DNA from: an uncultured bacterium
GTDB lineage: Bacteria; AUK180
Assembly: GCA_937863565.1 (NCBI GenBank)
Contig: CALMGJ010000031.1
Span: 62,001 to 106,952 of the forward strand
DNA length: 44,952 nucleotides
Direction: 5' to 3'
Shown here: piece after piece, positions 1 to 44,952 of the stretch
How the letters are laid out: every line of letters starts with the position of its first letter
Numbering within the stretch: the first letter of the stretch is position 1
The notes under the pieces: model-generated
Seen by the model: the letters and a program-made list of their open reading frames with translations, nothing else
What the model was told of the DNA's origin: nothing
Databases searched by the model: none
Translations under genes and position numbers: made by a program

Positions 1-1109
1 TCATGCCTTACAAAATCCGTGATGATGACCGCTTCCTCGGCCGGCATGTTCTGGGCCGTGAAATCGAGAACTGCGACAAGTATCTTTTCGATAGGTTTTT
101 CTTTCTTGACAGGCTCCTTCTTTACCGTTACTTCCTTTTTCGGTTTGGGTTTCTTTATTCTCGGGGGTTTCGGCACTTTCGGACCTTTCTCTTTTTTAAC
201 GATAACGTCGGGAGTTAAGTTCGGCAATGAATATCCGTATCCGAGGCTTATGTAATGCTGGCCGCCCGTCTCGCCGGGATCGAAGGCGTAATCAATATCA
301 ACACCTTTATATTTGATCCCGATTCCGGCCATAACAGGCATGCTGAGGTGGTTCTGAATATAGAGATATCCGGCACGGATATACGCAAATTTTACCTGGT
401 ATTCTACGGTCAGGCCTAATGTCAGGCCGTCTCCTGCTCTCTGATTGATCTGCGAGATAAAAAGGCCCGCGCAAAGTGCGTCGTTCAGGAATTTTTTAGA
501 GGCGGAAAAATTGATGCTGTCGAATTCGGAGTAGGCATTCTCTGTTTCGGAACTTACCCCGAGCTTAATATTTTTCATGGAAAGGCCTAAGAGGAAGCCC
601 GATATCCCGTAATTGAGACCGGCGGTTAAAAAGCTCAGTGAATCCTCTGTGGCAGCAACCTCAGTTCCGTTCATATATACGACATTGTTCGCGTAGTTCG
701 TGTACTGAACGCCTAAGAACAATTTTTCCATCGCTTGATATGTAAAACCCAATCCGAATTTCGTGTTCCCGGGGACTTCAAACTCATAATCGAACTCGCC
801 GAGATCATTGTAAATATCGAAAGCGGGATTACTGAAACTCGCAAAATCTAAAAAGAACGACATTCTCCCGTATTTCCCGGACAGTATTCCGGAAAAGACC
901 CCGGCACCGGGGAAAATGCCCGTAAATTGCGTTACCCTGGCATTAAGTGTATTCATGGCCAATCCGGAAAACGAAGGGTTCGTCAGAATGCCTGGAACAG
1001 GATTGGATGCCGAAGCCCAAATATGTGCAGCATCGTAAATGATGAACATATCGGAAGCGCTCAACAGCACGGATGCGGACAAACAAACTAAAAGGATCAA
1101 TTTTTTCAT
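1..1109 (-). CDS. PorV/PorQ-like outer-membrane beta-barrel with Lys/Pro-rich linker and the start of a CsgG/LpoB-like domain (3' end runs off the window)
   Basis: Absent from the ORF track because it has no stop in the window. Manual translation from ATG 1109 (ATGA overlap with upstream stop): signal peptide MKKLILLVCLSASVLLSA, 'GILTNPSF', barrel end 'DIDYAFDPGETGGQHYISLGYGY', linker 'KVPKPPRIKKPKPKKEVTVKKEPVKKEKP', then 'ILVAVLDFTAQNMPAEEAVIITDFVRH'. Confidence 0.7.
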   Translation of the reverse strand, partial: MKKLILLVCLSASVLLSASDMFIIYDAAHIWASASNPVPGILTNPSFSGLAMNTLNARVTQFTGIFPGAGVFSGILSGKYGRMSFFLDFASFSNPAFDIYNDLGEFDYEFEVPGNTKFGLGFTYQAMEKLFLGVQYTNYANNVVYMNGTEVAATEDSLSFLTAGLNYGISGFLLGLSMKNIKLGVSSETENAYSEFDSINFSASKKFLNDALCAGLFISQINQRAGDGLTLGLTVEYQVKFAYIRAGYLYIQNHLSMPVMAGIGIKYKGVDIDYAFDPGETGGQHYISLGYGYSLPNLTPDVIVKKEKGPKVPKPPRIKKPKPKKEVTVKKEPVKKEKPIEKILVAVLDFTAQNMPAEEAVIITDFVRH

Positions 1110-4100
1110 TTCGAACCCCCGTAATAGTACAAGGGTTTCACAGCCGTGCTTCCGTCCGGGAATTTGATATAGATCATGTATCTTCCGTTATAGAACTTGA
1201 ATTGAGTGAGATCGGAGAATCTCTGGACGAGGTCGAAGTCACCTGTCACATCCCACTCGGCTATTTTAAAGCCGTCCGACGTGAACAACTTTACCTTGCA
1301 GCCCGCCGAAAGTCCGTCGATCTTGAATTCATCCGATACCGGGTTCGGATAAATGAAAACGGAATCGGCATCGGCGATAAATACGTTCAGCGCGCTGAAA
1401 TTCTGCCCGACATCGCTTCCCAGGTTGTTCACTGAAGCCGAGGTAGGCGTGAAGGTCCAGTTCGATTTTGCCGGCGTTATCGTATAGTCCCCTGCCGCCT
1501 GAAGATTACTGAATGTGTATTCACCATTGGCATCGGTATATACCGTTGCTGAAGCATCCCCGCTCAAGGTGACCTTCACGCTCTCCAGAGGCAGCAGTGT
1601 CTCGCTGTCCGTGATCGTGCCGTAGATCGAGTATTCGCCCAGGGCTCCTTCGAAATCCGTGCCGGGGGCATCGGCGGTCAGGGTTAAATCGCTGTATGAC
1701 GGCGTGAAATTATAGTAAACGCTCGAAGGCGTGACGGTATAGGATTGTCCTGCGGGGAGATCGCTGAAAATATAGAAACCGGTATCGCTCGTTGTCGTGC
1801 TGTCCGTAGAGGCCCCCGAGAGAGAGACCGTTATCCCCTGAAGCGGGTTCACTCCGTCCGTGACGATGCCGCTTATATCCCAAACATCAAGGGTACCCGT
1901 GAAATCGGCCCATGGTTTATTCGCTTCCAGATCGGCATATGTTCTGCTTATAGGTGTGAAAGCATAGTTCGCCAAAGAAGGCGAGACCGTATAGGTGGCT
2001 CCGGCATCGAGGTCCTTGAAGATGAAATACCCTGTATCGCTCGTAGTCCGGGTGTCTACGAATCCGCCCGACAGGGAAATAAGGACCCCCTGAAGCGGGT
2101 TCACGCCGTCAGTGACGACCCCGCTTATTTCCCACGTATTGAGCGTACCGGTAAGATCTGCGTTCGCGATGCTTGAAGAAAGGTCGGAATACTCCAAAGG
2201 CCCCGTGAACTGCCAGTGCGTTTTGGCGGCAGAGAGCGTATATGTAGCTCCGGCATCAAGTGCTTTGAAGACATAGTATCCCGTATCGCTTGTTGTTGTG
2301 CTGTCCGTTGCGCCGCCTGTAAGGGAGATCGTGACCCCCTGGATCGGGTTCACGCCGTCAGTCGCGACGCCGCCGATATCCCAGGTATTGAGCGTACCCG
2401 TGAAATTAGCCGTCCAGTTGCCCATAAGGCCGTACATGGAATCGCCGGTCGGGTCGAAAGTCCAGTGTGTTTTTGAAGGTGTTACGGTATAATCCCCGCC
2501 TTCCGGGACTGCGGCAAAGATGTAGAACCCCGTATTGCTTGTCGTCGTACTGTCGGTCATATCGCCGGAAAGGGCAACGCTCACGCCCTGAATCGGCGAT
2601 GCCCCGTCCGTGATCACGCCCGAGATCTTCCATGTATTCTGGCCGGCGGAAAAATCCTGCCCGGCCTTGTTCCCGTTCAACTGAACGATCGTTCTTGATG
2701 GCGGTGAAAAAGAGTAGAAGGTCTTGGAAGGCGTCAGAGTGTACGTTGCACCCGCATTAAGGTCTTTGAAAATAAAATATCCCGTATCGCTTGTGCTCGT
2801 ACTGTCCGTCGCAGCGCCCGTAAGTGAGACCGTAACCCCCTGCATCGGGCTCGCGCCCTCGGTGATCACGCCGCTTATGTAATAAGTGTTCAAGGTGCCT
2901 GTGAACATCCCACTGTCCGATTTGTCCCCGGAAAGGTCGGAATAGGTCTTATCGGCGGGAGAGAATGTGTAGAATTCCTTTGAGGGGGTTAGCGTATATG
3001 TTGCGCCTGCATTAAGGTCTTTGAAAATAAAATATCCGGTATCGCTTGTTGTTCTGTTGTCCGGAGCCCCTCCCGTCAATGAAATTAATACTCCCTGCAT
3101 CGGGCTTATCCCGTCCATGACTATGCCGCCAATATCCCAAGTATTAAGAGTGCCGGAAAAATCGGCATTTGCAATATCCGATGAAAGATTGTCGTAAGTG
3201 AAGGGTCCGTTGAAACTCCAATGTGTTTTGCTTGCCGAAAGCGTGTATGTCGCTCCTGCGGGAAGGTCCTTGAAGATAAAATACCCCGTATCGCTCGTTG
3301 TCCTGTCTTCCACCGCTCCTCCGGTCAAGGTTATTAACACACCCTGGACCGGGTTCACTCCGTCTGTGACGACGCCGCTTATATCCCAATATTCGGAGGC
3401 GGCCGGATGATCGAGCAGCCATAGCCCGGATTTATTATCGGCGGCATATATCTTTGAACCTGAAACATAAACTTCCGATAAAGCACCCGGAGTATCATAA
3501 TATCCTGCTTCAGTCGGTGAGACCGGATTCGAGATATCGATGACCCGGAGGCCCGACTGAAAGTCTGAAACATAGGCATAATCCCCCTGGACGAAAACTC
3601 CGTAGGCATTGTCAGGCGTATTGTAGGACCCTACCTCCGAGGGAGATACGGGGTTGGAGACATCTATGATCCTGAGGCCGTATGTTCCGTCACCTACATA
3701 AGCGTAATTCCCCGATACGAACACGGCGGAAGCATAGCCTGACGTATCAAAGTATCCGGTCTCGGAAGGCGCGGACGGATCTGATATGTCTATGATCCTC
3801 AAGCCGTAGGAACCGTCAGCGATATATGCGTAATTCCCGGATACACAGACCGCGCTGCCCGAACCCGGAGTATCCAGAACGCCGATAACCGAGGGCGAAT
3901 CCGGGGAAGATATGTCTATGACCTTGAGGCCCGCATCGGCATCAGCCAAGTAGGCGATAGTCCCCGTATCAGAAATGACCACATCCGTTGCATAATACGT
4001 ATCTACATATCCGGCTTCGGTCATCGCCGAGGGATCGGAGATATCTATGACGCGAATGCCGGGCCCCTGATCGGCGACAAAGGCATGATTTCCGAAAAGG

Positions 4101-5347
4101 GCCACGGACACGGGGTTTCCCCCCGTTTTGAATTTGCCCAGTTCGAAAGGTGCTGCCGGATTCGCGACATTTACGGCTCGCAGGCCGTTAAAAGAATCCG
4201 TGCAGAACGCGATATTCCCGGAAAGCTGCACATCGCTCACATCCCCGGGAAGATCAACGGCGCCCGTCTCCAAAGGCGAGGCCGGATTGGATATATCAAG
4301 TATCCTCAAACCTCTGTATATATCCGCGGCATACGCATATCCGTCCAGAACGAATATACCGCGCGTATTGGCATTGGACATTTCAAAAAATCCTGTCTCG
4401 CCCGGGGAGTACGGATTTGATACGTTCACGACCCTGATGCCCTTCGAACTGTCCGCGACATAGGCATATCCGCTTGAGACATACACGTCATATGCCGAGC
4501 CCGGCGTATTGTACGATCCGGTCTCGACGGGAGTATCCGGAGTAGAGATATCTATCACCCTGAGCCCGGACGCGCCGTCCGCGATATATGCGTAATTCCC
4601 CGATACGAATACTCCTCCCGCTGAACCCGGAGTGTCTATGTGGGCCACGATATTCACCGTATCCGGGATAGAGATGTCCATGATGAAAAGCCCGGTATCG
4701 CTTACTGTCAGATAGGCATGCGAAGCGTATGCATAAACTCCGCCGGACATGCTCGCGCCCGGTACATCGTAGGAGGCCACCTCTACGGGAGAATCCGGAG
4801 TAGAAACATCTATGATCCGTATACCGCCTGAATATGTAGCTACATACGCATAGCTACCGCTCACGGAGACATCGATCGCGCTTCCGGATATATATCCTGC
4901 CTGCACAGGAGCAAGCGGATTCGAGATATCTATGATCTGAACTCCGGATGAATAAAGCGCCACATAAGCATAATTGCCGGAGATGCATATCCCCATGGCA
5001 TTCGTTCCGATCGTATCAAAATACGCTACAGGGACAGGATTCGATTTATTTGAGATATCGACAACGTACATGAAGCCGCCGGCGGCAACGTATGCGTAAT
5101 TCCCCGATACGGCTGCTTCCTCAGGTACTCCTCCGGCAAAGCTACCCAGAAGGTCCACATTAAGGGAATCGGCGTACGGGCCTGCCGCGAAGAAGAAAAG
5201 GAGCATTAAAGAAAGCAGGAAATACCGGATGCATATTCTGTTAATAAAGCCGGGTGAGGATGGAACGGCAGAACCGGAATGAGCGCTTCCGTGAGCTTTT
5301 ACGTGAGCGATTGCGGAAGAACAAAATGGAGTATTGTTTAATTTCAT
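1106..5347 (-). CDS. Large secreted surface protein: 14 LVIVD repeats, 8 carboxypeptidase-regulatory-like (Ig-like) repeats, T9SS type A-like C-terminal sorting domain
   Basis: Repeated 'VSGNYAYVAD..GLRIIDIS.P..P' units; repeated 'W.ISG.VTDG..P.QGV...L.G....TTSDTGYF.F.DL.AG.TYT..PS' units; C-terminus 'VFIYPNPVS...KVKLFTSDG..I...NGRYMIYI'; SD GGGAG upstream of ATG. Confidence 0.85.
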   Translation of the reverse strand: MKLNNTPFCSSAIAHVKAHGSAHSGSAVPSSPGFINRICIRYFLLSLMLLFFFAAGPYADSLNVDLLGSFAGGVPEEAAVSGNYAYVAAGGFMYVVDISNKSNPVPVAYFDTIGTNAMGICISGNYAYVALYSSGVQIIDISNPLAPVQAGYISGSAIDVSVSGSYAYVATYSGGIRIIDVSTPDSPVEVASYDVPGASMSGGVYAYASHAYLTVSDTGLFIMDISIPDTVNIVAHIDTPGSAGGVFVSGNYAYIADGASGLRVIDISTPDTPVETGSYNTPGSAYDVYVSSGYAYVADSSKGIRVVNVSNPYSPGETGFFEMSNANTRGIFVLDGYAYAADIYRGLRILDISNPASPLETGAVDLPGDVSDVQLSGNIAFCTDSFNGLRAVNVANPAAPFELGKFKTGGNPVSVALFGNHAFVADQGPGIRVIDISDPSAMTEAGYVDTYYATDVVISDTGTIAYLADADAGLKVIDISSPDSPSVIGVLDTPGSGSAVCVSGNYAYIADGSYGLRIIDISDPSAPSETGYFDTSGYASAVFVSGNYAYVGDGTYGLRIIDVSNPVSPSEVGSYNTPDNAYGVFVQGDYAYVSDFQSGLRVIDISNPVSPTEAGYYDTPGALSEVYVSGSKIYAADNKSGLWLLDHPAASEYWDISGVVTDGVNPVQGVLITLTGGAVEDRTTSDTGYFIFKDLPAGATYTLSASKTHWSFNGPFTYDNLSSDIANADFSGTLNTWDIGGIVMDGISPMQGVLISLTGGAPDNRTTSDTGYFIFKDLNAGATYTLTPSKEFYTFSPADKTYSDLSGDKSDSGMFTGTLNTYYISGVITEGASPMQGVTVSLTGAATDSTSTSDTGYFIFKDLNAGATYTLTPSKTFYSFSPPSRTIVQLNGNKAGQDFSAGQNTWKISGVITDGASPIQGVSVALSGDMTDSTTTSNTGFYIFAAVPEGGDYTVTPSKTHWTFDPTGDSMYGLMGNWTANFTGTLNTWDIGGVATDGVNPIQGVTISLTGGATDSTTTSDTGYYVFKALDAGATYTLSAAKTHWQFTGPLEYSDLSSSIANADLTGTLNTWEISGVVTDGVNPLQGVLISLSGGFVDTRTTSDTGYFIFKDLDAGATYTVSPSLANYAFTPISRTYADLEANKPWADFTGTLDVWDISGIVTDGVNPLQGITVSLSGASTDSTTTSDTGFYIFSDLPAGQSYTVTPSSVYYNFTPSYSDLTLTADAPGTDFEGALGEYSIYGTITDSETLLPLESVKVTLSGDASATVYTDANGEYTFSNLQAAGDYTITPAKSNWTFTPTSASVNNLGSDVGQNFSALNVFIADADSVFIYPNPVSDEFKIDGLSAGCKVKLFTSDGFKIAEWDVTGDFDLVQRFSDLTQFKFYNGRYMIYIKFPDGSTAVKPLYYYGGSK
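1385..3391 (-). repeat. Eight tandem intragenic repeats of about 83-85 aa (about 250 bp) encoding Ig-like domains
   Basis: Visible in protein and DNA; for example 'gtatcgct(t/c)gt' recurs at about 250 bp intervals. Confidence 0.9.
3410..5130 (-). repeat. Fourteen tandem LVIVD repeats of about 42 aa (probably two 7-bladed beta-propellers)
   Basis: Counted 14 'V.V.G.YAY.AD...GL.I.DIS' units in the translation; boundaries approximate. Confidence 0.85.
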
Positions 5348-5375
5348 TAAAGGACTCCCAAAATTTTTATATTAA

Positions 5376-5404
5376 ATTATATTACTTTTTCCTTTTAATT
5401 TCAA
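5376..5404 (-). promoter_or_regulatory. Sigma-70-type promoter for the LVIVD protein operon
   Basis: TTGAAA-17 nt-TATAAT on the minus strand, upstream of SD GGGAG and ATG 5347. Confidence 0.75.
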
Positions 5405-5450
5405 ATACATTATGAAGCAACTGCGATTTTCCTTACTAAATTGCGGTAGA

Positions 5451-6527
5451 TCAGATCTTGAGAGTGATGAAAAGCGCGGTAAAAAGGATATTTCCGGCCC
5501 AGGCCGCAAGCACCGGGGGTAGAATTCCCGAATTCCCGAGAGTATAAGAGAATCTGTATATCGTTACATATAGGGCTATTATTATCAGACTTAGTCCGAG
5601 CATTCTTCCCATGTTCTCCTTTTTCGTTTTTAAGGCGATCGAAAAACCGAGCATCGAAATGAGCAAGAGAAAGAACGGATAAGCTCTTCTATTCTCTTTT
5701 TCAACGCTGAACCTTGTCGGTGTTTTACCGAGGGCTCTGATATTCTCTATAGTATCACCGAGTTCGGATGATGTCATCGTATCGGGCTTCATCCGCAATG
5801 TATTGAAGAGCGAAGGGTCGATGGAAAGCGGAAAGAAACGCCTCGGATAGAAATTATACTGCGCCAGGCCGGCATTCTGCCGGAAAGTCCTTATCTCGAC
5901 CTCTTTGAAATCCCAATTCCCTTCTCCCTGATAATTGGCTTCGAAAGCATCTATTCTTTTCTTCAGTATATTTTTTTCATCTAGGATTATTATGACCGGC
6001 CGCAGCATCACCTTCCTTTTTGCATTGTAATAGTCCGAAAAAAGATACATCCTCTCGTTCTTTTCGGAAATGATCCCGAGATTTGTCTTACCCAGCTCGG
6101 AGAACCAGTTGCTGTGGCCGCGCAGGTCGATCCTGTATATCCTTTCCGCTTTAGCTTTATAATGCGGGGAGAAGAAATTCGCATTGAAATACGACAGCAG
6201 CGAAATGAGCAGTATGAAGACGAAAGCAGGATAAAGCGTTCTTACAGGTTTTATTCCGGAGATCTCGATTATGATAAGTTCGTTCTGGCGGCCTAAGTTC
6301 CCGATCGAAAGAAGCACCGAGAAGAAAATGATGAAAGGCGCAAGCTGATTGAATATCTCGGGGAAGGAATATGCGTAGTAGAGTGCGATCTTCACAAATG
6401 AAGTATCCTGAAGCCTGCTGAACTTCTCCACAAAATTACCTATCACGAAAACAAGGTAGAAAGAGAAGGTGATGATAAAGAAGTATTTTAAAAATTCCTT
6501 GAGAAGGTATCTTTGAAGGATCTTCAT
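5451..6527 (-). CDS. lptG: LptF/LptG family LPS export permease
   Basis: 'MKILQRYLLKEF' start, 3+3 TM layout, 'L.RQNELII...SGI', C-terminal 'LPPVLAAWAGNILF'; LptF versus LptG assignment is tentative. Confidence 0.8.
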   Translation of the reverse strand: MKILQRYLLKEFLKYFFIITFSFYLVFVIGNFVEKFSRLQDTSFVKIALYYAYSFPEIFNQLAPFIIFFSVLLSIGNLGRQNELIIIEISGIKPVRTLYPAFVFILLISLLSYFNANFFSPHYKAKAERIYRIDLRGHSNWFSELGKTNLGIISEKNERMYLFSDYYNAKRKVMLRPVIIILDEKNILKKRIDAFEANYQGEGNWDFKEVEIRTFRQNAGLAQYNFYPRRFFPLSIDPSLFNTLRMKPDTMTSSELGDTIENIRALGKTPTRFSVEKENRRAYPFFLLLISMLGFSIALKTKKENMGRMLGLSLIIIALYVTIYRFSYTLGNSGILPPVLAAWAGNILFTALFITLKI

Positions 6528-7201
6528 ATTTTTTCCAGAAGGCCGAAATGAAGACGGTAGCTTTCATCTGCCTCTGAAGCGAATTCCCGGTTATGAGTAA
6601 CCAGAAGGAGCGAATGCTCATATTTTCCCGTAATGTCGAGAAGCATCCTGAACACCTTCTCCGCATTCTCGTTATCAAGTTCTCCGGTAGGCTCATCGGC
6701 GAAGATGATCCTCGGTGAATTAACAAGTGCCCTCGCTATGGCCACTCTTTGCAATTCCCCGCCGGAAAGCTGATTGGGATAATGGTCCTTTCTGGCGTAT
6801 AAGCCTACCTCTTCAAGAAGAAGTCCGGCTCTTTCCCTGTCCTCTTTCGGGTTTTTGATCATCGAAGGAAGAAGAATATTCTCGAAGGCCGTGAGCTCTT
6901 TTATAAGATAGTGGAATTGGAAAATAAAACCGAAATTGGTATTGCGAAGTTCGGACTGCTCCGCATCGCTCAATTCTCTGAGGAGTTTTCCGTTGAAACT
7001 CACATCGCCCCGTGTCGGTGAATCAAGGCCTCCGGCGATATGTAAAAGTGTTGATTTCCCGGAACCTGAAATCCCGGTGATGCTGACAAACTTCCCTCGC
7101 GCGATCTCAAGATCTATGCCTTTCAGAACCTCGAGCTCTTCCTTGCCCGCAACAGGGAAACTTCTAACTATGCCTTTCAGGGCAAGCATCGCTTCATTCA
7201 T
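6524..7201 (-). CDS. lolD: Lipoprotein-releasing ABC transporter ATP-binding subunit
   Basis: Walker A GISGSGKST, 'GFIFQFHYL', LSGGELQRVAIARAL, ADEPTG.LD; likely start ATG 7201 overlapping the lolC end. Confidence 0.9.
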   Translation of the reverse strand: MNEAMLALKGIVRSFPVAGKEELEVLKGIDLEIARGKFVSITGISGSGKSTLLHIAGGLDSPTRGDVSFNGKLLRELSDAEQSELRNTNFGFIFQFHYLIKELTAFENILLPSMIKNPKEDRERAGLLLEEVGLYARKDHYPNQLSGGELQRVAIARALVNSPRIIFADEPTGELDNENAEKVFRMLLDITGKYEHSLLLVTHNREFASEADESYRLHFGLLEKI

Positions 7202-8414
7202 GTCTGATAGCCTTAATAGGATCGATCCGGCTGGCCCATGATGCAGGAAGCAGAGAAAAAACAAGGCTGATCGCCATAGCGCCCGCAATGATCACCAGAA
7301 TGTCCGGCAAGACCTTCAGACGCACGGGGAGGACATCGAGGTAATATACAACGCCGCCGCCAGGTATCCGAATATTCAGAACATCAATAAGGACCACAGT
7401 GATGATGCCCGCAAAAGCCCCTATTGCGGTTCCGATAGCACCGATATAAGCGCCCTGCAGAAGGAATATCCTTTTGATGCCGCTCGAACGTGAACCCAGC
7501 GCACGGAGGATGCCGATCTCCTTTCTTTTTTCCTGCACAAGCATCACGATCGTGTTGATGATATTTATCCCCGCAACGAAAATGATCATGAAAAGGATCA
7601 ATCCCATTACGAATTTCTCGGTTTTAAGAGCAGTGAACAGATTGTGGTTCATATCGATCCAATCCCTCATATAATGGCCCGGGGACAGCAGAGGACTTAT
7701 CATGTCCATATATCGCCTTGTAGCATAGATATCTTTGATCTTCACATATAAGGACGTCGCCGTTCCCTTCCCTGTATCGAACAGGTCATTAAAGTCTTCA
7801 AGGTCCGCATAGATGAAGGATTTATCATACTCGTACATTCCTGTCTTGATCACGCCCTTGATAGTGAGTTCCACTGTTTTAGGGACCATGGCACCGGACG
7901 GGGTCACCTTCACATTGGGGGAAATGAGGGTGATCTTGTCATTGATCCCGGCAGAGAGTTCTAAAGCGAGCTCGCTTCCAATCACAGCGCCGCCATCCTT
8001 GATATCTCGGGGTTCGCCGATGATAAGATATTTACCGAAATCGGTGACCGTGTCTATGCTCTCGGGATCTATGCCGAAAAGGATCCCGCCGCCGACCGAA
8101 TCCCCGTCCCTGATCATGATCTCGCTCGAAGAAACGGGGGAGGCGCCGAGTATACCGGGCAGTTTCTTGATCCTTTCCGCAGTCCCGAAAGGGTCTTTGA
8201 TCCCGCCGTACATCGAACTGATATAGATATGCGCCTTCGTCCCGATGACCTTTTCCGTAAGGTCCTCCGTGAACCCGTTCATAACTGAAAGCACAACTAT
8301 TAATGAGAATACGCCGACGGCTATGCCGATCACCGAAATGAAAGAAATGAAAGAGAGAAAGCCTCCCTTCTTGCTTTTATAGAAACGCCCGGCCAGAAAG
8401 TTCTGATATCGCAT
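7194..8414 (-). CDS. lolC: Lipoprotein-releasing ABC transporter permease (LolC/LolE family)
   Basis: 'ISVIGIAVGVFSLIVVLSVMNGF', 'EKRKEIGILRALG', 'PASWASRIDPIKAIRHE'; likely start ATG 8414. Confidence 0.9.
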   Translation of the reverse strand: MRYQNFLAGRFYKSKKGGFLSFISFISVIGIAVGVFSLIVVLSVMNGFTEDLTEKVIGTKAHIYISSMYGGIKDPFGTAERIKKLPGILGASPVSSSEIMIRDGDSVGGGILFGIDPESIDTVTDFGKYLIIGEPRDIKDGGAVIGSELALELSAGINDKITLISPNVKVTPSGAMVPKTVELTIKGVIKTGMYEYDKSFIYADLEDFNDLFDTGKGTATSLYVKIKDIYATRRYMDMISPLLSPGHYMRDWIDMNHNLFTALKTEKFVMGLILFMIIFVAGINIINTIVMLVQEKRKEIGILRALGSRSSGIKRIFLLQGAYIGAIGTAIGAFAGIITVVLIDVLNIRIPGGGVVYYLDVLPVRLKVLPDILVIIAGAMAISLVFSLLPASWASRIDPIKAIRHE

Positions 8415-8952
8415 AGTAGAATCCGAGATTGAGCACAAGGGCAGCGAAAAGAGAAAAAACGGTCTTTCCCGCATTTATATTCAGAGGACGGACATCGAAA
8501 CCCTTTGCAAGAACTTCATCTGTGAAATTCCTGAAAGCTTCGTCAAAGTCTTTTATATCATATTTTCTCCTCTTACCGAAATTCCGGGGGACATGATCGC
8601 TGAAGAAAATGAAGAACAGTCCGAGCATGGTAAGCCACTTCGAACCCGGACGGCTGAAGAGTAGGTCCTTCACGAAGCTGCGGTCATATATATTGAACGC
8701 CGAGACGGAAAGAAGGATGGAGCCTAACACGGTCAGCGAGAATCCGAGAGCACTGCCGGAAAAAGGGAAGATGACAAGATATGAAACTGCGGAGGCGGAG
8801 CATGCGAACAAGAATGTTTTTGCTTTGTTCTTCTTTTTCATCGCCGCAAAAACGCAAAAAGAGAAGATCACGATCGCGACCTTCAGATGAAGCGGAAGTA
8901 TGTTCAGTGCGAAAACGGATATCAGAAGCGAAAAGAAGTAGAAGTCCCTCAT
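8377..8952 (-). CDS. Hypothetical integral membrane protein
   Basis: About 5-6 hydrophobic segments; ATGA overlap with asd and overlap into lolC; no family recognised. Confidence 0.65.
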   Translation of the reverse strand: MRDFYFFSLLISVFALNILPLHLKVAIVIFSFCVFAAMKKKNKAKTFLFACSASAVSYLVIFPFSGSALGFSLTVLGSILLSVSAFNIYDRSFVKDLLFSRPGSKWLTMLGLFFIFFSDHVPRNFGKRRKYDIKDFDEAFRNFTDEVLAKGFDVRPLNINAGKTVFSLFAALVLNLGFYYAISELSGRAFL

Positions 8953-9950
8953 ATGAGTCCTTTCGCGAAGATATACTCGGCGATCCTTACTGCATTGGTC
9001 GCCGCGCCGACCCTAAGATTATCCGCGGATATTACCATTTCTGCAGTTCTACGCTTCTCATCCGCACGTATCCTTCCCACATCGACGATATCAGAACCCG
9101 TTGATGTCACAGGCATCGGGAAAAGGTATTTTCCGCTTTCATCAAGGAGCCTGAGATATCTGTTCTTCTTAAGAGCGGCTATGATATCCTTTCTTCTGAA
9201 GTCCTTCTTCGTTCTGAAGTGGATCGATTCGAAATGAGAATAAAATACAGGGACCCGGAGGGTTGTGGCGTTCACAGCGATCGAAGGATCCCCGAATATT
9301 TTTTTCGTTTCCATCATCATCTTGTATTCTTCGGAACAACGCCCCTCTTTGTCGATCTTTCCGATGAAAGGGATAATATTGAAGGCGATCTGATAAGGAT
9401 AGAATCCGCTTTTGATCTCTCCTTCACCGATGAATTCCCTGGTCTCGTCGTAAAGGTTGCTGATAGATTTCCAGCCCGATCCTGATACCGACTGCAGAGT
9501 AGTGACCGTGATCTCGCTTAAACCCCATTTGATCCTTATAGGGTCCAAAGCAAGGAGCATCTCGATCGTCGAACAGTTAGGATTGGCGATCAGACGGTCG
9601 GACCTTTTGATCTTTTCCCCGTTTATGGAAGGGATGATTAACGGGATCCGGGTATCGAGGCGGAATGCGGAAGAATTATCTATTATTTTCTTTACACGGC
9701 CGGCGAGCGATGAGGCGAATTCGCGCGCAAGGTCTTCGGAGACCGCAAAGAAAACGATATCGTCCTTGATCCGGGAGGAGAAGGGCTTTACTTTCACGGA
9801 GCGCCCCCTGAATCCGTATTCGGCGTTCTTTGACCTCTCTGAAGCCCAGAGGTTCAAATCGGATACAGGGATATTCGAAGTTTCGAGCACCTCGAGCATT
9901 TTACGGCCGACAGCGCCGGTAATACCGACGATGGAAACGGATACGGGCAT
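8949..9950 (-). CDS. asd: Aspartate-semialdehyde dehydrogenase
   Basis: 'VGITGAVG', 'IDNSSAFR', catalytic 'ANPNCST', 'QSVSGSG', 'RVPVFYSH', 'DNLRVGAATN'. Confidence 0.95.
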   Translation of the reverse strand: MPVSVSIVGITGAVGRKMLEVLETSNIPVSDLNLWASERSKNAEYGFRGRSVKVKPFSSRIKDDIVFFAVSEDLAREFASSLAGRVKKIIDNSSAFRLDTRIPLIIPSINGEKIKRSDRLIANPNCSTIEMLLALDPIRIKWGLSEITVTTLQSVSGSGWKSISNLYDETREFIGEGEIKSGFYPYQIAFNIIPFIGKIDKEGRCSEEYKMMMETKKIFGDPSIAVNATTLRVPVFYSHFESIHFRTKKDFRRKDIIAALKKNRYLRLLDESGKYLFPMPVTSTGSDIVDVGRIRADEKRRTAEMVISADNLRVGAATNAVRIAEYIFAKGLI

Positions 9951-11191
9951 CAATACCCCTCTCTTTTCAGGAGTCTGTACATTATCTTCTTGCCGCCTTC
10001 TACTCCGGGTTGATCGAAGGGATCGACCTCGTATAGGTATGATGTGAATACTGTCAGTATATAAGAGAACATGATAAGGCGGCCCGCATTGAAGAAGTCC
10101 AGCTTGGGAATCGTAAGAAGTGCCGTAGGCACTTTCAGTTCATCAAGGTTCCTTTTTGTCCCTTCAAGCTCTACATTAAGAAGCTGCGTAAAATTTTTCT
10201 CGTACAGGTATGAGAATGAAGAAAGTGCGCTTTTCTCCCCAATAGTGAAATTCTCGTCCCTTTTCCCGATATTGATGAAAAGGATCACTTTATCGTTCGG
10301 ACCTTCGGTGAAGAGCTGAATGATCGAATGCTGGTCAGTCGGGCCGACGGCGATCAGGGGCGTCTGCCCGAAAGCTTTTCCGCCCGGGCTCTTCTTTCCC
10401 AGGGATTCGGCCCACAGCTGTATGAACCATTCCCCGAAGGTCTTGAGCCTGTAAGCATAAGGAAAGAGAACAAGGATGTTCTTGCCGCTCAAGTATTCCG
10501 CATGATCTGCCGCAGCGAACCGGAACAGATCCTGTTGGCCTGCTTTTTTGCATTCTTCAAGGAAATCAGTGGCGCCGGCAGTGATCTCATCGACAGGGAA
10601 ACCTGCGAAATAAAGAGGGAACATGCCCACATCAGAAAGCACGGAATAGCGTCCGCCCAGTTCCGAAGGCACAGTCAGAGCTGCAAGGCCCTCACTCTGC
10701 ACGAATTTTCTGAGGTCGCCTTTCTCGGGGTCCGTGATCATCAGAAAATGTTTTTTCCAATCTTCTCCGAGCGTATTTTTAGCCTCTTTGATAAAAAAGA
10801 GTATTGCCGCCGCGGTCTCCATAGTAGAGCCCGATTTGGAGATGCCGATGAACAGCGTTTTCTTATAATCAATGCTCTTTACAACTTCCGACATCCTCTC
10901 CGGTTCAGTGGTTTCGAGGAAAACAAGCCTTTTTCTGGCGTACTCCGGAAAGGCATTGTATATCATCTTCGTTCCGAGAGATGAGCCGCCAATACCGAGG
11001 ACTACTGCCGTATCGAAATTCTGAACGCCGTTCAAGATATTATTGTACGCGGAGAGGTCGGCCTTAATATTCCTCGAGAACGGAAACCCTTCGGCATTCA
11101 ATTTCAGGAGGAATTCCCCCCTTTTATTTCTGCATTCATCCGTTCGCTTTGCAGATACGTCATCAAGAAGCGGTGAAAGTTCTATACGCAT
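9950..11191 (-). CDS. pgi: Glucose-6-phosphate isomerase (short form)
   Basis: 'LGIGGSSLG', 'SKSGSTMET', 'GGRYSVLS', 'QLWAESLGK', 'DQHS..QL..EGP', 'DPFDQPGVE.GK'. Confidence 0.95.
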   Translation of the reverse strand: MRIELSPLLDDVSAKRTDECRNKRGEFLLKLNAEGFPFSRNIKADLSAYNNILNGVQNFDTAVVLGIGGSSLGTKMIYNAFPEYARKRLVFLETTEPERMSEVVKSIDYKKTLFIGISKSGSTMETAAAILFFIKEAKNTLGEDWKKHFLMITDPEKGDLRKFVQSEGLAALTVPSELGGRYSVLSDVGMFPLYFAGFPVDEITAGATDFLEECKKAGQQDLFRFAAADHAEYLSGKNILVLFPYAYRLKTFGEWFIQLWAESLGKKSPGGKAFGQTPLIAVGPTDQHSIIQLFTEGPNDKVILFINIGKRDENFTIGEKSALSSFSYLYEKNFTQLLNVELEGTKRNLDELKVPTALLTIPKLDFFNAGRLIMFSYILTVFTSYLYEVDPFDQPGVEGGKKIMYRLLKREGY

Positions 11192-11192
11192 T

Positions 11193-11786
11193 TCAATATC
11201 TCCTAATAAGACCTATGACCTTGCCGAGGATCACGACGTACTTCCTTATTATCTTTTCATACTCCGGATTCTCGGGCTGCAGTACGACTATGTTATGTTC
11301 GAAGAAGATCCTCTTGACCGTTGTCTCTCCATCCAGCATCGCGACAACGATATCCTTGTTCTGAGCGAAGTTCTGTTTCTTTACTATAAGAATATCGCCG
11401 TCAAAGACCCCCGCATTGATCATCGAATCCCCTTTCACGTTCAGAGCGAAATACTCCCCTTTCGGGAAGAACTCCTTTTTGATCGGAATGAATGATTCGA
11501 TATTCTCTGGCGCTTCGATGGGAAGACCGGCGCTTATCTTGCCTAAAAGCGGTATGAAATTGTCGTCCCTGAAATCCTTTGAAACGATGCGCAATGTCCT
11601 TGCGCCTTTTTCTCTTTCAAGATATCCCTTCTTGATGAGAGCACCTACACGGTCGAATGATGCCCTTATCGTGATCTTGAAATAATTGGCTATATCGGCA
11701 AGAGTGGGAGTGTACTCCTTTTCCTTGAAGAACTTCTGAATATAATTCAGCGTATCGAGCTGTATCTTTGTAAGCTGTTTCTTCAT
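11193..11786 (-). CDS. lexA: SOS repressor LexA
   Basis: N-terminal winged HTH ('LT..Q...L.YI....Y.PT..DIA..F'), Ala-Gly cleavage site 'ISAGLP', catalytic Ser 'GDSM' and Lys 'TVKR'. Confidence 0.95.
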   Translation of the reverse strand: MKKQLTKIQLDTLNYIQKFFKEKEYTPTLADIANYFKITIRASFDRVGALIKKGYLEREKGARTLRIVSKDFRDDNFIPLLGKISAGLPIEAPENIESFIPIKKEFFPKGEYFALNVKGDSMINAGVFDGDILIVKKQNFAQNKDIVVAMLDGETTVKRIFFEHNIVVLQPENPEYEKIIRKYVVILGKVIGLIRRY

Positions 11787-13183
11787 TAAAACTCTCCTTT
11801 CAGCAGGACAAAGAAGTAATTCCTGCCGGGCAGGTCCGTTTTCACGAATTCCTTAGATGCCCCCGCCCCGATCCCGAAGAGAGAGGATATCGTATAGGTC
11901 ACATCTACGTCGTAAAGCACGTCTTTGGGTAAAGTAAAGCCGGAAATATGTGTTTCCCCGAAATACTTTACGGTCCCGCTGAGCGAGATCCTGTCCGCTT
12001 TGAACACGGTCCTCAGATAAGCTGTGAACTCGGGCGTAAAATGCGCCCCGTTCACATTCCATTGAACACCGGCACTGAGATCGGCAGGTTTTGAAAGCAC
12101 AAGTTCAAAACATGCATTCAAAGGATATACATCCGTCTCCGCAACGGAGAATCCGTATGTCGTCCTGGCAAGGGATGGTGCACTGCGAATCTCCTCATAT
12201 TCGGCTCCCGCATAGATCTCCGCATCGCCTGTGCGGTACTTAAGCTTGATATTGAATTTCCTTCTATACGAAAGAGGATCTGAATACTGGATATCCCTGG
12301 GATATACGGGCAGTACATAGTTCTTGACGCCCGCCCCGTATTCGTTCTCGCAGATCAGGAAAACATCCGATAATAAAGGGATGCGGGCGCTGAAATAAGG
12401 CAGAATATGCTTGGTATCGCGTTCTTTTACTGCAGCGAATCCTGCGCCTATAGTGCCGATACGGGCTCTGAACAATGATAATATAAGTATTCGGTAAACG
12501 GGAGAAAGTCCCTGGAGCGAGATCAGTTCGATCTCCGATTTCACTTTTACGGAAGGGCTCAACATGATGTCCAGCATATTTTTCACGGAAAGCGATCTTG
12601 AAATGAAAAGTCCGTCCGAGCCCTCATCGAAATAAACGGGGGCGGCCTCGAGGGAAGCGGAAATGTCCTCGGAAGGAGTATAGAGCAGATTCAAATTCAA
12701 TGAACAGTAATTTCTTCTGTATATCATCTCTTTTTCGTATTCATATACTCCCGAATCAAGAGCTATATCGGTCTTTATCGAGAATCTTCCTTCCTGAAAA
12801 CTGCCCTTTCCGAGGATGGAGATGTTCTCGTAATACCGGTTCTTGAGGTACGGGAAAAGATGCTTATACGAGATCACGGGCATAACAGACAATTTCCCGG
12901 GATTGAGTGAGGCGGAAAGGTCCGCCTTTGCGTAAATATCGGTCCCCAGAGCGAACAGATACTTGTATTGATCGGAAGGCTTGTATATACCCGTTTTCGG
13001 GGCCGTTTCACATTCCGTTTTTTCCTTTAAACCCTCTTCTCCGATCCCGATCTTCGCAGGTCCCGTCTGTACTTCCGTGATCTTTTCCGGCTCAATGCCT
13101 TCGATCAGTATCTCCGGAAGTTCCGTTTCGCAGAAAACCGTGAGAACGGCAAGCAACAGAATAATGCTAAATACACTTTTCAT
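11786..13183 (-). CDS. Hypothetical outer-membrane beta-barrel protein
   Basis: Signal peptide, TonB-box-like 'ELPEILIEG', alternating amphipathic strands, C-terminal 'YFFVLLKGEF' ending in Phe. Confidence 0.6.
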   Translation of the reverse strand: MKSVFSIILLLAVLTVFCETELPEILIEGIEPEKITEVQTGPAKIGIGEEGLKEKTECETAPKTGIYKPSDQYKYLFALGTDIYAKADLSASLNPGKLSVMPVISYKHLFPYLKNRYYENISILGKGSFQEGRFSIKTDIALDSGVYEYEKEMIYRRNYCSLNLNLLYTPSEDISASLEAAPVYFDEGSDGLFISRSLSVKNMLDIMLSPSVKVKSEIELISLQGLSPVYRILILSLFRARIGTIGAGFAAVKERDTKHILPYFSARIPLLSDVFLICENEYGAGVKNYVLPVYPRDIQYSDPLSYRRKFNIKLKYRTGDAEIYAGAEYEEIRSAPSLARTTYGFSVAETDVYPLNACFELVLSKPADLSAGVQWNVNGAHFTPEFTAYLRTVFKADRISLSGTVKYFGETHISGFTLPKDVLYDVDVTYTISSLFGIGAGASKEFVKTDLPGRNYFFVLLKGEF

Positions 13184-13652
13184 ACATCCTTATGATCTCC
13201 GCCGGGAGCGTCCCCCTGTTCTGCGGGGTAATATCGAAAATAGTAATGCCTCTAGCGCTTTGGAAATGGTCGTGAAAGAAATTCTTCCGGTCCGTTTTCA
13301 GCGAACCCAGTACGGGGGAGAATGTCTCGACAACGTTCATAACGGCCATCCTGAACATCCCGGCCGCAGATTCGAGATCACCGAGTTCATCCATGACGAT
13401 AATATCCGAATATTCCACGGCTTCAACGAGCGCTTCAACTCCAAGGTCATTGAATTTCGCCGCAATCAAACCCGGATCTTCGTTTACGGAAAAAGTGAAT
13501 TCCCTTCCGGAGATCAGATTGCGGAAGATCACTTCGCTTTTTGAGATCTTTCTTGTCGTGAAACCACCGGGTCGATAAGACAGTTTTTCAAGCACTTTAC
13601 CGATAAGCGTTGTTTTACCCGCGCCCTTTTCTCCGCGAAGGAATATCTTCAT
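13167..13652 (-). CDS. Nucleoside-triphosphatase (THEP1/NTPase_1 family)
   Basis: 'IFLRGEKGAGKTTL', 'GGFTT', 'IIVMDELGDLE', C-terminal 'ITPQNR..LP..I'. Confidence 0.85.
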   Translation of the reverse strand: MKIFLRGEKGAGKTTLIGKVLEKLSYRPGGFTTRKISKSEVIFRNLISGREFTFSVNEDPGLIAAKFNDLGVEALVEAVEYSDIIVMDELGDLESAAGMFRMAVMNVVETFSPVLGSLKTDRKNFFHDHFQSARGITIFDITPQNRGTLPAEIIRMYEKCI

Positions 13653-14455
13653 ATGCCTCCATCCCTGTAAACCTTGAAAGCGATGTCCGTCACGACCCCC
13701 CTCCTGAAGCCGGCGCCGGCCCTGATATCGTCTATCGGGGAGATGATGCCGCTCACTTTCTTCCGGAAAGCGGTTTCGGAAAGGCCCTGTTTTACAAGAA
13801 TCCTCTTTACAACGGGCGAGACCCCGCCGAAGGATAATCCCACCGTACCGTTTTTATCAAAATACCATGCGACGGAAAGTACGCTTATTGCAAGGGCGTC
13901 CCTCATACCGAGCTTGAAAAAACCGGAATTGGAAGATGTATATCCGAGAGGCACTTCCACCGAATAAATGATCTCGTCTTTTTCGAGCACCGTTTTTCCG
14001 GGCCCCGTAAAGAACTTGGCGGCCTTGATCTTTCTTGTTCCGCGTATCGACATAACATTGATGATCGAGTCTAAAAGGACGAGGGAGGGTAATGTATCCC
14101 CTGCCGGAGAAGCGGTCCCGATATTCCCCCCGAGAGTGCCCGTATTCCTTATCTGCGGGGAACCGATGGCGGCGCAGGACATATGCAGGGGAAAAGCGCG
14201 GCGTTTCACTGCGGCATCGTTCTCAATATCGGAATGCGTGGAAAGAGAACCGATCACAAGTTTCCCCTTCTCGGGCACAATACCTTTCATATCGGTTATC
14301 CCGGATATCGAGATAATGACCTCGGGGCCGATAAGGCCACGGTTCCGTTTTACGTTCACATCCGTTCCGCCGGCAAGGATAAGCGCTTTATCTCCGTATT
14401 TGGCTTTCGCCTTGAGAAGATCGTCCAGATTATCGGTGCGGATGGCGATTTTCAT
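13649..14455 (-). CDS. Molybdenum hydroxylase FAD-binding subunit (CoxM/XdhB family)
   Basis: 'LAGGTDV', 'IGSPQIRNTGTLGGNI.TASPAGD', 'PIDDIRA.A.FR'. Confidence 0.9.
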   Translation of the reverse strand: MKIAIRTDNLDDLLKAKAKYGDKALILAGGTDVNVKRNRGLIGPEVIISISGITDMKGIVPEKGKLVIGSLSTHSDIENDAAVKRRAFPLHMSCAAIGSPQIRNTGTLGGNIGTASPAGDTLPSLVLLDSIINVMSIRGTRKIKAAKFFTGPGKTVLEKDEIIYSVEVPLGYTSSNSGFFKLGMRDALAISVLSVAWYFDKNGTVGLSFGGVSPVVKRILVKQGLSETAFRKKVSGIISPIDDIRAGAGFRRGVVTDIAFKVYRDGGI

Positions 14456-14928
14456 TTTTTCATCCTTTTCCCTAATGCTTCGGCTGCGCTCAGCATGGCC
14501 TCCTCGATCTTTTTATATCCCGTGCACCTGCAAAGATTGCCGGAAAGAGCCCTGCGTATGCCGGCCGGGGAGACTACATCATTGTTCTTAAGATAGTGAT
14601 GACCACTTACGATGAAACCGGGAGTGCAGTATCCGCATTGCACCGCTCCCCTTTCTATGAATGCCTTCTGAAGAGAGCTTAAGCCCTGTTCAGGAGTGAT
14701 ACCTTCGATCGTTTCTACGGAAGCCCCTTCTATCGCAAAGGCAGATATAATGCATGAAGCTGCAGGAAGACCGTTCAAAAGGACCGTACAGGCGCCGCAT
14801 ACGCCCTCTCCGCATCCTTTTTTGGTCCCGGTCAGACCGAAGCGGTCGCGTAACACCTCCAGAAGGGTCTCATGCCCTTCGATCTCGCATTCCATGTTCT
14901 TTCCGTTCACATTAAGATGCAGTTTCAT
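14452..14928 (-). CDS. Molybdenum hydroxylase 2Fe-2S subunit (CoxS family)
   Basis: 'GCGEGVCGACTV', 'QCGYCTPG', 'GNLCRCTGY'. Confidence 0.95.
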   Translation of the reverse strand: MKLHLNVNGKNMECEIEGHETLLEVLRDRFGLTGTKKGCGEGVCGACTVLLNGLPAASCIISAFAIEGASVETIEGITPEQGLSSLQKAFIERGAVQCGYCTPGFIVSGHHYLKNNDVVSPAGIRRALSGNLCRCTGYKKIEEAMLSAAEALGKRMKK

Positions 14929-15698
14929 TTCTTCTTCTCCCTAAGGTCCCTGCCGTCCTTGCCGAAGTATCTCTTCTCGATCTGCGATGCGATGGATAGA
15001 GCTACCTCTGCAGGCTCGTTTCCACTTATATCCAGGCCGGCCGGCGCATAAACGCATGAAGGGACCTTTATACCCTTCTTCACGATATTCTCTCTCATCA
15101 CTTTGAACTTCCTCGCACTTGATACTACGGCAATATAACGGGGTGTTCTCAAGTTCTTCAGTGCCCAGAAAAGGGCTTTCTCGTCCTCTTCATGACTGTG
15201 CGTAGCTATCACGGCATATGCGTTTCCGGGAAGGCCTTTTTTGATATCATCGTACTTCTTAACGGCAATATAATTATCCTGCTGGAGCGTAATTCTTTTA
15301 TCGAACATGCGGACATCATAGGAAAGCCCCTCAAGCAGGCCTTTCAATGCCTGGTTTATATGTCCGGCGCCGAAAAGCAGTACCGATGCCTTTGTGATGT
15401 TCCTGAAAAGGAACACCTTTGCATAACCGCCGCATATGCCGTCCGAGCCCTTTTTCCCAAGAAGGTCCGCTGTGATCATCCGGGATACCGCTCCCGATCT
15501 GAGCATATCTCTTGCCTCGTCTATTGTTTTTTTCTCTATGGCGCCGCCGCCGATGGATCCCACGATATCGTCCGGGGTCACTGCCATGATCCGCCCCGCG
15601 GAAGCGGGAACAGAACCTTTCGATTCCGTTATCACGGCAAGCACGAATGAGTTGACGGCACGCGCCGCAAGGGCCTCAAGAACCTTTCTTGTATTCAT
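14925..15698 (-). CDS. xdhC: XdhC/CoxF-family molybdenum cofactor insertion accessory protein
   Basis: 'GSVP...G', 'GSIGGGAIE', 'GICGG', 'LFGAGH', 'THSHEED', 'APAGLDI....PAEVALSI'. Confidence 0.9.
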   Translation of the reverse strand: MNTRKVLEALAARAVNSFVLAVITESKGSVPASAGRIMAVTPDDIVGSIGGGAIEKKTIDEARDMLRSGAVSRMITADLLGKKGSDGICGGYAKVFLFRNITKASVLLFGAGHINQALKGLLEGLSYDVRMFDKRITLQQDNYIAVKKYDDIKKGLPGNAYAVIATHSHEEDEKALFWALKNLRTPRYIAVVSSARKFKVMRENIVKKGIKVPSCVYAPAGLDISGNEPAEVALSIASQIEKRYFGKDGRDLREKKK

Positions 15699-16263
15699 CG
15701 ATATACTTTTCCAACTCCTCTTTCGTATTCACGCCGATCTTCGTGAAATGGTCATCTGTTTCTGTCAGGACCGTTTCGGGGGTATGGACCAGGACATTTA
15801 CGCCGCTATTATGTATCTCGAATATTTCCATCCATTTTCTGCGGGGGAAATAAACAGGATGCCCGATAGAACCCTTATAAGATGCGGCTATGATCTTCCG
15901 CGGCTCTTCCAGAGCGCGGTCCACGATCCCCCGGACCGTTCCGGTATCTATGAGCGGCATATCCGCCGGCCATACTATAAGCCCGTCATAGTCCTCGTTG
16001 AGAAGTTCTGCAATGGCCAGTTTTATTGAATGGATCTGTCCCTCTTCCGGATAGGAGTTCTTTATCATACGGATATCCGAAGGAACGAAATCGGCTATCT
16101 CATCGAAATAGTAAACGAGGAGCGTATCGAGTTTGAGAATCTCGAGTTTTTCGAAGATGATCTCAAGAAAGGTTTTTCCCTCGATCTTCTGCAGGACCTT
16201 GATGTCACCGAACCTTTCAGATCTTCCCGCAGCAAGGACCGCGGCTGCAATTTTCATTACCAT
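15676..16263 (-). CDS. mocA: Molybdenum cofactor cytidylyltransferase
   Basis: 'VLAAGRSERFG..K', 'N..PEEGQ..SI', 'ADMPLI', 'GHPVYF'; adjacent to the xdhC-family gene. Confidence 0.85.
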   Translation of the reverse strand: MVMKIAAAVLAAGRSERFGDIKVLQKIEGKTFLEIIFEKLEILKLDTLLVYYFDEIADFVPSDIRMIKNSYPEEGQIHSIKLAIAELLNEDYDGLIVWPADMPLIDTGTVRGIVDRALEEPRKIIAASYKGSIGHPVYFPRRKWMEIFEIHNSGVNVLVHTPETVLTETDDHFTKIGVNTKEELEKYIDEYKKGS

Positions 16264-16268
16264 GTATT

Positions 16269-16297
16269 ATTTTACCTTTTTTTAGTATTTTTTGCAA
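16269..16297 (-). promoter_or_regulatory. Sigma-70-type promoter 5 nt upstream of the mocA ATG (probably leaderless)
   Basis: TTGCAA-17 nt-TAAAAT-aatac-ATG; no SD. Confidence 0.7.
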
Positions 16298-16349
16298 ATT
16301 TTTTAGTATAATTTTATATAGAAGATCGGATCACGGTTATTGCGAATCT

Positions 16350-18737
16350 CTAGTCGTTGCAGAGTAATGAGAGGACATCAACCATATGGTACGGTTTGAG
16401 AAGCAAATCGAAACCGAGAGTTCTTCCCATCTCCTCTATCTCGTCGTCAAAATAACCGCTCGTCAGGATTATCTTGACATCTTTGTCTCTTTTCTGGAAA
16501 TCCTTAAGAAGGAAGATCACGCTTCCATCCGATAATTGAAGGTCGGACAGGATCACATCAATATGATTTCCGGAGAAAACCTTTTCCGCTTCCTTGTTAT
16601 CAGTCGCATCGTATACCTTCATGAAGTAATTATCAAAAAATTTAATTAAAGAATCTCTGAGTATTCTCTCGTCTTCGATGATGAGAATTGTACGGTGCTT
16701 GAGTTTTGAGTAACTGCTTGGGGTAAAGCGCACTTTTTCCTGTTTTGGAGTATAATCGATCGCGGGAATGTATATATCGAATACAGTCCCTTTTGCAGTG
16801 GTCTCGAACTCTATGCTCCCGCCGTGGGCTTTAACTGCCTGGCTGACTATAGACAGTCCCAGACCGGTTCCCTTTCCGGGTTCCTTAGTCGTGAAGAAAG
16901 GTTGGAATATTTTCTCTCTGTGCGTTTCGTGAATTCCGCTTCCCGTATCGGAAACGGATAATTTTAAAAAATCGGTCCCGGAATTCCTGAAATCGGAGAT
17001 ATATTCAAGCAATATTTCTACGGTGCCTTTTCCTGAGATTGCATCCCTCGCATTCACCACCAGATTGAGAAGTATCTGCTCTATCGAATTTTTATCTCCG
17101 TTTATGTAATTCTTCTCTTCGAGCAGTTTTGTTTTCAATTCGATATCGTTTCCCATTAGCTTTCTGAGGATTTCGGTAAATTCGAGCACCGTTTCGTTCA
17201 TCTCGAGAGGTTTCAGTTGAAAAGGAGATCTTCTCGAGAAACCCAAGATCTTGTTGATAAGATTTTTTTCGAATCTAAGTGCATTACGCAGCTCATGTAA
17301 ATTAATTTGGATATCGGAGTCGGGGGGAGTCTGTATTTCGATCATATCGAGATTGATCTGTATCAGAAAGAGAAGATTATTGAAGTCGTGGGCGATATTC
17401 GTTGCCAGTCTGTCCAGTTCCGATGATCTTCCGAGAAAAGCCACTTCCTCTTTCAATATCGAAGCTTCATTTCTCAATATCTCGGGTTCCGTAATATCCT
17501 CTATGAAAAAAACATATTCTTTTCCCTGATAGATGGAATCGTAAATAATCCCGGATGCGGAATAGAATTTCGGACTGTGGGGAGTTTCGATCCTGTATTT
17601 CATCTCATAGATATTTTCCTTCTCGGCGAAAAGCCTTTTCACTACGAAGTGTTTGTCGGAGAAGGGTTCTATCTCGTGTACAGGATACATGAACATCTGT
17701 TCCCAGTTCAAGCCGGGGAAGATTTTTTCAATCATTCTATTGAAAAAAATGACATTCCCGGTCTCATTCAGGATAATTATCCCGAGAGGGCTCGTTTCAA
17801 GCACTTTTTTAAAGATGGTCTTTTCCGTGTTGAACAGCGCAAGAAGATGCCTGCTCCGGGCTTCTTCGGACAGCAGATCCCTTTTCTGTTTTTCCACCTT
17901 CCTTTTAAGAAGTATAAGAACCGGGACCGCAAAAAGGATGAAGATGACGCTTAATATTATATGAGTCCGAATGAATACATACTGCCCCATATTCACTGCG
18001 GAGTACCATTTGTTCAGGATCCTGTAATAGACCGATTTACCATTTTTTTTCATTTTGCCTAGAGCATTGCTGAGTTTTTCGGATAACGCTCGATTCTCTC
18101 CTTTCTTTACCGCAAAATACAGCGGGACAGGCGGCAATATGAGAGAGGTTCTGAAAAAACCGGTAGCGCCGTTCTCCTTGATTACCCCGTATAGGCTGTT
18201 CATTAGCGCATAATCGACCGTTCTCCCGAGACAGCGTATCACATGGTTATGATCCCGGCATAGAATTATATGGGCATCTACAGAATGTGCTTTCAACGCC
18301 GTCAGAAGATAAGGATAGAAAAAACCTTTTTCTCTCACTGCAATCTTCTTTCCGGCCAGATCTCTGAAATCGGAAATAATCTCCCTTTTTGTATAGATGA
18401 AACCCCACATCTTCAGGATGGGTTCATTGGGGAATTCGGCCATCTTTACATACGTATCATTTTGGACCGTATCGAGAAGGAGATCTACCTCCTGCGGCCA
18501 GATGCCTTTTAGAATCGAGGAGCTGTCCACTTGGACGAATATTATTTTAAGTTTTTCCTTTTTCGCAATAGCGGTTATAAGATCTACAGCTAAACCGTTG
18601 AAATGTCCGTTCTCAACAAAACAGATAGGATAATTCTCCGTAACGCCAACCCGAAAGACCCTATCGGTTAAAGCATCAGCGCTGATGCCGCTTAGAAAAA
18701 TTGTGCAGCAAAGTACGGATATGATAAACCGGGGCAT
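16350..18737 (-). CDS. Hybrid sensor histidine kinase: periplasmic solute-binding domain, TM, PAS, HisKA/HATPase, receiver
   Basis: SBP_bac_3-like 'RVGVTENYP.....G...GL.VDL', 'AHDFNNLL', 'NLVVNARDA', '[15 protein letters not shown]', C-terminal REC; start placed at ATG 18737 because ATG 18782 lies inside the predicted promoter. Confidence 0.9.
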
Positions 18738-18762
18738 ATTTTTTATGCATCCATTAAAGTAT

Positions 18763-18792
18763 AGTATATTCTCTTTCTGCATATAAAGTCAA
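18763..18792 (-). promoter_or_regulatory. Sigma-70-type promoter for the hybrid kinase
   Basis: TTGACT-18 nt-TATACT. Confidence 0.6.
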
Positions 18793-18932
18793 TCCACAGA
18801 TGTTATTTAATATGTGAAATTAGTGATTTTTATTACATAATATCGCTTCAGATCGGCAAAAGAAGTAAAATATCTTTTTTTCATATGTCATTAATAAACG
18901 GGAAACGGTTTTTAGGGTTGCATGATCTCTTA

Positions 18933-19658
18933 TTAAAATACCGCAAAAAGATTTACGGCTATATGTATGAAGAATATCAGATACGGATTTCTCCGTAGAG
19001 AATAGATAAAAAACATCATAAGATGGAAAACAAAGAAGATGCCGACACTGATGAGCCCTTTCTGGAAATTGAGAAGCCCTCCGGCAATGGAATAAATGAT
19101 TAGGGGGACGGGGAGTAGTGCCCGGGAGAGTTTTTTATAGAGCAATTCATAACTGAAAACCCTTGTCAGCTCTGCTTTCAGTGCGGTTATCACGGCTATA
19201 AAGGCTGCGGGAAGAGGGAATACTGAAAGCACTTCCCTGCTGTACGGGGGTTGATAAACCGTCAAATATCTGTTTATCAGAAATCTCGTCCAAAGGGACA
19301 GTTCTATGAATAAAATCAGCGTAACCAGTCCGATTAAAAGGTTAATGAGAGTATCGAGCAGGATCTTCCTTTCGTTTCCCGGATGAAAAGGAGCAAATCT
19401 GTCTATACGGAAGAAGACGGAAGGCGATATTTTCCCGATATATTTCGCGATAAAATAGTAGTAGATCGAGATCAGTATGACCTCGGACATTATCACGCAG
19501 CAGTATAAACTGAGGAGCATATTATCGAGATAGTACTTGAATGAGAGGAATGGTGCTTTGAAAATCATCATGGAAAGAAAAAGAAAAACGGGGAAAAGCG
19601 GCAGAACGATCAGAATGATCTCTCCGTAAGATCTAATCCCCCTCCAGAATTTGCTCAA
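18933..19658 (-). CDS. Multi-pass membrane protein, degenerate CPBP/Abi intramembrane protease-like
   Basis: About 7-8 TM segments; 'KAELTR' where EExxR is expected, C-terminal 'IHIAVN' (HxxxN); TTG start uncertain. Confidence 0.55.
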   Translation of the reverse strand: MSKFWRGIRSYGEIILIVLPLFPVFLFLSMMIFKAPFLSFKYYLDNMLLSLYCCVIMSEVILISIYYYFIAKYIGKISPSVFFRIDRFAPFHPGNERKILLDTLINLLIGLVTLILFIELSLWTRFLINRYLTVYQPPYSREVLSVFPLPAAFIAVITALKAELTRVFSYELLYKKLSRALLPVPLIIYSIAGGLLNFQKGLISVGIFFVFHLMMFFIYSLRRNPYLIFFIHIAVNLFAVF

Positions 19659-19665
19659 TTAGCTC

Positions 19666-20298
19666 TCAGTCGTACGGTCTGATCCACTTTTCCACTATTG
19701 GAGCAGGAGTATCGGAAATGATGAAAATGCCGTCGAGACAAAGCCACACTCCGAGGAAAAACCATCTTGTGCACTGCGGACAGGCATAGAGGATCATATC
19801 GGAGACATTGTTCGAGACAAGGATGTGAAGGGCTTCGAGAAAGAAACCGATCACTTTGTAGTTGAGGACCCATTTTTCGGTAAACGGAATGAGGTCGTTC
19901 TCTATTTTTTCCAGAACAGCTTCCTTAGAGGCTGTTCCATACATTTTCTTCAATGCATCAAGTTTCCCGAGGAATGCAGAACGGACCGCATCGTTCTTCA
20001 GTTCGTAACCGCTGGTTATCGTGTTGACGATGATGCCGATGTATTCCTCGGTCGTAACGGGAATGGTGTACTGAGCTGATGTCGAAAGCGTTTCCGCGGC
20101 GTTTACCGGTTCCTCTACTAACCGTGCGTATTTATAACTGTATTCCGCATTGCTGTTCTTCACCCCCGCCGTGCTGACAGCCTGAATACCGGTAGCCGCA
20201 GGGGCTGGTGGGAAGAATGTGGTCTCATTTTCCTGAGAACACCCAGCGTATAAAAGGCATAACAACGCACCCAAGATCAGCATCCTACTTCCTCTCAT
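19666..20298 (-). CDS. Hypothetical lipoprotein
   Basis: Lipobox LYAG-C, strong SD AGGAGG; CPQC motif near the C-terminus. Confidence 0.75.
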   Translation of the reverse strand: MRGSRMLILGALLCLLYAGCSQENETTFFPPAPAATGIQAVSTAGVKNSNAEYSYKYARLVEEPVNAAETLSTSAQYTIPVTTEEYIGIIVNTITSGYELKNDAVRSAFLGKLDALKKMYGTASKEAVLEKIENDLIPFTEKWVLNYKVIGFFLEALHILVSNNVSDMILYACPQCTRWFFLGVWLCLDGIFIISDTPAPIVEKWIRPYD

Positions 20299-20319
20299 AT
20301 CGGACCTCCTAATAGAAAA

Positions 20320-20679
20320 CTATTTTTTTTGCTTCGTTCTTTCAAGCAGATCGACCAGTTTTTCGATCCGGAAAGGCTTCATCAGAAGATAATCGGGTTG
20401 AAACGTCTGTGCTTTGAGCTTGTCAGCTTCATCCAGATATCCGGTAATAGCGATCACGGGGACTCCGGAAAATCCTTCTTTTATCCTGCAGATAAGTGTC
20501 TGTCCGCTCATTTGCGGCATCATGAGATCGGTTATCACGATATCGAATTTTGTTTCTTTCATCAAGCCAAGTGCGGTCTTTCCATTGGGAGCGCAGACGA
20601 TCTCGTATTTAAGAAAACTCAACAGTCTGGAAAGACTGTCGCGCATTAAAGGATCATCTTCAACCAGAAGTATTTTCAT
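20320..20679 (-). CDS. Single-domain response regulator (CheY-like)
   Basis: 'ILLVEDD', 'VITDLMMPQMSG', 'ITGY', 'KPF'. Confidence 0.95.
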   Translation of the reverse strand: MKILLVEDDPLMRDSLSRLLSFLKYEIVCAPNGKTALGLMKETKFDIVITDLMMPQMSGQTLICRIKEGFSGVPVIAITGYLDEADKLKAQTFQPDYLLMKPFRIEKLVDLLERTKQKK

Positions 20680-21664
20680 CTTCCTTTCTGAAAGTGATTA
20701 TACAGTTCGTACCGATACCTTCCTCTGAATCGATTCTTATGGAGGCGTCGTTTTTAGCCAGCAGAAATTGTACTATCGTCAAACCGAGACCGGCTCCGTG
20801 ATCCTTCTGTTTCGTCGAGAAGAAAGGATTGAACAGTTTCACGATGTCGTTCTGTTTGATCCCTTTACCGTTGTCCTTAATTGTGAGAACCACGGTTTCT
20901 TTTCCTCCTTCCACCGATAGAATTATCTTCCCTTTCTCCTTTTCGATCGATTCACAGGCATTCTCGAGAAGCACAAAAAGCGCTTCCTGAAAATCGGTCC
21001 TGTTTACAACAATGTGTTCTTCCGAAATCCCTTTTGCAAGTTCGATCCCGACATGGGGGAATTTGTATTTTCTTACATTCTCAAAAAAATCGATGACCGT
21101 AATACACTCCTTTTCCAGTCCGCATTTCTCCTTTTCTCCGCTGCCTTTGGCGAAATGAGAGATCTTCTTTATTATGTTGCTTGCGCGCATCACTGTCTCA
21201 AGGATATTGTTCAATATCTTCTCCTTCTCCTTGTCGGTTTCGTTCAACTGAAGGAATTGAGTATAGGAAGATATTATGGCTAGAGGATTGTTTATCTCGT
21301 GAGCGAGACCGCGGGTCATTAAACCCAGAAAGGTGAATTTTTCCTTGTAGGAAACATCCCGGACATATCTGTTTACCCAATCCTGAAATGCGGTCTCAAT
21401 AATGGAATAGACCGTTTTTACACGTTCTATATCAATGTCGGATACATACTTGAAAATGTACGCCTTATTTCTGCTGAATGCCATAAGGTATTCTTTTCCC
21501 CCAGCATAGATGCCTTCCCTGAAGGATGCGAAATCTTCGGAAGAGTGAATGATACTGAGCAGTATGAGTTCGAAATCATCTGGAGAATCGACCTGCCTCT
21601 CTTTCGCGGAAGCAAGAAGTTCGTCTTTCGACATCAGTAATGTCCACTTGATGTCTTTCTTCAT
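20660..21664 (-). CDS. Cytoplasmic histidine kinase (NtrB-like)
   Basis: 'LAHEINNPL', 'LLENACE', 'DNGKGI', 'FFSTK...GAGLGL'; no TM segment. Confidence 0.9.
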   Translation of the reverse strand: MKKDIKWTLLMSKDELLASAKERQVDSPDDFELILLSIIHSSEDFASFREGIYAGGKEYLMAFSRNKAYIFKYVSDIDIERVKTVYSIIETAFQDWVNRYVRDVSYKEKFTFLGLMTRGLAHEINNPLAIISSYTQFLQLNETDKEKEKILNNILETVMRASNIIKKISHFAKGSGEKEKCGLEKECITVIDFFENVRKYKFPHVGIELAKGISEEHIVVNRTDFQEALFVLLENACESIEKEKGKIILSVEGGKETVVLTIKDNGKGIKQNDIVKLFNPFFSTKQKDHGAGLGLTIVQFLLAKNDASIRIDSEEGIGTNCIITFRKEDENTSG

Positions 21665-21670
21665 ATTGTT

Positions 21671-21699
21671 ATTTTACGATATTTTTTTTTATTTCCCAA
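21671..21699 (-). promoter_or_regulatory. Sigma-70-type promoter 6 nt upstream of the kinase ATG (probably leaderless)
   Basis: TTGGGA-17 nt-TAAAAT-aacaat-ATG; no SD. Confidence 0.6.
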
Positions 21700-21748
21700 A
21701 TATTTTAGCCAAATTTCGGCAATAGAACCGGTTTGTATTTTCACTATT

Positions 21749-21768
21749 ATGTTTACCCCGTGAAACAT
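21749..21768. promoter_or_regulatory. Putative enhancer (bEBP binding site) ATGT-N12-ACAT, copy 1
   Basis: ATGTTTACCCCGTGAAACAT, centred about 60 bp upstream of the -24 GG of a sigma-54-like promoter. Confidence 0.6.
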
Positions 21769-21816
21769 GTTTACGGAAGCAAAAACGATCGCTTCGTATA
21801 TCAGACTATTTATTGC

Positions 21817-21832
21817 TGGTACATAAAATGCT
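21817..21832 (+). promoter_or_regulatory. Sigma-54 (-24/-12) promoter
   Basis: TGGTAC-ATAAA-ATGCT: GG-N10-GC spacing, followed by SD GGAGGTG and ATG 21859. Confidence 0.7.
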
Positions 21833-21858
21833 TTCATTATACCGTACGGAGGTGATAT

Positions 21859-22233
21859 ATGAAAAAATCGTTATTGCTTTCATTGCTGTTGATTCTGATC
21901 GCGGTAGTCAGCAGTAATAAGATCACAGTGGATTCAGTAATCCTTGAAAATAAAGGACCGGTTAATTATCTCTGCGTCAAATTCTGCGAAAATAACGATA
22001 TCCGGCATCTTTATGTCTTTATAGAAAAAGCCGGAGCGCTGTGTATATTACAGGAGATTGTCGTCGATGAGAAGGAAATGCTTTCCGAAATGCATATCCC
22101 GATAGGAAAGGGCCCGGTCGATCTTGTTATCGTCGGATTCTCTATTGACGAGTCAGCGGTTCCAGATATTCGTCGTGAAACCTCACAATATTTCTCTTCA
22201 AACGAGTATAGTGTCCTTATCGATCTCCGGTAG
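21859..22233 (+). CDS. Small hypothetical exported protein
   Basis: Signal peptide MKKSLLLSLLLILIAVVSS, strong SD, beta-rich mature region. Confidence 0.8.
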   Translation: MKKSLLLSLLLILIAVVSSNKITVDSVILENKGPVNYLCVKFCENNDIRHLYVFIEKAGALCILQEIVVDEKEMLSEMHIPIGKGPVDLVIVGFSIDESAVPDIRRETSQYFSSNEYSVLIDLR

Positions 22234-22309
22234 CATGTGGATAAAAAGACCATCTTCCGGTATTGTTTCCATTATTTGGCTTTCAAAACCATTCGTATAT
22301 TTTTCTGAT

Positions 22310-22330
22310 CGTATCCGGATACGTTTTTTT
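22310..22330 (+). terminator. Possible weak intrinsic terminator
   Basis: Perfect palindrome CGTATCCGGATACG followed by T7, between convergent genes. Confidence 0.4.
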
Positions 22331-23675
22331 AAGTAAGTTCTACATTCTTCTTGATTTTGAGGGTTTCGATTTTCTGATAGATCGTTTTTCTGCTCAACCC
22401 CGATAAACGGGAGGCTTTATTGATATTCCATCCTGTATGATCCAGAAGATTCGTAAAGTAATTGTATTCGAATGTCCTTATGATGTTCGTTTTTATCTCG
22501 TTGAAATTACCAATCTCCCTGTTAAGGGAAATATCTTTCTCCATTATGCCGTTGAAAAAATCGCCTGGAATATCCTCTTCATTTAAAATGCCATCTTTAT
22601 CCAGAAGAACCGCTCTCTCTATAAAATGCTTAAGTTCTCTTATGTTTCCGGGCCATTTGTGCTTATTGAGCATTTTTATGAAATCGAGGGATGTTTTCAT
22701 TGCCGGTTTTTCGGAGCTTATAAAATGTTTTGCGAGAATCTCTATGTCTTCAGGACGCTCTCTCAATGGGGGAAGATAGATTGGGAAAATATTTATCCTG
22801 TAATACAGATCGCTTCTGAATCTGCCTTTTTCGACTAGCGTTTTTAAATTTTTATTCGTGGCGAAGATGAACCGTATATCCGCCTGGATCACTTTTGTAT
22901 CGCCTACCCGGGAGAATTTTGAGTTTTCAAGAAAACGAAGCAATTTAACCTGAATATCCTCCGGAAGCTCCCCAATCTCGTCTATGAACAAAGTACCTCC
23001 GTCAACTGCATGAAACAGTCCGTCCTTGTCCTCGTATGCCCCTGTAAAAGCGCCTTTCTTATAACCGAAGAATTCGGATTCGATCAGTTCATGCGGAATG
23101 GAGACGCAGTTGACGGCAAAGAAAGGCTTTTTACTCCTTTCACTGTTTTCATGTATATAACCTGCCACGACCTCCTTCCCGGTCCCGGTATCTCCAAGAA
23201 GAAGGACGGGGATATGGCTTGGGGCGCTTTTCTTGGCAAGTTCCATGGTATTGATGAAAGCGGGACTCTCGCCGATCAGCTTTGCTTTTTGCTTAACCGG
23301 TTTTTCTTTTTTCTCCGCTTTTTCCAGAAGGGAATTCACTCTCTTTAGAAGCAGACTCAGGTCGAACGGTTTCGTAATAAAATCGTTTGCACCAAGTTTC
23401 AGGCATTCAACCGCTTCGTCTATGCTCCCGAATGCGGTCATTACGATTACGGGCATGTTCATCCCCGCTTCTCTTAAAACCCTTATCATTTCTTTGCCGT
23501 CGGTTTCCGGCATTCTGAGGTCCGTGATGATCAGATCCGGCTTTACCCTTGATGCGATCTCGAGTCCCTCCGCCCCATCCTTTGCCCCGAATACTTCGTA
23601 ACCTTCCTTTTTCATCATTCTTAACAACACATCAAGCATAAATTTTTCATCATCCGCTATGAGCATCTTAGACAT
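22329..23675 (-). CDS. Sigma-54-dependent response regulator (NtrC/AtoC-type bEBP: REC, AAA+, Fis-type HTH)
   Basis: REC 'LIITDLRMP', Walker A GDTGTGKE, intact GAFTGA, 'LFIDEIGE', 'WPGNIREL', HTH 'NINKASRLSGLSRKTIYQK'; start ATG 23675 after GGAGG. Confidence 0.95.
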   Translation of the reverse strand: MSKMLIADDEKFMLDVLLRMMKKEGYEVFGAKDGAEGLEIASRVKPDLIITDLRMPETDGKEMIRVLREAGMNMPVIVMTAFGSIDEAVECLKLGANDFITKPFDLSLLLKRVNSLLEKAEKKEKPVKQKAKLIGESPAFINTMELAKKSAPSHIPVLLLGDTGTGKEVVAGYIHENSERSKKPFFAVNCVSIPHELIESEFFGYKKGAFTGAYEDKDGLFHAVDGGTLFIDEIGELPEDIQVKLLRFLENSKFSRVGDTKVIQADIRFIFATNKNLKTLVEKGRFRSDLYYRINIFPIYLPPLRERPEDIEILAKHFISSEKPAMKTSLDFIKMLNKHKWPGNIRELKHFIERAVLLDKDGILNEEDIPGDFFNGIMEKDISLNREIGNFNEIKTNIIRTFEYNYFTNLLDHTGWNINKASRLSGLSRKTIYQKIETLKIKKNVELT

Positions 23676-25005
23676 AAAGATATCCCTCCACAAGCATACT
23701 CAATTCGAAAATATCCTGCGACAGCAGTTTCTCGTTTATTCCCTGTTCGATGAGAAATTTCCTGTCCCATTCCTTTTTTTCCCGCGTCGTATGCTCGAGA
23801 TAGTCCGCCAGGAATACGATCTGTTCTGGTAGTTTCTTGTTCCTTTTGGCATGATGGTTAAGCACAATATCGATAATCTCAGCATACTTACGTGAATGGA
23901 GAAGAATTAACGCACCAAGTTCGTCATGATCATCGCCGTTACTCGGTCGCTTGAGGAGAAGTTTACCGATATCATGCAACCGGGCGGCTTTCTCGATAGT
24001 TCCTGAGATAGTATTATCCAGAGAGAGTTTTCCGCAGATGCCGGCGGCAATTTTCGCAGTGTTCCGTGAGTGATCCTTCACCCCGGTCTTTTTTTCATAT
24101 AGATCGATCGTTTTGAACAAACGGTTCTCCGATGTACTGCCGGAAAAACCCGTAAAACCGAATTCCTTTAAAAAGTCCAGATAGAACTCCACGCAGGTTC
24201 TGATGGCTTTTTGTCTTCCTCTTCCGAGATAAGGAAGAGAATTGAAGTATTGGACGTATGTCGCCTCTAAATCCCCTTTTTGGGCACGGCAAACGAATTT
24301 ATACTCGGGAGCTCTTTCGAAAGCGTTCATATCGCACATATAGAAATCGCAATCCTCCATTACCGATAAACCCTCCGTTGCCGGCAGTGTAGCTCCTTCG
24401 TACTCCTTTTTGATAATCAGATCGCCTTCATTGCCGTATATTTTTAGTTTACCATCTTCTTTGAGAAATATCAAGCACATCTGATTGTCCAGCTTCATAT
24501 TGTCGATGAATTGCTTCATTATGCTTCCTGTTGCACTGGCAAGCAGTATCTCATAATCGAATGTTAGAGATAGAAATGTCGGAATTATCTCTTCGGGACA
24601 TTCATTCATTCTAAGGTATTCCAGCATAGTGTTCATCTTCCTGTCTATGAAGGAGAAAACCTGTTCACTGTCATGAGCAACACTGCCGTAAAAAACGGAG
24701 GATTTAATAAACTCCGATCTATTCATCACGTAAATATCATCCCTGGCATAATGAACCTTCTCTTTACAGGTGATATTGCCGTCAACCACAATAATCACAT
24801 CGCTGTCTGCATTCTTTGAGTTTTTTATTTTCTCGAACAAAACAGCTTCCGGATATTTCAGGAAGAACAGGAATCCATTCCCTTCCTCAAGTGCGGACAG
24901 CGAGAAATCGACAAGATCGCAGCGCATACCCTGATCTTCCCGGGTTTTCAGAAGTTCTTCGTTGAGGTATTCCCTGAATACTTTCCATACGATTGGGCCG
25001 TTCAT
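23668..25005 (-). CDS. HD-domain metal-dependent phosphohydrolase with unknown N-terminal region
   Basis: 'DHS...A', 'LHDIGK', 'H...GA', 'NHH', 'LAD'; lacks the GYP loop; start ATG 25005 overlapping the upstream stop. Confidence 0.8.
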   Translation of the reverse strand: MNGPIVWKVFREYLNEELLKTREDQGMRCDLVDFSLSALEEGNGFLFFLKYPEAVLFEKIKNSKNADSDVIIVVDGNITCKEKVHYARDDIYVMNRSEFIKSSVFYGSVAHDSEQVFSFIDRKMNTMLEYLRMNECPEEIIPTFLSLTFDYEILLASATGSIMKQFIDNMKLDNQMCLIFLKEDGKLKIYGNEGDLIIKKEYEGATLPATEGLSVMEDCDFYMCDMNAFERAPEYKFVCRAQKGDLEATYVQYFNSLPYLGRGRQKAIRTCVEFYLDFLKEFGFTGFSGSTSENRLFKTIDLYEKKTGVKDHSRNTAKIAAGICGKLSLDNTISGTIEKAARLHDIGKLLLKRPSNGDDHDELGALILLHSRKYAEIIDIVLNHHAKRNKKLPEQIVFLADYLEHTTREKKEWDRKFLIEQGINEKLLSQDIFELSMLVEGYLYV

Positions 25006-25364
25006 GCTACCGCTCGTAGAGCTTCCGAAAGAAGTCTTTCCGGATCGAAAGGTTTCGTAAAATGCATAATAATGCCCAGCATGTGCGAGAACGCTTTGAG
25101 ATCCTTGCTCCCGTCCGCAGTAATGATGAATACGGGAACATTCTTTAAACCTTCGATGCATCGGATCCGGGCTACTGCAGAATACCCGTCCAAACCCGGC
25201 AACATGACATCCATGACGATCAGGTCCGGAATCAGACCGCGGGCCATCTCAACCGCTTCAAGACCGGTCCGTGCTTCATGAATCTCGAAATCTTCACTGA
25301 AAGTGAGAGCCAGAATCACACGGATGTTCATGTTGTCGTCAACAATCAGTATCTTTTTTTTCAT
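25002..25364 (-). CDS. Single-domain response regulator
   Basis: 'ILIVDD', 'LIVMDVMLPGLDG', 'ITA', 'KPF'. Confidence 0.95.
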   Translation of the reverse strand: MKKKILIVDDNMNIRVILALTFSEDFEIHEARTGLEAVEMARGLIPDLIVMDVMLPGLDGYSAVARIRCIEGLKNVPVFIITADGSKDLKAFSHMLGIIMHFTKPFDPERLLSEALRAVA

Positions 25365-26811
25365 ATATCTCCTCCGGAAGCGTTATTCTGAAAACGCTTC
25401 CTTCACCCACTTTGCTTTCCAATTCCACTTTCCCGCCCAGTAGTTGAAGATTGTACTTGACAATATAAAGTCCCATGCCTGCTCCGGCAATACTGTGCGC
25501 CAGATTGTCCAGTCGGCTGAATTTCGCGAAAATTTTCTCCTTCTCTTCCGGAGCGATCCCGCACCCTGTATCAGCGATCTCGATGATCACTGTATCGTTG
25601 ACTAGGCGGCTTGATATTTCTATTTTACCGCAGTCAGTATTGTATTTGATCGCATTTGAGATCAGGTTCGAAAATACTTGTCTCAGCAGCATCTCGTCGG
25701 TCACTATGCTGTCAGCATCCAGATTTATTCTCATTTCAATGTATTTTTCCTTCATCGAAGGCAGATACATGTTCTCGAGATCACCGAAAAATTCACCGAG
25801 ACGTATTTTTCTGAGTTTCAGAGTCGGTTTTTTTTCCGAAGCGGCGCGGCCCACGTAGATCAGATTATCCAAAAGCTCCAAAAGATATCCGGCATCTTTC
25901 ACGGCGTTTCTTATGAAATGCTTTTGGATATCGGTAAGATATCCCAGACGTCCCATAAGAAGAAGCTTCATTCCCGATATCAGAGAAGTCAACGGAGTCC
26001 TAATTTCGTGAGAGATACCTGAAATGAAAGTGGTTTTAATGTCATCCAGTCTTTTATATTCCGTAATATCCTCGAAAACTACTGATATCATCTCAACTCC
26101 GTTGAGATCAATGCGCTCGCTTTTTATCCTGTAAATTTTATCGCCGTAATTCACAGGTCCGTTCTTGTTTTCGGCAAGCATCGAGAGTATTTCGCTGAAA
26201 CATACTCTCTCCCTTTCCGGCTGAAGATTCCCCAGAATTTTCAAAGCATGGGCATTTACAAAAACAACAATACCTGAAGAAGTGCCCAGGATCATCGGTA
26301 AAGAGGTTTTTCCAATAAATTCAGAAAGTGTAAGGTGCATGGTTCTTGAACCACTTTTTTCCGGTTCCGGGTAATCGCTGTTTTTAAATTCACAAAGTTT
26401 TTTCTCCAGAACAAATGAAATAAAATATTCAAAAACGGCACTTTCGGGAACTCCCGATTCAGAAGTGGTATATGCCCATATAATATCTCCGCTTTTTATA
26501 GTAAGAACGCGATCGGGAAGGAATCCGGATATATTTGTAATGGAGCCGTTCTTCATTTCCCGGTACACTGAGAAGGTTGCAGCATCATTGTTTTTAATAT
26601 AGAGAACAAACGACTTATCCCCCAGTACTTCATTCATATAACAGATACACTTCTCTGCCAAGTCCGTTATACGTGTCGTATTGAGAAGTGATCTGGCCAA
26701 GTTGAAGTATGCAATGAAAGCCAGGTTCTTCTCCGCCTCTCTGACTCCCAGTTCCGCTATCGCTGTTGAGATTATGGCATTATTCAAGTTTCCGCGATCT
26801 TCAGAGTGCAC
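25339..26811 (-). CDS. Cytoplasmic sensor histidine kinase with PAS-like region
   Basis: 'SHEIRTPLT', 'NLISNAIKY', 'DTGCGI', 'GAGMGL'; GTG start after GGAGG. Confidence 0.9.
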   Translation of the reverse strand: MHSEDRGNLNNAIISTAIAELGVREAEKNLAFIAYFNLARSLLNTTRITDLAEKCICYMNEVLGDKSFVLYIKNNDAATFSVYREMKNGSITNISGFLPDRVLTIKSGDIIWAYTTSESGVPESAVFEYFISFVLEKKLCEFKNSDYPEPEKSGSRTMHLTLSEFIGKTSLPMILGTSSGIVVFVNAHALKILGNLQPERERVCFSEILSMLAENKNGPVNYGDKIYRIKSERIDLNGVEMISVVFEDITEYKRLDDIKTTFISGISHEIRTPLTSLISGMKLLLMGRLGYLTDIQKHFIRNAVKDAGYLLELLDNLIYVGRAASEKKPTLKLRKIRLGEFFGDLENMYLPSMKEKYIEMRINLDADSIVTDEMLLRQVFSNLISNAIKYNTDCGKIEISSRLVNDTVIIEIADTGCGIAPEEKEKIFAKFSRLDNLAHSIAGAGMGLYIVKYNLQLLGGKVELESKVGEGSVFRITLPEEIYEKKDTDC

Positions 26812-27132
26812 TTAAAACCTCCAGATTATAAGACTCGCTCCGATCCCGAGAAGCGAATTCTCCCTTCTGAGACCTTCAAAGCCGGGATTAGTTGCAAATT
26901 CCCATATCAATGCTCCTATGATCCCGACAAAAGCCGAATACAAACGAGCTTCTTCACTTGTGAAGCCGGAAGCCTTGAAATAATCATAGGATGCCGAGCG
27001 TAGGCCTACAGATAATGAGAATGTTATCGTAATCCTGTTCAAATCCAGCGACTCCCAGGTGAAATCCTCAGGAAGATCGCTGCATGTGATTGAAATGCAT
27101 AAAACGAATACTGCCAGAAGACATACTTTCAT
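26812..27132 (-). CDS. Small exported/membrane protein, distantly YfiM/VanZ-like
   Basis: Signal peptide, 'GALIWE....G.......LLGIG', ends in WRF; SD GGAGG. Confidence 0.6.
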   Translation of the reverse strand: MKVCLLAVFVLCISITCSDLPEDFTWESLDLNRITITFSLSVGLRSASYDYFKASGFTSEEARLYSAFVGIIGALIWEFATNPGFEGLRRENSLLGIGASLIIWRF

Positions 27133-27503
27133 TTTACCCTCCTGTTACCGCTCAGTACATCAATGAAACATACGGAAACGCAGATGCCGAAAACATTGGC
27201 CCTTATATCTGTTTTTTGATAACTGAAATCCAAGTATCGTTCTTTGATATATCCTGCACAGAATACAATAAATGAACTTGCAATTATACGGAAATATCTG
27301 TCTTTAAAAATCTTGATATTGAATTTTCCGCCTGTTTCTAGAAATACTTTATTCAAAGCAAGTGTTGCAGTCGAAGAGATCAACATATGGTCATATGGAT
27401 TGAATCGAGAACTGAACTCATCCCTGAAGAATCCGTTCGCTTCAGTAATTCTGCCTGCGGTGAGTAAAATAATAACAATAAGCATAATGATTTTAAATTT
27501 CAT
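27129..27503 (-). CDS. YfiM/DUF2279-like small membrane protein
   Basis: Signal peptide, 'DH', 'GYIKE..D......DI.AN..G' motif. Confidence 0.6.
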   Translation of the reverse strand: MKFKIIMLIVIILLTAGRITEANGFFRDEFSSRFNPYDHMLISSTATLALNKVFLETGGKFNIKIFKDRYFRIIASSFIVFCAGYIKERYLDFSYQKTDIRANVFGICVSVCFIDVLSGNRRVK

Positions 27504-27525
27504 AATTTAACCTCGCGTAAATGTT

Positions 27526-27541
27526 TCCAAGAAATATGCCC
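27526..27541 (-). promoter_or_regulatory. Sigma-54-like promoter (non-consensus -12) for the YfiM-like/kinase/bEBP operon
   Basis: GGGCAT-ATTTC-TTGGA: correct spacing, GG instead of GC at -12. Confidence 0.45.
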
Positions 27542-27601
27542 GTTTCATTATGTCCTATAATAAATGATATACGCCATCATTTGATCTTCTGCGGCAGTAA
27601 T

Positions 27602-27621
27602 ATGTTACATAAAGGAAACAT
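27602..27621. promoter_or_regulatory. Putative enhancer ATGT-N12-ACAT, copy 2
   Basis: ATGTTACATAAAGGAAACAT, centred about 72 bp upstream of the -24 GG. Confidence 0.55.
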
Positions 27622-27651
27622 CGGAAAAATGAATTTAAGGTTTTTAAAATG

Positions 27652-27687
27652 AAAAAAAAGAAAAGGAGGGGGATTGAAACCCCCTCC
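27652..27687 (-). terminator. Intrinsic terminator after the 27717-28190 gene
   Basis: GGAGGGGG-tttcaat-CCCCCTCC followed by TTTTCTTTTTTTT on the minus strand. Confidence 0.9.
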
Positions 27688-27716
27688 AAGGTACTGATCC
27701 AGTTATTTATTGAAGA

Positions 27717-28190
27717 TCAGAAAGTGAATGTAACGGAATTGGATATTGCGAGAACTTCACCTTTGACATTATAATAAATGATTTTATAGGAAACGAGATC
27801 TCCTGCTACGAGACCGCTTCTTGTGAAATTCATCGAGCAATACTCCAGCCTAGAACGATTTCTCATCGGGACCATCGTTTCGACTTCCCACGAAAGAGCA
27901 TTGTATCTAGAGATAATTACCGCATAGACTGCTTTATCAAACCCCAGAAAGTGAAGGGTTACAGCTATACTGTAAGAAGCCGGATAGGAGACCGAAGTTC
28001 CGGTCAACCCGTTGAAAGTGATAAGATCATTTGATTTCTCCCGGGCCTTCCCGCCTGAAGGGCCGGTTTCACCAGCATCATAACCACTCTGACCGTCATA
28101 GTCATTGTAATCGGGAAGCGTGGGGCTGTAACCTGCAAGCAGGTTTCCTACAAGAAACAAACAAGCAATGAACAGAATCGTTCTTCTCAT
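27717..28190 (-). CDS. Hypothetical secreted protein (acidic Gly/Tyr-rich N-terminus, beta-rich C-terminal domain)
   Basis: Signal peptide MRRTILFIACLFLVGNLLA, SD AGGAGGTG before ATG 28190, own promoter and terminator. Confidence 0.85.
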   Translation of the reverse strand: MRRTILFIACLFLVGNLLAGYSPTLPDYNDYDGQSGYDAGETGPSGGKAREKSNDLITFNGLTGTSVSYPASYSIAVTLHFLGFDKAVYAVIISRYNALSWEVETMVPMRNRSRLEYCSMNFTRSGLVAGDLVSYKIIYYNVKGEVLAISNSVTFTF

Positions 28191-28229
28191 ATTCACCTCC
28201 TAAGTGTGTTTAAAGAACGATTCATTATT

Positions 28230-28245
28230 TGCTGATTTCGTGCCA
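28230..28245 (-). promoter_or_regulatory. Sigma-54 (-24/-12) promoter
   Basis: TGGCAC-GAAAT-CAGCA: perfect -24 element and GG-N10-GC spacing. Confidence 0.75.
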
Positions 28246-28318
28246 AATAGAAACGGCTGTGTATTTCTTTGTATATTCGCTATTAAAGTGTTCCGGAGTA
28301 TCGAATCGTATAAGTAAT

Positions 28319-28338
28319 ATGTAAATTGAGGGTTACAT
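28319..28338. promoter_or_regulatory. Putative enhancer ATGT-N12-ACAT, copy 3
   Basis: ATGTAAATTGAGGGTTACAT, centred about 85 bp upstream of the -24 GG. Confidence 0.6.
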
Positions 28339-28360
28339 GTAAAAGCAGAAAGCCGGTAAT

Positions 28361-29509
28361 TCAAGGGGCTTTACTATCGTTAAAAAGCATTATCTCCGAA
28401 AGTGAGAATGATGAACGCCAATTGTCGGGAATGTCTTTCTCTGCCCAGTGAGCGTCTATGAATTTGAGCAGGATGAGCCGCGCTGTCGCATCTTCCTTCC
28501 TGAATATCTGAGGGGCGGTACGATCAATAAAGAAGCAGCACCTTCTTTCATTATACGTAATGCATTGGGGTATAGGGCCTTCAAGATCGAGAAGGGCATA
28601 TAGGCGCAGGCCGCTTTCATCCTCAGACGGGGAAATGTAAATTTCTATCCGTTTGGCAGCATTGTTGCCTCCGCCCGTCCCCCGCATATCCGTATACCTG
28701 TTGAAGATGACGACGGTATTGAATTTCTTCTCTTCCTTGAGATCGATGAGGATCTCGGGTTTTTTATAATATGCGACGCTTTTCCATGTTGTGGCAGGCT
28801 GCCCGTCTATTATCGCGTATGCATCTTTCCCGGATTCGCCTTCCGAAACGCTCTTTATAACGGCGCCGTACATTTCATTGGAACCGTAACTTTTCGGGGG
28901 TTTGAAACGGAACTTTTTATCTTTCGGGAACAGCTTTCTGATCTTCTTATCGAGGATTCTGTTCTCCTTTGCTCCCCTTTCACTTATCTCGGTAAGGGTC
29001 TTTAGCGGTACCGCAAAATACCGGACCCCGTTCTCTTCATAGATATTCTTTCCGGGTTCCTTGCCCGGATCGAATGCCGAAGCGGGAAATGCCGCGCATT
29101 CCTTGGTTTTATGGATAATGAACCTGTACATGCCTCCGGAAGCGTCAAAGGACCTGAAAACGGCTTTGTTCCTGTACTCTTCCTTCCCGGATATCTCGTA
29201 AAGATCTTTGTCTTCCTTGTAGATCTCTGCGGCGAAAATGATATATTCGTATTTCTTCAGGTCCGCGAGCATCCCGTCGGAAATGTCCCCGGTGATCAAA
29301 TAGAATTCCTTCTCTTCAAGATAGCCCTTGATGATTTTCTTCGTCCCGAATCTCAGGACGGTCCTGCCGCCCGTGACCGAGGCATCGGTAAAGGCTCCGC
29401 ATATAATATCGCTGTGCGATTCGATAAGCCGGTTCAAATTCATCTTATCCTCCGCTGAAAAATGACCTGCCAGACAGAATATAAGGAAAATTATTAATGC
29501 GATCCTCAT
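28361..29509 (-). CDS. Exported protein with C-terminal discoidin (F5/8 type C) domain
   Basis: Signal peptide MRIALIIFLIFCLAGHFSA; 'AIIDG...TTW.S......I.IDL.....N.V.I.NR', 'SLSEIMLF'; the track's TTG at 29545 coincides with the -35 element. Confidence 0.75.
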   Translation of the reverse strand: MRIALIIFLIFCLAGHFSAEDKMNLNRLIESHSDIICGAFTDASVTGGRTVLRFGTKKIIKGYLEEKEFYLITGDISDGMLADLKKYEYIIFAAEIYKEDKDLYEISGKEEYRNKAVFRSFDASGGMYRFIIHKTKECAAFPASAFDPGKEPGKNIYEENGVRYFAVPLKTLTEISERGAKENRILDKKIRKLFPKDKKFRFKPPKSYGSNEMYGAVIKSVSEGESGKDAYAIIDGQPATTWKSVAYYKKPEILIDLKEEKKFNTVVIFNRYTDMRGTGGGNNAAKRIEIYISPSEDESGLRLYALLDLEGPIPQCITYNERRCCFFIDRTAPQIFRKEDATARLILLKFIDAHWAEKDIPDNWRSSFSLSEIMLFNDSKAP

Positions 29510-29516
29510 TTTCTTT

Positions 29517-29545
29517 ATTATACCGTTTTTCCCCCGTTTATTCAA
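29517..29545 (-). promoter_or_regulatory. Sigma-70-type promoter 7 nt upstream of ATG 29509 (probably leaderless)
   Basis: TTGAAT-17 nt-TATAAT-aaagaaa-ATG. Confidence 0.75.
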
Positions 29546-29589
29546 TCTGTTCCGGTAAAAATAGCAAAGATCCCGCGCCGGAGCAGTGG

Positions 29590-29609
29590 TTGCAATACAT
29601 GTTTTGCAA
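29590..29609. promoter_or_regulatory. Near-perfect 20 bp palindrome overlapping a -35 element (putative operator)
   Basis: TTGCAATACATGTTTTGCAA. Confidence 0.45.
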
Positions 29610-29632
29610 TAATCCGTTTTTTTCTTTATAAT
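29604..29632 (+). promoter_or_regulatory. Sigma-70-type promoter for the DUF3857 pair/uvrC operon
   Basis: TTGCAA-17 nt-TATAAT, followed by SD AAGGAG and ATG 29671. Confidence 0.75.
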
Positions 29633-29670
29633 GTAAAAGTTCTTTTAAAATTAAAAGGAGTGCGAATAAT

Positions 29671-31830
29671 ATGAAAAAGATCGTTCTGGCTTTTACTCTT
29701 CTTCTGCAGATCCTTGTCTGCTCGGACCGTATTCAGCTCCGCTCCGGGGAGGCAGTGAGGGGGGAAATAATCAAAACGGAAGACGGTTTCCTTTATTTTA
29801 TATCCGGGGAGAAATTCCCTCTCGAGGAGATCAAGGAGATCGGTTTCGGCAACCTTGAGGAGAGCGCAGGAAAAACGGATGAAAAAGCGTCTTTCCTTAA
29901 AGGTACGGAGAAAACCGAGTATAGCTGGTATTTCCGGAAGGCAGCAGAGATCAATAAAAAGTACCCGGGCTGCGATTACATACATATCATCGATGAAGGC
30001 TTCGATATGCTCAACCGCGACGGGACCCGGGTATTCCGCTATAAGTTCCTCGGATATGTGAACACGAGCAAGGCGAAATCGGATTTCTCTAAATTCTCTT
30101 TCTATATTGACGAAGAGAGGATAAGAAGCAGGATGGTGCGGGCCAGGGCCATCTACCCCGACGGCCGCGTCTATAATTGCGATCCGGACGTTTTCGAGAT
30201 CGTGAAACCCCAGACGGAATCGTGGAGTTACGGAGGTTCTAACCTTAAGGTGATGACGATCCCCAATGTGGATATCGGTACGCTGGTCGAGTATGAATAC
30301 GAGATCACCAGTTTCAATCCTTACAATAGAAGGATATTCGAGACCTCTTTCTTTTTCCAGGGAAAAGCGCCTTCATTTAAAACATCGTATACTGTGGCCG
30401 TTCCCTACGAAATGTCGTTCACCGAGAAGGACCTCAACGATCCTGCCGGCGAGAACAAGGTCCTTTTGAAAGATGTCAGGCTGAACTGGGTCACTTACAA
30501 TATGTCCGCTCTTAAATTGCGGAGCGCTCCGGTCATCTCGAATGCCGGTGGCCACAGATATTACAAGTGGGAGTATTACGATATTCCCCCTTTCGTGGAG
30601 GAACCTTATGCCCCGGACAGCGCAGATCTTCTTCCGAACGTCCAAGGAACGATATTCTTCGACAGAACCTATCTTGACGGTTTCTTCAGGACACTTCAGA
30701 ATGAGAAAATGCAGGTCACACCAGAGATCAGAGGGACCGTCAATGCCATCGTTGACCCGGCGGACGGTCCTGAGATCAAACTCGCGAAGGTCTACCACTG
30801 GATCCAGCGCAATATCATCTACCTCTCCGTTAAAGGTTCAGTGAGTTCAGGTCTCACCGGACATCCCGCCATTGAAACGCTCCGGAACAGGAAAGGAGAC
30901 TGCATAGACAAAGCCATCCTTTTTGCAACTATGATCGATGCTCTGGAGGTACCTGGCCTCAAGGTCTATCCCGTTTCCATAAAAACGAACGATATAGAGA
31001 AGATGGTAATTGATATCCCTGTAATTGACGCCAATCACGCCATAACCGAAGTGCATTATAACGGGAAGATATTCTACCTCGACGGCACTGCCGAATCGTA
31101 CAGATACCCTTATTTCAGGGGCGACGACAAGGGAGTCCCGGCCGTCAATGAGATGCTGGGAACGGTAAGGATGATACCGGTACCTGCGCCGGAAGACGAG
31201 ATGAACTATTATGATATAAACCTTACGGTGCTGAAAAACGGCAAGATAAAAGGGGCAACAAAAGCGAAATACACCGGAGATTATGAGGCCAGATTGAGAG
31301 GATATTACATGGCATACAGCGGGATAAAGGAGAGAAAGGACATTTTCGCTTCAATGGTGAACTCCATGTCCCCGAAGGGAGTTTTAAAAGGTTACGGTCT
31401 GAGCGAACCCGGCGATTTCCTCACCCCCTTCGAACTTTCATATTCCTATGAACTCTTCGATCATCCCACGCTTGCGGGGGATTTCATCATCTTCAATCTC
31501 CCCGGTTTCGATTTCGATTTTCCCGAAATAGAACTCTCGGAAAGAAAATATCCGCTCGAGTACACAACCTCGAGATACACAGGGCATTCTTTTACGGTGA
31601 ACATACCCCGCGGATATTCTGTCGAGTATTTGCCTTCTCCGTTAAACGTGAAAACTGATGATTTTGAATATTCCGGCGAATATACTGTGGAGGAGAACCG
31701 GATCATTTTCAGATCCACATACAAAAGGTTCACTAGGATCATCTCCCCTGAAGCATATCCGGAGTTCAGGCAGGCTCACCTTGAGATCCTCAACTATTGC
31801 CGGCGCAATATCATCATTAAAAGGAAATAG
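29671..31830 (+). CDS. Exported DUF3857 / transglutaminase-like / DUF3858 protein (catalytic triad intact)
   Basis: 'IPNV..G..VEYEY', 'GDCIDKAILF' (Cys), 'NHAI' (His), 'YLDGT' (Asp), 'IPRGY.V..LP'. Confidence 0.85.
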   Translation: MKKIVLAFTLLLQILVCSDRIQLRSGEAVRGEIIKTEDGFLYFISGEKFPLEEIKEIGFGNLEESAGKTDEKASFLKGTEKTEYSWYFRKAAEINKKYPGCDYIHIIDEGFDMLNRDGTRVFRYKFLGYVNTSKAKSDFSKFSFYIDEERIRSRMVRARAIYPDGRVYNCDPDVFEIVKPQTESWSYGGSNLKVMTIPNVDIGTLVEYEYEITSFNPYNRRIFETSFFFQGKAPSFKTSYTVAVPYEMSFTEKDLNDPAGENKVLLKDVRLNWVTYNMSALKLRSAPVISNAGGHRYYKWEYYDIPPFVEEPYAPDSADLLPNVQGTIFFDRTYLDGFFRTLQNEKMQVTPEIRGTVNAIVDPADGPEIKLAKVYHWIQRNIIYLSVKGSVSSGLTGHPAIETLRNRKGDCIDKAILFATMIDALEVPGLKVYPVSIKTNDIEKMVIDIPVIDANHAITEVHYNGKIFYLDGTAESYRYPYFRGDDKGVPAVNEMLGTVRMIPVPAPEDEMNYYDINLTVLKNGKIKGATKAKYTGDYEARLRGYYMAYSGIKERKDIFASMVNSMSPKGVLKGYGLSEPGDFLTPFELSYSYELFDHPTLAGDFIIFNLPGFDFDFPEIELSERKYPLEYTTSRYTGHSFTVNIPRGYSVEYLPSPLNVKTDDFEYSGEYTVEENRIIFRSTYKRFTRIISPEAYPEFRQAHLEILNYCRRNIIIKRK

Positions 31831-31839
31831 GAGGAAGCG

Positions 31840-33891
31840 ATGAAAAGAACCGTATTTCCGATGGCTTTGATATTCTTTCTTGCAACCGCGGCCCTCACGG
31901 CCGATACGATCTATTTGAAAGACGGCAATGAATATAAATGTTCACTTGTGTCCATCACGGAGAAGGCGGTCACCGCCGTTCTGGATATCGACGGGAAAGA
32001 GAAGGTCTTTCTCAAAGCGGACGTGACCAGGATCATTCTGGACAAAAAGAGGATGTTCGCTGAAGTGACAAATATAAATCAGATAGACGACCCTGATATT
32101 AAAAGGGCCTTCAATCTTGCTGTGGACCGGCGTAAATACGAGAATTCGCTTTTCATCTCCATTATGGATAAGACCGTGGTCTCCGTAAAGAACGGACAGG
32201 TGGAGGTGGTGCGCAAGTATATCTACATGCCTCTCAAGAGCGACGGAATAACAGCGGCATCCGGACATTATGAGGATTACTTCAAGAACCACGAGAGAAT
32301 GAGTCTGGATTATGCCATGTCCATCTCTCCCCGGGGAGAGATAACGCCCATTTACGAGAACCTCATAGAGGATGAGATCCCGAATTCGAACTTCCCCGAG
32401 TATGCCGACAAGCATGTTTTGAAATTCTCGATCCCGAAAGTCACCGAAGGATCGCTTGTGGCCTATCAAGTGACAAAAACCTTCACTGCATCAGACCTGG
32501 AGCATTCATTCTTTCAAGATGAGTATTTTGAGACATATACGCCTACGATCATCCACGAGATCGTGATCATGGATCCCGAGCTCATCACATACAGGATCCT
32601 CAACAAAGGGAAATTCCGCATTAAAAAGAAGAACGGTCAAGTAGCGATCACATACCCGCCTTCCGGGGAGAAGCACGATTATTTCTTTGTCCCTTCCCTC
32701 TCTCTATTCTCACCGAGAGTGATTCTGTCACTCAATACGGACCCTAAGGATTTTTCAGAACGTTTTTCGGGAGCACTTGATCCCGGAAGCCCGGAAATAG
32801 AGAATTTCTTAAGGGAGATCGGCACAGGCGGCACGGATCCGGAGGCTCTGACTGAAGCGGTTTACAAATACATTCAGTCCAGGATCGCGAATATGAACAT
32901 TCTGCCTTCTGACGATTCATTCTATCCCCGGCCGGCTGAGAAGACCATTGAACGGGGTTATGCAAGTGTCCTGGATAAAACTTGCCTGGCTTTCGAAGCC
33001 CTCAGGTATTTGAAGATCTCTTCCTCCCTTCTATTCGCAGCGGACAGCAAGGAAGTTTTCGGAAAGGGCGAACCTTTCAATTACAGGAAATATCCTTATC
33101 CTCTTCTCAAAGTAGAGTTGCCCGGAAAGCAGGTCTACCTGTATTTCGGCAGCAAATATACTCCCTGCGGGATCCTTCCCAAGCACCTTTATTCGGCGCA
33201 TTTCTTCGATGCCGTGCACGGAGGGTTCGGCATAACGCCTTCCCTTGACAGGAACAACATTGATCTGTTGCGGGAAATTCACTTGAAAGGCAATATCAAT
33301 AAAGACGGACATCTTGAAGGCGAGATCACCGTTGATTACGACAAGTTCTCCGACGCATTCCTCAGGGAATTCGTCGATAGGTCCGAAAAGGAGAACGATA
33401 TTACGATGCAACAGGTGCTTAATAACCTTTTGCCGCGTTCAATGCTGATCGGCTATTCCGTCTCGGGTAATGATGACACAAACAAGAGGGTCACCGTGAA
33501 AATGAATTTCCTGAGTTACGGTTTTGCGGGTTTTGCCGGGGATTATCTCCTGTTCAATATGCCCCTTCTGAGCTTTGACGGTTATGCGGCAGCAAGCGAG
33601 AAGCGTGAAGTCCCCTTTGCTTTCTCTGCGGATTCACGTGTGAAATACCTTATCGAGATAGTATTGCCTCAAGGTTTCAGACTTTCATATTTTCCCGGGA
33701 ATCTCAATTTAAACACGCAGCGCTTCAGCTTCAATACCGTGAATAAATATTTCAACGACGCATTTTCGATGAGGGCCGACCTTATCTATGATGACGGTAT
33801 GGCACCTAAAAGTTTTTATTTCAAATACAGAAAAATAATGCGGAAGCTCGTTAAGTTCTCGGGAGAATTACTTATAGGTGAAAAAAAGTAG
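31840..33891 (+). CDS. Exported DUF3857 / transglutaminase-like protein (catalytic residues lost)
   Basis: Same layout ('IPKVTEGS.V.Y', 'RPAEKTIERGYASVLDKT', 'LPQGF.L..FP') but Cys, His and Asp are absent. Confidence 0.8.
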   Translation: MKRTVFPMALIFFLATAALTADTIYLKDGNEYKCSLVSITEKAVTAVLDIDGKEKVFLKADVTRIILDKKRMFAEVTNINQIDDPDIKRAFNLAVDRRKYENSLFISIMDKTVVSVKNGQVEVVRKYIYMPLKSDGITAASGHYEDYFKNHERMSLDYAMSISPRGEITPIYENLIEDEIPNSNFPEYADKHVLKFSIPKVTEGSLVAYQVTKTFTASDLEHSFFQDEYFETYTPTIIHEIVIMDPELITYRILNKGKFRIKKKNGQVAITYPPSGEKHDYFFVPSLSLFSPRVILSLNTDPKDFSERFSGALDPGSPEIENFLREIGTGGTDPEALTEAVYKYIQSRIANMNILPSDDSFYPRPAEKTIERGYASVLDKTCLAFEALRYLKISSSLLFAADSKEVFGKGEPFNYRKYPYPLLKVELPGKQVYLYFGSKYTPCGILPKHLYSAHFFDAVHGGFGITPSLDRNNIDLLREIHLKGNINKDGHLEGEITVDYDKFSDAFLREFVDRSEKENDITMQQVLNNLLPRSMLIGYSVSGNDDTNKRVTVKMNFLSYGFAGFAGDYLLFNMPLLSFDGYAAASEKREVPFAFSADSRVKYLIEIVLPQGFRLSYFPGNLNLNTQRFSFNTVNKYFNDAFSMRADLIYDDGMAPKSFYFKYRKIMRKLVKFSGELLIGEKK

Positions 33892-35629
33892 GAAGGACCA
33901 CAGCGGCATCCCCGCCCTCCCGGGCGTTTACATGCTGTACGACGACAAGGGTAAATTGATCTATGTCGGAAAAGCCAAAAGTCTCAAGAACCGGCTGGGA
34001 ACCTATTTCCATTCCGGTTCGGAAACATATAAAACGCATATTCTGAAGGATACTTTTGAGTATTACGATATTATAGTGACCGGGAGCGAGACCGAAGCGT
34101 TAATGCTCGAGAACAATCTCATAAAGGAACACCAGCCCGTATTCAATTTCATGCTGAAAGACGATAAGAGCTTCCCGTATCTCGCATATAATAAGAACAT
34201 GCCCTATCCCTTCTTCTTTCTCGCAAGGGCGAAGAATTTTGAAAAGAACGTTGTTTATCTGGGGCCATATACAAACCCGAGAGGTCTGAGATGCTATATC
34301 GATTTCCTCAACCGGAAATACGGATTAAGATTGTGCAGAGGAAGACTTCCCTCCAGAGCCTGCATATACAATTCTGTTAAAAAATGCAGGGCTCCCTGCG
34401 TAAACGAGGAGGAAAGGAGGCATTATAAGGAAAACTTCGGCGAAGCGCTGAAGGCAATTTCCTCCGGCCCCAGAGCGATGATCGCAGAGATCAGGGAAAG
34501 CATGTCGGAAGCAGCCGAAGATTACAATTATGAAGAAGCGGCCTTCTACCGCGATATCATTTCTTTTCTCGAAGGATCAAGAGAAGTTCAGAACGTTACA
34601 AACCAGAAAGGGAACTTCGACGTCATATCCTACAGCAGTTCCGGCACAGTTCTTATGATCGGCATTTTCCACTATATCAAAGGATCCCTGGTGGGCATCT
34701 TCACGGACAGATACGATCATTTTTCGGATGACAGGGAGACCGTATATGATTTCATTCAGCGTTATTATCTCGAGAACGAAATAAGGGGTTCGATCATCCT
34801 CTCGGACGAAGAGGACAGGTCCGTTCTTGAAGAGTATTTCAAGAGTGTGGGCGGGAAGGCCAGGATCGTTTCCGGAAAAGGCAAATATGCGCCTCATATG
34901 GCTTTTGCCGCCGGGAACATAGGAAGGGCTCTTAATGATATAACGGGTACCCGGAAGCATGCGGACCTTAACTCGCTTTTTCCCGGCGCCCGGAAGATAA
35001 ACATCGTTGACGCTTTCGATATTTCCCATATATCCGGCAGTTATACTGTCGGAGGAGTGGTCAGATTCAAGAATCAGAAACCGGATAAAACCATGTACAG
35101 GGCCTATATTCTTCCTTCATCCGCAGGCCGGCCGGATGATTTTGCTTCTATTAAAGGAAGCATATCCAAGCATTTCACCCACATCGAGAAGCACGGGTTC
35201 GAGATGCCCGATATGCTTCTTATCGACGGAGGGAAGGGCCAACTTTCAGCCGCTCTTCATGCCCTTGCCGAGCTTAGTATTGAAGATATAGCGGTCGCGT
35301 CTATCGCCAAAGGCGGAACGGACAGGATATTTACGGACCCTGCCGGATCTGCACTGCCCTTCTCGGCGACAAATCCCATTCTTCGCTTCCTTGTTTCCGT
35401 AAGGGATGAAGTTCACAGGTTCTCCGTTTCAAGACATCTTAAAAGAAGGGACAAGGTGGAACTTTCCATCCTTACTGAAGTTCCCGGAATAGGAGAAAAA
35501 AGGGCCCTGAAGTTATTAAGACACTTCAAAACGATAGCGAATATCAGAAAAGCCGCTGAAGAGGAGTTGACGCAATTCCTTCCCGCGGCAACAGCGGAAG
35601 AGCTCCTGTTACGGATAAGCGAACCGTGA
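33878..35629 (+). CDS. uvrC: Excinuclease ABC subunit C
   Basis: GIY-YIG 'PGVY...IYVGKAKSLKNRL', Cys cluster, UVR domain, RNase H-like 'FDISH..G', 'LIDGGKGQ', 'RDEVHRF', HhH 'PGIGEKR'. Confidence 0.95.
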   Translation: MKKSRKDHSGIPALPGVYMLYDDKGKLIYVGKAKSLKNRLGTYFHSGSETYKTHILKDTFEYYDIIVTGSETEALMLENNLIKEHQPVFNFMLKDDKSFPYLAYNKNMPYPFFFLARAKNFEKNVVYLGPYTNPRGLRCYIDFLNRKYGLRLCRGRLPSRACIYNSVKKCRAPCVNEEERRHYKENFGEALKAISSGPRAMIAEIRESMSEAAEDYNYEEAAFYRDIISFLEGSREVQNVTNQKGNFDVISYSSSGTVLMIGIFHYIKGSLVGIFTDRYDHFSDDRETVYDFIQRYYLENEIRGSIILSDEEDRSVLEEYFKSVGGKARIVSGKGKYAPHMAFAAGNIGRALNDITGTRKHADLNSLFPGARKINIVDAFDISHISGSYTVGGVVRFKNQKPDKTMYRAYILPSSAGRPDDFASIKGSISKHFTHIEKHGFEMPDMLLIDGGKGQLSAALHALAELSIEDIAVASIAKGGTDRIFTDPAGSALPFSATNPILRFLVSVRDEVHRFSVSRHLKRRDKVELSILTEVPGIGEKRALKLLRHFKTIANIRKAAEEELTQFLPAATAEELLLRISEP

Positions 35630-35887
35630 CCCTTTCCTGACGGCCAGCGCATCCCCTATCCTGTATTCATTCCCGTTTATTACGGCATATGTGAACAGTG
35701 TTTTCTCAAGTTTTTTTTCCCCTAAAGCCTGATCCACGAACAAAGGGAATGTTTCTCCTTCGCGGGAGAGAAGCACCCTGTCGTCCATGATGGCGATCAC
35801 CTCGTACACATCATTCTTCCCGCTGCAGGAAGGCAGAAACAACAGAAACAACGCTACAAGGAATGTGAATACCGTTCTAACTGACAT
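35609..35887 (-). CDS. Small hypothetical lipoprotein
   Basis: Lipobox LPS-C; start overlaps the ATPase 3' end, and its 3' end overlaps the convergent uvrC. Confidence 0.65.
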   Translation of the reverse strand: MSVRTVFTFLVALFLLFLPSCSGKNDVYEVIAIMDDRVLLSREGETFPLFVDQALGEKKLEKTLFTYAVINGNEYRIGDALAVRKGSRFAYP

Positions 35888-37094
35888 TCTTCAATTTAAA
35901 ATACTTTATGCCTTCATGGAAATCGGAAACAAGGATATCCTTTTTCTTGAGCCGCTCAAGCCTGATCATGAGATTTACGTTCTCTATCCCAACATCTTTC
36001 AAAAGCGCCTTGTCATTCGAGAAAGATTGGCCGGTCTCTGCAATGTATCTGCAGATGATGATGTCTTTATCGTCGTATTCCTCTCCATTTTTCATGATCG
36101 AGAGCATATCTCCGATATTGATCTTCTTGCCTTTTCTTATAGAGACCGAATAGAGAGCGTTCTTAATAAGGTAATTGATCATTTTGGGATTCCCCTTTGT
36201 AAGAACATACAGCATCTTGACCGCACTCTCCTCGATCAGATCATTGAGGAAGATCCCCAGTTTTTCCGCTTTGATGATGAGGAATTTCCTGACCTCCCCC
36301 AGATTGAAGTTCAGAGCCGTGAACATCTCTGTGAACATGCCGAGAAAATTGAGCTCGTTCTCGAAAGGTATCCTTGTTGAAAATTTTTCGTAATATGTCT
36401 GCGGAAGAGCGAACACCCAAGTAGTTTTCGAAAGCTCGGTGATCTCCTTGAGGGATGAAAGGAAAAGGCCGAGCCTGTTCTCTCCGCCTTCCCTGGAAAG
36501 AGGATCTACGGTGAATTTATCGTAATCGTCTATGAAGATGAGAACTCGTTTCGGGGAATTGCGGAGGATCTCGATAACGAGATTGCGTATCGTATATGTA
36601 TTTAAGATAAAATCCGTTTCCCTGGTCATATCGAGGCTTTCTTTCAGATATTCCTTATAAAGCTGTATAACCCTGGAATGATCCAGCTGTTTCCTGGGTT
36701 CATAATAGATAAGCGATCTTAAAAAATCTTCAAGAGACTGCGTCGAATAGACCTTCTTTTCGATCTCGGCGATAGGCGTTCCGAAAACCTTTTTTACCAG
36801 TTTTTTCTCGAGAAGAGCGTACATGAGTTTTCTGTAGAAGACATCCTCATTGCATAGCGTCTCCCCCACCCTTATCACTGCACCGAGTTTCTTTTTCTCC
36901 GCAAATTCCTCCAGATAGTTCAGAACGGATGTTTTTCCCGTTCCAAAATGCCCGGCGATCCCGAAATTCTCACCTGTAATGAGGTGATATTCCATCTTTC
37001 TCATCTTTTCATCGTCGAAAATAAGCGCGGAGTAATCCCCTTCGAACGGGATCATGGAAAAATCCTTGATAAGTTCGAGTATTTTATTAGTCAT
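35877..37094 (-). CDS. P-loop ATPase (KAP/STAND/ORC-like) with probable C-terminal winged helix
   Basis: Walker A GHFGTGKTS, Walker B 'VLIFIDDYDK', 'T.GNP' motif; start ATG 37094 overlapping the upstream stop. Confidence 0.75.
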   Translation of the reverse strand: MTNKILELIKDFSMIPFEGDYSALIFDDEKMRKMEYHLITGENFGIAGHFGTGKTSVLNYLEEFAEKKKLGAVIRVGETLCNEDVFYRKLMYALLEKKLVKKVFGTPIAEIEKKVYSTQSLEDFLRSLIYYEPRKQLDHSRVIQLYKEYLKESLDMTRETDFILNTYTIRNLVIEILRNSPKRVLIFIDDYDKFTVDPLSREGGENRLGLFLSSLKEITELSKTTWVFALPQTYYEKFSTRIPFENELNFLGMFTEMFTALNFNLGEVRKFLIIKAEKLGIFLNDLIEESAVKMLYVLTKGNPKMINYLIKNALYSVSIRKGKKINIGDMLSIMKNGEEYDDKDIIICRYIAETGQSFSNDKALLKDVGIENVNLMIRLERLKKKDILVSDFHEGIKYFKLKNVS

Positions 37095-38455
37095 TTGAGC
37101 CCGGCCCTCTTCCACAGCGCGGATGACAATCTCATACCTCTTTCTATGAGTTCCGCTTCATCGATACCGGTCAGTTTATAATCCTCGACCGTTACCTTCC
37201 CGTTAACGATCACATATTTCGCGGCATGTCTTCTTCCGGAAAAGATCAGAGCTGCGACAGGATCGCTTTGCGCTCCGATATAAGAGATGTCATTCAGGTC
37301 CCAGAGCGTTATATCCGCGGCCTTCCCGGGTTCTATCGAACCTATCGAATCAGACCAGTTCAGAACCGCGGCGCCGCCTTTGGTGCCCATTTCCAGCACG
37401 TCCTTTGTCGTTAAAGCGGAAGCACCGAAGCCCACGCGACCCAGGAGCAGCGCCTGCCTTATCTCGGCAAGGAAATCCGATGAATCGTTGGAAGAAGAGC
37501 CGTCCACTCCCAGGGAGACTTTGACCCCCTTTTTCAGCATAGAGGGGATAGCGGCGATCCCCGACCCCAGACGCATGTTCGATGATGGGCAATGAGATAC
37601 TCCCGAACCGGTTGCGGCCAGATCGTCTATTTCCTTTTCATTGAGATAGATGGAATGCGCAAACCACGCATTGCTGCCGGCCCACCCCAGGTCCTTGATA
37701 TATTCATAAGGCCTTTTCCCGAATTTTTCGATGCAGAAAGTTTCCTCGTCCCTTGTTTCGGCAAGGTGCGTATGGATCAGAAGCCCCTTTTTCTTGGCAT
37801 AATCGGCCGTCTCCCTCATCAATCTCGGCGTTACGGAGAATGGCGAACATGGAGCAAGTGCGATGCGCAGCATCGAATATTCCGAGGGATCGTGATATTT
37901 AGAGATTATCCCGTCAATATGTGCCATAATGCTTTCCTCGGTCTGCACGACATCGTCGGGCGGAAGACCTCCGTCCTTTTCGGAGAGGGACATCGAGCCT
38001 CTTGTGGGATAGAATCTCATACCGATATCGGAGGCGGCCTTTATCTCGTTCTCCATCCAGTGTTCCTTTGCGCTTGCATTGTAAAGGTAAAGGTGATCCG
38101 TTGTCGTCGTTACACCTGTCAACATCAGTTCAGCAAGCGCGGTAAGCGAACTTACGTAAATGTCCTCTTCTTCCAAATGTTGCCAAATGCGGTAATGGAA
38201 TTTGAGCCACGGGAACAGTTCGGCGTTCTGGGCATCTGGAAGGTTCCGGGTGAATGTCTGATAGAAATGATGATGAGTGTTCACAAAACCGGGAAGCGCG
38301 ACAAGGCCTTTCGCATCGATCATCCTCTCCGGTTTCGCTTTCAGGCATTTGCCCACCGTTTTGACCGAATGACCTTCAATGAGCACATCCATGTCTTTAA
38401 AGCGGCCCCCGGTCACTGTTTCGAGAGTGCCGATATTCTTTATGAGTATGCTCAT
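37091..38455 (-). CDS. 8-oxoguanine deaminase-like amidohydrolase (Atz/Trz family)
   Basis: 'PGFVNTHHHFYQT.TR', 'LF.WL', 'APCSPFSV', 'HTHLAET', 'HCPSSNMRLGSG', 'GVDGSSSND'. Confidence 0.9.
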   Translation of the reverse strand: MSILIKNIGTLETVTGGRFKDMDVLIEGHSVKTVGKCLKAKPERMIDAKGLVALPGFVNTHHHFYQTFTRNLPDAQNAELFPWLKFHYRIWQHLEEEDIYVSSLTALAELMLTGVTTTTDHLYLYNASAKEHWMENEIKAASDIGMRFYPTRGSMSLSEKDGGLPPDDVVQTEESIMAHIDGIISKYHDPSEYSMLRIALAPCSPFSVTPRLMRETADYAKKKGLLIHTHLAETRDEETFCIEKFGKRPYEYIKDLGWAGSNAWFAHSIYLNEKEIDDLAATGSGVSHCPSSNMRLGSGIAAIPSMLKKGVKVSLGVDGSSSNDSSDFLAEIRQALLLGRVGFGASALTTKDVLEMGTKGGAAVLNWSDSIGSIEPGKAADITLWDLNDISYIGAQSDPVAALIFSGRRHAAKYVIVNGKVTVEDYKLTGIDEAELIERGMRLSSALWKRAGLK

Positions 38456-40743
38456 AGCTCTCCCAGCATGCGAAGCACATTCTCGGGATTAAGAGGGAAT
38501 TTTTCCGTTCTTTTCCCGATTGCATTATAAAGAGCATTCGCTATCACCGGCATAGGACCGTTTATACCGATCTCGGAAACGCTTTTTGCGCCGTAGGGGC
38601 CGGTGGGCTCATCACTTTTGAAAAGTTTCACTTTCATGGGGGGAACATCCTTTATCCCGTAGATCTTGAAATCCTGGAAAGTACCGTTCTGCATCTTTCC
38701 TTTTTCATTGAAGATATACGATTCCACCAGCGCATATGAAAGTCCGTTCACAGCCGCGCCCTCGACCTGCCCTTCGGCAAGGACCGGATTGATCGGAGTT
38801 CCGCAGTCAACGCCGCAAATATACTTCAGCACCTTTATCTTCCCCGTCCATGTATCCACTTCTATTTCAGCGAATGTTGCCATGAAAGGAGGTGGCGAAA
38901 CCGGTGAAATATGGGAACCGAATGAAGCGATCTGGAACTGGTCATCCATGTACAGGCTGTAAAGGCCCACCTCGCTGTAAGACCTTTTTTCATTATTCGC
39001 CTTATTCGTGCAGAATGCGTTCTCGCACAGGATGTTCTCTTTATCCGTTTTCAGCATTCTTGCAGCGACCGCCTTTATCTGGTCAAGCACTTTTTCCGCG
39101 GCATCTATAACGGCTCCTCCGGAAATATATGTCGTGGATGACGCATATGCTCCTACATCGAAAGGCGTCATATCGGTATCGGACGAATATACTATTATGT
39201 TCTCCGTGGGAACGCGGAGTGTTTCTGCTGCGATCTGAGCCAGAACAGTATCAGAGCCCGTACCCAGGTCCGTCGCTCCGATATTAAGATTGAATGAGCC
39301 GTCTTCGTTCATTTTTATTGAAGCGCTGGCCATATCCACCAGAGGTATCCCCGAACCCTGCATGAATATCGCCATCCCCTTTCCTTTCCTGAAGCGTCCT
39401 TTTTTGCCGGCCGGCGGCTGCCGGTCCTCCCAACCGATCTCCTTGAGTCCCCAATCGATGGCTTCAGCAAGTGTCGAGGACTGGATATATTGTGCAACGC
39501 CTTCTTTCCCTTCGCCGAGAGCTGCGAAAATAGGCGAAGTTTCCCCTTTCTTTATATGGTTGATCCTTCTGAATTCTACGGGATCGATCCCGCATTTTTC
39601 CGCAAGCATGTCCATCACCTGTTCAAGGCATGCATAGCCCTGTGTAGCTCCGTAACCGCGGTATGCACCGGCCACGGGAAGATTCGTATAAACGGTCGTA
39701 CCTTTGAACCTTACATTGTCCGTTTTGTAAAGAGGCAGGCATTTGCTCCCGGAATTGAACATGACGGTCAGCGCATGTGAACCGTACGCTCCTGTATTGG
39801 AGATGACCTCCATGTCTATGGCGTTTATCTTCCCTTTCTTGTCGGCACCGGCCCGGACCTTCACGATCATCGGGTGTCTTGTGCGTGAAGTGAATTCCTC
39901 CTCACGGGTCAGCTCGACCTTGGCAGGAAGCCCGGTAAGAAGAGTGACCTTGCCGGCAAAATATTCAAGATAGACTTCCTGCTTCGTACCGAAACCTCCC
40001 CCGATGCGCGGTTTGATCACGCGGATGTTTTTTTCCGGGATCTCAAGGACCCTTGCGCATATCCTTCTCACATGAAAAGGCACCTGTGTCGAGGTTCTTA
40101 TCACGAGTCTTCCCTTTTCGTCAAGATAAGTTATACAGACATGCGGTTCTATCGGAGCATGCTGGGAATAATGCGTTTCGATTTCCAGTTCCGCTTTCAC
40201 ATCAGAATCCTTGAGGGCTTTTTCCGTATCGCCTACCTTGACCTCAACGAATCCCGGTATGTTCTTCGAAGCGTCATAAATGCCCGATGCATAACTCTCG
40301 TCATGGATCACAGGTGCGCCGGGAACGGAAGCTTTCCTCGGATCGAGCACGGCAGGAAGTTCCTTGTATTTTACATTGATGAGCTTGAGGGCTTTAAGAG
40401 CGGTCTCTTCACTTTCGGCAGCCACAAGAGCCACATAATCTCCGGCGTACCGGACTTTGCTGTCGAACATATATGTATCGTACGGTGAAGGTTCGGGATA
40501 TCCCTGGCCGGCAGTGGTATGGGGTATCCTCGCAGTATTCTTATGATGGAGTACGATCTTTACGCCTTTCAAGGCCAGTGCTTTTGTATCGTCAATATCC
40601 TCGATCAGGGCATGTGCAAGGGGGCTTTTCAGGAATTTCACATACAACATCCCCCTGAACTCTTCGTCGGCGGTGAATTTAGCGCGGCCGGTCGCCAGAG
40701 AGAGACCGTCCACTTTAATCTTATTGGTATTAACCTCTCTCAT
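38452..40743 (-). CDS. Molybdenum hydroxylase molybdopterin-binding subunit (XdhD/YgfN-like, xanthine dehydrogenase family)
   Basis: 'GQGYPEPSPYD', 'GGGFGTKQE', 'AYRGYGATQG', 'GAYASSTT', 'GQVEG', 'GAKSVSEIG'. Confidence 0.92.
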   Translation of the reverse strand: MREVNTNKIKVDGLSLATGRAKFTADEEFRGMLYVKFLKSPLAHALIEDIDDTKALALKGVKIVLHHKNTARIPHTTAGQGYPEPSPYDTYMFDSKVRYAGDYVALVAAESEETALKALKLINVKYKELPAVLDPRKASVPGAPVIHDESYASGIYDASKNIPGFVEVKVGDTEKALKDSDVKAELEIETHYSQHAPIEPHVCITYLDEKGRLVIRTSTQVPFHVRRICARVLEIPEKNIRVIKPRIGGGFGTKQEVYLEYFAGKVTLLTGLPAKVELTREEEFTSRTRHPMIVKVRAGADKKGKINAIDMEVISNTGAYGSHALTVMFNSGSKCLPLYKTDNVRFKGTTVYTNLPVAGAYRGYGATQGYACLEQVMDMLAEKCGIDPVEFRRINHIKKGETSPIFAALGEGKEGVAQYIQSSTLAEAIDWGLKEIGWEDRQPPAGKKGRFRKGKGMAIFMQGSGIPLVDMASASIKMNEDGSFNLNIGATDLGTGSDTVLAQIAAETLRVPTENIIVYSSDTDMTPFDVGAYASSTTYISGGAVIDAAEKVLDQIKAVAARMLKTDKENILCENAFCTNKANNEKRSYSEVGLYSLYMDDQFQIASFGSHISPVSPPPFMATFAEIEVDTWTGKIKVLKYICGVDCGTPINPVLAEGQVEGAAVNGLSYALVESYIFNEKGKMQNGTFQDFKIYGIKDVPPMKVKLFKSDEPTGPYGAKSVSEIGINGPMPVIANALYNAIGKRTEKFPLNPENVLRMLGEL

Positions 40744-40744
40744 C

Positions 40745-41212
40745 TCATTCCCCCTTCCTCATTTCTTCGGCGGCCTTCAGAACAGCCTGTTCTATTTTCT
40801 CATATCCCGTACACCTGCAGAGATTGCCCGAAAGAGCTTCCGCTATTTCTTCCTTCGAGGGTTTTTTATTATTGATCAGGAGGGCATATGAAGCAAGGAT
40901 CATACCCGGCGTGCAGAATCCGCACTGCACGGCACCCGCTGCCGCGAATGTTTTCGAAAGAATGTGCGGAGAATTGATATCGCCGAGGCCTTCAAGCGTG
41001 ATCAAAGCATGGCCGTCGGTCTGGGCCGCATACAGAATGCATGAATTGACGAGCTTCCCGTCCAGGATCACGGCGCAGGCACCGCAGTCGCCGGTCGAGC
41101 ATCCCCTTTTCACGCTTTTATAACCTGCATCCCGCAAAAGATCGATAAGCTTCGTATCGCAAGGTACATTGAACTCCTTGAATTCATTATTTATCACGAT
41201 CTTAATTTTCAT
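40745..41212 (-). CDS. Molybdenum hydroxylase 2Fe-2S subunit
   Basis: 'GCSTGDCGAC', 'QCGFCTPG', 'GNLCRCTGY'; start ATG 41212 after AGGAG. Confidence 0.92.
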   Translation of the reverse strand: MKIKIVINNEFKEFNVPCDTKLIDLLRDAGYKSVKRGCSTGDCGACAVILDGKLVNSCILYAAQTDGHALITLEGLGDINSPHILSKTFAAAGAVQCGFCTPGMILASYALLINNKKPSKEEIAEALSGNLCRCTGYEKIEQAVLKAAEEMRKGE

Positions 41213-41972
41213 GTGCCCACTCCTTGATCTCCTTGAGCGATGCGAGCAGTATCTTCCTTTTAAACTCCGCATTGCCCCTGAGGTCATCTATGTATTTCAC
41301 ACCGGGGTCGATGCCAAGGCTTTCTGCCTGATCCGCGGCGATACTCTTCACGAAGGGTTTCAGAACGCTGGCGCCGCAAGCGATCCGCACTTTGCCGCCA
41401 TCCTTGTGCGCTGCGACGATCGATGTTGGAATATCATCTTCGGTCCTTGAAAAGCGGCTGTAATAAACCTTGCCAACATCCTTCCTCGGGATGATCACTT
41501 CGTAAAGGAGCATATCCTTAAACAGTGTCCTGTTCTCGATGAATGCCTCGATGCCCGTCTCACGCCGGCCTTCCATTCCCTCAAATACCAGTTTCGCCTC
41601 CATGAGAAGAAGCGGAGGAAGAGTGTCGTTCCAATTGAATCCCGACATCACGTTCCCTCCGATCGTCGCTACATTCCTGATCGTAACCGGGCCTATATGC
41701 CGTGCGAACTTTTTCATCAGGTCTCCGCAGCAGTCGATGTCGCTTTCCATTATCGATGTAAATGTCGTGAAACTCCCTATCCCGTATTCTTCATCCGTGA
41801 TCCGTATCCTGTTCAATCCGAGATCCTGGATGTCGATGAGCGTATCAATATCGGGATAGTTGGATTTTACTACAAGCGTCCCGCCGGCGACGAATTTGCT
41901 CTTTGGATGCTTACGTTTTGCCTCAAGCATCTCCTGAAGCGATCTAGGCTTTAAGTAATTTCTGATGGTCAT
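41202..41972 (-). CDS. Molybdenum hydroxylase FAD-binding subunit (YgfM-like)
   Basis: 'YLKPRSL.E', 'VAGGT', 'IRNVATIGGN', 'DDLRGNAEFKR'; start ATG 41972 after AGGAG. Confidence 0.88.
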   Translation of the reverse strand: MTIRNYLKPRSLQEMLEAKRKHPKSKFVAGGTLVVKSNYPDIDTLIDIQDLGLNRIRITDEEYGIGSFTTFTSIMESDIDCCGDLMKKFARHIGPVTIRNVATIGGNVMSGFNWNDTLPPLLLMEAKLVFEGMEGRRETGIEAFIENRTLFKDMLLYEVIIPRKDVGKVYYSRFSRTEDDIPTSIVAAHKDGGKVRIACGASVLKPFVKSIAADQAESLGIDPGVKYIDDLRGNAEFKRKILLASLKEIKEWAHEN

Positions 41973-43194
41973 GATCTCTCCTGTATATGACATTTCCTTT
42001 TTTTACCGTATAAAGAACATCATTGCCCGCGATGGAATAGAACATGCTTTCAAGGTTCGGGAGGTCCATGATGACGGCATCGCCCTGTTTGCCGATCTCC
42101 AGAGTTCCGCAAAGGTCCTGCATTTCAAGAGAGCACGCGGGATTGATCGTAAGCGCATTTAAAATTTCATTCACCCTCATACCGCATTTCAGGAGGGCGA
42201 GCTGAGCAAGGAACTGGATATTCGCGCTGTATGAAGTCCCGGGATTAAAATCGCAAGAGAGCGACAGCGTCACATCGGCGTCTATGAGCCTGCGGGCATC
42301 CGGATAGTTCTCCGTTCCCAATGAGAATTGGGTCAGCGGCAATAGCGTAACATTGGTACCTTTGGATACGATGAGCTCTACCTGTTCGTCATTAAAGAAA
42401 TCGAAGTGATCGATCGATGCGATATCGTATTCCCTGAGAAGAAGGACAGCGAGGAAATCGGACAGCTCATTGGCATGGATGCGCACTTTTAAACCGGCTT
42501 CCGAAGCCGTTTTTATCATTGCTTCGGCCTCTTCGTTCGTGAAGGCGATATGTTCGGCCCATACATCGAAATAATCTGCTAGACCGGAACCGGCGACATT
42601 TATTATCCTTGTCTTTACCGAATCGATGAATTCCTTCTTGTTCTCTCCTTTAGGAAGCACATGACCTCCGAGAAAAGTTATTCTGATATCCTGCCGGAGA
42701 GTCCTTTTAAGATCGTTCAGTATTTTAAGAAGACGCAACTCCCCGTCACCGAGATCATAACCTGTTTTTGCCTCGAAAGCCGTTATGCCGTTACGGGCGA
42801 AACGCAAAGCGTTCGAAAGGAATACTGTTCTCAGCTCATCGTCACCGGCGGCCCGGGTACGTGCAATATTGTAGTTTATCCCGCCTCCTTCGGCAAGTAT
42901 TTTCTCGTATTTCTTCCCCCTCATCCTTTCAGTGAACTCCCTTTCTCTCGTTCCCGCGTAGATGGGGTGTGTATGTGCATCTATGAAGCCCGGGAGGGCT
43001 ATCCCTCCTTCCGCATCGACCACATCATCGCTGTCCGCCGCTTCTATAGCCGGTTCGATCCTCGTGATATAACCGTTCAAGATCTCGATGTCGCAATCAC
43101 TGTATATTTTGATCGTATCCAGAAGATTAGAGCGGAGCGGATGGAAACCTTCGGATGTGTATATTTTCCGAAGATTTTTGATAACCGTTCTCAT
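41944..43194 (-). CDS. hutI: Imidazolonepropionase-family amidohydrolase (divergent)
   Basis: 'PGFIDAHTH', 'Y..I..EGGGI', 'EAKTGY', 'TFLGGH', 'HANEL', 'DH', 'DFNPGTS'. Confidence 0.85.
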   Translation of the reverse strand: MRTVIKNLRKIYTSEGFHPLRSNLLDTIKIYSDCDIEILNGYITRIEPAIEAADSDDVVDAEGGIALPGFIDAHTHPIYAGTREREFTERMRGKKYEKILAEGGGINYNIARTRAAGDDELRTVFLSNALRFARNGITAFEAKTGYDLGDGELRLLKILNDLKRTLRQDIRITFLGGHVLPKGENKKEFIDSVKTRIINVAGSGLADYFDVWAEHIAFTNEEAEAMIKTASEAGLKVRIHANELSDFLAVLLLREYDIASIDHFDFFNDEQVELIVSKGTNVTLLPLTQFSLGTENYPDARRLIDADVTLSLSCDFNPGTSYSANIQFLAQLALLKCGMRVNEILNALTINPACSLEMQDLCGTLEIGKQGDAVIMDLPNLESMFYSIAGNDVLYTVKKGNVIYRRDHDHQKLLKA

Positions 43195-43200
43195 AACATA

Positions 43201-43229
43201 ATTATATTATATTTCCCGTGATTTTTCAA
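43201..43229 (-). promoter_or_regulatory. Sigma-70-type promoter 6 nt upstream of the hutI ATG (probably leaderless)
   Basis: TTGAAA-17 nt-TATAAT-tatgtt-ATG. Confidence 0.75.
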
Positions 43230-43330
43230 AGTTTTTTCTTAATTTTCAGCGGTTCACGGAGGTTTATATTCAATATGCCGGACCTTTTTACGGAAAGCGG
43301 TGTTTTCCGGACCAAAGGTGTTTCTTCCGA

Positions 43331-43359
43331 TTGAAAAAAGTTGAGAATTGTAATATAAT
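43331..43359 (+). promoter_or_regulatory. Sigma-70-type promoter 8 nt upstream of ATG 43368
   Basis: TTGAAA-17 nt-TATAAT-cagtgaac-ATG. Confidence 0.75.
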
Positions 43360-43367
43360 CAGTGAAC

Positions 43368-43820
43368 ATGAAAATAATCGATTCGTTAAGACCTGAATCA
43401 ATATACGTTTCGGATGAGATCATGTCCAAGAACGATCTTCTCGACTTTCTGGCCGGGGAATTTGCTTTGAGCGGAGGGTATCGGAACGAGCTTCTTCAGA
43501 GTTTCTTTAAACGCGAGGAGCTCGCATCGACGGCTATCGGCAACGGGATCGCAATACCGCACGCCATATGCCGATGTTTCCCCGGTTCTCTTGTTAAGAT
43601 TTGCATCAACAGAAAAGGCATCGACTTCGGCGCGGTGGATGGGAAACCGGTCTTTCTGATCATAGCCATAGCAGCCAATACCGATAATCAGAAGGCTTAT
43701 CTGTCTCTTCTTTCAGATGCGGCAAAGATATTCTCGGACGACAGGACGCTTAAAAGGATCCTTTCCGAGGAATCGGCAAAGAAGATCTACGGGATTGTAA
43801 AAGAGATCTCCAAAGTATAA
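43368..43820 (+). CDS. PTS EIIA component (fructose/mannitol/Ntr family), stand-alone
   Basis: 'REELASTAIGNGIAIPHA', 'GIDFGAVDGKPV.LI'. Confidence 0.9.
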   Translation: MKIIDSLRPESIYVSDEIMSKNDLLDFLAGEFALSGGYRNELLQSFFKREELASTAIGNGIAIPHAICRCFPGSLVKICINRKGIDFGAVDGKPVFLIIAIAANTDNQKAYLSLLSDAAKIFSDDRTLKRILSEESAKKIYGIVKEISKV

Positions 43821-43847
43821 AAAGACCCGGCGGAGGATAGCCGCGAT

Positions 43848-44822
43848 ATGGAAAAGAACATCTCCAAGCTGAAAACCTTCAATCTCAAGATCATAACGGG
43901 ATCGGAGTATAATCAGAAGAAGATCCCCATGATGCAGTTCGAAGCACCGCATAAAGGGCCCGTGATCTGGCTTACGGCCTGCGCACACGGAGATGAGATC
44001 GGGGGGATAGTGATCATTCAGGAATTGTTCAGGATGTTGAAAAAATACGGCCTGACGAAGGGCACTGTCTTCTCCTTCCCGCTTATGAACCCGATAGGAT
44101 TCGAGACGGGCAGCCGCAATATCTCTTTCAGCAAGGAGGACCTAAACAGGACATTTCCCGGAGATCCGAAAGGTACGCTGGCGGAAAGGATAGCCTATAA
44201 GATCTTCACCGTGATCACGGACACGAAACCGGACCTTGTAATTGATCTTCACAATGACTGGATCAATTCCACTCCATATGCCGTGCTGGACAATATCGGA
44301 GAGGACCAGGAAATTGCGAAAAAGATCCTGCTTTATGCAGAGGATTCATCCCTTTTGATAGTTCAGGAAGGAACGGAGGAGGATCGAGAGCTCAGCCGTA
44401 CGCTTACAGCGAGCCTTTTAAGGAAAAGCATCCCCGCCTTGACCTGTGAAATGGGATCGTCTTTCACCATCGATGAGAAAAATGTACGGTACGGACTTGC
44501 GGCAATATGGAACATACTCTCAAGAGCAGGCATGACAAGGCCGCTTTCAGGACCGTCCGCAGAGATCGTAGATAATCCTCTGAAAGGCAAAGTTCTGCAC
44601 TATGATGAGCATCCCTATGCTTCATCATCCGGGATAATCAGGTTCATGAAAAAACCCAAAGATCTTCTGAAGAAAGGCGAAGCTTTTGCCAAGATATACA
44701 GCCCGTTCGGGGTTTTACTGGAAACACTGCGCGCTGAGGCGGATTCCATCATGTTGGGTTATTCTGATCTTTCTGTATCATTTCCGGGAAAATCCGTCGC
44801 TGCGTTCGGGATTATTTCCTGA
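43848..44822 (+). CDS. Succinylglutamate desuccinylase/aspartoacylase family (M14) deacylase
   Basis: 'AHGDE..G', 'NP.GF', 'DLNRTFPG', 'IDLH', 'TCEMG'. Confidence 0.88.
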   Translation: MEKNISKLKTFNLKIITGSEYNQKKIPMMQFEAPHKGPVIWLTACAHGDEIGGIVIIQELFRMLKKYGLTKGTVFSFPLMNPIGFETGSRNISFSKEDLNRTFPGDPKGTLAERIAYKIFTVITDTKPDLVIDLHNDWINSTPYAVLDNIGEDQEIAKKILLYAEDSSLLIVQEGTEEDRELSRTLTASLLRKSIPALTCEMGSSFTIDEKNVRYGLAAIWNILSRAGMTRPLSGPSAEIVDNPLKGKVLHYDEHPYASSSGIIRFMKKPKDLLKKGEAFAKIYSPFGVLLETLRAEADSIMLGYSDLSVSFPGKSVAAFGIIS

Positions 44823-44826
44823 AGAT

Positions 44827-44952
44827 TCAATCTATAGTAAAATAATCCGCTTCTTCTTTAAGCCCGTGTGAGACCTTGTTCAGGTTCTCCACAAGATTAA
44901 CGAGCTGACGCGTTGAAACGGCGCTCTGGTTCGCTACGCTCGATATATCCTT
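44827..44952 (-). CDS. 3' end of a probable methyl-accepting chemotaxis protein (partial)
   Basis: Manual translation KDISSVANQSAVSTRQLVNLVENLNKVSHGLKEEADYFTID* resembles the C-terminal methylation helix of MCPs; only 41 aa are visible. Confidence 0.6.
   Translation of the reverse strand, partial: KDISSVANQSAVSTRQLVNLVENLNKVSHGLKEEADYFTID

Follow-up and report, generated by a model that had tools for sequence, protein, structure and literature searches.

The genes of the block

The window, i.e., the whole stretch of DNA analysed, is 44,952 nucleotides long, and between 16350 and 28338 it encodes three histidine kinases (one membrane hybrid and two soluble), two receivers, an HD protein, an NtrC-type activator and six orphans, O1 to O6 (Table 1). 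This is the gene set that the original prediction had listed, and it is confirmed by Pfam, the translations and the hydrophobic segments; the absence of metabolic enzymes stated with it also holds for 16350-28338 in a Pfam scan. O1-O6 have no credible Pfam or NCBIfam family, giving only chance-level rows at loose E-value cut-offs.

Table 1. Genes and candidate control elements of the block, in order of position in the window.
Feature	Position	Strand	Basis or detail
HKhyb, membrane hybrid histidine kinase	16350..18782	-	Pfam: SBP_bac_3 1.8e-13, PAS, HATPase_c 4.5e-23, receiver 3.4e-11
O1, membrane protein, last gene of HK334 operon	18933..19658	-	6 hydrophobic segments
O2, predicted lipoprotein	19666..20298	-	lipobox LYAGC read from translation
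REC119, stand-alone receiver	20320..20679	-	Response_reg 7.8e-25
HK334, soluble histidine kinase	20660..21664	-	HisKA + HATPase_c; no hydrophobic segment
Dyad 1, TGT-N12-ACA, candidate activator-binding site	21750..21767	.	between divergent HK334 and O3
Sigma-54 type -24/-12 promoter of O3, TGGTAC-N5-ATGCT	21817..21832	+	9/12 consensus positions; -12 G 28 nt before ATG
O3, small secreted protein, single Ig-like beta-sandwich	21859..22233	+	signal-peptide-like N-terminus, model
bEBP454, NtrC-type sigma-54 activator	22329..23693	-	receiver, Sigma54_activat 2.2e-66, HTH_8
HD445, HD-domain phosphohydrolase	23668..25005	-	HD 1.2e-11
REC120, stand-alone receiver	25002..25364	-	Response_reg 4.5e-21
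HK490, soluble histidine kinase	25339..26811	-	HisKA + HATPase_c; no hydrophobic segment
O4, small exported or membrane protein, paralogue-like partner of O5	26812..27132	-	alignment
O5, small membrane protein, first gene of six-gene operon	27129..27503	-	alignments, NPYDH motif
Possible degenerate -24/-12 element of O5 operon, GGGCAT-N5-TTGG	27526..27541	-	62-nt dyad-to-GG spacing
Dyad 2, TGT-N12-ACA upstream of O5 operon	27603..27620	.	motif search
Intrinsic terminator after O6	27665..27687	-	stem 8 pairs (7 G-C), then T run
O6, secreted, predicted signal peptide + Tyr/Asp/Gly-rich linker + fn3/Ig-like beta-sandwich	27717..28190	-	model, Foldseek
Sigma-54 type -24/-12 promoter of O6, TGGCACG-N4-CAGCA	28230..28245	-	10/12 consensus positions; -12 G 41 nt before ATG
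Dyad 3, TGT-N12-ACA upstream of O6	28320..28337	.	motif search, 75 nt from GG

The activator, whose AAA+ domain carries a GAFTGA loop visible in translation, closes a translationally coupled six-gene operon, O5-O4-HK490-REC120-HD-bEBP, in which the genes overlap or abut throughout 27503-22329, REC120 and the HD gene start sharing an ATGA overlap. The other soluble kinase opens the operon HK334-REC119-O2-O1, O6 is monocistronic, with a strong terminator after it, and O3 is convergent to the activator gene. The genome has rpoN (366 bits, over the cut-off). In HKhyb the periplasmic SBP_bac_3 domain lies between hydrophobic segments (residues 20-38 and 274-292) and is followed by PAS, kinase core and receiver. 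Some 280 N-terminal residues of the HD protein form a region specific to the lineage. Among solved chains the protein comes closest to that of a cGAMP phosphodiesterase, 5z7c, over the HD region only (E 7e-5), and just 3 representatives at E<=1e-30 were found among 1.84 billion proteins. Is this a multi-kinase phosphorelay, as had been proposed? In the strict sense that is unsupported because the block has no Hpt domain, the genome's only two Hpt matches being on other contigs.

Structure checks on the orphans, by models and structure searches, gave beta-sandwiches for O3 and O6. The O3 model has a pLDDT of about 75 over 7 strands and its matches are generic Ig/fn3-like ones (Z up to 8.7), while residues 57-157 of the O6 model (pLDDT 71-92, block means) have fn3 matches in Foldseek, 18 chains at E<=0.001; an Atlas structure search was also run with O6. 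O4 and O5 align with a common invariant Glu and Gly, the NPYDH motif is conserved in O5, and their family has only 5 clusters among 5.8 billion proteins. The label ‘YfiM-like’ given to this pair has the standing of a lead: in the ESM Atlas O5 lies, at 0.92, beside a VanZ-like cluster, 18% of whose members carry DUF2279, and so points to VanZ-like/DUF2279/DUF2809 proteins, but DUF2279 itself gave no match to O4 or O5 at E<=10. The same applies to ‘CPBP-like’ for O1. PF02517 does match its C-terminus (profile positions 8-93 of 93, window 18945-19208, E 0.028), but with 15.8 bits this is under the cut-off of 22.4, and O1 is possibly a distant CPBP/Abi-like protein; a search of 5.8 billion proteins returned O1 alone.

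Conservation and control elements

The phylum, a tiny and uncultured one, is represented by only nine genomes, two of which, of family f2, are 72-80% complete. All nine have the O5-O4-kinase-activator core, its gene order conserved phylum-wide, with O4 adjoining O5 and orthologues of HK490 (35-36% identity) always after O5-O4; the O3 family is in seven of the nine and O6 homologues are in five. REC120, with orthologues at 50-57% identity, and the HD phosphohydrolase are confined to family f1. The activator has orthologues of 54-56% identity in 6/6 family relatives, to be compared with 36-39% for the nine other activators of the same genome, and its HTH, GWNINKASRLSGLSRKTIYQKIE, is kept in all the family orthologues and in none of those nine paralogues. 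Relatives G003 and G004 have HK334 orthologues (37-43% identity) with REC119 orthologues (43-49%) adjoining the HK334-like genes, and two genera have an O3 or O6 gene diverging from the HK334 operon, the partner of HK334 in genus g2 being an O6-type gene. O2, the C-terminus of which is Cys-rich and hydrophobic, has a weak homologue in G004 (BLASTP 5e-8, 22% identity), followed there by a small membrane protein and then a hybrid kinase, the order seen here. The orphans do, then, co-occur with the regulators in relatives.

Two-component genes often cluster. Might unrelated ones, together with small ORFs, simply have become neighbours by chance, with no common function? In relatives the parts can be as much as some 18 kb from one another or sit on different contigs, O1 is without any homologue, and HKhyb counts as a variable component because the relatives' fetched loci have no orthologue of it above about 30% identity. 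However, besides the phylum-wide order of the core and the repetition in G004 of the lipoprotein-membrane protein-hybrid kinase order, the same dyad stands at three promoters of the block, and 6 other genomes have it at the homologous promoters; a chance assembly is in our estimation highly improbable.

That dyad, TGT-N12-ACA, has 200 copies in the 2.27 Mb genome, only 11 of them intergenic, and 3 of the 11 precede O3, the O5 operon and O6, these intergenic counts being approximate as they depend on a crude ORF caller. Genome-wide there are 14 pairs of dyad and promoter, and the only two in non-coding DNA are those of O3 and O6. The O3 dyad ends 50 nt before the promoter's GG. The -12 elements are non-canonical, CAGC in O6 and ATGC in O3, and the possible element of the O5 operon, a clearer example of which is TGGCAAGGAACTTGC in G003, is weak in this genome because its -12 C is replaced, though it keeps the relatives' 62-nt distance from dyad to GG. 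As the simple -24/-12 consensus is not enriched in the whole window (7 matches vs 22 expected), it is position, pairing with the dyad and conservation that make the case for a sigma-54 module.

In seven family genomes 19 upstream regions were compared, 16 chosen by O3, O5 or O6 homology and three, adjoining the activator gene, picked by a scan for the motif itself and hence circular. The dyad is in 19/19 (17 exact, two with one mismatch) and a GG-N10-G element is downstream of it in 18/19, the exception being O3 of relative G002. The distance between the end of the dyad and the GG is 73-76 nt in 6/6 O6-type genes, 60-62 nt in 6/6 O5 operons and 50, 61 and 62 nt in O3-type genes, spacing classes about one helical turn apart. 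The O5-operon dyad is at the same place in 5/5 relatives whose contig includes the region. G004 and G006 retain the orthologue of Dyad 3 (TGTGAATTCAAGGTWACA plus TGTAAAG) upstream of their O6 homologues; G001 has it with one letter of the outer triplet changed.

TGT-N12-ACA is also the binding site of the PpsR/CrtJ repressors and comes up in papers on them, and in genus g2 the dyad of the O5 operon is just upstream of a TATAAT-like box, so the dyads could belong to another regulator, a repressor or Fis-type HTH protein encoded elsewhere, with the adjacent activator having other targets. Against this, the -24/-12 elements always follow the dyads at phased distances of 50-76 nt, and an orthologous activator gene is always next to the dyads; the other 8 intergenic dyads are not near another activator gene; and the HTH co-varies with dyad presence, as the f2 activators lack an HTH of the GWNINKASRLSGLSRKTIYQKIE type and f2 also lacks the dyads. 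A different regulator is thus very unlikely, and the adjacent activator is the favoured candidate for binding the dyads.

A predicted sigma-54 circuit and known counterparts

The reading, already put forward from the sequence, of the block as a single functional unit with exported orphans as its visible outputs is supported, O3 and O6 each having a sigma-54 promoter with an upstream dyad; these two are the predicted outputs of the circuit. It does not extend to all six orphans. O4/O5 and O1/O2 are in operons with soluble kinases and have no sigma-54 promoter of their own, and because of this are to be placed either among the inputs or within the circuit itself, more likely as kinase partners than as outputs; for O4/O5 as input, it counts against the idea that HK490 shows no obvious surface with which small membrane proteins could interact. 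Dyad 2 suggests autoregulation of the O5 operon. Judging from these genomic features the block is probably, with a fair measure of doubt, a self-contained, lineage-specific sigma-54 signalling module.

How might it work? A membrane signal would be passed by O5 and O4, small membrane proteins with VanZ-like as the lead, to HK490, which would phosphorylate the receiver of the activator and probably REC120 as well. The activated bEBP would bind the TGT-N12-ACA dyads through its Fis-type HTH and from there drive sigma-54 promoters 50-76 nt downstream, the regulon in this genome having three predicted members, O6, O3 and, as positive feedback, the activator's own operon. O3 and O6 would be exported single-domain Ig/fn3-like proteins with the envelope or the cell exterior as their place of action. 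REC120 and the HD phosphohydrolase may form a second, enzymatic output branch, and HK334-REC119-O2-O1 together with the solute-binding hybrid kinase, HKhyb, may be auxiliary inputs travelling with the module.

The earlier impression that this is not a described system is right for the parts but not for the logic, similar to that of ZraPSR and QseE/G/F. Our verdict is a variant, specific to this lineage, of ZraPSR/QseEGF-like sigma-54 systems: it is like known envelope-sensing systems in its logic but has new parts. In ZraPSR the divergent sigma-54 promoters of zraSR and of the gene for the small periplasmic ZraP are activated by ZraR (PMC4987338), and here too the predicted regulon is only the own operon and small exported proteins. 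Do O3 and O6 then neither build a structure nor act as a signal, one or both being instead periplasmic chaperones or binders that shut the system off via the kinases, as in envelope-stress feedback of the ZraP/CpxP type? The ZraPSR-like logic and regulon, and the divergence of O3 or O6 from the HK334 operon in two genera, would fit. ZraP and CpxP are helical, however, whereas O3 and O6 are modelled as beta-sandwiches, the O3 and O6 alignments have no conserved metal-binding residues, and neither is accompanied by a kinase whose periplasmic domain is conserved. Such feedback is doubtful.

Composition and origin

The AT-richness first noticed by eye is real in sliding GC windows and GC3 percentiles. 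The block has 42.0% GC compared with 47.1% for the genome, which is the 2.2nd percentile among 1,880 genome windows of equal length. Ranked among 1,871 genome ORFs, 11/12 block ORFs do not exceed the 16th percentile for GC3, O2 being the only one above it and REC120, which the crude ORF caller dropped, not being in the ranking; the flanking genes fall at percentiles 40 and 53, and the edges of low GC3 are sharp, at 16350 and 28196.

Was the whole 12 kb, as had been suspected, horizontally imported from a donor of lower GC, with its composition still to match that of the host? Larger-scale gene order relative to the relatives is broken on both sides of the block, the neighbouring F5/8C gene is present in 0/6 relatives, and a donor inside the family is conceivable as the relatives' loci have a much lower GC of 29-43%. 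Import nevertheless appears unlikely, and the block is probably not a recent acquisition on the comparisons available. Its core is in 9/9 phylum genomes, and the O4/O5 and full-length HD families have, in large collections, hardly any members beyond these loci. The divergence is like that of the flanks, the 54-56% identity of activator orthologues being similar to that of the flanking XdhC (47-52%), transglutaminase-like (52%) and UvrC (50%) proteins. Searches uphold the lack of mobility features noted before: the window has no tRNA, the block has no convincing direct or att-like repeat at its flanks, and a scan of 47 proteins from the window and relatives revealed no integrase domain. In G004, moreover, part of the homologous signalling region is also lower in GC3 than the neighbouring housekeeping genes, so low GC3 may be a property of these genes.

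Gene content of the block and its six orphan proteins

The block (window positions 16350-28338) has every long ORF except one on the minus strand; the window is C31:62001-106952 in a source genome of 2.27 Mb (38 contigs, 95.5% complete). Each signalling protein named in the original prediction is confirmed by Pfam, as is the absence of metabolic enzymes inside the block, while for the six orphan proteins, O1 to O6, neither Pfam nor NCBIfam yields a credible family, only chance-level rows at loose E-value cut-offs. Six genes, O5-O4-HK490-REC120-HD-activator, form a translationally coupled operon, HK334-REC119-O2-O1 form a second, and small membrane proteins are co-transcribed with each of the two soluble kinases. 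The solute-binding domain of the membrane hybrid kinase, HKhyb, is bracketed by hydrophobic segments (residues 20-38 and 274-292). A longer HD ORF, reaching to 25161 and overlapping REC120, was rejected, since it results from an in-frame start further upstream.

Features of the block, its predicted regulatory sites and an insertion in two relatives (window positions unless a relative's locus is named)
Feature	Position	Strand	Content
Hybrid kinase HKhyb	16350-18782	-	Pfam SBP_bac_3, weak PAS, HATPase_c, receiver
O1, orphan	18933-19658	-	
O2, orphan	19666-20298	-	
REC119, stand-alone receiver	20320-20679	-	Pfam
HK334, kinase	20660-21664	-	zero hydrophobic segments
Dyad of O3	21750-21767		TGT-N12-ACA
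Predicted promoter of O3	21817-21832	+	
O3, orphan	21859-22233	+	
NtrC-type activator	22329-23693	-	receiver, sigma-54 interaction domain with GAFTGA, HTH_8
HD protein	23668-25005	-	Pfam
REC120, stand-alone receiver	25002-25364	-	Pfam
HK490, kinase	25339-26811	-	zero hydrophobic segments
O4, orphan	26812-27132	-	
O5, orphan	27129-27503	-	
Degenerate element of O5 operon	27526-27541		GGGCAT-N5-TTGG
Dyad of O5 operon	27603-27620		TGT-N12-ACA
O6, orphan	27717-28190	-	
Predicted promoter of O6	28230-28245	-	
Dyad of O6	28320-28337		TGT-N12-ACA
Insertion in relative G004	L008 11427-13444		333-aa orphan and PilT-like T2SSE ATPase
Insertion in relative G001	L010 3337-5354		333-aa orphan and PilT-like T2SSE ATPase

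The activator is one of ten strong sigma-54 activators in the genome, which has rpoN (366 bits), and it carries what defines an NtrC-family bEBP: an AAA+ domain (PF00158, Sigma54_activat, 2.2e-66) with the GAFTGA loop visible in translation, a receiver (Response_reg, 3.6e-30) and a Fis-type HTH (HTH_8, 1.2e-8), accompanied by predicted promoters with upstream dyads. Its best NCBIfam scores, 367 bits for AtoC and 365.5 bits for NtrC, are, like all its others, below the equivalog cut-offs.

Is this set of kinases and receivers a phosphorelay, as originally proposed? By Pfam no block protein has an Hpt domain, and genome-wide there are only two PF01627 (Hpt) matches, on contigs C29 and C36, so that the term in its strict sense is unsupported and it is safer to speak of a branched multi-kinase network. 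HD-GYP phosphodiesterases have the GYP motif after an HHE segment; it is absent from the alignment of the HD protein, though H...HD...H...NHH is invariant there, and the match to 5z7c is confined to the HD region (E 7e-5). The full-length protein is found in 6/9 genomes of the phylum and, at E<=1e-30, has three representatives among 1.84 billion proteins, the remaining matches spanning the HD domain alone. A contig scan with the protein as single query found no relatives, and one with the alignment only four loci, all from family genomes already in the set. PADLOC detected no defence family; its HD cross-hits to the HD regions of Cas3 and Cas10 were discounted as generic HD similarity.

As to the orphans, the model of O6 starts with a signal peptide, continues as a disordered linker rich in Tyr, Asp and Gly, and has a confidently modelled beta-sandwich at residues 57-157 (block-mean pLDDT 71-92) with fn3-type fold matches, and that of O3 is a 7-strand Ig-like sandwich (pLDDT ~75). 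Structure and Atlas searches with both returned generic Ig/fn3-like sandwiches only, from which no functional family can be named (the top Z for O3, 8.7, is in the range that the tool rates common), and the alignments of O3 and O6 have no conserved metal ligands. O4 and O5 look like paralogues, with an invariant Glu and Gly common to both. Of the YfiM likeness claimed for them, PF10043 (DUF2279) gave nothing at E<=10, where an E. coli control matched, and what is left is a lead from the Atlas: O5 stands at 0.92-0.93 to VanZ-like/DUF2279 and phage clusters, with 18% of the members of the VanZ-like cluster at 0.92 carrying DUF2279, and its structural match, TM 0.61 to a DUF2809 cluster, is likewise a lead only. 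Complex prediction for O5 with O4 (score 0.00, mark 0.32) speaks neither for nor against binding. O1 has six hydrophobic segments and matches PF02517 (CPBP) across profile positions 8-93 of 93 at E 0.028, its 15.8 bits lying below the cut-off of 22.4. By eye its translation has FxxxH-like and HxxxN-like motifs, resembling those of CPBP/Rce1-like proteins. Among 5.8 billion proteins it has no homologue except itself, and no similarity to the 157-aa membrane protein at the equivalent position in the relative G004.

A conserved, phased dyad and a phylum-wide gene order

O6 and O3 are monocistronic genes with predicted sigma-54-type promoters. Upstream of O6, a gene which terminates in a strong terminator, the candidate is TGGCACGAAATCAGCA, whose -12 G precedes the ATG by 41 nt; upstream of O3 it is TGGTACATAAAATGCT, where the distance from -12 G to ATG is 28 nt. 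Matches to TGGCAC-N5-TTGC over the whole window are not enriched (7 versus 22 expected), and since such a count is not above chance the argument is carried by position, pairing with dyads, and conservation. No sigma-54 element scoring at least 9/12 precedes the HK334 operon or HKhyb. A TGT-N12-ACA dyad lies upstream of the GG of the O3 promoter, at 50 nt, and of that of O6, at 75 nt, and a third is placed ~100 nt ahead of the start codon of O5. Of the 200 copies of this dyad genome-wide only 11 are intergenic, as defined by crude ORF calls, and these three are among the 11; none of the other eight is near another activator gene. Dyad-plus-promoter pairs number 14 genome-wide, and the only two that are non-coding are those of O3 and O6.

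What of the relatives? The phylum set has nine species genomes, seven of family f1 (that under study included) and two of family f2, and the relatives' loci were found by tblastn and by reading of ORFs. In the seven f1 genomes 19 upstream regions were scanned, 16 reached through homology of O3, O5 or O6 and three through a motif scan beside the activator, these last being partly circular because the motif scan is what found them. The dyad is in 19/19 (two with one mismatch), and in 18/19 a GG-N10-G element lies downstream of it, at spacings that fall into classes differing by about one helical turn. O6-type genes have 73-76 nt (6/6), O5 operons 60-62 nt (6/6), and the O3-type genes 50, 61 and 62 nt. 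Canonical elements precede the O5 operon of G003 (TGGCAAGGAACTTGC) and the O3 gene of G005 (TGGCTCTGAAATTGC); the O5-operon element of the present genome, at the orthologous place, is degenerate. The HTH of the activator is almost invariant across the family orthologues and different in the nine paralogues of the same genome, while f2 activators lack that HTH and f2 loci have no dyad outside coding sequence. In G005 a second dyad, at the end of the contig, is directly preceded by two copies of a ~45-nt direct repeat rich in CATTGTCAATT units (L012 ~3330-3513).

The O4/O5 pair appears as two adjacent matches in 9/9 genomes, and the order O5-O4-kinase-activator is kept phylum-wide; in both f2 genomes O4/O5 are followed by kinase and activator (38-41% identity), REC120 and HD being absent. 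The linkage of O5-O4 to a soluble kinase and an activator is a feature of the whole phylum; in family f1 the dyad is shared, conserved and phased. Genus g2 (G001, G004, G006) has the order O5-O4-HK490-REC120-HD-activator; in G001 and G004, not in G006 or the present genome, HK490 and REC120 are separated by two additional genes, for a 333-aa orphan and for a PilT-like ATPase. As a query the 333-aa protein has no match in the genome under study, so the pilus link does not extend to the block; elsewhere that genome has three PilT-like and four longer T2SSE-type ATPase matches. Homologues of O3 are in 7/9 genomes, every one of family f1, are 18-21% identical and usually lie immediately past the 3' end of the activator gene. 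Those of O6 are in 5/9 and in genus g2 are divergent from an HK334-REC119 pair; phylum genomes outside f1 gave no match to either family. G004 has an O2-like lipoprotein (BLASTP 5e-8), a small membrane protein and a hybrid kinase, mirroring the order O2-O1-HKhyb. The O4/O5 family makes up five clusters among 5.8 billion proteins, and by such searches the parts of the block appear essentially absent outside the lineage.

G004 offers several variations. Its O6-type gene occurs as a tandem duplication that includes promoter and dyad region (L009 12013-13870), the dyad of the upstream copy having one mismatch. At L008 17560-18310 the dyad-promoter pair also precedes an extra receiver gene, after which comes the O3-type gene, as well as a divergent gene for a 212-aa secreted orphan that has no Pfam family, ends in Phe and may be an outer-membrane protein; next in line is a CheD-like gene.

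A proposed circuit and its relation to known systems

In the working proposed, HK490 would phosphorylate both the activator and REC120; the activator would bind the dyads and activate its own operon as well as O3 and O6, and REC120 would control the HD phosphohydrolase. O4/O5 may give the soluble HK490 access to a membrane signal, and O1/O2 may do likewise for HK334. The original view of the block as one functional unit with orphan exported proteins as outputs was in this respect right; as a statement about all the orphans it was too broad, four of the six being more likely on the sensing side. That O3 and O6 are secreted signals in a closed extracellular loop, with sigma-54-driven export, re-sensing via O4/O5 and O1/O2 and positive feedback by the activator, strikes us as improbable. 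Were it so, the block would amount to a quorum-like or kin-recognition circuit that signals by proteins and is built wholly of families unknown outside a nine-species phylum.

Among described systems ZraPSR has a known regulon that hardly goes beyond its own operon and one small accessory protein that is exported, both served by nearby sigma-54 promoters (PMC4987338). Shared with it are the pairing of an NtrC-type activator with a kinase and, as predicted for the block, control by that activator of its own operon and of small exported proteins. However, the activator scores 302 bits on the ZraR model (cut-off 760), the block kinase is soluble, there are two outputs, the operon has additional receiver and HD genes, and the exported proteins are modelled as Ig-like beta-sandwiches of no Pfam family and not of the ZraP/CpxP kind. 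QseE/QseG/QseF (GlrK/GlrR) is a sigma-54 two-component operon in which an exported accessory protein controls the kinase (PMC6075780, PMC12691602), and the site given for GlrR, itself an NtrC-family activator, TGTC-N10-GACA, has an 18-bp TGT...ACA geometry (PMC4987338), the outer geometry of the block's TGT-N12-ACA. Against this, the block activator has 340.8 bits on the GlrR model (cut-off 763), its predicted targets are proteins, and the putative accessories are a pair of small VanZ-like membrane proteins whose genes precede that of a soluble kinase, whereas the QseE/G/F arrangement has one lipoprotein, between membrane kinase and regulator. Abi/CPBP-domain membrane proteins modulate histidine kinases in Abx1-CovS and SpdC-WalK (PMC3578759, PMC5854430), and by analogy such proteins are a precedent for O1, a multi-spanning protein for which no enzymatic role is evident, which is linked genetically to a kinase and has the sub-threshold PF02517 match. 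Unlike them O1 has no detectable homologue, and its partner HK334 has no membrane segment. With autoregulated systems of NtrBC type the block shares the receiver-AAA+-HTH_8 architecture, upstream dyads, -24/-12 promoters and a dyad upstream of its own operon, but there are no nitrogen or metabolic targets and the predicted regulon is one of orphan exported proteins. The block fails to belong to the ZraPSR or QseE/G/F groups: the equivalog scores are far under the cut-offs and the accessory folds are unrelated. O1 may be a distant relative of the Abi/CPBP group, its match being below the cut-off. In main texts, where the orphans are nameless as search terms, no report was found joining sigma-54 activators, histidine kinases and small secreted outputs.

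What makes the block worth pursuing is that a single activator, a single dyad motif and three predicted promoters are a compact testable regulon in a phylum without any cultured member and with nine species-level genomes in the searched set. The families of O3, O6, O4/O5 and the full-length HD protein now have a place, either among the predicted outputs or within the circuit. If the membrane proteins are the missing sensor halves, the accessory-protein theme of QseG, Abx1 and SpdC extends to kinases without a membrane anchor, a possible rule for the wiring of soluble kinases to the membrane in an unstudied phylum.

Composition, neighbourhood and descent

The AT-richness noticed by eye in the original prediction holds on measurement of both window GC and GC3. 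The block has 42.0% GC versus 47.1% for the genome, the 2.2nd percentile of 1,880 equal-length windows (mean 47.2%, sd 2.1), and 11 of the 12 block ORFs retained by a crude ORF caller are at or below the 16th GC3 percentile of 1,871 ORFs, the exception being O2 at the 50th. The edges are sharp, since GC3 stands at the 40th percentile in the neighbouring MobA-like gene and at the 53rd in the F5/8C gene. To the left are molybdenum-hydroxylase accessory genes (FAD-binding, 2Fe-2S, XdhC, MobA-like), and to the right the F5/8-type-C protein, two DUF3857/transglutaminase-like proteins and uvrC.

Does this shift betray horizontal acquisition, as was suggested? The accompanying statement that integrase, tRNA and att repeat are lacking withstood scrutiny: there is no tRNA within the window, no credible direct or att repeat flanking the block, and no integrase among the window and relative proteins scanned. 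Nor is the core patchy, being present in 9/9 phylum genomes, and the activator orthologues are 54-56% identical versus 47-52% for the flanking XdhC, ~52% for the transglutaminase-like protein and 50% for UvrC. In relatives the flanks are rearranged: G004 has XdhC, the transglutaminase-like gene and the cassette each on a separate contig. GC at the relatives' loci is 29-43%. Since the core is phylum-wide and activator identity flank-like, conservation and identity together argue for vertical inheritance; a recent import is, with no mobility hallmarks, improbable, and transfer within the family possible. If inheritance was vertical, the low GC would be either retained or a property of this class of gene. 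A clear shift of GC and GC3 alone, it is worth cautioning, does not mean horizontal transfer.

Homologous loci vary widely in GC within the one family (29-31% in G002 and G003, 41-43% in genus g2, 47% in the present genome). The secreted F5/8 type C (discoidin) protein (28361-29545), normal in GC3, adjoins the O6 dyad, and its gene is in 0/6 family relatives. Xanthine-dehydrogenase-type molybdenum-hydroxylase genes come in two separate sets on either side of the region, that at 13649-16263 with no large molybdopterin subunit and that at 37091-43194 with a MoCoBD subunit, 2Fe-2S, FAD-binding and two amidohydrolases. A 1,413-aa protein (1106-5347) has 12 LVIVD repeats and multiple CarboxypepD_reg/SdrD_B-like domains. 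The genome has four other low-GC stretches: C12:~119-136 kb, where GC falls to 29%, C6:~7-10 kb, C14:~55-63 kb and C9:~135-143 kb, inside which, at 138199-138432, is the only weak DUF2279 match of the genome (E 0.0043).
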